Assembly (NCBI GenBank): GCA_005882525.1 | Contig: VBGO01000008.1 | Location: 1-42,305, forward strand | DNA from: Chloroflexota bacterium | GTDB lineage: Bacteria > Chloroflexota > Dormibacteria > CF-121 | Direction of reading: 5' to 3' | DNA length: 42,305 nucleotides | Shown here: one piece after another, positions 1-42,305 of the stretch | How the letters are laid out: every line of letters starts with the position of its first letter | Numbering within the stretch: position 1 is the stretch's first letter | Notes under the pieces: model-generated | The model's database searches: none | Told to the model about the DNA's origin: nothing | Seen by the model: the letters and a program-made list of their open reading frames with translations, nothing else | Translations under genes and position numbers: made by a program

Positions 1-118
1 AAGGTCTCCCACTGGGTTAACCAGGTAAGACCCCAGCGAGACTAGCTGGTTGATAGGCCGCAAGTGTAAGACGGGCAACCGTTTCAGCTAAGCGGTACTA
101 ATAGGTCGAGGGCTTGAC
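1..118 (+). rRNA. rrl: 23S rRNA, 3'-terminal fragment (partial, runs off the window start)
   Basis: The window opens in a conserved rRNA-like stretch (GGTTGATAGGCCG ... AAGCGGTACTAATAGGTCGAGGGCTTGACC) typical of the 23S 3' end. It lies ~100 nt upstream of a 5S gene on the same strand. The 3' boundary is approximate. Confidence 0.8.
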
Positions 119-217
119 CATCTATCTCACTCCTCAGCGCTTAACAGCGCCGGAGGTTGATCGCGTGATTCTTGCGCGGTCCCTAAAGCACTTCTTCGCA
201 GCGATCGAAGTAAGAGA

Positions 218-336
218 CTTCGGTGACCATAGCGACGGGGAAACACCTGTTCCCATCCCGAACACAGCAGTTAAGCCCGTCAGCGCCGATGGTACTGGGC
301 TGGCAACGGTCTGGGAGAGTAGGTCATCGCCGAGGT
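218..336 (+). rRNA. rrf: 5S rRNA
   Basis: Canonical bacterial 5S motifs are present (CCCATCCCGAACACAG, GCCGATGGTACTGGG, GGGAGAGTAGGTC). The terminal helix pairs 5' CTTCGGTGAC with 3' GTCATCGCCGAGG. A T-rich tract TCTCTTTCTTTTT follows (likely operon terminator). ORFs 114..365 and 223..747 overlapping it are spurious. Confidence 0.9.
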
Positions 337-382
337 CTCTTTCTTTTTGCCTGCCGCCGGCTTGACCGGATAATGGAGACCA

Positions 383-1444
383 ATGCGAGACCGCCGGCAA
401 TGGATGCGGCCCTCCCTCAACTGGCTGCTCGTCTTCATCCCGGTATCGCTCGCCGCCGAGGTTGCCCATCAGCCCCTCCTCGTCTTCATCACGTCCGGGC
501 TGGCCATCGTCCCGCTGGCGGGATTGATCGGGCGTGCCACCGACCGGCTGGCCATGCACGTCGGTCCGCGGCTCGGCGGTCTGCTGAACGCCACCTTCGG
601 GAATCTGACGGAGCTGATCGTCGCCGTGCTGCTCATCAGTGCGGGCGACTTCGAGATTGTGAAGGCGTCGTTGATCGGCTCGATTATCGGCAACCTGCTG
701 CTCGTTCTGGGCCTCTCGCTCCTGGTCGGTGGGTTGGGCCGTGGTGAGCAGACCTTCAGCGCCCGGGCGGCGGGCCTGCACACGGCGTCCCTAGTCCTGG
801 CCGTCGCCGGCCTCGGGATCCCGGCGCTGCTGGTGGCGGCGTCGCCGAGGATCTCCGTTGGCGACCGAGAGATCGTCTCCGCCGGCGTGGCAGCGACGCT
901 GATCCTGCTCTACGTGGCCGCGCTCGTGTTCATGCAGTTCACCCACGCCCACCTCTTCCGCACGCCGGAGTCCAACGAACAGCCCGAATGGTCGAGGGGG
1001 CTGGGGATCGGCATGCTGCTCGGCGCCGCCCTGCTCGTGGGGCTGGAGTCGGAACTGCTGGTCTCGGCGCTCGATCCCGCACTGCAGACGCTCAAGATCT
1101 CGCCGATCTTCGTCGGCCTCATCCTGATTCCGGTGATCGCGAACGCCGCCGAGCACGCGGCGGCCGTCTTCTTCGCCGTCAGGGACAAGCTCGATGTCAC
1201 GCTCGAGATCGCCGTCGGCTCCTCGACGCAGGTCGCCCTGTTCCTCGCGCCGGCCATGGTGTTCATCAGCCTTCTCCTCGGTCGGCCGATGGACTTCGTC
1301 TTCACCGGCTTCGAGATTGGGGCCGTGTTCATCGCCACCCTGATCATTGCCGTGATCTCTCGTGACGGCCAGAGCAACTGGCTCGAAGGCTTGCAGCTGA
1401 TCAGCGTCTACGCGATTGTCGCGCTGGCCGCGTTTTTCCTCTGA
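383..1444 (+). CDS. cax: Ca2+/H+ antiporter, CaCA (CAX/ChaA) family
   Basis: 353-aa polytopic membrane protein with the two CaCA alpha-repeat signatures GNLTELIVAV...GSIIGNLLLVLG and NAAEHAAAV...EIAVGSSTQVALF. Confidence 0.9.
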   Translation: MRDRRQWMRPSLNWLLVFIPVSLAAEVAHQPLLVFITSGLAIVPLAGLIGRATDRLAMHVGPRLGGLLNATFGNLTELIVAVLLISAGDFEIVKASLIGSIIGNLLLVLGLSLLVGGLGRGEQTFSARAAGLHTASLVLAVAGLGIPALLVAASPRISVGDREIVSAGVAATLILLYVAALVFMQFTHAHLFRTPESNEQPEWSRGLGIGMLLGAALLVGLESELLVSALDPALQTLKISPIFVGLILIPVIANAAEHAAAVFFAVRDKLDVTLEIAVGSSTQVALFLAPAMVFISLLLGRPMDFVFTGFEIGAVFIATLIIAVISRDGQSNWLEGLQLISVYAIVALAAFFL

Positions 1445-1453
1445 CCGGGCGCG

Positions 1454-2560
1454 TCAGCGGACCGTCTCACGGCGGACGGTGAGCCGCTCGACCAGGTCGA
1501 CCTTGACCCGGACGCCGATTCCCCACCGAGTCGGAACCGGGATGGTGCCTCCGCGCTGCAGGACAAAGGGGGGCTCGACGATGTCCTCGGCCCAGTAGCG
1601 GCCGCTCGCGGAGATATCACCGGGCAGCCGAAAATTGGGCAGCGTGGCCAGCGCCACGTTGCAGGCTCGACCGATGCCGGTCTCGAGCATCCCACCGCAC
1701 CAGACCGGCACACCGGCGTTCCCGGCGATGTCGTGGATGCGACGCGACTCGGCGAAACCCCCGACCCGACCCGGCTTGATGTTGATCACGCGGCAGGCGC
1801 CGAGCTGCAGCGCTTGGCGCGCGTCACGCGCCGATTCGATGCTCTCATCCAGGCAGATCGGAGTGCGGAGCTGCCGCTGCAGCGCGGCATGATCGACCAG
1901 GTCGCCGGCAGCCAGCGGTTGTTCGAGCATCAACAGGCCGAAGCGGTCGAGCTGCGCCAGGTGGGCGGCATCGTCGAGGCTGTAGGCGGAGTTGGCATCG
2001 GCCATCAGCGTGATCTCCGGATACTTCTCGCGGATCGCGCCGATCGCCATGACATCCCAGCCCGGTTCGATCTTGACCTTGATCCGCCGGTACCCCTCGG
2101 CCAGGTGCGACCCGATGCTGTCGAGCAGCTCGTCGACGGTTGCCTGGATGCCGATGCTGACCCCGGTCTCGACCCGATCCCGGACTCCGCCGAGATACTG
2201 CGCGAGCGGCTTGCGAGCGTGCTCGGCGAGCGCCCCGGTGAAGGCCATTTCAATGCTTGCCTTCGCCATATGGTGGCCGCGGACCGGAGCGAACAGCGTC
2301 TCCAGCTCGTCGACGTTCGCCAGGTCGCGTCCGATGACGCCAGGCAGCAGGTAACCCTTGAGGATCTGCCAGGCGGTCTCGACCGTCTCATAGGAGTACC
2401 AGGGCCCTTCCCCGGCGACACACTCGCCCCAGTGGGAGTGGCCGTCGATATCCAACCGGACAAGCAGGGGATAGCGGTCCTGCTGGACGCCAAAACTGGT
2501 CCGAAACGGCTTCAGCAAGCGCATCTTGAGCACCCTCAGCTCGACGGCGTCGATCTTCAT
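1454..2560 (-). CDS. Enolase-superfamily o-succinylbenzoate synthase / N-acylamino-acid (N-succinylamino-acid) racemase-like enzyme
   Basis: The reading begins at MKIDAVELRVLKMRLLKPFRTSFG (ATG 2560-2558). The MR/MLE barrel pattern is present (RIKVKIEPGWD, LMADANSAY, LMLEQPL, ICLDES, NIKPGRVGG). The long ORF 1454..3100 has a nonsense Arg/Gly-rich N-terminal extension overlapping the upstream GNAT gene, so the internal ATG is used. The start overlaps the GNAT stop as ATGA. Confidence 0.85.
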   Translation of the reverse strand: MKIDAVELRVLKMRLLKPFRTSFGVQQDRYPLLVRLDIDGHSHWGECVAGEGPWYSYETVETAWQILKGYLLPGVIGRDLANVDELETLFAPVRGHHMAKASIEMAFTGALAEHARKPLAQYLGGVRDRVETGVSIGIQATVDELLDSIGSHLAEGYRRIKVKIEPGWDVMAIGAIREKYPEITLMADANSAYSLDDAAHLAQLDRFGLLMLEQPLAAGDLVDHAALQRQLRTPICLDESIESARDARQALQLGACRVINIKPGRVGGFAESRRIHDIAGNAGVPVWCGGMLETGIGRACNVALATLPNFRLPGDISASGRYWAEDIVEPPFVLQRGGTIPVPTRWGIGVRVKVDLVERLTVRRETVR

Positions 2561-3339
2561 CGACTCGGGGCCATCACATAGGCACCCTCGCGCCGAAAAT
2601 CGACCGCCACCAACCCGGCGCTGAGGGCCGCCTCGAACGCGGCCCGGCTTTCCATCCGCCAGCGCAAGGCGAGCTCCAGGCTGGCGCGCTTGACCGCCTG
2701 GAAATCCAGCGGCACCCCGATCAGGGCTGCCGCTGCCGTGCCCAGCGCGGGGTGCTCCGCGACCGGCTCGCCGGCGTTGCCCACCCGCAACAGCACGAGG
2801 GGCTCCGAGGCGACCGGCGGCTTCGGCCGGCGCAGCCACCACTCGGCTTCGAATCGATCCGACGGCAGTCCGCGGTTGAGCTCGTCCTCCATCGCCCCGT
2901 AATGGTCGCGATCGTAGCGGCGGGCGATGCAGCCGAGGCGGTGCAGGTTGATGTAGGCGTTGCGCGCCTCCAATGGATCGAAGGTCCAGGTCACCAACTC
3001 GTAGCCCAGTCTCAATGCATCGTACCGCTGAGCCTGCTTGAGGGCGATCCCGACGCCACGACCGCGAAAGTCCGGCAGAACGCCGAGCTGATGGGAGCAC
3101 AGACGCAGCTGCCCATCTCGCATGCCGAGGAAGGCGAAGCAGAAACCGACCAGGCGGCCGTTGGGGAGGAAGGCGCCGTGCACCAGGCCGCCGTTGTGCT
3201 GCATCGTGAGGAGCAACTCGCGCGGCACCACGTTGCGTTCGGCCGCACCCCAGATGTCCCGACTCATCGCCTCGCAGGCAGCGAACTCATCCATCGAACG
3301 GACCAGCCTGGTTTCGACTTCCGGAGGCACGCGCCACAT
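2557..3339 (-). CDS. GNAT-superfamily N-acyltransferase (COG3375-like, ~260 aa)
   Basis: Acyl-CoA binding-type motif HQLGVLPDFRGRGVGIALKQAQ. The stop overlaps the start of the downstream enolase-superfamily gene (ATGA at 2557-2560), which implies co-translation. Confidence 0.8.
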   Translation of the reverse strand: MWRVPPEVETRLVRSMDEFAACEAMSRDIWGAAERNVVPRELLLTMQHNGGLVHGAFLPNGRLVGFCFAFLGMRDGQLRLCSHQLGVLPDFRGRGVGIALKQAQRYDALRLGYELVTWTFDPLEARNAYINLHRLGCIARRYDRDHYGAMEDELNRGLPSDRFEAEWWLRRPKPPVASEPLVLLRVGNAGEPVAEHPALGTAAAALIGVPLDFQAVKRASLELALRWRMESRAAFEAALSAGLVAVDFRREGAYVMAPSR

Positions 3340-3372
3340 GCTAGCGCGGCGACCGGTTGCGGCTGCTACGAA

Positions 3373-4122
3373 CTACTTACAGGTCCAGGCGCTTTGACGC
3401 CCGGCGTTGTAAAAGACCAGCGCGCCGCGTGCCTGGGCGTAGGGGTCCCAGATGTTCTGCCCCGGGAAGTTGGCGTTCCAGGTCGACGGCATGAATTGGA
3501 AGAGCCCGCTGGCGCCGCTGGAACGGTTGATGGCCAGCGGGTTGTAGTGGCTTTCGCAGTTGGCCACCCGCAGGGCCCAGCTGAGGCCCGGACTGTTGGC
3601 GAAGACGGCGTAGATGGCGGCCAGCCCGTCACCGCCCGAGCCGGGCGGTGGCGTGAAGGCACCCGCCGGCGACTGGGCGGGTTGGGTTGTCACCCGCCGC
3701 GCGATCACGGGCGCCTGGCTGACCACCGCCGGTGCCGGCCGCTCCTCGAGCGCCGACGCCTTGGCGACCTCCCGCATGGCCGGCGCGTTGCGCGCGGGGA
3801 CCGGGCTGGTCCACAGGACATAGCCCGAGTACTCGGCCGCGACCGCCCGTGTCGGTGCGGCGCGCCCGGACATCGTCGGGACGACCAGGACGAATCCCAG
3901 CGCGAGCACCAGGCCGTGGCCGACGAAATTCACAGAGAGTGCACGCTGGGGGCGGCGGAGGACGTTGAGTGCGGTGGTCGCCCGGTTCTGGAGTCGCCAG
4001 AACCGCAGGACCGCCCGCGCGCTCCAGTCGGAAGCCACAAGATCGTGGAGTCTGGCGCTGGTTAACCGCAAGATATGGGCACGAGCCTTTGACACGATAC
4101 CAATAAACGCTGTAACGCTCAA
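3373..4122 (-). CDS. Lytic transglycosylase (SLT/Rpf-like) domain protein with N-terminal membrane anchor
   Basis: C-terminal motif CESHYNPLAINRSSGASGLFQFMPSTW (catalytic Glu-Ser plus GLxQxM) and a TM helix FVGHGLVLALGFVLVV. The TTG start at 4122 is preceded by GGAGGGAAGG. Confidence 0.75.
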   Translation of the reverse strand: MSVTAFIGIVSKARAHILRLTSARLHDLVASDWSARAVLRFWRLQNRATTALNVLRRPQRALSVNFVGHGLVLALGFVLVVPTMSGRAAPTRAVAAEYSGYVLWTSPVPARNAPAMREVAKASALEERPAPAVVSQAPVIARRVTTQPAQSPAGAFTPPPGSGGDGLAAIYAVFANSPGLSWALRVANCESHYNPLAINRSSGASGLFQFMPSTWNANFPGQNIWDPYAQARGALVFYNAGRQSAWTCK

Positions 4123-4257
4123 GCAGCCTTCCCTCCGTCACTGGACGAACGTCAACCCTTCGGTCCGCGGGTGAAAACGAGAGGAGGCCATGAGCTACGA
4201 CGAGGCGTAACGGACCGTCGTCCACCGTACCACAGGCGGTGCGAGCTCCGTCAGCGC

Positions 4258-5269
4258 CTACAGCGCGTCGATCATCAGTCGCAGGAGCTGGGTGCGCTGC
4301 AACCAGCTTTCGACCAGCAGGTGCTCGGTGTCGGCGTGGGCGCCTCCGCCATCGGGTCCGAGGCCGTCGAGGGTGGGGACGCCCAGGGCGGCGGTAAAGT
4401 TGCCATCGCTGCCGCCGCCGGTGCTCGTCTCGGCGAGCCGGAACCCGAGGTCGCCGGCCAGGCGCTGCGCCAGCTCGGCCAGCCGGACGACGCCGGGGCT
4501 CCGCTCCATCGGTGGACGATCGACGCCCCCGCTGATCCGCAGCCGAGCGTCGTCGAGTCGGGGTTGGAGCCCGCGGACGCCTGCGCCGCGACGACGTTGG
4601 GGCGAGTACCAGCATGCACCACCCCAACGTTGATCGTCGTTCCGCTGGCCGGATCGGCAAGGGCCTTGAGGGCCAGCACCTGGTGCGCCAGTTCCTCGAT
4701 GGCGCTGATGCCTTTCTCTGGCTCCACGCCCGCATGAGCGGCTCGGCCATCGACCTCCAGGATGAAATCCGCGATGCCTTTGCGGGCGGTTTTGATGGCG
4801 CCGCCGCTGGCGGCCGGCTCCAGCACCAGCACGGCCAGGGCACCCCTGGCCGTTTCCTCGATTAAACCCCGGGAGCTGGCGCTGCCGATCTCCTCGTCGG
4901 AGGTCGACAGTACGACGACCGGCCGCCGGGGCCGCGCCTGCTCGAGGGCGAACGCCGCTTCGACAATGCCGGCTTTCATGTCGTAGCTCCCCGGACCGGT
5001 CACGCGGTCGCCGTCGACCCGGTAAGGAAGCCGCCCCAGCGTACCGTCGGGCCACACGGTGTCGTGATGGCAGAGCACGACGATCGGATCGGCGCCGTCC
5101 GATGCCGGATCGCCGACACGCCGAGCCGCTGCCGGAAGAGCTCCGCCACCTCGTTGGCGCAGGCGTCGCAGCGCGCCTTGTCCGTCGAGGGGGATTCCGC
5201 CAGCACCAGGCGTTCCAGGGCGGCGATCATGTCGGTCCGGTCGGGCGTTTGCACCAGGGTCTCGACCAT
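4258..5269 (-). pseudogene. M20-family metallopeptidase/deacylase (carboxypeptidase G2-like), disrupted by at least two frame changes
   Basis: Recognisable M20 sequence is split over three frames. N-terminus: MVETLVQTPDRTDMIAALERLVLAESPS...AELFRQRLG (from ATG 5269). Middle: DGADPIVVLCHHDTVWP...GPGSYDMKAG...LVLEPAASGG...VDGRAAHAG...NVGVVHAGTRPNVVAA. C-terminus: LDDARLRISGGVDRPPME...GGGSDGNFTAALGVPTLDGLGPDGGGAHADTEHL (stop 4258). The switches lie near 5095-5115 and 4555-4585. Confidence 0.7.
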
Positions 5270-5302
5270 GCTAAAACCTAGGGACCACAGGAGGGAGAAC
5301 CT

Positions 5303-6667
5303 ATGAGCATTCACGCGCCTGAAGTCGCCAATCGGATCCAGCTCGACGAGCGAGAGCTGCCCCAGCGCTGGTACAACATCCAGGCCGATCTTCCGTTTCC
5401 CGGGAGCCCGCCGCTGCATCCCGCCACCAAGCAGCCCGTCGGTCCGCAGGACCTGGCGCCGCTCTTCCCGATGGAGTTGATCAAGCAAGAGGTGTCCCAG
5501 GAACGCTATATCGACATCCCGCAACCGATTCAGGAGGCACTCCGGCTTTGGCGGCCGACCCCGCTGATGCGGGCGACCCGGCTGGAGCGGGAGCTCAAGA
5601 CGACCGCACGGATCTACTACAAGTATGAGGGGGGCAGCCCGGCCGGCTCCCACAAACCGAACACGGCGGTCGCGCAGGCCTTCTACAACAAGGCGGAGGG
5701 CACCAAGCGACTGACCACCGAAACCGGCGCCGGCCAGTGGGGCAGCGCGCTGGCCTTTGCGACCAAGATCTTCGAGCTCGAGTGCATGGTGTACATGGTG
5801 CGGATCAGCTTTGAGCAGAAGCCCTATCGCAAAAGCATGATGCGCGTCTGGGGCGCCGAGGTGGTCCCGAGCCCTTCGGACCGGACGCAAGCGGGCAAGC
5901 GGATCCGCGCGGAAAACCCCGACTCGACCGGCAGCCTCGGGATCGCCATCTCGGAAGCCATCGAAGACGCCGCCGGCCGAGAGGACACCAAGTATTCGCT
6001 GGGAAGCGTGCTGAATCATGTCCTGATGCACCAGACCATCATTGGCGAGGAAGCGCTGGTGCAAATGGAGCGGGCCGGGGCGATGCCGGACGTCGTGGTG
6101 GGCTGCGTCGGCGGCGGTAGCAACTTTTCCGGACTAGCGTTTCCCTTCCTGAGGGACCGGTTGGGGGGACGGAGCAAAACGCGCTTCCTGGCGGTCGAGC
6201 CGGCGGCCTCGCCGTCGATCACGCGCGGCAAGTACGCCTACGACTTCGGCGACACGATCGGCATGACACCGTTGCTCAAGATGCACACGCTGGGCCATGC
6301 GTTCGTCCCGGACGGCATTCATGCCGGCGGCCTTCGTTATCACGGGATGGCGCCGTTGGTCTCGGGCCTCGCGGATCATGGGTTCATCGAGGCGGTTGCC
6401 TACCCGCAGCGCACCGTCTTCGACGCCGCCGTGCAGTTCGCTCGCACCGAGGGCACCATTCCTGCGCCGGAGACGGCGCACGCGATCCGAGCGGTCATCG
6501 ACGAGGCGGTCAAAGCCCGGGAACGCGGCGAGTCGCCGACCATCCTCTTCAACTTCAGCGGCCATGGTCTGCTCGACCTGGCGGCCTACGACGCCTACTT
6601 CGACGGCACCTTGTCGGACGTCACGCTCTCCGAGGCGCGCATCCAGGAGTTGGTCGGCTCGCTGTAA
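5303..6667 (+). CDS. trpB2: TrpB-like PLP-dependent enzyme (tryptophan synthase beta, TrpB2 type)
   Basis: 454 aa, which is the long TrpB2 length. Motifs: [26 protein letters not shown] (PLP lysine context), [34 protein letters not shown] lies upstream. No trpA is adjacent. Confidence 0.9.
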
Positions 6668-6709
6668 CCGCAAGGGAGGAAGCCGACCGGTTTCCTCCCG
6701 CTTCGATCG

Positions 6710-6997
6710 TTAGTGCTTGCCACCCTCGCGGCCGATGGTGGCCATCCGGTTGCGATCCTGGCTGGAGGCCTCGCCGCCTTTACGGCCGGCCGCCCTGGCT
6801 TCCTCGGAGGAGAACTCGTGCGCCGAGCCTTTCTCATGGGCCGCCTTGCCGCCCTTGCTGCCCGCCTGCCGCGCCTCCTCCGGGCTGAACTCATGCGCCG
6901 ACCCCTTCAGGTGGGCGGCTTGCCCGCCCTTACTCGCGATTTCCCGCTGCTTCGACTCGTCCATGGATCCGAAGCCTCGCTTGCCGCTTGCTGGCAT
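6710..6997 (-). CDS. KGG-repeat general stress protein (YciG/GsiB-like)
   Basis: A repeated unit KGSAHEFS(P/S)EEAR(Q/A)AG(S/R)KGG occurs twice, plus SKGGQAAH and REGGKH. The ATG at 6997 is preceded by a perfect AAGGAGG 5 nt upstream. The longer ORF to 7069 is not needed. Confidence 0.8.
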   Translation of the reverse strand: MPASGKRGFGSMDESKQREIASKGGQAAHLKGSAHEFSPEEARQAGSKGGKAAHEKGSAHEFSSEEARAAGRKGGEASSQDRNRMATIGREGGKH

Positions 6998-7131
6998 TTG
7001 TCGCCTCCTTTGAACTGGACCTTGCACGGGAAAGCTGCAAAGAGGACCTACAGACCCGCGAGCCACCATTTGCTAGCGCCGGTATCAATCTAGCTGACAC
7101 GGCTGGCCGGCTGTCAAGCGGGTCGGATCGC

Positions 7132-7169
7132 GACAACGAAAACAGGGCCTCGGTCGCGAGACCCTGTTT
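7132..7169 (-). terminator. Intrinsic terminator downstream of the LapA-like gene
   Basis: Hairpin AAACAGGG-CCTCG-GTCG-CGAGA-CCCTGTTT (12 bp with one C.A mismatch). On the minus strand it is followed by TTTTCGTTGT. It lies ~30 nt after the stop at 7198. Confidence 0.5.
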
Positions 7170-7197
7170 GCGAAGGACGTCGACGGATCGAACCGGT

Positions 7198-7731
7198 TCA
7201 GTACCCCGCCGGCTCTCGACCGCTGAAAAAGGCGCGAACCCGCTCACCGAACGTCGGCCGGGCTCGGTAGGGCGTTGCGGTCCCGGAGCGATCGGCCGCA
7301 TCGGCCGCCATGACAGGCTCCCGGTCGGTTTCCTGGTGGGCGGGCGTCGTGTCCCGCTCGGGGGTCGCCGGAGCGCCGGTGGTCGCCGCCACGCCGCGGT
7401 CCATGCCACGCAGCTCGCTGCGGACGCGGGCATTTTCTTCACGCAAGCCCTGGTTTTCGCGGCGGAGATCGTTGATGGTCGACTCCCGCGTCGTGACTCG
7501 ACGCCGCATCGAGCCGACGTGCACCCCGTGGACGAGACCGGAGTAGAGCATGTAGAGGAGAAAGAGCCCGCCGATCACGGCGGCCGCGACCACCACCGGG
7601 ACCCAGTCCGGGACGGCGGACCAGTGCCACTGCCAGAGCGTGACGTCGTGGCTGCCGGTGTTCTCCATCGCATACAGGCCGACCCCGGCCGCGACGATGA
7701 TCAACAGGATCAGGAACAGGATCATGAGCAT
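7198..7731 (-). CDS. Membrane protein with LapA-like (DUF1049) N-terminal domain and coiled-coil/disordered tail
   Basis: Two N-terminal TM helices (LILLIIVAAGVGLYAM; VPVVVAAAVIGGLFLLYML) followed by INDLRRENQGLREENARVRSELR. GGAGGG lies upstream. The start is either 7731 or the second ATG at 7725. Confidence 0.65.
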   Translation of the reverse strand: MLMILFLILLIIVAAGVGLYAMENTGSHDVTLWQWHWSAVPDWVPVVVAAAVIGGLFLLYMLYSGLVHGVHVGSMRRRVTTRESTINDLRRENQGLREENARVRSELRGMDRGVAATTGAPATPERDTTPAHQETDREPVMAADAADRSGTATPYRARPTFGERVRAFFSGREPAGY

Positions 7732-7857
7732 CCCTCCAGGTTGTTACTGGCGTTTTAGACAGGTAGAATATCAAATTACCTGATAGCCACACGTTCAGTC
7801 AAGGACCCCTATTCGTCCCCCTGGTGCGGATGAGTTCCGGCGCGCGGCCGGGCAAGA

Positions 7858-8166
7858 TCAGCGCAGGGGGTCGCGCAGATCCCGAACGGCGGCCGCGGCC
7901 AGGAAGCCGCCGGCCAGCCCCAGCGCGGTGAGCCGCAGGGGGGCGACGAACCAGGCCGCGGCGGCCGTCAGGCTGAGAGCCAGCGCGGCGCAGATCGAGG
8001 TGCAGAGCCCGGCGATCAGCCAGAACGGCCAGCGCCGCCGTCCCGGCCAAGCCAGCAGCAGGCACAAGAGAAAGGCGACCAGGATGAAACCCCCCACCAT
8101 CCTGGTCGCCATCGGCGCGCCCCCCACATCGATCGGCGCCCCCACTGGCAACAGGCTACGCGGCAC
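7858..8166 (-). CDS. Hypothetical small membrane protein
   Basis: Three hydrophobic helices (GGFILVAFLLCLLLAW, FWLIAGLCTSICAALALSL, LTALGLAGGFLAAAAV). No recognisable family. The start is uncertain (internal ATGs at 8112 and 8100). Confidence 0.35.
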   Translation of the reverse strand: MPRSLLPVGAPIDVGGAPMATRMVGGFILVAFLLCLLLAWPGRRRWPFWLIAGLCTSICAALALSLTAAAAWFVAPLRLTALGLAGGFLAAAAVRDLRDPLR

Positions 8167-8256
8167 GGGTGCCGGCCGCTATCCCCCAGGGTGATGAAAG
8201 ATCGACGCCATCGGGTTCCAACCGGGGGAGGGCGAATGGGGGAGAGGGGCGCGTTT

Positions 8257-9123
8257 CTAGATCAGGTTCTGGCGCGACGCCGCGGCCACGGCCTCGGCGC
8301 GGTTGCGCGCATTCAGCCGGCTCAAGAGATTTTCGACGTAGGTCTTGATCGTGTTTTCGCTGAGGTGCAGGCGACCGGCGATCATGGAGTTCGAGAAGCC
8401 CTCGGACACCAGCTGGAGGACCTCCTGCTCGCGCGGCGAGAGGCGAACGGCGGGGACAGTGGCGCTGGTCACCGGCACCTCCGCGGCGGTCACGCCAGCC
8501 CCTGACGTGGCGCCTGCGCTCGAGCCGTTAGCGGTCAGGGTCCCCTGGGCCTGTGGCAGAACGCCGCCGATGACGATCCGGTCGTAGGCCGCCAGGATGG
8601 CGCCCGCGACCACCATGATCAGGCTCCAGAACACCACGTCCCGTCCGTCGAAGTCCTGGTTGAAGACGGCCTTGAGGGCCGCATGGAGGGCGATCATTCC
8701 GACGACAAAGATGCCAACGCACAGCATGGCGCCCTCCGCACCGTCGTAGGCGACCATCCAGACGATCAGCAGGATGTAGGCGGCGTAGATGCTGGTGCTC
8801 GCGCCAACCCCGCCGAAGACGAACAGCACCAGGAAATAGCTGAGGGTATCGAGGAGCGTGAGGGCCCGCCCCACCCGGTGGATCGAGGCATCGTCCGCCT
8901 TGGAAATGGCGATCATGCCCCACGCGTTGTATACCGCCACCCATCCGAGAACCAGGGCGAGTCCCACCGACGACCGGGGTGGCACCGCGAGCGACAGGAT
9001 GGCGGCGAAGAGCAGGCCGGGCCAGCGGACGACGGTGCCCAGCCGGGCCAGTTGACGGATCGAGGTCGCGTTCAGGCGCGGGCGCTGCGCGGCATCGAGT
9101 CCGATGAACGAAAGCGTCCGCAC
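8257..9123 (-). CDS. Membrane-anchored LuxR/FixJ-family transcriptional regulator (multi-TM N-terminus plus C-terminal HTH)
   Basis: C-terminal LSPREQEVLQLVSEGFSNSMIAGRLHLSENTIKTYVENLLSRLNARNRAEAV is a classic LuxR-type HTH. About six predicted TM helices precede it. The GTG start at 9123 has GGAGG 7 nt upstream. Confidence 0.85.
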   Translation of the reverse strand: MRTLSFIGLDAAQRPRLNATSIRQLARLGTVVRWPGLLFAAILSLAVPPRSSVGLALVLGWVAVYNAWGMIAISKADDASIHRVGRALTLLDTLSYFLVLFVFGGVGASTSIYAAYILLIVWMVAYDGAEGAMLCVGIFVVGMIALHAALKAVFNQDFDGRDVVFWSLIMVVAGAILAAYDRIVIGGVLPQAQGTLTANGSSAGATSGAGVTAAEVPVTSATVPAVRLSPREQEVLQLVSEGFSNSMIAGRLHLSENTIKTYVENLLSRLNARNRAEAVAAASRQNLI

Positions 9124-9230
9124 TCCCCGACCTCCGCCCTGCCCCCTAGGGTGGCCCCATTCTAGCCGCGCTCCCGAGCGCCGTAAAGGCCACCCGCGGC
9201 CGCGCCGCCCGCCTCGGCCAACATTACAAT

Positions 9231-10196
9231 ATGACTAACACTATGTCTGGTAATGCGGGTACGATATCGGCCGGATTGCGGATGGCCTGGCCGGCCCGCC
9301 GGCCGTCCGGTCGAGCCGTCCTCGTCGTGCTCCTGATGGCCGGGCTCGCACTGAGTAGCCGCGGGGTCAATGCCATCGCCCTGAGTGGTATGTCCGCCGC
9401 TGGTCCCGAGCGGGCGGCACCCGCCGTCACCGAGACGGCCGCCCTGCAGGCGGAGGCGCGCCGCCTGTTGGCGCAATACCGCGGGAATCCACCGGCCTTG
9501 CGGGATTCCGCGGGCGCGGCGCTTGCGGCGGGACGGAATGACGCGACCGTCGCGGTGTTCCTCAAGCTCCGCTGGGCCGGCCGGCTGCGCGCCGGGCTCG
9601 AGCGGTATGGCGCCATGCTGGCCTCCGCCGATGTCCAGCAGCTGGCGTTCGCGGCCGCCGGCGTTCAACGGTACGGGGCGCAGCTCCACAATGGCCTGCT
9701 GCTCGATGGGCCGAGCCGGCTGATTACGGTCTCCATCCACGACCAGCGCCTGATCGCATACGACGGCGGCCGCGTGGTCGTCGACGCGCCGGTTACCACC
9801 GGCCGGCCCGCGCTGCCGACCGACATTGGCGCGATGCGGGTGATGCGCAAGGACGCGCCGTGGACGATGCAATCGCCATGGCCCAAGGGATCGCCCGAGT
9901 GGTACCCGGACACGGTCGTCCAGATGGTGGTCTGGTTCACCAGGAACGGCGAAGGCCTGCATGATGCCAGCTGGCAGCCGGCATCGACGCTCGGGCCGGG
10001 TTCCCAGTACGGTCCATTCGCGAGCCATGGGTGCATCCACGTGCCGCTGGCAGCGGTCAAGGCGCTATTCGAGTGGGCCCCGACCGGAACGCCCGTCGTG
10101 GTGTATCCCGGTGACGGGTCACCGGTCGCCAGCCAGGCCCAGCAACAGTCGGTCGACGCGATGGGCAACCCGATCGGCGGCGTGCGCGGCGCCTGA
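9231..10196 (+). CDS. L,D-transpeptidase (YkuD domain) with signal peptide
   Basis: YkuD catalytic motif FASHGCIHVP, upstream ISIHDQRLIAYDGG and PVTTGRP. The N-terminus is signal-like (VLVVLLMAGLALSSRGVNA). Confidence 0.9.
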   Translation: MTNTMSGNAGTISAGLRMAWPARRPSGRAVLVVLLMAGLALSSRGVNAIALSGMSAAGPERAAPAVTETAALQAEARRLLAQYRGNPPALRDSAGAALAAGRNDATVAVFLKLRWAGRLRAGLERYGAMLASADVQQLAFAAAGVQRYGAQLHNGLLLDGPSRLITVSIHDQRLIAYDGGRVVVDAPVTTGRPALPTDIGAMRVMRKDAPWTMQSPWPKGSPEWYPDTVVQMVVWFTRNGEGLHDASWQPASTLGPGSQYGPFASHGCIHVPLAAVKALFEWAPTGTPVVVYPGDGSPVASQAQQQSVDAMGNPIGGVRGA

Positions 10197-10279
10197 ACCG
10201 GGTCGGTGCGCCGCCCAGCGGCCCAAGTCCGTCAGACGGAACTTTTCGGGGGCCTGGGCGTCGTAATGATCAGAGCCTC

Positions 10280-10666
10280 ATGAAACGTATCGTGGCGTCG
10301 ATCATCCTGGCGGGCGCGATGGCTGCCTGCGGCAGCCAGGCGGCCCAGCCGGCGCCCCCGGGCACCGGGATCCAGGGCATGGTCCAGGCGGGCCCCACCT
10401 GTCCGGTCGAACGGATCAACTCGCCCTGTCCGCCACATCCGCTGGCCGCGACCGTCGTCGTCCGCGATGGGACCGGCGCCGAGGTCACGCGCTTCCATTC
10501 GGGCAGCGACGGCCGGTTCAAGGTTGACCTGAGGCCGGGGACCTACAACCTGCTCGGTCTAATGATCGGCTCCAGTTTCTTGCCGAGACCGATCCCAACC
10601 TCGGTCACCGTTTCCGCCGGCGCGTACACGTCGGTGAACGTCGAGTACGACAGCGGAATCCGCTGA
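10280..10666 (+). CDS. Lipoprotein with carboxypeptidase-regulatory-like beta-sandwich features
   Basis: Lipobox ILAGAMAACGS. Pattern VVVRDGTGAEV...SDGRFKVDLRPGTYNL. Confidence 0.7.
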   Translation: MKRIVASIILAGAMAACGSQAAQPAPPGTGIQGMVQAGPTCPVERINSPCPPHPLAATVVVRDGTGAEVTRFHSGSDGRFKVDLRPGTYNLLGLMIGSSFLPRPIPTSVTVSAGAYTSVNVEYDSGIR

Positions 10667-10685
10667 GTTCCGCGACGACGGACGC

Positions 10686-11660
10686 CTAGTTCCCGATGTG
10701 CGCGGCGGGGATCGTCCCCATTCGACCGCGACGGTAGTCGTCGAACGCCTGGGCCAGCTCTTCGTGCGTGTTCATCACGAAGGGGCCGTACCAGGCGACC
10801 GGCTCACCAATCGGTTCGCCGCCGAGGACGAGCACCTCGAGGTTCGGTGACCGACTTTCTTGCGCGAGGTCGGCGGTCAGGCTGATCAGGTCGCCCGCGC
10901 CGAAGGCTGCCAGCTGTCCGGTGCTGATGGGCGCCCGCGTTGCCCCGGCGGTTCCGTGTCCGGCCAGAACGTACACCAACCCGTTGAACTCGGGCCGCCA
11001 GGGGAGCCGCAGCTCGGCGCCCGGACTGACCGTGGCATGCAGCAGGCTGATCGGCGTGTGGGTGATCCCAGGTCCGCTGTGACCCGCCACCTCACCGGCG
11101 ATCACGCGCACCAGCGCCCCACCATCGTGTGAGGACAGCAGCGTGACCCTGGTGGCTCCGATGTCCTGGTAGCGCGGCGGTGTCCACTTCTGGCCGGCGG
11201 GCAGATTCACCCAGAGCTGGATGCCATGGAACAGGCCGCCGCTGGCGATCAGGGCCTCGGGCGGCCGTTCGATGTGCAGGATCCCGGCACCGGCCGTCAT
11301 CCACTGGGTGGCGCCATTGGTGATCAAGCCGCCCCCGCCGGTGGAATCCTGGTGCTGGAAGGTCCCGTCGATCATGTAGGTGACGGTCTCGAAGCCGCGA
11401 TGTGGATGCCATGCGGTTCCCTTCGGCTCACCGGGTCCGTACTCGACCTCGCCCATCTGATCCATGTGAATGAAGGGATCGAGGAAACGCTGGTCGAGCC
11501 CGTAGAAGGCGCGACGTACCGGAAAGCCCTCGCCCTCGACGCCCTTGGGCGCCGTGGTGATGGCGAGGACGGGACGCTCGATCCGGGTGGTGCGGTCCAG
11601 GTCCGGGATCCGGGGGAGCGTCAGGATGTTCTCGACGGTAATGGCCGGCATGACACCCAT
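10686..11660 (-). CDS. Pirin-family (bicupin) protein
   Basis: PVRRAF...FLDPFIHMDQM...WHPHRGFETVTYMIDG...HQDS.G..G.I..G..QWMTAGAGILHIE is the pirin N-cupin signature. The start is taken at the internal ATG (11660 or 11651), because the upstream residues look non-coding. Confidence 0.9.
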   Translation of the reverse strand: MGVMPAITVENILTLPRIPDLDRTTRIERPVLAITTAPKGVEGEGFPVRRAFYGLDQRFLDPFIHMDQMGEVEYGPGEPKGTAWHPHRGFETVTYMIDGTFQHQDSTGGGGLITNGATQWMTAGAGILHIERPPEALIASGGLFHGIQLWVNLPAGQKWTPPRYQDIGATRVTLLSSHDGGALVRVIAGEVAGHSGPGITHTPISLLHATVSPGAELRLPWRPEFNGLVYVLAGHGTAGATRAPISTGQLAAFGAGDLISLTADLAQESRSPNLEVLVLGGEPIGEPVAWYGPFVMNTHEELAQAFDDYRRGRMGTIPAAHIGN

Positions 11661-11753
11661 AACAACCCAGGTCCGCGAGTCGCTATTCCGATCACCGAAT
11701 CCGACCGCCAACGGTGTCGAGTTCAATCCTCCGGTGCGTTAACGTCAACAGCT

Positions 11754-12704
11754 GTGAGGATCGGCGTGATGCTCGAGGCCCAGGAGGGGTTGACCTGGGA
11801 CCGCTGGTTTGCGATCGCCGACCGGGTCGAAGCGCTCGGCCTCGACTCCTTATGGCGCTCCGACCATTTCTTCAGCCTGATGGGCCACCCGCAGCGGCCG
11901 GCCCTGGAGTGCTGGACCTCGTTGACCGCCCTGGCTCAGCGAACGCGGCGGATCCGGTTCGGGCCGCTGGTCAGCCCGATGACGTTTCGCCACCCCGCGT
12001 TGGTCGCCCGGATGGCCGCCGCGGTCGACCTGCTCTCCGACGGCCGGCTCGTCCTGGGCCTGGGCGCCGGATGGAATGACGCAGAGCATCACGCATTCGG
12101 CATCGCGCTGCCCCCACTGAAAGAGCGGTTCGACCGGCTCGAGGAGGGGATCGCCGTGATCAAGGCGCTGTGGTCCGGCGGACCGGTCGACCTCGAGGCT
12201 CGCTACTACCCTCTGCGCGGCGCCGCGGCCTATCCGCGGCCGGTGCAGCGGCCGGCGCCGCCGATCTTGATCGGTGGTGACGGAGAAGTCCGGTTGCTTC
12301 GGATCGTGGCCCGCGACGCCGATGAATGGAACAGCCACGCCGCCGGCCACGAGGTCTACCAGGTCAAGCGGGCCCGGCTCGAGGAGCACTGCCGGGCCGT
12401 CGGCCGCAACCCGGATGAGATCCGCCGGTCCTGGATGGGCGGCATCCTGATCGGTCGCGACGCCGGCGAGGTCGCGGAGAAAGGTGGTTGGATGCAATCC
12501 TTCCTGGCCGCGCTTTCCGGTGTGCCACCCGCCGCGGCGCCGGATGCGCTGCGTCGGCGCAGCTGGATAGTCGGGACGCCGGACCAGGCCGCGTCGCAGC
12601 TCGACGCCTGGTCGACGGTCGGCGTCGAACGCGTGATGTTCCAGTGGTACAACCTCGACGACCTCGATGGGCTCGGTCTGCTCGCCGGGCTGAACGCGCA
12701 CTAA
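11754..12704 (+). CDS. Luciferase-like monooxygenase (LLM) family, probably F420-dependent oxidoreductase
   Basis: RIGVMLEAQEG...LGLDSLWRSDHF...FGPLVSPMTFRHPALVARMAAAVDLLSDGRLVLGLGAGW is a typical LLM class. The ORF's 5' extension (11226-11753) is antisense to pirin and is rejected. Start candidates are GTG 11754 and ATG 11769. Confidence 0.85.
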   Translation: MRIGVMLEAQEGLTWDRWFAIADRVEALGLDSLWRSDHFFSLMGHPQRPALECWTSLTALAQRTRRIRFGPLVSPMTFRHPALVARMAAAVDLLSDGRLVLGLGAGWNDAEHHAFGIALPPLKERFDRLEEGIAVIKALWSGGPVDLEARYYPLRGAAAYPRPVQRPAPPILIGGDGEVRLLRIVARDADEWNSHAAGHEVYQVKRARLEEHCRAVGRNPDEIRRSWMGGILIGRDAGEVAEKGGWMQSFLAALSGVPPAAAPDALRRRSWIVGTPDQAASQLDAWSTVGVERVMFQWYNLDDLDGLGLLAGLNAH

Positions 12705-12716
12705 GGGAGGATATCC

Positions 12717-13193
12717 ATGGCCACCGCGACCCGATCAACCGACGAGACGATGCATCAGCGGGAGCCCTACGTCACCCATCCGATGGAGCACGTGCCCCGG
12801 CTCGTCCTCTCGCGGCATGTGTCTGGCGACCGGCTTCTCGATCGCGTGGCGGACTTCGTGAATCGCCTGATCGGCTCGATGTATCTCTTCGTCGCGATCA
12901 CCTTTGGCATCGTGATCTGGCTATTCGCCGGCAACATCGTGGGGTTCGACAGGACGCCCTGGCCCTTGCTGCTGACGCTCCTCAACCTGCCGCAGCTGTC
13001 GATCATGATCTCGCTGCAGGTGAGCGCGAACCGCGCGCTGGCGGCGAGCGACGCGCGGGCGATCGCGGATCACGAGACGCTCCACGCCATCCACGAGCTG
13101 GCCAAGATGCAAATCCAGATCCTGGATGGACAAAACCAGGTGCTCGAGCTGCTGAAGAAGGCACACCCGATGCCCACCGGACAGCCCGGCTAG
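12717..13193 (+). CDS. DUF1003-family membrane protein
   Basis: Two TM helices plus the conserved LLLTLLNLPQLSIMISLQVSANR motif. AGGGAGG lies 6 nt upstream of the ATG. Confidence 0.8.
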   Translation: MATATRSTDETMHQREPYVTHPMEHVPRLVLSRHVSGDRLLDRVADFVNRLIGSMYLFVAITFGIVIWLFAGNIVGFDRTPWPLLLTLLNLPQLSIMISLQVSANRALAASDARAIADHETLHAIHELAKMQIQILDGQNQVLELLKKAHPMPTGQPG

Positions 13194-13238
13194 CCGGCTG
13201 ATCGGAAGACACGTCACCTTCCGTGGCCTGGGGTCAGC

Positions 13239-14690
13239 TCAGCCGAAGTTGATCATCACGTTCTTGAGCTGGGTGTAGTTCGCCAGCGCCTCGAGGCCTT
13301 GCTCTCGGCCGAAGCCGCTGCGCTTATAGCCGCCGAAGGGCAGCCCGATACTGCCCTCGACGCTGTAGCTGTTGACGCGCACCTGCCCGGACTTGACTGC
13401 TGTCGCCACGGTGAGCGCCTTGCTCAGGTCGCGCGTCCAGATCCCGGTCACCAGCCCATAGGGCGTGCCGTTGGCGATCGCGATCGCCTCGTCGGTCGAC
13501 CGGAACGTGGTCAAGGTCAGCACCGGACCGAAAATCTCCTCCTGTTCCAGGGCGGTCCCGCGCATCACCCGGTCGAGCAAGGTCGGCTCGATGAAGTAGC
13601 CCTGCGCGAGCTGGGGGGCGTCCGAGCGGCGGCCACCGGTCAACGCGGTCGCCCCATCCTTCGCCCCCGCGGCGATGTACCCGAGCACCCGCTGCATCTG
13701 CCGGTCGCTCACGACCGGGCCCATGTCCGGGTTGTCGAGGCCGCGACCCAGGCGGATGCTCGCAATCCGTGGCGCGAGCAGCTCGACGAAGCGGTCGTGC
13801 GCCGCCTCCTCGACCAGCAGCCGGGTCGGCGCCGTACAAGTTTGCGCCGAGTTCTGCATCAGCGTGGTTCTGGCCGAGGCGGCGGCGCGGTCCAGGTCCG
13901 CATCTGCAAAGACGATGTTGGCTGACTTGCCGCCGAGCTCGAGCGTCACCGGCACGACGTTGTCCGCGGCGGCTTTCATGATCGCAATCCCGGTCGGGAC
14001 CGAGCCGGTGAACGTGATGTGGTTGATCCCTGGATGCGCGGCGAGCGCGGCTCCCGTTTCACGTCCACCGGTCACGACATTGAAGACGCCGGGCGGCAGG
14101 CCGGCCTCCACCGCCAGCTCCGCCAGCCGAATCACGCTGAGGCCGGCTTCGGCGGCCGGTTTGGCCACGACCGCGTTGCCGCACGCCAGTGCCGGCGCAA
14201 TCCCCCGCGAGGCGAGGCGCAACGGGTAGTTCCATGGAATGATCTGGGCCGATACGCCGAGTGGCTCGCGAAGCGTGAAGTCGACGAAGCCCGCTCCCAG
14301 CGGGATGCTCGAGCCGAAGACTTTGTCGGCAACGCCGGCAAAGAATTCGAAGTAGCCGGCGGCGGCGCCAACGTCGTCCTCCGCCTGACGGAGCGGCTTG
14401 CCGACATCGAGGCTCTCGAGTTGGGCGAATTCCCGAGTTCGCTCGCGCAGTAGGCTGGCGAGCCGGTTGAGGACGCGCACTCGGCGAACCGGCGGCAGGC
14501 CGTCCCATCCACCGGTAAAAGCAGCCCGAGCCGATGCGAGCGCCGCATCGACATCAGCTTTGTCTGCCTGAGCCACCGTGGCGAAGACCTCTGCCGTTGC
14601 GGGATCAATCGCCTCCATAGTTGTTCCGGCTCGTGCCCAGGCTCGCTCACCGTTGATGAACATCCGGCCATCGGATGCGGTCGGCTTCAC
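13239..14690 (-). CDS. NAD(P)+-dependent aldehyde dehydrogenase
   Basis: ALDH signatures VTLELGGKSANIVF (Glu active-site region), QTCTAPTRLLV (catalytic Cys), FTGS and PFGGYKRSGFGRE. The start is GTG 14690 or ATG 14663. Confidence 0.9.
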   Translation of the reverse strand: MKPTASDGRMFINGERAWARAGTTMEAIDPATAEVFATVAQADKADVDAALASARAAFTGGWDGLPPVRRVRVLNRLASLLRERTREFAQLESLDVGKPLRQAEDDVGAAAGYFEFFAGVADKVFGSSIPLGAGFVDFTLREPLGVSAQIIPWNYPLRLASRGIAPALACGNAVVAKPAAEAGLSVIRLAELAVEAGLPPGVFNVVTGGRETGAALAAHPGINHITFTGSVPTGIAIMKAAADNVVPVTLELGGKSANIVFADADLDRAAASARTTLMQNSAQTCTAPTRLLVEEAAHDRFVELLAPRIASIRLGRGLDNPDMGPVVSDRQMQRVLGYIAAGAKDGATALTGGRRSDAPQLAQGYFIEPTLLDRVMRGTALEQEEIFGPVLTLTTFRSTDEAIAIANGTPYGLVTGIWTRDLSKALTVATAVKSGQVRVNSYSVEGSIGLPFGGYKRSGFGREQGLEALANYTQLKNVMINFG

Positions 14691-14840
14691 ATCTCTAGCC
14701 TACCGTTGCCGTCCCCAGCCCCGAATTCAGCTCCATCGCGTCGCCGGCCTGGGAGTGTTTTGCAGGTGTGAGATGACTGTTTTTCGGGAAAAACCGATGG
14801 TGTATCCAGTTACGGGCTAGCAAAAAAGGAGCGAGTCCAC

Positions 14841-16049
14841 ATGCGCACGACGGTCGAGGCGAACTCTGACCTTTCCCTGACCCCATCCGACCCGGTGCCA
14901 ACCGCCGCGACGTCCGCCCCGATGGTCACGCTCGACCCGAAAACGAAGGCTCGTCTCGATGCCGCCGTCGGTGCTTACATCGACGCCCTGCTCTCGGCGG
15001 ACCCTCGTTCCGAGGGCTTCAAGAAGAAGGTTGACGGCATCCACGCCCTGGGGAACGAGGAGATCAAGCAGTCTGCCAGCGTTTCGAACCGGATGCTCGA
15101 CCGGCCAGTCGGCGCGCTCGCGCGCACCCAGGACAAGTCCTCGACCGTATCCGGCGCCCTCCTGCAACTTCGGCGCACCGTTGAAGACCTCGACCCATCG
15201 CGTCGCGGGCTGCTGGACCGACGGCGGATCTTCGGCGTTCTGCCGCTAGGCAATCGGCTGCGCGATTACTTCGGCAAGTACGAGTCCGCACAGGGCCATC
15301 TGAATGCAATCGTGCAGGCTCTCTACCGTGGCCAGGACGAGCTGCTCAAGGACAACGCGGCAATTGAGCAGGAGAAGTTGAACCTGTGGGCCGTGATGGA
15401 TCGGCTCAAGCAATACCTCTATCTAGCCCGTACCATTGACCTCTCGCTCGACGTCCGAATCGGCGAGGTGCAGTCGAGCGAGCCGGAGCGGGCGAGGACA
15501 CTGCGCGAGGACTGTCTTTTCTACGTTCGCCAGAAAGCCCAGGACCTTGCCACGCAACTCGCGGTCAGCGCCCAGGGATACCTGGCCCTGGAGCTGGTCA
15601 GAAAGAACAACCTCGAGCTCGCCAAAGGCGTCGACCGCGCCACCACCACGACGGTATCAGCGCTTCGCACGGCGGTGATGACCGCGCAGGGACTGGTTAA
15701 CCAGAAGCTCGTGCTGGACCAGATCGGTGCCCTGAACACCACGACGGCGGAGATGATCGAAGGGACATCGGCGATGCTCCGTCAGCAGTCCGCCAACGTG
15801 CACGAGCAAGCGGCGACGGCGACCGTCAGCCTGGAGAAGCTGCAGGCGGCCTTCGCCAACATCTATGCCACGATCGATACGATCGACGCCTCCAAGCTGC
15901 AAGCGCTGGAAATGATGCGGCAGACGATCGATGCGCTCTCCCGGGAGGTGGCTCGCGCCCAGGCGTACCTCGAGCGGCGGCACGACGCGCCGGCGACCGA
16001 ACTCGCTTCGTTGCCGGACGAGTTGAAACTCCCGGTCGGCACGGCCTAA
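14841..16049 (+). CDS. telA: Toxic anion resistance protein, TelA family
   Basis: 402-aa all-helical protein with a TelA-like conserved core (LLQLRRTVEDLDPS, FGKYESAQGHLNAIVQALYRGQDELLKDNAAIEQEK). AAAGGAG SD. Confidence 0.85.
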   Translation: MRTTVEANSDLSLTPSDPVPTAATSAPMVTLDPKTKARLDAAVGAYIDALLSADPRSEGFKKKVDGIHALGNEEIKQSASVSNRMLDRPVGALARTQDKSSTVSGALLQLRRTVEDLDPSRRGLLDRRRIFGVLPLGNRLRDYFGKYESAQGHLNAIVQALYRGQDELLKDNAAIEQEKLNLWAVMDRLKQYLYLARTIDLSLDVRIGEVQSSEPERARTLREDCLFYVRQKAQDLATQLAVSAQGYLALELVRKNNLELAKGVDRATTTTVSALRTAVMTAQGLVNQKLVLDQIGALNTTTAEMIEGTSAMLRQQSANVHEQAATATVSLEKLQAAFANIYATIDTIDASKLQALEMMRQTIDALSREVARAQAYLERRHDAPATELASLPDELKLPVGTA

Positions 16050-16064
16050 CGGCAGGGAGCACGC

Positions 16065-16718
16065 ATGGGAAGCGCGATCGTGCCTTTCCGTTCATCGCTG
16101 CCCACGCCCTCAGCCGGGCGCGGGCTTGTTGCCTACCTGACCAGCCGCCGAAACCTGACCGGTTCGGCGCTGGCGCTGGTAGGCGCCGGGCTGGTTCTGG
16201 CTGACCCGGTCGGATTGCAGGGCATACTGCTCGTCGCCGTTCTCTATCTGGCCGGCGCGCTTGCCGTCCATGGTAGAGCGCGCGTTAATCGATTTGGCTT
16301 CGATCCGGGGCGGCTACAGAAAAGGCTCTCGGAGCAGATCACGGCAGTCGCGGCCCGGGTCCCACCCGAGATCTTGGCCCGGCTACAGCGGATCGAGCTG
16401 ACCACCACTACCGAGATCCTTCCTCACCTGGATTGCCTACCGCTCGGCGCGCCGGAGCTCTACCTGATTGAGCGAACCGTCTCCGACTACCTGCCGACGG
16501 CGATCGATGCGTACCTGCGTCTCCCGGCCGGCTACGTCTCCTCGCAGCCAGGCAGTCAGGGCCGCGCCGCGCTCGATGTGCTGGCCGAAGAGCTCGACTT
16601 CCTCGACGCCGAGATGCGACAGGTGGCCGAGGTGGTCCACCAAACCGACATGGATCGGCTGCTCGCGCACAAGCGATTCCTGATCGACCGCTTTCGCCGG
16701 GAGGAGGCCTCAGGCTGA
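16065..16718 (+). CDS. Hypothetical membrane protein, TelA-associated (possibly XpaC-like)
   Basis: It starts 15 nt after telA with an AGGGAG SD. It has two N-terminal hydrophobic helices and a helical C-terminal domain. The XpaC assignment rests only on gene context and architecture. Confidence 0.6.
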
Positions 16719-17636
16719 GGTGGGCCGGCGCAGAGTGGGCCGGAGCGATGTGGGCAACAGCCGCCAGATGCCCAGGCCCAGGGCGATGAGCAGCAGGAAC
16801 GGCAGGAGGAAACCGCCGACGACCAGCATGCCACCGATGACGGCCACGAACGCTTGTCCGGCCGTGCCGAGCGAGCTCGCAAGACCGCTGCGATCCCAGA
16901 GGTTGGGTTGGGCCGGGGCGGCCGCGACGGTGAACAGGTGAACCGTGATGGTCGAATAGGTGGTCCGCTGGTCGAGGAACCGGATGCGTCCCTCGATCTG
17001 CTCGATCTGGCCGGTGACGCTGGACAGCTGGTTCTGGACCGCGATGCTGTCCGGGATGCTCTGGGCGCGCCGCATCAGGTCGAGGAGGATCGCCTGCTGT
17101 GCTTGCTGATTCTTGAGCCGGGACTGCAGGTCGACATACTCTCCGCTGACATCCTGGCTGGTGACCTGGAGCTGGGTCGGCTTGCCGAGCCCGCGCAGCG
17201 CCGCGAGCGCATCGCTGTAGCTGGATGACGGAACGGCGACCACGACACTCCCCGAGTCGGTCTCCTTTCCGGTGGTGTCACCGACTTGCGAGCTGACGAG
17301 GTAGCCGTTGAAGCGTCCGGCGATCGTAATGGCCTGGTTGTAGCTATCCCAGAAGGAGCCGGACTTGATCTGGATCCCGAGGGTGGCGTCCTGGATGACC
17401 TTCTGGTTGCCCTGGGCCGTGAGGACCGCGTTGCTGGCCTGGGACGCCGGCGCGCCGGAGCCGGTGCTCTTGTCGGCGCTGGCATAGGTCATCGAGTTGC
17501 CACCCTGACCCAGTCCGGCGCTGACGTGGCTGGGCGACCCGGTCGAGGTCGAGGCGGCGCCGCACGCGGCCAGCAGACCGGCGACGCCCAACAGGCCCAG
17601 GAGAGAAAGGCGCCGGATCGGTGGCAGGATGTTCAT
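16710..17636 (-). CDS. DUF4349-domain lipoprotein with C-terminal TM anchor
   Basis: Signal plus lipobox [13 protein letters not shown] when started at ATG 17636. The central region [28 protein letters not shown]...[32 protein letters not shown] is typical of DUF4349. Confidence 0.8.
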
Positions 17637-17698
17637 CTCGGAAACTAAGACGCGGATGGGAATCGAAAAGTTCCCGTTCCTCAGGCTAAGCTTGAAAC

Positions 17699-18013
17699 GT
17701 GAGCCAACCGGTTGACCTTTCACCCCTGCAGCGCGAGCTCGACAACCTCCGCCTTCAGCTCTGCCATTGCAACAACGCCGGTACCTGTCTCGGCTGCCAG
17801 GGGGTGGAAATGCTGCGCCAGCAGGCCCAGATGATCGTGTCGGCGGCCACCCAGCCGGTGCTGCTGCAGGTTGCCCAGGAAACCCAGGCCAAGGAGCTCG
17901 TCAAGCAGGTCCAGGAGATGCAGGAGCGCCTGCTGCGCGACCCTGAAGCCGCGAAAGCCCTGGAAGAACTGCTGAAGTATTTCCAGGAGCCGCCCCAGGA
18001 GACGAACCACTAG
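17699..18013 (+). CDS. Hypothetical small protein with CxC-x5-CxxC motif
   Basis: 104-aa ORF with a GTG start, a [14 protein letters not shown] cluster and then a helical, Gln/Glu-rich tail. An equally long antisense ORF exists, so coding status is unproven. Confidence 0.4.
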
Positions 18014-18022
18014 CGGCCGCGG

Positions 18023-18649
18023 CTAGGTGGTGGCCGGGACCGCCGTCACGACCACCCGCTTGGTATCGACCCAATTGGGCCAGCAGGTAAAGAGCGTGAG
18101 CCGCACGTCGTTGGTTGGCTTCAAGATCTCCACCGCGGTCGGGGCGACGATCGTCCGGGCGGTCACGTGATAGGCGACCGGGGACTCGCTGGCCCGCGCA
18201 ACCTGAATCTCGTCGCCGGCCTTCAGGTCCTGGAGGCGGCCGAAGACGCTGCCCTCGATGTCGTCGTGGCCGTAGAGGACGGCGTTGCCGCTGCCGATGG
18301 GGGAGGAGTCGGCGTAGTGGGTGACGGCGTACCCCTTGGCGATCAGCATGTTGCCGCCGCTGTCGACGCCCCGGTCGAAGATCGGGGCGTTCTTGATGCC
18401 CAGCCGGGGGATCGAGAGATAGGCGACGACCTGGCTCGGGCCGGCGGCGGCCGCATTCGTTCCCGGAAGGAACTTCGGATGCTGGTGGGGCGGCGATAAA
18501 GGATCAGCGAGCGCCGGGACGGCCTGCGTGACGACGGCCGGCGACCCCAGGTGCACCAGGCCGCTGGCCGGCAGCGCGGTGGCCATCAGGGCCAGGCCGC
18601 CGGTAATCAGCAATCCCGCTATCAGGTTTCGCCTCATCCCTCCCATCAT
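18023..18649 (-). CDS. Sortase-family transpeptidase (membrane anchored)
   Basis: N-terminal anchor MRRNLIAGLLITGGLALMA. Sortase pattern NAVLYGHDD...FGRLQDLKAGDEI and the catalytic TLFTCWP. The start is ambiguous (TTG 18676; ATG 18649, 18646 or 18637). Confidence 0.8.
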   Translation of the reverse strand: MMGGMRRNLIAGLLITGGLALMATALPASGLVHLGSPAVVTQAVPALADPLSPPHQHPKFLPGTNAAAAGPSQVVAYLSIPRLGIKNAPIFDRGVDSGGNMLIAKGYAVTHYADSSPIGSGNAVLYGHDDIEGSVFGRLQDLKAGDEIQVARASESPVAYHVTARTIVAPTAVEILKPTNDVRLTLFTCWPNWVDTKRVVVTAVPATT

Positions 18650-18733
18650 AGTCGGGGGAATCCGCAAACCTGTCAAGACGCCGAACAGGGCGTCGGGAGT
18701 GAACCCCGGCGCCCTGTTTGTCGAACGGTCGGG

Positions 18734-19081
18734 TTAGGCGGCCTTGCGGATCGAGGTCCGGGTGTAGGCCTCGCGGACGGCCTTGGGGAACGACCAACGC
18801 GGCTTCTTGGAAGCCGCCCGGGCCTTCAGCATGATCGACTCGCCGGTGAAGGGATTGGTGCCTTTCCCTGCCTTGCGGGCCTTGACCTCACGCCACGCCA
18901 GCGCACCGATCTGCGGGAAGCGCACCCGCATGCCACGAGCGCCGGCCGCAACGGCCGCCTCGAAGGCATCCTGGACGGCCCAGTTCAGGTCCGACTTCTT
19001 GACCTTGAAGCCCTTTTCGGCCAGGTTCTCGTGCACCAGGCTTACGAACGTCGACGCGGTCCACTTTTGCGTTTTCGCCAT
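18734..19081 (-). CDS. HU/IHF-family DNA-binding protein (divergent)
   Basis: MAKTQK... with an HU-like arm RFPQIGALAWREVKARKAGKGTNPFTGESIMLKARAASKKPRWSFPKAV (compare HU GFGxFxxxxRxARxGRNPxTGxxIxIxA). GGAGG lies 6 nt upstream of ATG 19081. Confidence 0.8.
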   Translation of the reverse strand: MAKTQKWTASTFVSLVHENLAEKGFKVKKSDLNWAVQDAFEAAVAAGARGMRVRFPQIGALAWREVKARKAGKGTNPFTGESIMLKARAASKKPRWSFPKAVREAYTRTSIRKAA

Positions 19082-19190
19082 CGTTTCCTCCGTCAAGTAA
19101 TCCGTCTGGGCAAGCGGCCCTGTCGTCGGATGCAAACGGGGGGGACAACGAAAACGTGCGAAATTGCCGAGAATTTGACCGAAAATTGCG

Positions 19191-19655
19191 ATGATGCCTC
19201 AACTACGGTTCGAGGGCCAGCTCGAGTCGGACAAGGAGGCGCACTTCATCAGGGTGCCCGCCGCGGTGGTGACGGCGCTCGGCCAGCGCAAGCGTGTGCC
19301 GGTCAAAGTGAGCATTAATGGCTATGCCTACCGGACCACGATCGCGGTGTACGGCGGTCACCACTACCTGGGGGTGAGACGCGAGATCCGCGAAGCGGCC
19401 GGTGTCGCGGCCGGTGACCGGCTCACGGTTGGCCTGGACTACGATGCCGAGCTGCGGACGGTCGACCTGCCCGACGACTTGCGGTCCGCGATCGAAGCCG
19501 ACGCCGGGGCTGCCGCCGCCTTCGAGATGCTCTCCTACACCCGAAAGAAGGAACTCGTTCAGTGGGTGAGCCAGGCCAAGCGCCCAGAGACCCAGCGGCG
19601 GCGGATGGCTCAGGCGATGGAGATGCTACGCGGCCGCCCGGCGAAGCGTCGGTAG
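19191..19655 (+). CDS. DUF1905 / YdeI-OmpD-associated family protein
   Basis: HFIRVPAAVVTALGQRKRVPVKVSINGYAYRTTI (DUF1905) followed by FEMLSYTRKKELVQWVSQAKRPETQRRRM (YdeI C-terminal motif). Confidence 0.8.
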   Translation: MMPQLRFEGQLESDKEAHFIRVPAAVVTALGQRKRVPVKVSINGYAYRTTIAVYGGHHYLGVRREIREAAGVAAGDRLTVGLDYDAELRTVDLPDDLRSAIEADAGAAAAFEMLSYTRKKELVQWVSQAKRPETQRRRMAQAMEMLRGRPAKRR

Positions 19656-19659
19656 CCCG

Positions 19660-19842
19660 TCAGGCAGCCTCGCGCTGCCGCAGTGCATAGGCGATCCGAT
19701 CGTCGAGCAGCCACTCTTCCTCGAGGTCCAGGACGCTGAGCAGCAGCTCTTCGTGGATGTCCTCGAGTTCGCGGCGCCGCTCGATCCCCTCCGCATCCAG
19801 CGGCAGTGGAACGAGCGCCTCGAACTGTCCGGAGGCATCCAT
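19660..19842 (-). CDS. Hypothetical small acidic protein
   Basis: 60-aa acidic helical ORF downstream of the acyl-CoA ligase on the same strand. It has no convincing SD and belongs to no known family. Confidence 0.3.
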   Translation of the reverse strand: MDASGQFEALVPLPLDAEGIERRRELEDIHEELLLSVLDLEEEWLLDDRIAYALRQREAA

Positions 19843-19958
19843 GGTTGGGTCACATCCTGCTTGCCTCCGTTCTAGCGCGAGAGCATTAAGGGTGCATGAG
19901 CGATGTGCCCGCGCCAGCGATCCGGCTCACGATTGTGGCTGCTTTGTGACCCCGCCGT

Positions 19959-21584
19959 TTATTCCGAAGGCGCCGCGGCGGCCGGCGCTTTCAGCGCCCG
20001 CTCCCGGAGGACCTTTTTGTCGAACTTCCCGACGCTCGTCTTGGGGATCTCATCGATGAAGCGCACCTCATCGGGGAGCCACCACTTCGCCACCAGCGGC
20101 CGGAGGAAGTCGAGGATCTCGTCCTGCGATACCGAGCCTTTGAACTCCGGTTTGGCAACCGCGTAGGCGACCGGGCGTTCCTGCCATTTCGGATGTGGCA
20201 CCCCGATCACGGCGGCTTCGAGCACCTTCGGGTGGCCCATGATGGCGGACTCGAGCTCCACGGAGGAGATCCACTCGCCGCCAGACTTCACCAGGTCTTT
20301 GGTTCGGTCCACGATCGCGATGTAGCCCTCCGGGTCGACGTTCGCCACATCACCGGTCCGCAGCCAGCCGTCGGCGGTGAAGCGATCGGCATCGACGCCG
20401 CGGAAATAGCTACCAGTGACCCAGGGGCCGCGAACCTGGATTTCGCCCACGCTCTTGCCATCCCATGCCACCGACTCACCGGTCTCGACGTTGGCCAGCC
20501 GGAGCTCGATCCCGGCCAGCGGCATGCCCTGCTTGAGCCGGATGGCCTTGCGATCCTGATCCGTCAACTGGCTCTTGATCGTCGCGCACGCCGCCACGGG
20601 CGAGGTCTCGGTCATCCCCCATCCCTGGTTGGTGTCGATACCGTGACCGGTCAGCCCGTCGTACAGTCCCGCTGACAGCGCCGAGCCACCGACGAACATG
20701 CGAAGGCCGTCCAGGTTGGTTCCCGTTTTGTCCAGGTACTGGAGCAGCGGGATCCATACGCTGGGCACCCCGGCGCTGAAGGTGACACCCTCCTCCCGGA
20801 TGAGCTCGGTGAGGCTGACCGGGTCGAGGAACCGGTCGGCAAACACCTGCTTGGCGCCCAGCATGGTGGCCGCGTAGGGGAGACCCCAGGCGTTGGCGTG
20901 GAACATCGGCACGATGGGGAGGATGCTGTCGGCCTCCTGGAGACCAATGCCGCCGCCGATGGCGATGCCGAGCGAGTGGAGCACGGAGGAGCGGTGGCTG
21001 TAGACGACGCCCTTCGGCTTCCCGGTCGTCCCCGACGTGTAGCACATGGCGGCGGCATCCCGCTCGTCCAGTTCCGGCCACGGGTAGACGGACGGACGAC
21101 CGGCGAGCAGCTCCTCGTAGGAGCTGAGCGGCGTGAGCTCCCCGTTGGGCGATGGGCCATCGGTCATGACGACGAACTGCTTCACCCCTTTGAGCTGTTT
21201 CGCGATTCGCTGGAGGGCCGGCAGCAGGGAAGCGTCAGCGAAGATGACTTTGTCGTCAGCGTCGTTGATGACGTAGGCAAGGTGCTCGGGGAAGAGCCGT
21301 GGGTTCAACGTGTGCAGCACCGCGCCGGAGCAAGGTGCTGCAAAGTACAGCTCGAGGTGCCGGTGGTTGTTCCAGGCGAGCGTGCCGACCCGCTCGCCTT
21401 CGCCCACCCCGAGGTCCTTGAGCGCGTGCGCCAGCTGCGCCACGCGCCGGCCAAAATCGGCATAGGTGTACCGGTGCCGGCCGGCTTCCCGCTTGGTGAC
21501 GATCTCCTTGGACGGGAACAGCGTGGTCGAACGCCAGAGGAAGTGCTGGAGCGTCAGCGGGAAGTCGGGCATCGTGCTGCGCAT
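19959..21584 (-). CDS. Long/medium-chain fatty-acid--CoA ligase (AMP-dependent synthetase)
   Basis: AMP-binding motifs [33 protein letters not shown] and [17 protein letters not shown] lies 11 nt upstream of ATG 21584 (the alternative TTG 21593 is too close to the SD). Confidence 0.9.
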
Positions 21585-21746
21585 CGCGGTCAACGCCTCC
21601 TATGACCGGGTCTGGCCGGCCGGGACATTTGGCGGTCGCAATACTACCCATGATATGCTTCGTCGTGGGCGGAGGCAGCCCGGTCATGGCACGCCCCGAA
21701 ATCGCAGCGGACCGGGGATAACTTTGCGAAGGAGCTAGCGGCAGAC

Positions 21747-21950
21747 GTGGCGCAGAACGGTACGATCAAGCGACTCGTGATGGATCGAGGATTCGGATTC
21801 TTGAGCGGCGAAGACGGCAAGGAGTATTTCTTTCACCGGTCGTCTGTCGAGGGCTCGTTCGAGGGGCTGCAGGAGGGGCAGAAGGTCAGCTTCGACGTCG
21901 AAGCATCAGCACCCAAAGGGCCGCGCGCCTCTCGGGTGCGCGTCGCCTAA
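21747..21950 (+). CDS. csp: Cold-shock domain protein (CspA family)
   Basis: RNP1-like DRGFGFL and RNP2-like EYFFH motifs. GTG start with GAAGGAG 12 nt upstream. A ~150-nt 5' leader is present, as is common for csp genes. Confidence 0.9.
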   Translation: MAQNGTIKRLVMDRGFGFLSGEDGKEYFFHRSSVEGSFEGLQEGQKVSFDVEASAPKGPRASRVRVA

Positions 21951-21975
21951 AAGACTCACAACCTAGAATCCAAAG

Positions 21976-22003
21976 GGCCCCGGGCAACGCCGAGGCCTTT
22001 TTT
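21976..22003. terminator. Candidate bidirectional intrinsic terminator between convergent csp and arsM
   Basis: GGCCCCGG-GCAACG-CCGAGGCC (8-bp stem, one mismatch) followed by TTTTTT on the plus strand. It lies between the stops at 21950 and 22009. Confidence 0.45.
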
Positions 22004-22008
22004 CTTCT

Positions 22009-22779
22009 CTAGGGTTTGGTCGCCCGGATGTAGGCGCTGGCAATCTTTCCGGCGCCATCGGGCAGTCCCGCCTCTTGCGGTCCGAAGGTGTTGGTGACCT
22101 CGATGGCAACCGTCTCGAAGCCGGCATCGCGAACGGCCGCCTGGTAGGCATCAACCGGGATGGTGCCGGCCACACAGCCGGCCCACGCATCGAGGGACGA
22201 TTTGACCGATGGGGCCAGCGTCTCCACCTCGACCATGTCCGACACGGCCAGCCGTCCACCCGGCTTGAGAACGCGGAACGCCTCCTTCAACACCGCCGCT
22301 TTGTCGGCGGCGAGGTTGATCACACAGTTGGAGATGACGACGTCGACGGCCGCGTCGGACAGGGGAACCGCCTCGATCGTGCCCTTGAGGAAAGTGGCAT
22401 TCTCGACGCCCGCTCGCGCCTTGTTCTCGTTGGCCAGGGCGAGCATCTCGTCGGTCATGTCCACGCCGTAGGCGTGCCCGCCAGGGGAAACGCGCCGAGC
22501 CGACAGCAGGACGTCCAGGCCGGCGCCGCTGCCCAGGTCGAGCACGACCTCGCCGGGATGCAGCTGGGCCAGCATCGTCGGGTTGCCACAGCCGAGGCTC
22601 GCGCCCAGCGAGAGGCCAAGATCTGAAATCTCCGCGCTGGAATACTCCTTCTCACCGATCGGACCACTGATCGCATCGGTCCCACCGCAGCAGCTCGAAT
22701 CGCAACAGTTCCCGCCATCCCGCATCTTGATCGCGGTCTGCGCATAATGCGATCGAACCGAGTTCTGAATGGTCTCCAT
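22009..22779 (-). CDS. arsM: Arsenite S-adenosylmethionine methyltransferase
   Basis: N-terminal Cys cluster GGNCCDSSCCGG. SAM motif VLDLGSGAGLDV. Conserved VISNCVINL (third As-binding Cys) and LKPGGRLAVSD. Confidence 0.9.
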   Translation of the reverse strand: METIQNSVRSHYAQTAIKMRDGGNCCDSSCCGGTDAISGPIGEKEYSSAEISDLGLSLGASLGCGNPTMLAQLHPGEVVLDLGSGAGLDVLLSARRVSPGGHAYGVDMTDEMLALANENKARAGVENATFLKGTIEAVPLSDAAVDVVISNCVINLAADKAAVLKEAFRVLKPGGRLAVSDMVEVETLAPSVKSSLDAWAGCVAGTIPVDAYQAAVRDAGFETVAIEVTNTFGPQEAGLPDGAGKIASAYIRATKP

Positions 22780-22800
22780 CACTGACCCCTGTTAGGATAG

Positions 22801-22849
22801 ATTGACGGTTGTCGATGGAAGTCTAGCAGACGCATAGACACTTGTCAAT
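22801..22849. promoter_or_regulatory. Candidate ArsR operator / divergent promoter region
   Basis: Imperfect inverted repeat ATTGACGGTTGTC (22801-22813) and GACACTTGTCAAT (22837-22849). It shares ATTGAC..GT.GTC arms and sits in the 87-nt arsM/arsR intergenic region. TTGAC -35-like hexamers occur on both strands. Confidence 0.3.
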
Positions 22850-22869
22850 GGAGCTGCTAGACTGGTCCG

Positions 22870-23208
22870 GTGAAAGCGACCCTTCCCGACCGTGTGAAAG
22901 GGGTCAGTTCCCCGCCATCGATCCCACTCCCCCGGGCTAAAGCGGATGCGTCAGTCGGGGTGCTCAAGGCGCTCGCGGATCCCACCCGGCTGCAGATGAT
23001 GGGGATGCTCAAGCGATCGCCGAAGGCGGTCTGCATCTGTGACTTCACGGCCGCCTTCGAGCTCAGCCAGCCGACCATCTCCCACCACATGGCGAAGCTT
23101 CGCCAGTCCGGCCTGGTGGAGGTCACCAAGATCGGGATCTGGGCCTATTACCGGCTGAGTGCCCGCCTGGACGCGAAGACTCGCGCCCTCCTGGACGTAC
23201 TGGTCTAG
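22870..23208 (+). CDS. arsR: ArsR/SmtB-family metalloregulator
   Basis: LKALADPTRLQMMGML, metal-site CICDF, and HTH LSQPTISHHMAKLRQSGLV. Confidence 0.85.
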   Translation: MKATLPDRVKGVSSPPSIPLPRAKADASVGVLKALADPTRLQMMGMLKRSPKAVCICDFTAAFELSQPTISHHMAKLRQSGLVEVTKIGIWAYYRLSARLDAKTRALLDVLV

Positions 23209-23212
23209 CCGG

Positions 23213-23608
23213 ATGGCGCGTGTCCTCTTCGTCTGTCTGCACAACGCCGGCCGTTCGCAAATGAGCCAGGCGCTCTTCGAACGCGTCGTACAAGGCCGGC
23301 ACGAGTCGCGGTCGGCGGGGACCCGCCCGGCCGAGGCGGTCCACCCGGTCGTCCTCGACGCCATGCAGGAAGTTGGGATCGACGTGTCGCAGCACCGGCC
23401 GCAGAAGCTCACCGACGACCTGGCTCGATGGGCGGACGTGGTCGTCACGATGGGCTGCGGCGACGAATGCCCCTACATTCCCGGCAAGCGCTACATCGAT
23501 TGGGACCTCCCTGACCCCGCTGGCAAGCCCCTCGCGGAGGTGCGAAAGACCCGTGACGAAATTGGCCGGCGGGTGAGCGATCTGCGCGCGATGCTCGACC
23601 TCCACTAG
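23213..23608 (+). CDS. arsC: Arsenate reductase, LMW-PTPase (thioredoxin-coupled) type
   Basis: VLFVCLHNAGRSQM P-loop (CX5R) and the downstream Cys pair MGCGDECP. The ATG lies 4 nt after the arsR stop. Confidence 0.9.
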   Translation: MARVLFVCLHNAGRSQMSQALFERVVQGRHESRSAGTRPAEAVHPVVLDAMQEVGIDVSQHRPQKLTDDLARWADVVVTMGCGDECPYIPGKRYIDWDLPDPAGKPLAEVRKTRDEIGRRVSDLRAMLDLH

Positions 23609-23648
23609 CCAGCCGCATACTTCCGCACGGGCGCGCTGTTACTAACGT

Positions 23649-25205
23649 GTGGACGCCCTCCACGAGTGGCAGCAGCCTGCCCTGCCGAGCCTCGACCGCG
23701 ATCCCGACCGTGAGTTCAAAGCCCGGGTTCGGACGCACTACGATCGGCTCGCCGCTGGCCGCGATCGCTGGTACCGCCGCAACCGGAGCTACCACGACTA
23801 CCTGGAACGTGCCCTACGGAGGCTCGTTCCACCCGGGCGGTCGGTCCTGGAACTCGGCTGTGGGACCGGAAACCTGCTCAAGGCGCTCCAGCCGGCACGC
23901 GGGGTGGGGATCGACCTCAGTCCCGCCATGGTCGACCTCTCGCGCCAGAAGTATCCGGAGATGCGCTTCGAGGTCGGTGACGCGGAGGCCGTCGAGGGCG
24001 ATGAACCGTTCGATGTGATCGTCGCCTCCGACCTGATCGGCGAGCTCCTCGATATTGCCGCCATGCTCGACCGGCTGCACGCCATCAGCGCCGCCGAGAC
24101 CCGCCTGATCCTCACCTTCCACAACCCTGCGCTGGAGGGGCTGCTTCGCGTGGCGCAGCGCGCCGGCCTCACCATGCCGCCCGCCCGCCAGAACTGGATC
24201 GGCCCGAACGACGTCACCGGCCTTCTCGAGCTCTCCGACTTCACGGTGGAGCAGGTGCACAGCGGGCTGCTGCTCCCGGCCCTGCTTCCGGCGCTCAACC
24301 GGATTGCGGACGCGGTCCCGGCCCGCGCACCGCTCATCGGTTATTTGAACGCGGTCACGATCGTGGTGGCGCGGCCGCGGCGGCCGCGGCCGCAACTCTG
24401 GCCGCTCAGCTGCAGCGTGATCGTCCCCTGCCGCAACGAGGTCGGCAACATCGAAGCCGCCGTCAGCCGGATGCCATCGATGGGATCGCACACCGAGATC
24501 GTGTTCGTCGATGGTGCCTCTTCCGACGGGACCGGAGAGCGAATCGAGGAAATGCGTCGCCGGTTCGCCGGCAGGAAGGACATCCGCCTGATCCATCAAG
24601 TTCCAGGACCCCGGCCTGTGGTTTTGGCGTCGGTCGCGCCTGACGCCCCGGTGGCGATGCTTAAGCTCGGCAAGGGCGATGCAGTCCGCAAGGGATTCGA
24701 GGCGGCTCGCGGCGACGTGCTGATGATCCTGGACGCCGACCTGACGGTCCCGCCCGAGGACTTGCCCCGGTTCTTCAATGCCATCGCCAGCGGCAAGGCC
24801 GAGTTCGTCAATGGCAGCCGCCTCCTGTACCCCATGGAGGAACGAGCGATGAAGTTCATTAACTACCTCGGTAACAAGCTCTTCAGCAGCCTCTTTACCT
24901 GGCTGTTGGGGCAAGCGGTTCGCGACACGCTCTGCGGCACCAAGGCCGTCCGTCGGGAAGCCTACCGGCGCATTGCCGATGGGCGAGCCTATTTCGGCGA
25001 GTTCGACCCCTTCGGAGACTTCGACCTTCTATTCGGTGCCGCCCGCCTGGGCCTGCGCATCGTGGATGTGCCGGTCCGCTACCGGCGGCGGCGGAACGGG
25101 GTCACCAAGGTGCGCGTCGTCCGTCATGGCCTGCTGCTCATGGCAATGTCGCTCGTCGCCTTCCGCAAATTCAAACTCAGTAAGTGGATGCATACGTGGC
25201 GATGA
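23649..25205 (+). CDS. Fusion protein: class I SAM-dependent methyltransferase (N-terminal) plus family-2 glycosyltransferase (C-terminal)
   Basis: N-terminal VLELGCGTGNLL...FDVIVASDL (SAM motifs I-II). C-terminal CSVIVPCRNE...IVFVDGASSDGT...ILDADL...GTKAVRREAY (GT2 DxD and polyprenyl-phosphate-sugar-synthase-like pattern). GTG start. Confidence 0.85.
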   Translation: MDALHEWQQPALPSLDRDPDREFKARVRTHYDRLAAGRDRWYRRNRSYHDYLERALRRLVPPGRSVLELGCGTGNLLKALQPARGVGIDLSPAMVDLSRQKYPEMRFEVGDAEAVEGDEPFDVIVASDLIGELLDIAAMLDRLHAISAAETRLILTFHNPALEGLLRVAQRAGLTMPPARQNWIGPNDVTGLLELSDFTVEQVHSGLLLPALLPALNRIADAVPARAPLIGYLNAVTIVVARPRRPRPQLWPLSCSVIVPCRNEVGNIEAAVSRMPSMGSHTEIVFVDGASSDGTGERIEEMRRRFAGRKDIRLIHQVPGPRPVVLASVAPDAPVAMLKLGKGDAVRKGFEAARGDVLMILDADLTVPPEDLPRFFNAIASGKAEFVNGSRLLYPMEERAMKFINYLGNKLFSSLFTWLLGQAVRDTLCGTKAVRREAYRRIADGRAYFGEFDPFGDFDLLFGAARLGLRIVDVPVRYRRRRNGVTKVRVVRHGLLLMAMSLVAFRKFKLSKWMHTWR

Positions 25206-26092
25206 CCGAGGGGAGCCACGGCTGCCCCGTCTGTCGGGACGCCCGGCGGCAAGCCGTCGTCACCCAGAACGGGCTGGGAGTGGTTCGCTGCCTGCGTTGT
25301 GGCCAGCGCTATGTGTGGCCGATTCCGTCCGACGCGGACCTGGCCGCCATCTATGACCCCGCCTACTATCGCGGGGGGCACGGATCCGTCGGATTCAGCG
25401 ATTACGCCGCCTTGACGCCAGCCCGTCGCCAGATGTTCTCACGCCACCTGGATCGGATCGAACGGCTGCACGCAAAAGGTCGGGTGCTCGACGTGGGCTG
25501 CGCGACGGGCGACTTCCTGCTGGTGGCCGCGCGACGCGGTTGGGAGGCGCTCGGCGTCGATCCCTCGCCGGCGCGCGAGCAGGCGCAATCCGCGGGCCTG
25601 CGCATCGTCGGACGTACCATCGACGACGCCGACGTCGCGCCGCATAGCCTCGACCTGATCACATTCTGGGACGTCCTCGAGCATCTGCCGGACCCGGTCG
25701 CCAGCTTGCGTCGCGCTCAGGAGTTGTTGACCCCGGGTGGTCTGGTGGCCGCCACCGTCCCCAACGCCGGCACGGCCGTTGCCCGGCTGAGCGGGAGGCG
25801 CTGGTTCGGCTACAAGACGGCGGGCGAACATCTCCAGTTCTTCGACCCGGCCACCATCAGTCGGTGCTTTGAGGCGGCCGGCTTCCGCGTCGCGGTTCGC
25901 CGCCCGGTGGCCTGGAGCTGCACCATCGGATTCCTGATTGACCGTGCCGCGCTGTACCTCGGCGGCCCCGGCCGGATCGTCCACCGGGCGCTGAACGGTC
26001 GCCGGTTGACCAGGCTCGTCGTCGACGTCCCGCAGGTCAATCAGTTCGTCGCGGCTCGGCCGGTCTCGGTCATCGGCTCGCTGGCCGCATGA
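25202..26092 (+). CDS. Class I SAM-dependent methyltransferase with N-terminal CxxC...CxxC zinc ribbon
   Basis: CPVCRD...CLRCGQ ribbon. VLDVGCATGDFL (motif I), ITFWDVLEHLPDP, LTPGGLV. The ATG overlaps the upstream stop (ATGA at 25202-25205). Confidence 0.85.
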   Translation: MTEGSHGCPVCRDARRQAVVTQNGLGVVRCLRCGQRYVWPIPSDADLAAIYDPAYYRGGHGSVGFSDYAALTPARRQMFSRHLDRIERLHAKGRVLDVGCATGDFLLVAARRGWEALGVDPSPAREQAQSAGLRIVGRTIDDADVAPHSLDLITFWDVLEHLPDPVASLRRAQELLTPGGLVAATVPNAGTAVARLSGRRWFGYKTAGEHLQFFDPATISRCFEAAGFRVAVRRPVAWSCTIGFLIDRAALYLGGPGRIVHRALNGRRLTRLVVDVPQVNQFVAARPVSVIGSLAA

Positions 26093-27282
26093 GGTCCGTG
26101 GTGGTGGCGCTCCGCAGCCGGCAACGGCTGACGCTCGTCCTACTGATTGCGCTGGCGATCAACCAGATTCGGATCGCGATGGAAGGTTGGGGTAGCTTCG
26201 TCCTTCGACATCCGGGCTTCGCCGACTTTGGGAACTATTACCTCTACGCACTGGTCGGCCTGCACCAGGGATGGAGCCGGTTGTACGACCTGGCCGCGCA
26301 GCAGCAGGAATGGCTGCGCCTCGGCGGATCGGACGTCATTCCCTGGTTTCCGATTATTTATCCGCCACCGCTGGCGTGGCTGGTCGTGCCCTTCACCCTG
26401 CTGCCCATGCCGCTGGCCTTCGCCTGCTGGGCAGCCCTGCTCTTCGGACTCGTCCTGTTGACCTGCCGGCTCGTCGCGCTCGAGCAGACACGGCTGGCCC
26501 GCTGGACGCCGGTCGTTGCGGTGCTGGCGGTCTTCCCCGTGCTCTATGCGCTCATCCTTGGCCAGGTGCTCATCCTCGAGCTGGCCGCCCTTGCCGCCGC
26601 CTGGTGGCTGGTCTCGAAAGGCCGCGAGATTCCAGCCGGCATCCTGCTGACCGTGCTGGTCTTCAAGCCGCAGGTCGCCATCCTCGTCCCGGTGGCGCTG
26701 CTGCTGATCGGTCGTTGGCGGACGGTCGCCGTCTGGGTCGCCGGATCGGCGCTGATCGCTGCGGTCGCCCTGATGACCACCGGGGTCGATGGCCTGCGCG
26801 ACTACGCGTCTCGTCTTTCCGGTGCGGCGGCCACGGCGCCAGAATTCCTGGTCCCCACCCAGTTCACGCTCGGCGGCTTCATCGGCCACGGGATGGTCAG
26901 GCTCGCCGTCGCCGGGCTGCTGATCGCTGTGACGGCGGCCGTGGCCTACCGGCACCGGCATGAGGCTCCGGCGATACCGATCGCGTGCGCTCTGATCGGC
27001 TCGATGCTGGTGACGCCGTATCTTCACTCGCAGGACCTGGCCACTCTCCTGCTCGCCGGAGGAATCGCCGTGCATGGCCGGCTTGATCGGTGGCAGTACG
27101 GTTTGCTGTCCGCCGGCTACCTGCTGCTGCTGGCGATTTCCTACTGGGGTTTTGGTGGTTGGGGTTCGATTCTGGGCGCGGCGCTGCTCGTCAGCGAGAC
27201 GGTCTGGCTACTGGCTGCGCTGCGGGTTAGAACCCCGGGCGACGCGGTGCGGCGGACGGAAACCCTGGGCCAGGTTGCCTAA
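26089..27282 (+). CDS. GT-C fold polytopic glycosyltransferase, GT87/DUF2029-like
   Basis: About 10 TM helices. It carries the conserved early loop motif typical of DUF2029 mannosyltransferase-like proteins (DFGNYYLYA...FPIIYPPPLAWLVVPF). ATGA overlap with the upstream gene (26089-26092). Confidence 0.8.
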   Translation: MRSVVVALRSRQRLTLVLLIALAINQIRIAMEGWGSFVLRHPGFADFGNYYLYALVGLHQGWSRLYDLAAQQQEWLRLGGSDVIPWFPIIYPPPLAWLVVPFTLLPMPLAFACWAALLFGLVLLTCRLVALEQTRLARWTPVVAVLAVFPVLYALILGQVLILELAALAAAWWLVSKGREIPAGILLTVLVFKPQVAILVPVALLLIGRWRTVAVWVAGSALIAAVALMTTGVDGLRDYASRLSGAAATAPEFLVPTQFTLGGFIGHGMVRLAVAGLLIAVTAAVAYRHRHEAPAIPIACALIGSMLVTPYLHSQDLATLLLAGGIAVHGRLDRWQYGLLSAGYLLLLAISYWGFGGWGSILGAALLVSETVWLLAALRVRTPGDAVRRTETLGQVA

Positions 27283-27858
27283 GGCAGCCAGATCTCGGAC
27301 GCGGACTGCACGTCGGTGATCCACCAGCGTCCATCGATGTCGACCAGGGTGTAGTGGTAATAGCCGAGGAACCGGTGGGTCGTCCGCCGGCCGAGGCCGA
27401 CCCCTTTCTCCGCATCCGGTACCAAGCGGTAGATCCACTCTTCCTTGGTCGTCACGTTGACGTTCTGCGGGCTGGCTTCGAGGCCATAAGCGGAAAGCTC
27501 AACCTTGCCGATCTGCAAGTAGGCGGTGTAAGAAACATCCAGCACCTCGCAGGTGATGTCCAGGCGAGCTGCGGGGAACGACTCGAAGTCCCCGGAGAGG
27601 TCGTGCGCGACTTGGGACAACATTGGCTCCAGGTACACCTCGCGCAGCACGTCGGCATCACGGTTGTTGTACGCCTGCTGATTGAGCTTGATCGACCGCA
27701 GGACGGTGTCCTTGATGGCCGAAACGTTGAACGCCGTCTCCCGCTGCACGCCTAGAGAGTAGCAAAGGGGCGAACGGCATCCCGCGGGTTTCTGAGGGGC
27801 GACGGTCTGGTAAACCTTTGTAAACCTCGTCGCCCCCTGGCCGGTCGGCCGGGCCGTA

Positions 27859-27869
<11 letters not shown>
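27279..27869 (-). CDS. Hypothetical protein (possible NTF2-like/DUF4101-like fold, unverified)
   Basis: 196-aa ORF. The TTG start at 27869 is preceded by a strong GGAAGGAGGG SD 4-5 nt upstream. The C-terminus YHYTLVDIDGRWWITDV resembles NTF2-like domains. Its stop overlaps the convergent GT87 stop. Confidence 0.6.
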
Positions 27870-29993
<2,124 letters not shown>

Positions 29994-29997
<4 letters not shown>

Positions 29998-32423
29998 GCG
30001 AGCAGGGCACGAGCCGGCGGATCCTGGTTGCCGACGACGATCCCGAACGCCTCAAGGCGCTGGTCGAGCGACTCCAACGCGAAGGCTTTGCCGTCCTCTC
30101 CGCCCAGGACGGGCTCGAGGCGCTGGATCGTGCCCGTGAGGAATTGCCGGACGCCATCATTCTCAACCTGCTGCTCCGCCGGATCGATGGGCTTCGCGTC
30201 TGCGAAATCCTGAAGAGCAACCCGGCAACCACGAACATTCCGGTGCTACTGATGGCCGGCGTCCACGTCGATGCGGACGAGGGCAAGCGGGCGCTGGCCG
30301 CCGGGGCGGACCGCTTCTTGAGCGATCTCAGCTCGCTGTCCACCGGATCCGGCCGCGAGCTGGGCGCGGACCAGGACCTGATCCAGGCGGTGCGTATGCT
30401 GCTGGGGGCGGAGCCGGAACTGGAACAGCGGCCGGTCCTGCTGGCCATCGACGATGATCCCGACAACCGCGCGTTTCTCACCAAGGCGGTGTCGAAACAG
30501 GGCTTCGAGGTCGTCACGGCACCCAACGCCACGCAAGCTCGCCGGCAGCTCGCCGGCCGGCGCCCGGCGCTGATCTTCCTCGACGTGCAGATGCCGGAAG
30601 AGAGCGGGCTGAGCCTGCTGCCCCAGATGCTTCGAGACTTCCCCGAGTCGGTGGTCGTCATGATGACGGCCTACGGCTCCGAACAGGTGGCGGCGGAGGC
30701 GCTGCGCGGCGGCGCGGACGATTACATCGCCAAGCCGATCGACCTGCACCGCCTGCGAGAACTACTCGAACGCAACCTGGAGAAGCAGCGGCTGCGTGCC
30801 GAGCGGCAGAGCCTGGTCGCGCGGCTGAAGGACTCGAATCGCTACCTGATGCGCCAGCACGCGGCGCTGCGGCAGGCCGATGAGGAGATCCTCCAGGTCA
30901 ACCGTCAGCTCGAGCAGTCCAGTCGCTACAAATCGGAATTCCTGGCGAACATGTCGCACGAGCTGCGCACCCCGCTCAACGCCATTCTGGGCTTCAGCGA
31001 GATCCTGCTGGACCTCACCATGAACCTCACCGCCGGCGAGCGCACCGAATTCCTCCGCAACATCCACAGCAGCGGACAGCACCTGCTCGGCCTGATCAAC
31101 GACATTCTCGACCTGGCGAAGATCGAGGCGGGGAAGATGGATCTCCACGCCGAAGAGATGCCGGTCACCCAGGCGCTCCAGGAAGTCACCGCCATCCTGG
31201 ATCCGATGGCCCGCCAGCAGGGCCTCCAGCTGAGAACGGTCGGCGCGGCGGAGGCGGGCGCCATCAAAGCCGACCGGAGCAAGTTCAAGCAGGTCCTCTA
31301 CAACCTGCTCTCCAACGCGGTCAAGTTCACGCCGGCGCCGGGCAACATCACCGTGACGGTCAGAGATTCCCCCGAGCAGTTGACGGTATCCGTCGAAGAC
31401 ACCGGGATCGGGATGAAGCCCGAGGATCTGCCGAAGCTGTTCCGCGAGTTCGAGCAGATCGATGGCTCCTATACCCGCCGCTACCAGGGCACCGGACTGG
31501 GGCTGGCCCTCTGCCGCCGCTTCGTCGAGATGCACGGCGGCCGGATCTGGGCCGAGAGCCAGTTCGGTAAAGGCTCGATTTTCACCTTCACCATTCCGCG
31601 GGAACCCCGGCTCGCGCTCGAGGCCCCCGTCGAGGAGGCGGCGCAGACCGCCGAAAGCATGGAGCTGCCGCTGGTCCTCGTGGTCGAAGATGACCCGGCC
31701 AGCAGCCAGCGGATGACGGCGGAGATCCAGGGGGTCGGCTTTCGGGTGGCGCATGCCCTCGATGGCAACGAGGCGGTGCGCAAGGCGATGGAGATCCTCC
31801 CCGACCTGGTGGTGATGGAAACCGTGCTCCCCGTCAAAGACGGCTGGCAGGTCCTGCAGGAGCTGCGCGCCCGGGCCGCGACGGCCGACGTGCCGGTGCT
31901 GGTCTGCTCCGTGACCCAGAACCAGCAGCTGATGGACGAGTACGGCGTGGTCGGCTACGTGGCCAAACCGTGGGCGACCAAGACGATGCAGGACGAGCTC
32001 CGGCGGGTCGGGCAGGGCATCAAGCGGCGGCGCGACCGAATCCGGGTGCTGCTGGTGCATCGGGAGCGCCGAGCGCTGGCGCCGCTGGCGGCCGCCCTGG
32101 TGGAAGAGGGCTTCGAGGTCTTCCGGGCGCCCGGGCTGCAGGAGGCCCTGGAAAAGGCCCGCGCGGCCGCCCCCGACGTGGTGGTGCTGGCCCCCGCCGA
32201 GCCGGAATGGGTGCTGGGCCTGCGGGGGCTCCCCGGCCAGCCCGCCATGCTGGCCCTGGGTGAAGTTTCACCGAGGGTGCCAGCGACGGCTTGGAGCGCC
32301 GTTATACCCTCTGGCCTCTCCCAGCCAGATGCCGTATTGCGCGCCATCAAGGGCCTGGACATCGTTCAGAGGCGAAGGAGGACAGGGCGTGACCGCCGGC
32401 AAGGTTTTGATCGTCGAAGATAA
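29994..32423 (+). CDS. Hybrid histidine kinase B: pseudo-REC, REC, HisKA, HATPase_c, REC(Glu), degenerate REC
   Basis: REC1 residues 8-115 have Asn58 (AIILNLLL) at the acceptor site and lack the conserved T and K. REC2 is canonical (LIFLD197VQMP, MMTAYG, YIAKP). H-box FLANMSH322ELRTPLNAILGFSE. HATPase boxes YNLLSNAVKFT, DTGIGM, GTGLGLALC. REC3 has Glu609 (LVVMETVLP). The REC4-like segment has Ala733 (VVVLAPAEP) and no acidic pair. ATGA overlap with gene A. Confidence 0.9.
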
Positions 32424-32778
32424 CCCGGTCAATCTCCGCTTGGCCCAGTTCCTGCTCGAGAAGAAAGGTTTCAGCGTGCGCAAAGCCGGCAGCGGCGCGG
32501 AGTGCCTGGCGGAAATGACCCGTGAGCTGCCCGACATCGTCTTGATGGACATCCAGCTACCGGGGGAGGACGGGCTGGCGGTTACCCGCAAGATCCGCTC
32601 CGATGCCCGCATGGCGGGGGTCGTCGTCGTCGCGCTGACCGCCCATGCCATGGCCGGCGACCGGGAGAAGATCCTGGGCGCCGGCTGCGACGGCTACATC
32701 GCCAAACCGGTCGATCCGCAAGGCCTTCCCGGGGAAGTGGCCCGCTACCTGCAACAGGGACGGCGGAAGGCCGCCTGA
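32389..32778 (+). CDS. Single-domain response regulator (CheY-like receiver) C
   Basis: KVLIVEDNPVN, DIVLMDIQLPGEDG, VVALTAHA, GYIAKP; all phospho-chemistry residues are present. The GTG 32389 has GAAGGAGG 7 nt upstream. It overlaps the 3' end of gene B by 35 nt. Confidence 0.85.
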   Translation: MTAGKVLIVEDNPVNLRLAQFLLEKKGFSVRKAGSGAECLAEMTRELPDIVLMDIQLPGEDGLAVTRKIRSDARMAGVVVVALTAHAMAGDREKILGAGCDGYIAKPVDPQGLPGEVARYLQQGRRKAA

Positions 32779-32780
32779 TG
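32743..32780 (+). repeat. Junction repeat copy 1 (3' end of gene C, SD, TGATG stop/start)
   Basis: CGCTACCTGCAACAGGGACGGCGGAAGGCCGCCTGATG. It matches 33111-33145 apart from two substitutions and one CGG codon. Confidence 0.9.
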
Positions 32781-33143
32781 AGCGAACAGCCACAGAAGTC
32801 CAGCCGGGTCGGGGAATCAGCACCCAAAGCCGGCCACCCCTACGCCCAGATCCTTCAGCTCAACCAGGAACTGGTCCAGAATCTCCAGGGCCTGGTCGAT
32901 GAGCACGAAACGCGCAAGAAGGAGCTCGAAGAACTGCGCTTTGGGCATGATCAGGCACGGGCCGAGATCGCGCGGCTCCAGGAGGAGCTGCGCCACGCCA
33001 ACCAGCGGGACGCCGAACGCCATGAGCAGCTTCGCCAGTTGGAGGCGGAACATGTCGACCAGCTCGGCGCGATGAGTGCCCATCTGGATGCCATGCGAGC
33101 CGCCATCGAACGATACCTGCAACAGGGTCGGAAGGCCGCCTGA
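32778..33143 (+). CDS. Small coiled-coil protein D, a truncated paralogue of the N-terminus of gene E
   Basis: 121 aa with heptad-rich sequence. YAQILQLNQELVQNLQGL matches E FADILQQNQEFIAHLQAL. RDAERHEQLRQLEAEH matches E RDEERRSQLRQLEQER. It ends in RYLQQGRKAA, like gene C. It has TGATG coupling at both ends. Confidence 0.7.
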   Translation: MSEQPQKSSRVGESAPKAGHPYAQILQLNQELVQNLQGLVDEHETRKKELEELRFGHDQARAEIARLQEELRHANQRDAERHEQLRQLEAEHVDQLGAMSAHLDAMRAAIERYLQQGRKAA

Positions 33144-33145
33144 TG
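33111..33145 (+). repeat. Junction repeat copy 2 (3' end of gene D, SD, TGATG stop/start)
   Basis: CGATACCTGCAACAGGGTCGGAAGGCCGCCTGATG; see copy 1 at 32743-32780. Confidence 0.9.
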
Positions 33146-35587
33146 GCAGACACGCCCAAGGCGAAATCCTTCGCCGACATCCTGCAGCAAAATCAGGAGT
33201 TCATCGCGCATCTGCAGGCGTTGCAGGATGACGCGGGGGCGCAGCTCGCCGAGAAGGCCAAAGAGCTCGGTCTGGTCAAGCGTGAGCTCGAGGCCAAGCA
33301 GCAAGAGCTCGACGAATTGCAGAACGCCCAGTTGCAGTGGGCGATGGACCGCCAGGCGCTCCTCACCCAGCATGATGCGCTGAAGCAGGGGCACGTGGAC
33401 CTGCAGCAGGCCCACGATCGAGGCCAGGTGGAGCTCGGTCGGCTCAAGGATGACGTCACTCGGGCCAAGACGCGTGATGAGGAGCGGCGAAGCCAGCTCC
33501 GGCAGCTCGAACAGGAGCGCATGCAGCTGGCACAGAAATACGAGGCCGACCAGAAGAAGATTCGGGCCGACCTCAAGACCGCGCAGGACGACCTCAACGA
33601 GTTGCAGTCATCCCAGCTTCAGTGGGCGGTCGACCGCGAGACCTTACTGAAGGATCGGGACACCGCCGTTGCCAGGCAGGCGCAGCTCGAGCAGGAGTGG
33701 CAGAAGGCACGCGCCGAGCTCACCCAGGACAAGGCGCGGCTGACCGATCTCACCGCCCAGTTGCAGCAGCAGCTGAAAGCCGTCCAGGCCGAGATCGACC
33801 CGCTCAAGGCCGCCCGGGACAAATGGCAGGCGGAACGGCTGCGCCTGATCGCCGACGTCGCCCGGCTGGAGCAGGGGTCGCAGGCCTCGGAAGCGCAGTT
33901 CAAAGCCGACCGCAAGCTGCTCCAGGGTCAGCTCGAAGAAGCCCGCAAGAAGGGTGCCGACCTCGACAAAGCCGAGGCCGAGTTTCAGCGCCTCAGCGAC
34001 GAGCGCTCGGCGCTGCTCACCAAGGTCAAGGCGCTGGAGAAGGACTGGCAGAGTCGGGAGGCGTCCTTCGCCGAGGAAAAGTCCACTCTCAAGAAGCAGG
34101 CACAGGATGCGATCGCCAGGCTGGCGGTGATTCAACAGGATTACGAAAAGCTCAAGGCCCTGCATGCCGATCTCGCGGGGGAGACCGGCCGCAAGGCGGA
34201 GGAGTGGACCGTCCGCGAACAGCGGCTCACCTCGGAAAAAAACCAGCTCAAGGTCGACCTGGAGCGGATCCAGGCCCAGCTCTCCGAAATGAGCACGCAG
34301 ACCAATGAGCTGCACCGGCAGCGCGCGGGGGAAGCCAAGGAGCTCGAGCAGGCCTGGCAGCGGGAGAAGGCGTCCCTCAAGTTGCAGCTCGACGAGGCGC
34401 GCAAGGCGGCCGGCAGCGGGCCGCCCACCAGCCAGGTCCTGGCCCGCTACGAAGCGGAGAAACGGGCGATGCAGGCCCAACTCGACGGTCTCAAGGTGGA
34501 GCTCACTGCCACCGGAAAGAATAAGGATGCGGCCCCGGCGTTGAGCCAGGCCAAGCGGGACTTCGAGGCCAAATTCCGAGTCATCTACGACCAGAGCCAC
34601 GACCTCAACTCGCCGCTCAACGCGATCATCGGGTTCTCCGAGATCCTGCTCGACGAGAAGGCGAACAAGACTACGCCCGAAGAGCGGCGGGAGTTCGTCG
34701 CCCACATCAACGAAAGCGGCAAGCGCCTGGTCGAGCACATCCGCGAGCTGATCGAGTTCGCCAAGCAGGAAGCCGGCATCCAGGAACGCCCCGTCCAGAT
34801 GATGCCGCCGGTCGGTTCCGGCACCAAGGCCCCGGTCATCCTGGTCGCCGACAACGACCCGGCGGTCAAGGAGCGCATCGAGCCCTTCCTCAGCCACGCC
34901 GGCTACGAGGTCGTGATCGCCGCCAGCGCCCAGGAAGCGCTTCGGAAGGCGGTGCAGCTCCAGCCGCTCGCCGTCCTGATCGACACGCAGCTGCCGCCCA
35001 ACGGCGGGAGCGGCCTGGTCTACGACCTGCGCCGCGAGTCGAAGACCAAGGACATCCCGATCGTGCTGACCTCCAAGATCAATAAGGAATCGCTGCCCTT
35101 CGATATCGGGCAGGCGGACTTCCTCACCAAGCCGATCGATCGCCAGCAGCTCCTCCAGATGATGGTGAAGTTCGACCTGCTGGCCGACGGCAAGCGCGGA
35201 AAGAAGACGCCGTCATCGATCCTGATCGTGGACGACGACCCGCAGAACATCCGGTTGGTCAAGGCCATGCTCAAGCCCTTCAACATGGAAATCATGGTCG
35301 CCGACGGCGGGAAGGCGGGCCTGGAGCTCGCCATGAAAAAGAAGCCCGACATGATTATCCTCGACCTGATGATGCCCGACGTCGACGGCTTCGAGGTGGT
35401 CTCCAAGCTCCGCGAGGACCCGGCCTCGAGCCAGATCCCCATCCTTATCTATACGGCGAAAAACATCACGAGCGAAGACCGAGAGCGCTTGCAGGGGAAC
35501 ATCCAGACAATCATCCAGAAGGGCGACTTCGGCAAAGACCGCTTCCTCGAGATGATCAACAACCTTCAAACCAGCCAGGCTGCTTAG
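33143..35587 (+). CDS. Coiled-coil / DHp-only histidine phosphotransfer / REC-REC protein E
   Basis: Residues 1-470 are continuous heptad-type coiled coil (Q/E/K/L/A rich). Residues ~470-545 form a HisKA-like DHp with H-box YDQSH486DLNSPLNAIIGFSEILLD. Only ~18 residues follow before REC1 (VILVADND, VLID614TQLP, VLTSK, LTKP), then REC2 (ILIVDDDP, IILD741LMMPDVDG, IYTAK, IQKGD). No N/G1/F/G2 ATP-binding boxes occur anywhere. Confidence 0.85.
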   Translation: MADTPKAKSFADILQQNQEFIAHLQALQDDAGAQLAEKAKELGLVKRELEAKQQELDELQNAQLQWAMDRQALLTQHDALKQGHVDLQQAHDRGQVELGRLKDDVTRAKTRDEERRSQLRQLEQERMQLAQKYEADQKKIRADLKTAQDDLNELQSSQLQWAVDRETLLKDRDTAVARQAQLEQEWQKARAELTQDKARLTDLTAQLQQQLKAVQAEIDPLKAARDKWQAERLRLIADVARLEQGSQASEAQFKADRKLLQGQLEEARKKGADLDKAEAEFQRLSDERSALLTKVKALEKDWQSREASFAEEKSTLKKQAQDAIARLAVIQQDYEKLKALHADLAGETGRKAEEWTVREQRLTSEKNQLKVDLERIQAQLSEMSTQTNELHRQRAGEAKELEQAWQREKASLKLQLDEARKAAGSGPPTSQVLARYEAEKRAMQAQLDGLKVELTATGKNKDAAPALSQAKRDFEAKFRVIYDQSHDLNSPLNAIIGFSEILLDEKANKTTPEERREFVAHINESGKRLVEHIRELIEFAKQEAGIQERPVQMMPPVGSGTKAPVILVADNDPAVKERIEPFLSHAGYEVVIAASAQEALRKAVQLQPLAVLIDTQLPPNGGSGLVYDLRRESKTKDIPIVLTSKINKESLPFDIGQADFLTKPIDRQQLLQMMVKFDLLADGKRGKKTPSSILIVDDDPQNIRLVKAMLKPFNMEIMVADGGKAGLELAMKKKPDMIILDLMMPDVDGFEVVSKLREDPASSQIPILIYTAKNITSEDRERLQGNIQTIIQKGDFGKDRFLEMINNLQTSQAA

Positions 35588-35602
35588 GAAACGAGGGCCG
35601 GC

Positions 35603-37867
35603 ATGACTGCCCTCGACCGCCAGTTCGTCCAGCTTCGGTTTGCGGCGCTCCTGATTCCGCTCGGCCTCCTCCTCTGGCTCCATTCGGCGTCGGTCCCGGT
35701 CGCCATCCTGCTGGGTGGCATGCTGGCCGCCTATAACGGGGTGGCGGCGCTGGCGATCCGACGGAATGCGGTCCCCCGTTTCGGCAAGCCGATGGCGGTG
35801 CTCCTGCTCGTCCTGGATCACCTGGTCGTCACCGGCTGGATCCTGCTCTTCGCGTCGCCTTCCTCCAGCCTCCCGTATCTTCTCTATGCCCTGGTCGCGG
35901 CCGAAGCGGTGTTCCGCTTCGAACTCTGGGGCGGCATCGGGACCAGCCTCTTCTTCACGAGCGGCATCATCCTCTTCCAGACCAGCGACCTCGGGCTCGC
36001 CATCTCGGTGCGCGACGCGATCCTGCGGGCCGTCCCCACCGTCGCCGTGATCACCGGCCTGGGCGCCGCGGTGCGGGCCCTGAATACCGAGATCCGCGGC
36101 ACCCGGCGCCGGCTCGCCCAGACGGAGCAGCTCCGCAACGTGCTCGGCGAGCTGGTGGGTCAGCTGGATGTATCGCGCATGCTCTACACCGTCATCCGCT
36201 GCGGCATGGAGCTCCTCCAGATGGACTCCGGGGCCATCGTGTTGCTCGACGAGGAGCGCGGGGTGTTTACGTTGGGGGCGGCGGTTCGCCTCGAGGCGGC
36301 CATCGAAGGCGTGACCATCTCAGCCGGCGACGGGATCGTCGGGCGGGTGGTCCGGGAGCGCCGTTTCGTGATGCTCGCCGAGCCGCCCCTGTTCGATCTG
36401 GCCGCGCTCAATGCGGCCGGCTATCGCCGAGTCTTCGGGACCCCCGTCCTGCTGGAAGGCAAGGTCTCGGGCGTGCTCCACCTGCAGACGCGCGAAGACC
36501 AGCGCCGGCTGACCCGATGGGAAGAGGAGGCGCTCGAGGTGCTGGCCCAGCAGCTGGCCGTCGCGCTCCGCAACGTCCACCTCTTCGAGGAGACCGAAAA
36601 GCGCGCCCGCCGGCTGGAGCTGCTCAACCGATCGATCGACCAGATGAACCAGAAACTCTTCGAGCCGGAGCTGCTCGACATCATCGCCACGGCGCTCACC
36701 GGCAACCTCGATTTTGCCGCCGCTCAGGTCTGGCTGCTGGAGGCAAGCGACGGCGCGCTCTGGCGCCGGGCCAGCCATCACGTCACCCGCAACGCGCCGC
36801 CGGTGCCCGGCCGGGTGGAACGCGGCATGGGCGAGATCGGCCAGGTGGCCGAGCTGCGGGTCCCGATCGTCACCAACGACCCGGCCAACCACCGCCAGCT
36901 CGCGCTCAACCCCTGGATGTCGGAAGAAGGGATCCAGGCGTTCGCCGGATTTCCGATGGTCGTCGGCGACCAGCTGCTGGGCGTGCTCGCCATCTATCAC
37001 CGGCGCGCCCTGGACCGGAACACCATCGAGCTGCTGACGCTCTTCGCGCAGCATGCCGCCACGGCCATCCAGGAGGCGCACCTCTTCCATCTCGCCACGG
37101 AGCAGACGGCGCGGCTGGGCGCGGTCAACGCCGAGCTGCAACGCGCGAACCAGGTGAAGGCGGAGTTCCTCGCCAACATGAGCCACGAGTTGCGCACCCC
37201 GCTGAACTCGATCCTGGGGTTTTCCCAACTCCTGCTCGAGGGGGATGGGGGCGTGCTCAGCCAGGACCAGCGTCAGGACGTCGACATCATCGCCCAGAAC
37301 GGCCAGCACCTGCTCGCGCTGATCAACGACCTGCTCGACATTTCCAAGCTCGAGGCGGGTAAGGCCCAGCTGCATCGCGGCGAGGTCGACGTGGAGCCAC
37401 TGATTTCGGAGTGTGTGGAGAGCGTCCGCTCGCTGACCAAGCCGAAGAAGCTCGAGCTGACCGCCAGCGTATCGCCCGAGGTGGGGCGCGTCTTCGCCGA
37501 CGGGCCCAAGCTCAAGCAGGTACTGCTCAACCTGCTGGGCAACGCCATCAAGTTCACCGAGTCCGGCAGCGTGCGGGTGACGGCCGAACGCCAGGGAGCC
37601 GAGTTGCTTATCAGCGTCCGCGACACCGGCATCGGGGTGCCGCCGGACGATGCGGAGCGGATCTTCGAGAGCTTCCAGCAGGGTCAAAGCGGCATCAGCG
37701 GCAAGTATCAGGGCACCGGGCTGGGGCTGGCGATCTCCCGCCGGCTGGTGGAGATGCACGGGGGACGCATCTGGGTGAAGAGCCCGCCGGGTCAGGGCAG
37801 CACCTTCACCTTCACCATCCCGCAGCGGGCGCTGCCCGACGCGATCGATCTCTCGAGCGCGGCCTGA
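35603..37867 (+). CDS. Sensor histidine kinase F: multi-TM sensor, GAF, GAF, HisKA, HATPase_c
   Basis: About five N-terminal TM helices. GAF-like ends VSGVLHLQTRED...AVALRNVHLFEE and LLGVLAIYHRR...AATAIQEAHLF. H-box FLANMSHELRTPLNSILGFSQ. Boxes LNLLGNAIKFT, DTGIGV, GTGLGLAIS. GAGGG SD in the 15-nt gap after gene E. Confidence 0.9.
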   Translation: MTALDRQFVQLRFAALLIPLGLLLWLHSASVPVAILLGGMLAAYNGVAALAIRRNAVPRFGKPMAVLLLVLDHLVVTGWILLFASPSSSLPYLLYALVAAEAVFRFELWGGIGTSLFFTSGIILFQTSDLGLAISVRDAILRAVPTVAVITGLGAAVRALNTEIRGTRRRLAQTEQLRNVLGELVGQLDVSRMLYTVIRCGMELLQMDSGAIVLLDEERGVFTLGAAVRLEAAIEGVTISAGDGIVGRVVRERRFVMLAEPPLFDLAALNAAGYRRVFGTPVLLEGKVSGVLHLQTREDQRRLTRWEEEALEVLAQQLAVALRNVHLFEETEKRARRLELLNRSIDQMNQKLFEPELLDIIATALTGNLDFAAAQVWLLEASDGALWRRASHHVTRNAPPVPGRVERGMGEIGQVAELRVPIVTNDPANHRQLALNPWMSEEGIQAFAGFPMVVGDQLLGVLAIYHRRALDRNTIELLTLFAQHAATAIQEAHLFHLATEQTARLGAVNAELQRANQVKAEFLANMSHELRTPLNSILGFSQLLLEGDGGVLSQDQRQDVDIIAQNGQHLLALINDLLDISKLEAGKAQLHRGEVDVEPLISECVESVRSLTKPKKLELTASVSPEVGRVFADGPKLKQVLLNLLGNAIKFTESGSVRVTAERQGAELLISVRDTGIGVPPDDAERIFESFQQGQSGISGKYQGTGLGLAISRRLVEMHGGRIWVKSPPGQGSTFTFTIPQRALPDAIDLSSAA

Positions 37868-37914
37868 CGCCCCACCCTGCCCTTCCGCGCGAGCAGGGGA
37901 GGGAAAGCCTACAC

Positions 37915-38508
37915 CTAGCCCAGCAAGCCGCTAATGAGGGCGATGGCGACGAGCACCATGACGCCGGCTGCGGCGAACTGGAGTGGGCGCTCCGGGACCC
38001 AGGCGCCCAGCCGATTCCCGAGGACGACCGCTATCGCCGAGACGACCCAGAGCGCCAGCGTGGCGGCGGTAAAGACGACGACCGGCTGCTGATAGCGGGC
38101 TTGGAGCGCGGCGGTCGCCAGCTGGGTGAGGTCTCCCCACTCGGCCACGAAGACGACGCTGAATGCCGTCACGAACGGACGGCGGTGTGGTCGATCTTCC
38201 TGCGCCAGCGTCTGCTGCTCCTCCGCCCTGTCCCTGCGCAGGTTTCTCCGGACGAGCAGCGCCGCCATGATGAGGAAGAGAAGCCCGGCCCCGATCCGAA
38301 TCGGCTCCCGCGGCAACAGGCCGAGCAGGGAGCCGGCCAGGACCGCGACCGCACTCTGAATGACAAACGCCGCGGCGGCCCCCAGGAAGATGGGAAGCGG
38401 CCGGTGCCGGGTCGCCAGCAACAGCGCCGCCAGCGCCGTCTTATCGGGCAGCTCGAGGAGAAAGATGACGGTGAAAACCGTGAACGCGAGACCCAGGATG
38501 GACACCAC
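37915..38508 (-). CDS. GDT1/TMEM165 (UPF0016) family cation (Mn2+/Ca2+) transporter
   Basis: Two copies of the family signature E-x-G-D-(K/R)-(T/S): LELPDKTALAAL and VAEWGDLTQLAT. Six TM helices, 197 aa. Confidence 0.85.
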   Translation of the reverse strand: MVSILGLAFTVFTVIFLLELPDKTALAALLLATRHRPLPIFLGAAAAFVIQSAVAVLAGSLLGLLPREPIRIGAGLLFLIMAALLVRRNLRRDRAEEQQTLAQEDRPHRRPFVTAFSVVFVAEWGDLTQLATAALQARYQQPVVVFTAATLALWVVSAIAVVLGNRLGAWVPERPLQFAAAGVMVLVAIALISGLLG

Positions 38509-38609
38509 TGGGGAGGAAGTGTAGAGCCGGCCCCCGGCGATCGCTCAGTGCAGCCAGAGAGGGAAGGAGAGGACGAAGACGAGCAGGCCGAGGCCGACAG
38601 TGCGCATGC

Positions 38610-39476
38610 TCATCCCGCCAGCGCCATCGGTTCCTGACCGGCGGGGTAGTTCACCTTGGCGCCGAACTTGTAACCGACACCACGCTTGGTCTGGATGTAA
38701 ACGGGCTTGCTGGGATTCGGCTCGATCTTGCTGCGCAGGCGCGAGATATGCACCCGGAGCCCTTCTTCGTAGGCTTCTTCGTCGCCGGCCCATGCCTTGG
38801 CGAGCAGCGTCTCATTGGTCACGACCCTTCCGGCATTGCGAACCAGCAGGAAGAGCAGCTTGGACTCGGTGGGGGTCAGGCTGATCTGCTGGCCCTTGAC
38901 GCGAGCCCAGTGTTGGACGAAGTTGATCTGGAGGTCCTGGTCGATGACGACCTCAGGCTGCTCCACGCCGGCGGACTCGCCGTAGCGGCGCAGCACACGC
39001 TGCACCCGCGCCACCAGCTCTTCCTTCTCGAAGGGCTTGACGATGTAGTCCTCGGCATACATCTGCAGGCCCTCGACCTTGCTCTCGACGGCCGCGACCG
39101 CGCTGAGGATGACGATCGGGACGTCGAGGTGGCTCTTGATCCGGCGGCAGAGTTCGAAGCCGTCCATCTCCGGCATCATCAGGTCGACGACGACCAGGTG
39201 CGGGATGCCTTCGTGGAGCTTGCGCAGGGCCTCGGGGCCGCTCCCGGCCGTCATGACCTCGTAGCCGGCATGCTCGAGGATCCGCTTGAGGATCTCGCGC
39301 GCCATGGCATCGTCATCGACGATCAGAATCCGGTACCGGTTGACGATGTTAAACCCCTCTCTTCCGGCCGCCATCGCCCGTCGCGCTGCGGACCGGCCGC
39401 CATGGATTTGGACCTGCTGCTGCTGGCTCAGGTCCGACTGGAGAGCCGGCAAATATATATGGCCCTCGTCGTTCAT
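38610..39476 (-). CDS. OmpR/PhoB-family response regulator (REC plus winged helix) with ~45-aa N-terminal extension
   Basis: ILIVDDD, LVVVDLMMPEMDG, VILSAV, YIVKPF. The C-terminus LTPTESKLLFLLVRNAGRVVTNETL...LRVHISRLRSKIE...IQTKRGVGYKF is the OmpR wHTH. No cognate kinase is adjacent on its strand. Confidence 0.9.
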   Translation of the reverse strand: MNDEGHIYLPALQSDLSQQQQVQIHGGRSAARRAMAAGREGFNIVNRYRILIVDDDAMAREILKRILEHAGYEVMTAGSGPEALRKLHEGIPHLVVVDLMMPEMDGFELCRRIKSHLDVPIVILSAVAAVESKVEGLQMYAEDYIVKPFEKEELVARVQRVLRRYGESAGVEQPEVVIDQDLQINFVQHWARVKGQQISLTPTESKLLFLLVRNAGRVVTNETLLAKAWAGDEEAYEEGLRVHISRLRSKIEPNPSKPVYIQTKRGVGYKFGAKVNYPAGQEPMALAG

Positions 39477-39745
39477 TTCCTTACGATTCCTCTTTACGAT
39501 GTGATGACTCGTTGTCGCGTCGGGGTCACATCAGCCGGCTGGCCAGCTGGGACTGCACCCACCTTAGAGAGGCAGGATTACGGCCCTTGTTACAGGCTCG
39601 TGGCGGGCGCTGCTCGCCAGGGAACGAGAGGGCGCGAGCGGTGCCTCTCACGCCCTCTGAGCCCAGCCTAGCCCCGCCCCGGCCGCTCGAAATCGGTCGG
39701 ACGGCCCATGGAAACGGGCTGACCGGGGTAAAATCTGTTGGCCTC

Positions 39746-39829
39746 GCCCGGGTGGTGAAACTGGTAGACACGCAGCTTTGAGGGGGCTGTGAGCGCAAGC
39801 TTGTAAGGGTTCAAATCCCTTCCCGGGCA
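39746..39829 (+). tRNA. tRNA-Leu (anticodon GAG)
   Basis: Folded by hand. Acceptor GCCCGGG/CCCGGGC with A73. D-loop AAACTGGTAGA. Anticodon stem CAGCT/GGCTG with loop TTGAGGG (U33, GAG, G37). Long variable arm GAGC-GCAA-GCTT (class II). T-arm AAGGG-TTCAAAT-CCCTT. CCA is not encoded. Confidence 0.9.
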
Positions 39830-39843
39830 GAGCCTCCAGCCGC

Positions 39844-40356
39844 GTGAACCTGAGCACCCTGTACCTGCGCCTGCGTTACCCCCGCCATACCTTCGGCCCC
39901 GGCTTTAGGGGGCCGTGGCGGCTGCGCATCCGGGGACGCGGCCGGGTCCGCTTTGGCCGCGATGTCCGGGTCCGGAATGAGTCGGGCCGAACCGCGCTGC
40001 TCACCTTCGGCGCCGAAGCCCGGATCGACATCGGCGACCGGGTCGACATCGACGGTGCCGGCCTGATGTCGGCCAGCGCGATCGTGGTCGACGACGACGC
40101 CATCATCGGTCCCTGCCTGCTCGTCGATACGGACTTTCACGCCGTCGGACGAGCGCGGCGCCGGGACGGGGAACCGGTGACCCGGCGGCCGATCCACATC
40201 GGCCGCAACGCCTGGATCCAGGGAAAGTCCACCATCCTCAAGGGGGTGTCGGTGGGGGAGGGGGCAGTGGTCCGCTGGGGCGCGTTGGTCGCGGGTGACG
40301 TCGCCCCCGGCGTCGTGGTGATGGGCAACCCGGCGGTGCCGGTCTCCGAGCCTTAG
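39844..40356 (+). CDS. Hexapeptide-repeat (LbH) acyltransferase, maltose/galactoside O-acetyltransferase-like
   Basis: Left-handed beta-helix repeats with C-terminal IHIGRNAWIQGKSTILKGVSVGEGAVVRWGALVAGDVAPGVVVMGNPA. The GTG start lies 14 nt after the tRNA. Confidence 0.8.
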   Translation: MNLSTLYLRLRYPRHTFGPGFRGPWRLRIRGRGRVRFGRDVRVRNESGRTALLTFGAEARIDIGDRVDIDGAGLMSASAIVVDDDAIIGPCLLVDTDFHAVGRARRRDGEPVTRRPIHIGRNAWIQGKSTILKGVSVGEGAVVRWGALVAGDVAPGVVVMGNPAVPVSEP

Positions 40357-40541
40357 GCGCCTACGGCGCCAGTGACATTGCAGTAGGTGTTCTTCACCGA
40401 GTTGCCCAGCAGGATCAGGGCGACGATCACGACGACGACCACCAGGCACAGGATCAGCGAATACTCGACCAGGGCCTGGCCGGTCTCGCTGTCGTGCCAG
40501 CCGAGCCGCATCCGGATCCGGGCCGCGAGGAGCGTCATCAT
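40353..40541 (-). CDS. flp: Flp-family type IVb pilin (prepilin)
   Basis: Flp motif GQALVEYSLIL followed by a hydrophobic helix CLVVVVVIVALILLG and a short tail. The start is taken at the ATG pair 40541/40538. The stop overlaps the convergent acyltransferase stop. Confidence 0.75.
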   Translation of the reverse strand: MMTLLAARIRMRLGWHDSETGQALVEYSLILCLVVVVVIVALILLGNSVKNTYCNVTGAVGA

Positions 40542-40634
40542 TGGTGTGCTGTCCCCGAGCGAAGCCCGCAACCCGAGTCCGGGGTATAACGGCAGCCTCG
40601 GCGCTTTCCGGCAGCGCCCGCGGTCTGGAACGCC

Positions 40635-40775
40635 CTAGCGGGCGGTGGAGCGCTGGACGAGGTAGGTCACGACCGCCAGGTACTCTTCGGAATCGGCGGA
40701 GCCGACCCAGCGGGTATCGTCTGTGGTGCGCCCGAAGAGGGCAAAGAGCTCGCTCAACGTCAGCTTTTCAGACAT
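40635..40775 (-). CDS. Unannotated small ORF 1 (46 aa), paralogue of 40841..40990
   Basis: MSEKLTLSELFALFGRTTDDTRWVGSADSEEYLAVVTYLVQRSTAR. It falls below the 60-aa cut-off of the ORF track. Coding status is supported by conservation against its neighbour, with many synonymous codon differences. Confidence 0.55.
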   Translation of the reverse strand: MSEKLTLSELFALFGRTTDDTRWVGSADSEEYLAVVTYLVQRSTAR

Positions 40776-40840
40776 CTTGATACCTAGCTAGTAGTTAACC
40801 CAACACAGATACTATCACACGTAGCTGGCGCGGGGCCAGT

Positions 40841-40990
40841 TCAGCGGGCGTTGTTCCGCTGAACTAAATAAAGGACCACGGCCAGGTATTCTTGCGAATC
40901 CGCCGACGCGACCCAGCGGGTGTCCTCGGCGTGGCGGCCGAAGAGAGTGAAGACGTCCGACATCGTGAGTCGTTGTGGCTCGTCCAGCAT
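40841..40990 (-). CDS. Unannotated small ORF 2 (49 aa), paralogue of 40635..40775
   Basis: MLDEPQRLTMSDVFTLFGRHAEDTRWVASADSQEYLAVVLYLVQRNNAR. There is an alternative internal ATG at 40963. The track ORF 40864..41148 overlaps it in another frame and looks spurious. Confidence 0.55.
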   Translation of the reverse strand: MLDEPQRLTMSDVFTLFGRHAEDTRWVASADSQEYLAVVLYLVQRNNAR

Positions 40991-41012
40991 GGTCGCCGGG
41001 GAGCGCCCCGAT

Positions 41013-41053
41013 GAGAGTGAAACGACCTGCCGCCGCCGAAACCTTTCACTCTC
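41013..41053. promoter_or_regulatory. Perfect 10-bp inverted repeat in a divergent intergenic region (candidate operator or leader hairpin)
   Basis: GAGAGTGAAA (41013-41022), 21 nt, TTTCACTCTC (41044-41053). It lies between small ORF 2 (start 40990, minus) and the Zn peptidase (start 41128, plus). Confidence 0.3.
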
Positions 41054-41127
41054 CGTGACATGACGGCGACGAAAGCGCTCCGATTCGGCACTCGGCCCAC
41101 GGGTAGAATTCGAGGCAGGGAGCGAGC

Positions 41128-41844
41128 ATGCTGTTCTTTGACTGGCACTACTTCGTGTACGTCGCCCTGCCGATCCTGGCCCTGGGCTTCCTCGCGAGCA
41201 ACTGGGTCAAGCGCACCTACCAGCGCTATTCCCAGGTGCGCAACGCCAGCGGCTTGAGCGGGGTCGATGTCGCCCGGCGCATCCTGACCGGGGCCGGCCT
41301 GAGCGACGTCACGATCCAGGTGATCGACGGCGAGCTGAACGACAACTACGACCCTCGGACCAGGACGCTGAATCTCTCACGCGCGGTCGCCACCGGCACC
41401 TCGGTCGCCGCGGAGGCGGTGGTCGCCCACGAGATCGGCCACGCCCAGCAGGATCGCCAGGGCTTTTTTGCGATGCGGATCCGTTCCGGGTTGGTGCCCG
41501 CGGCGAACCTCGGGTCGCAGGCTGGCCCGCTGATCGTCATCGCCGGCGTTCTGCTATCCGCCTTCACCGGAAGCACCTTCGGCTTCTACGTCGCGCTCGC
41601 CGGGCTGCTCCTGTTCGCCGCGGTGGTCGCCTTCCAGCTCATCACGACCCCGGTCGAGCTAGACGCCAGCCGCCGGGCGCTGCGCTTGCTCGCCGAAAAC
41701 GGGGTCATCTATCCCGAAGAGCAGGATGGCGCACGCCGGATGCTCCGGGCCGCCGCCTTCACCTACTGGGTGGCGCTCTTCGGCGCCGTGCTGACCCTGC
41801 TGTATTACGCGTCCCTCGTTTTCGGAAACCGCCGCAACGACTGA
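41128..41844 (+). CDS. Putative neutral zinc metallopeptidase (YugP / Zn_peptidase_2 family), membrane bound
   Basis: N-terminal TM helix. Motifs YDPRTRTLNLS and HEIGHAQQD (HExxH). Two C-terminal TM helices. GGGAG SD. Confidence 0.85.
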   Translation: MLFFDWHYFVYVALPILALGFLASNWVKRTYQRYSQVRNASGLSGVDVARRILTGAGLSDVTIQVIDGELNDNYDPRTRTLNLSRAVATGTSVAAEAVVAHEIGHAQQDRQGFFAMRIRSGLVPAANLGSQAGPLIVIAGVLLSAFTGSTFGFYVALAGLLLFAAVVAFQLITTPVELDASRRALRLLAENGVIYPEEQDGARRMLRAAAFTYWVALFGAVLTLLYYASLVFGNRRND

Positions 41845-41845
41845 G

Positions 41846-42305
41846 CCCGCGGCATTCGCCACCGCCGATCCGGCTGAGATCCGCGACCGGCTAACGCTGG
41901 GGGGCGAGGCGCTTTATCGGGCCGACCAGGCCCGCCAGTGGTTCTGGCAACGGCTGGCCCCGTCATTCGGTGCGATGCGCACCCTACCGCCGTCGGCCCG
42001 CCGCCAGCTCGAGGAGTCCTACGCGTTCAGCACGGTCACGCCCAAGCTCAAGCGTGAAGCGGACCGCGGTCAGACAGTGAAGTACCTGTTCAAACTCGGC
42101 GACGGACGGACCATCGAGACGGTGGTGATGCATTACGAGGCGACGGCCCGTTCACGGGCTCGCACCACGATCTGTGTCAGCTCTCAGGTCGGATGTCCGA
42201 TCGGCTGCAGTTTCTGCGCCACCGGCCAGTCGGGCTTCGATCGAAACCTCAGCGAAGCCGAGATCGTTGATCAGTTCCTCACCGCGAGCCGCGACCTGGG
42301 CGAGA
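41846..42305 (+). CDS. rlmN: 23S rRNA/tRNA (adenine-C2)-methyltransferase RlmN, radical SAM (5' part; runs off the window end; start codon unresolved)
   Basis: My own translation gives ...AEIRDRLTLGGEALYRADQARQWFWQRL...KYLFKLGDGRTIETVVM...ICVSSQVGCPIGCSFCATGQSGFDRNLSEAEIVDQ. This is the RlmN N-terminal HhH-like region plus the CxxxCxxC radical-SAM cluster. It is not in the ORF track because no stop is reached. Confidence 0.85.

Follow-up and report, generated by a model that had tools for sequence, protein, structure and literature searches.

A Dormibacterota protein family that joins a long coiled coil, a DHp hairpin and two receivers without an ATP-binding domain, and its possible role in His-Asp phosphoryl exchange

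Spo0B and ChpT are dimeric proteins that shuttle phosphate between receivers through a helical-hairpin DHp domain, whose phospho-His is not charged from ATP. Spo0B works among the kinases KinA-E and the receiver Spo0F. Both are small stand-alone proteins with a degenerate CA-like α/β domain and Pfam families of their own, and ChpT has been described as a pseudo-HK phosphotransferase (PMC9981736). In the RedCDEF four-component system of Myxococcus xanthus, the HK-like protein RedE does not autophosphorylate; it receives phosphate from the dual-receiver protein RedD and dephosphorylates RedF (PMC2755868). In addition, proteins with a HisKA domain, a conserved His and no HATPase have been recognized as incomplete or non-enzymatic HK-like proteins (P2CS; Galperin et al. 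2018, PMC5847659; bioRxiv 10.64898/2026.02.27.708494). These proteins are uncharacterized; they have been suggested to act as phosphoacceptors, in phosphotransfer or as phosphatases (PMC5847659).

We analyzed a window of 42,305 nucleotides from a Chloroflexota bacterium (contig VBGO01000008.1), in which a six-gene operon (A to F) encodes a protein of this kind, gene E. The features are listed in Table 1.

Table 1. Coordinates of gene E, its parts and its neighbors in the window (residue numbers are those of the gene E protein)
Feature	Coordinates	Strand	Basis or remark
Gene A, GAF-GAF-DHp-CA histidine kinase	27859..29997	+	Pfam; 4-nt overlap with B
Gene B, REC-REC-DHp-CA-REC-REC hybrid kinase	29994..32423	+	Pfam
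Gene C, stand-alone canonical receiver; GTG start behind GAAGGAGGA	32389..32778	+	Pfam Response_reg, E 4e-27
Gene D, 121-aa coiled-coil protein, short paralogue of the gene E N-terminus	32778..33143	+	BLASTP, junction repeat
Gene E, coiled coil-DHp-REC1-REC2 without CA domain, 814 aa	33143..35587	+	ORF list, Pfam
E, conserved N-terminal motif, residues 8-30, KSFADILQQNQEFIAHLQALQ	33164..33232	+	Recurrence in paralogues and D
E, coiled-coil region, residues 10-457	33170..34513	+	AlphaFold2 helix, heptad periodicity, composition
E, QLQWAMDRQ motif copy 1, residues 63-71	33329..33355	+	Signature QLxWAxDRE; within internal DNA repeat D3
E, QLQWAVDRE motif copy 2, residues 158-166	33614..33640	+	Family conservation
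E, DHp (HisKA) hairpin, residues 464-543; His486 codon 34598-34600	34532..34771	+	Pfam, alignment, AlphaFold2
E, disordered linker in place of the lost CA domain, residues 544-564	34772..34834	+	pLDDT below 50
E, REC1, adaptor-like receiver, residues 565-680	34835..35182	+	Pfam, alignment to CheY/Spo0F/PhoB, model
E, REC1 α5 and inter-receiver linker, residues 665-692	35135..35218	+	Family identity
E, REC2, phospho-competent receiver, residues 693-805	35219..35557	+	Pfam positions 1-110 of 111
E, C-terminal Ala-Ala	35579..35584	+	Family count
Gene F, membrane GAF-GAF-DHp-CA histidine kinase, about 4 TM segments	35603..37867	+	Pfam, hydrophobic segments
Convergent OmpR-family response regulator, candidate terminal output	38610..39476	-	Pfam Response_reg and Trans_reg_C

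The open reading frame of gene E has exactly the position and length given in an earlier, sequence-only reading of this DNA. Pfam detected a HisKA domain (PF00512, residues 481-545, E 1.4e-13) and two Response_reg domains (E 6e-36), as that reading had anticipated, and no HATPase_c family at E <= 0.1; by contrast, genes A, B and F each contain HATPase_c with E values of ~1e-30 to 1e-34. An Hpt domain (PF01627) was likewise not matched in Pfam. Local CA, DHp, REC and GAF HMMs run on all six frames confined CA matches to A, B and F, and a motif search of the gene E protein found no D.G.G, G.G.G or N-box pattern, which bears out the claim that the N, G1, F and G2 motifs of the ATP lid are missing. 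The AlphaFold2 model of residues 456-814 (pLDDT 73) consists of a hairpin (464-503 and 512-543), a disordered stretch (544-561), REC1 and REC2, with no further fold, and a Foldseek comparison of the model with the PDB returned receiver proteins only, e.g. PleD, RR468 and DivK. Thus, neither a CA domain with N, G1, F and G2 boxes (Pfam, six-frame HMMs, motifs, AlphaFold2 and Foldseek) nor a cryptic ATPase fold (Pfam, six-frame HMMs, AlphaFold2 and Foldseek) was found in gene E. Because it has no ATP-binding domain, gene E cannot autophosphorylate from ATP by itself, and the earlier conclusion to this effect is supported for what is a genuine HisKA-type DHp.

The lost domain could in principle reflect a misassembled, frameshifted or degenerating hybrid kinase; nothing was found in favor of this, and we assign a negligible probability to such an artefact or decaying pseudogene. 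The only ~18 residues previously noted between the DHp and REC1 correspond to just 54 nt, with no CA signal in any frame. A protein identical to gene E occurs on an independent JGI contig (L001), and more than 120 homologue clusters (80-95% identity) share its Pfam domain content, all of them 812-864 aa long save a few at 800-801 aa. Its GC3 of 0.88 is like that of the neighboring genes. The same architecture is common to ~40 species, where it stands in the same operon, and to 31 paralogues; this conservation refutes the artefact reading and excludes a frameshift or assembly error.

The gene E family is confined to Dormibacterota, an uncultured soil phylum. The same genomes carry 1-3 orphan paralogues without a kinase nearby, so that there are 2-4 family copies per genome, which we searched for with the pattern KP[IL][DN]RQ[QR][LFV][LV]Q taken from residues 665-692. 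In most of the family, no kinase lies within 10 kb, and some of these orphans stand in housekeeping contexts such as uvrBAC-whiA-gap-pgk; the core function is accordingly independent of neighboring kinases. The sequence-only reading did not know this architecture from described proteins. This does not hold for the general class, HisKA without HATPase, which is recognized; for the specific coiled-coil-DHp-REC-REC family, however, we found neither a description nor a curated model.

The DHp-REC1-REC2 portion of gene E is colinear with DHp-[CA]-REC3-REC4 of gene B, REC1 matching REC3, and the first residues of the linker (IQERPVQMMP) align with the DHp-CA junction of B. This linker is the least conserved part of the C-terminal half (23%). 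The nearest relatives outside the family are also DHp-CA-REC-REC hybrid kinases (outgroup loci L075-L078), from which, as from gene B, gene E differs by the missing CA domain and by a coiled coil in place of the sensor region. The head of gene E is therefore probably derived from the core of a hybrid kinase by deletion of the CA domain, in a soluble protein that would probably form a parallel dimer. With Spo0B and ChpT, it shares the hairpin (predicted in gene E) and its position among several kinases and a single-domain receiver; unlike them, it has a bona fide HisKA domain, retains nothing of a CA domain and is fused to two receivers and a coiled coil of 450 residues. Gene E also resembles a fusion of RedE-like and RedD-like parts, standing beside a RedF-like receiver (C) and true kinases. 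However, RedE has a conserved HATPase_c and a poor HisKA, and RedD and RedE are separate proteins without a coiled coil; the likeness drawn here is one of architecture. Gene E has the defining feature of the incomplete HK-like class (HisKA with the His, no HATPase), which is descriptive and not a homologous family, but those listed in PMC5847659 are mainly archaeal, with PAS/GAF-HisKA or REC-(PAS)n-HisKA architectures.

The DHp of gene E is 37, 43 and 30% identical to those of A, B and F, respectively, with which it shares a PLNAIxGFSE motif in the H-box region. The alignment places His486 on their His, so that the paralogy proposed from sequence inspection was confirmed; the numbering of His486, Asp614 and Asp741 was also correct. 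We computed conservation over 71 family members (40 gene E orthologues and 31 paralogues, ~45-100% identical in the head). The phospho-His, whose conservation had been named beforehand as a test, is present in 40/40 orthologues, 29/31 paralogues (69/71 overall) and 16/16 diverged representatives. The two exceptions, paralogues L060 and L062 of one lineage, have a DivL-like Tyr in its place, and at least some family members thus work without His phosphorylation. A hydroxyl residue (Ser/Thr) at His+4 and Asn493, Gly497 and Phe498 are found in all 71 members, whereas the acidic residue at His+1 is missing from every orphan paralogue group, Pro491 being lost as well. Gene E itself has Asp487 at His+1 and Ser490 at His+4, where Thr or Asn is canonical; complete conservation of Asp487, Ser490 and Pro491 among its orthologues weighs little because their heads are >= 80% identical. 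In the work of Willett and Kirby, only kinase activity required the His+1 acid, and only phosphatase activity the Thr/Asn at His+4 (PMC3510030). Together with this, the residue pattern in the 71 members suggests that the kinase-specific constraint has been relaxed, while the constraint of His-Asp chemistry persists. Gene E would thus probably pass or remove phosphate rather than make phospho-His from ATP, and Spo0B/ChpT-style phosphotransfer is consistent with what is conserved and what is lost.

Removal of phosphate is at issue in one alternative, a phosphatase or sink, in which REC2 and/or C would drain A, B and F, and the CA-less DHp would merely speed the hydrolysis of receiver~P without onward transfer. 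The isolated DHp domain of EnvZ keeps OmpR~P phosphatase activity, which counts for this alternative. So do the phosphatase-specific His+4 hydroxyl in 71/71 members with a dispensable kinase-specific His+1 acid (PMC3510030), the phosphatase activity proposed for HisKA-only proteins by Galperin et al. (PMC5847659) and the dephosphorylation of RedF by RedE (PMC2755868). However, the gene E orthologues have the non-canonical Ser, the near-universal His exceeds what a phosphatase usually needs, and nothing close to the orphan paralogues is an obvious substrate. We regard this alternative as rather unlikely, although sequence alone does not separate the relay and phosphatase models.

The two receivers differ in their phosphorylation sites. 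REC1 has Asp570-Asn571-Asp572, Asp614 (codon 34982-34984), Thr643 and Lys663-Pro664; REC2 has Asp697-Asp698-Asp699, Asp741 (codon 35363-35365), Thr771 and Lys793. The acceptor Asp, the Thr and the Lys are therefore present in both, as previously stated, but the acidic pair said to be kept in both is kept in REC2 only: alignment to CheY, Spo0F and PhoB puts Asn571 at the position of CheY Asp13, and the second acidic Mg2+ ligand is missing from REC1. In REC1, the Thr-to-Lys spacing is 20 residues and not 22, which indicates a shortened α4, and across family members residue 571 varies, Glu replaces Asp614 in several and Leu replaces Thr643 in paralogue group 4. In REC2, by contrast, the residues of phospho-chemistry are invariant (71/71). 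REC2 has no effector domain and no aromatic switch residue on β5; the K-3 position, that of CheY Tyr106, is Ile790 in gene E and Ile or Val in 71/71 members. These are the features expected of intermediary receivers (PMC9981736). Among the most conserved segments of the family are DHp α1 and REC1 β1-α1, with mean pairwise identities of 50% and 59%. In kinase-regulator complexes, DHp α1 and REC β1-α1 form the docking surfaces.

The operon is tightly packed. Stop and start codons overlap (TGATG) at the junctions of gene D with both C and E, gene F begins 15 nt downstream of E, and a Shine-Dalgarno sequence precedes the start of C, whose receiver residues are canonical. Among the receivers of B, only REC2 has a canonical acceptor (Asn in REC1, Glu in REC3, REC4 degenerate). 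The same set of two GAF kinases, a receiver-controlled hybrid kinase, a single receiver, a D-type coiled-coil paralogue and E occurs in ~40 Dormibacterota species, with no His-phosphotransfer protein besides E in the packed operon. The convergent OmpR-family regulator is syntenic in 25 loci (median identity 96%).

The reading that we favor, tentatively, is that gene E may exchange phosphoryl groups between His and Asp as a node of a phosphorelay with several kinases, carried on a coiled-coil scaffold. Kinases A and F and the hybrid kinase B would phosphorylate a receiver, REC2 of E (Asp741) and/or C; the DHp of E would draw the phosphoryl group back onto His486, which would either hand it on, for example to the convergent OmpR-type regulator, or allow its hydrolysis. 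REC1, in the position of the lost CA domain, would be mainly a structural adaptor, and the coiled coil, together with D, would oligomerize or position the node. The architecture, its conservation and the retained or lost catalytic residues are observations; that His486 is phosphorylated, which partners give and take the phosphate, which way it flows and any role in localization are inferred. Several observations argue for this reading: a CA domain that is truly absent, yet a well-scoring HisKA paralogous to A, B and F; the pattern of selection at the His, His+4 and His+1; the invariant REC2 site with neither switch aromatic nor effector; the strongly conserved docking surfaces; the colinearity with the core of B and the hybrid kinases as closest outsiders; the packed operon of three kinases and a single-domain receiver in ~40 species, and the D/E stop-start overlap; and the experimental precedents of ChpT and RedE. 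Against it stand the position of most family members far from any kinase, the non-canonical Ser at His+4, the closeness of the orthologues in which Asp487, Ser490 and Pro491 are conserved, the Tyr-for-His lineage and the weakened Mg2+ site of REC1.

The operon also bears on the possibility that a neighboring kinase (A, B or F) uses its CA domain to phosphorylate His486 in trans, within RetS/GacS-like heterodimers or during a kinase-substrate encounter. The DHp identity of 30-43% and the co-operonic, tightly packed genes are in favor of such a split kinase, and split CheA kinases such as Hik36/Hik43 exist (PMC7656254). Nevertheless, A, B and F each own a complete DHp with its His and have no counterpart of the 450-residue coiled coil, which would be left unpaired in a heterodimer; most members of the family are orphans, with no kinase beside them; and the loss of the His+1 acid in paralogues speaks against ATP-dependent His phosphorylation in the family. 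Heterodimerization with the neighboring kinases, which the sequence-only reading had offered as an option, is consequently disfavored, and we consider the whole alternative very improbable.

The ~470-aa coiled coil noted earlier was recovered as a heptad-periodic helical region. In the AlphaFold2 model it is an almost unbroken helix with short breaks near 345-350 and 425-428; its hydrophobic power is greatest at a 3.5-residue period (z = 3.4; matched by 2/500 shuffles), and seven residue types (Ala, Leu, Gln, Glu, Lys, Asp and Arg) account for 76% of residues 1-470. Among homologues it differs in length and sequence (mean pairwise identity ~25%), and certain motifs are conserved within it. The N-terminal motif recurs in the form PSFxxLLxxGQxFLxxLxAL in every paralogue group and also at the N-terminus of D, which matches residues 4-127 of E (BLASTP E 3e-9), with a repeat at the junction, and which was found upstream of E in orthologous loci reaching that far (domain maps; 33 loci by tblastn). 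Copy 2 of the QLQWAVDRE motif is found in most paralogue groups; among 16 diverged members its Arg165 is invariant and its Trp161 nearly so. These conserved motifs suggest that the coiled coil has specific binding partners. FrzS and AglZ also combine a receiver with a long coiled coil and have no enzymatic output. The earlier comparison with them, in inverted domain order, stands as to this combination but is only a loose analogy, as they have a single (pseudo-)receiver and no DHp, and beyond the receiver fold no sequence relationship was detectable.

The conserved motifs also accord with a non-catalytic scaffold or pseudokinase, in which the DHp would serve as a platform for dimerization and receiver docking and phosphorylation of REC2 would switch partners or coiled-coil assembly. 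DivL of Caulobacter, which binds DivK~P, and PsmA of the Streptomyces polarisome are models for this: both are HK-derived, have no autokinase activity and act in polarity or cell-cycle complexes. They retain a CA domain (degenerate in PsmA) and lack the His; gene E is the reverse. The hybrid-HK-like PsmA acts without a phosphorelay in a polarity complex alongside coiled-coil proteins (PMC12963549). The Tyr-for-His lineage, the orphans in housekeeping contexts and the segment comprising REC1 α5 and the linker, which is more conserved than the phosphorylation sites (mean pairwise identity 61%, the highest in the family), point in the same direction. However, the His (69/71) and the His+4 hydroxyl (71/71) have been kept despite deep divergence, the His position varies freely in PsmA (PMC12963549), unlike in the gene E family, and the operon of E holds phosphotransfer proteins only. 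We thus consider a purely non-catalytic role rather unlikely.

Natural HisKA phospho-His proteins without any ATPase domain are listed under the name of incomplete kinases, and not one of them has been characterized. The gene E family is a clean, conserved example, with a nearly invariant His, decayed kinase-only residues and retained phosphatase/transfer residues, and its biochemistry is directly testable with recombinant proteins because the operon supplies candidate donors and acceptors. If His486 relays phosphate, a DHp phosphotransferase requires neither a CA nor a pseudo-CA domain, and the family would provide a globally abundant, uncultured soil phylum with a signaling and scaffolding module of its own; if gene E is a non-catalytic scaffold, the DivL/PsmA pseudokinase theme would be extended. 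Either outcome would refine two-component signaling without adding a new principle.

A more speculative idea, which we hold to be unlikely, is that the family forms a Dormibacterota-specific, phosphorylation-controlled coiled-coil scaffold, i.e. a cytoskeleton-like or polarity hub. Distant kinases would charge the CA-less DHp-REC-REC head, which would be a His-Asp switch in its own right, gene E would be the copy that wires the three-kinase operon into the hub, and abundance would be set by proteolysis via the C-terminal Ala-Ala. This would amount to a cell-organization system like DivL/DivK/PopZ, invented independently in an uncultured phylum. The family C-termini are AA in 53/63 and AS in 7/63 members, compared with 3.3% of non-signaling genes in the same loci.

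We found the open reading frame of gene E where the sequence-only reading had placed it, and its residue numbers for the candidate phospho-histidine (His486) and for the acceptor positions of the first and second receivers (Asp614 of REC1 and Asp741 of REC2) were correct. Pfam assigned a HisKA domain to residues 481–545 (E 1.4e-13) and two Response_reg domains to this protein, and no HATPase_c family matched it even at E ≤ 0.1; the neighboring kinases A, B and F matched HATPase_c at 1e-30 to 1e-34. The absence of N/G-box motifs was likewise borne out, since a regular-expression search found no G1, G2 or N-box pattern in E, and six-frame searches with local CA, DHp, REC and GAF HMMs placed CA domains in A, B and F alone. 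AlphaFold2, supplied with a diverse family alignment, modeled residues 456–814 (pLDDT 73) as a helical hairpin (464–503 and 512–543), a disordered linker (544–561) and two receivers, of which REC1 nearly lacks alpha4 and REC2 is complete. When this model was compared with the PDB by Foldseek, only receiver proteins were matched, and a PDB sequence search gave one weak DHp match, to a hybrid kinase (6qrj), all other matches being receivers. A cryptic ATPase fold in E was thus ruled out by Pfam, the six-frame HMMs, the motif search, AlphaFold2 and Foldseek. Autophosphorylation by E is not possible. Alignment confirmed that its DHp is paralogous to those of A, B and F (37, 43 and 30% identity, respectively), with an H-box reading SHDLNSPLN in E versus SHELRTPLN in the three kinases.

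Positions of the operon genes and of other features discussed in the text
Feature	Sequence	Position (nt)	Strand	Remark
Gene A	window	27859–29997		HATPase_c found (Pfam)
Gene B	window	29994–32423		HATPase_c found (Pfam)
Gene D	window	32778–33143		121 aa; truncated paralogue of the first ~127 residues of E
Gene E	window	33143–35587	+	ORF, 814 aa
Gene F	window	35603–37867		HATPase_c found (Pfam)
Junction repeats	window	32743–32763 and 33111–33131		Duplicated sequence at C/D and D/E
Internal repeat of ~95 aa, coiled coil of E	window	33284–33355 vs 33569–33640		74% identity over 72 nt
Ala-Ala tail regions	window	29992–29997, 32770–32778, 33135–33143, 35579–35587, 37859–37867		
OmpR-family regulator	window	38610–39476	–	
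196-aa ORF	window	27279–27869	–	Divergent from A
GT2-methyltransferase, methyltransferase and GT87 region	window	23649–27282		
AMP ligase and methyltransferase	window	19959–22782		
Tyr paralogue	L060	about 8093–10054		
Tyr paralogue	L062	about 10016–		
Housekeeping block with group 4 paralogue	L070	2783–18065		

A frameshift or an assembly artefact was ruled out by conservation of the architecture. An independent JGI soil contig encodes a protein identical to E, and more than 120 protein clusters with 80–95% identity to E carry the same two Pfam domains (812–864 aa, save a few at 800–801 aa); the named clusters are mostly MAGs labelled Dormibacteraeota or ‘Chloroflexi’ (Candidatus Dormiibacterota has the rank of phylum). 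We further scanned one genome per GTDB species and found 78 loci. According to their domain maps, the loci of E orthologues (L002–L042) share, wherever the contig reaches far enough, the operon A (GAF-GAF-DHp-CA), B (REC-REC-DHp-CA-REC-REC), C (REC), D (small coiled coil), E and F (GAF-GAF-DHp-CA), usually with a convergent OmpR-type regulator on the 3΄ side. Paralogues with the coiled coil-DHp-REC-REC architecture of E (L043–L074) form ~6 independent groups and occur at one to three per genome besides E. No kinase gene was detected beside them within flanks of up to 10 kb on each side, the sole exceptions being stray CA, GAF or REC matches in L048–L050, L055 and L069. Three divergent members whose contigs were retrieved were also orphans, in unrelated contexts.

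We rejected the occurrence of the same CA-less architecture in other phyla, because all four loci outside Dormibacterota (L075–L078) are ordinary hybrid kinases with CA between DHp and REC; the last gene of L075 scored as ‘DHp-REC’, but its DHp match is marginal (E 0.001) and lies ~450 nt away from REC. Among the best 150 relatives of the E DHp-REC-REC region in 1.84 billion representative proteins, 126 contained a CA domain, and all CA-less matches with a DHp and/or tandem REC close to the family (21/21) were members of the E family or fragments thereof. NCBIfam yielded only sub-threshold receiver-level matches and no curated model. The family, which is confined to Dormibacterota, appears to be undescribed. 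The architecture had been called unfamiliar, and this stands for the specific family but not for the descriptive class ‘HisKA, no HATPase’, into which E fits and which is already recognised, though experimentally uncharacterised (PMC5847659; bioRxiv 10.64898/2026.02.27.708494). The E family provides a clean example from nature of a DHp without CA that can be put to the test, but it falls inside the known plasticity of two-component domains.

We analyzed conservation of the DHp in 71 locus proteins, of which 40 are orthologues and 31 paralogues, and in 16 diverged representatives. The phospho-His is kept in 69/71 proteins and is replaced by Tyr in one paralogue lineage (PEHLYALKTDLN; L060 and L062). 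Position His+4 carries Ser or Thr in 71/71, and Asn493, Gly497 and Phe498 are invariant. All E orthologues have Asp at His+1. Among the 31 orphan paralogues, one of the three group-6 members retains this Asp and the others have Leu, Val, Gln, Arg, His, Ala, Ile or Thr; the H-box Pro is missing from all paralogues. In four HisKA kinases, the acid at His+1 was needed only for kinase activity and Thr/Asn at His+4 only for phosphatase activity (Willett and Kirby, PMC3510030). It follows that in the E family the kinase-specific constraint was relaxed together with CA loss; the constraints of His-Asp chemistry persist.

The Tyr substitution is the one known in DivL. One rival reading is that E serves as a scaffold without catalysis, in the manner of DivL or PsmA (PMC12963549). 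Both the Tyr lineage and the presence of orphan paralogues among housekeeping genes, as in the conserved block uvrB-uvrA-uvrC-[paralogue]-lgt-whiA-gap-pgk, favor such a role; E differs from DivL and PsmA in that its His is present and its CA domain absent. The paralogue in this block (group 4) is the commonest orphan (21 loci), and its DHp is no longer recognised as HisKA by Pfam. In Actinobacteria and Firmicutes, rapZ and yvcK usually occupy its position. Phosphorylation of His486 in trans by the neighboring kinases is unlikely, given that orphan family members have no adjacent kinases and that the coiled coil of E is unmatched in those kinases.

Both receivers had been credited with the acidic pair. 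In alignments to CheY, Spo0F and PhoB, however, REC1 has Asp570-Asn571 at this Mg2+-binding position, so that the claim is true only for REC2. The Thr-to-Lys spacing of REC1 is two residues too short. Family-wide, the active site of REC1 is degenerate, with a variable position 571, Glu in place of Asp614 in 4/16 representatives and Leu in place of Thr643 in group 4. Nevertheless, alpha5 with the linker (61% mean pairwise identity) and beta1-alpha1 (59%) of REC1 are the most conserved parts of E proteins, followed by REC2 (55%) and the two DHp helices, alpha1 (50%) and alpha2 (37%), with the coiled coil last (~25%). For this reason, REC1 looks like a structural adaptor at the site of the lost CA domain. 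In REC2, Asp-Asp-Asp, Asp741, Thr/Ser and Lys are present in 71/71 members, the aromatic switch position is Ile or Val in 71/71, and the residue after Lys is Gly or Ala, not Pro. Judged from these residues, REC2 is competent to accept phosphate; it has no effector and lacks the usual allosteric coupling to an output. A profile of this kind has been associated with intermediary receivers (Brüderlin et al., PMC9981736).

The DHp, REC1 and REC2 of E are colinear with the DHp, REC3 and REC4 of the hybrid kinase B, and the segment directly after DHp alpha2 of E (EAGIQERPVQMMP) aligns to the DHp-CA junction of B (EAGKMDLHAEEMP). Taken with the DHp-CA-REC-REC outgroups, these alignments suggest that E arose from a hybrid kinase by a clean CA deletion and exchange of the sensor region for a coiled coil. 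Three of the four receiver-like domains of B are degenerate (acceptor Asn in REC1, acceptor Glu in REC3, no motifs in REC4). Because only its REC2 is canonical, B resembles a kinase under receiver control that also carries pseudo-receivers.

The best-supported reading is that E may be a His-Asp phosphoryl-exchange node. The operon kinases would phosphorylate a receiver (REC2 of E and/or C), and the DHp of E would shift the phosphoryl group onto His486, from which it might pass onward, for example to the OmpR-type regulator, or have its hydrolysis promoted; the coiled coil and D would organise the node. Alternatively, E could be a pure phosphatase or phosphate sink. For an exchange node, ChpT is one experimental precedent (PMC9981736), and RedD-RedE-RedF is another, nearest in logic: there, an HK-like protein unable to autophosphorylate is charged by a protein with two receivers and removes phosphate from a single-domain receiver (PMC2755868). 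Unlike histidine kinases, E has no CA domain; unlike Spo0B and ChpT, it has no pseudo-CA and is not stand-alone; nor is it an HPt protein. Nor does E belong with FrzS/AglZ, to which it had been likened: its domain order is opposite, as had been noted, and it has a DHp.

Full-length AlphaFold2 (25 close homologues aligned; pLDDT 56, of use for helix content only) predicted an almost unbroken helix for residues 10–457, and hydrophobic periodicity in this coiled-coil region is maximal at exactly 3.5 residues (z = 3.4). Differences in coiled-coil length give family proteins between about 525 and 945 aa. Two elements of the coiled coil are conserved: PSFADLLxxGQxFLxxLxAL at the N-terminus, and QLxWAxDRE, which occurs once or twice and in which Arg165 is invariant and Trp161 nearly so. 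The coiled coil of E contains an internal repeat, and orthologues fall into discrete length classes (814/815, 854, 864 and 945 aa) set by coiled-coil insertions. D is present in orthologous loci reaching far enough upstream (domain maps; 33 loci by tblastn). The C/D and D/E junctions share ‘...RYLQQGR(R)KAA-stop’ with an overlapping TGATG, a pattern indicating that this stretch was duplicated locally and that translation is coupled. All operon proteins but B (A, C, D, E and F) end in Ala-Ala, as do 53/63 coiled coil-DHp-REC-REC proteins and 18/18 D-type proteins in L002–L074; for non-signalling genes of these loci the figure is 3.3% (21/632). These tails could be ssrA- or CtrA-like C-terminal degrons for ClpXP.

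Promoter and terminator counts in the operon were no higher than shuffle expectation and thus uninformative. The window showed no sign of a mobile-element origin, its annotated ORFs being ordinary chromosomal genes. The 196-aa ORF has no Pfam match and a median identity of 91% in 32 orthologous loci. The OmpR-family regulator, which has an N-terminal extension of ~45 residues ahead of its receiver, is the best conserved gene of the neighborhood (median 96% identity). Upstream of the operon, the GT2-methyltransferase fusion and the adjoining methyltransferase are without counterpart in orthologous loci; a counterpart of the GT87 gene occurs in a single locus only. The ~3.6 kb concerned resemble a strain-specific insertion. 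The AMP ligase and methyltransferase further upstream are conserved in orthologous loci.
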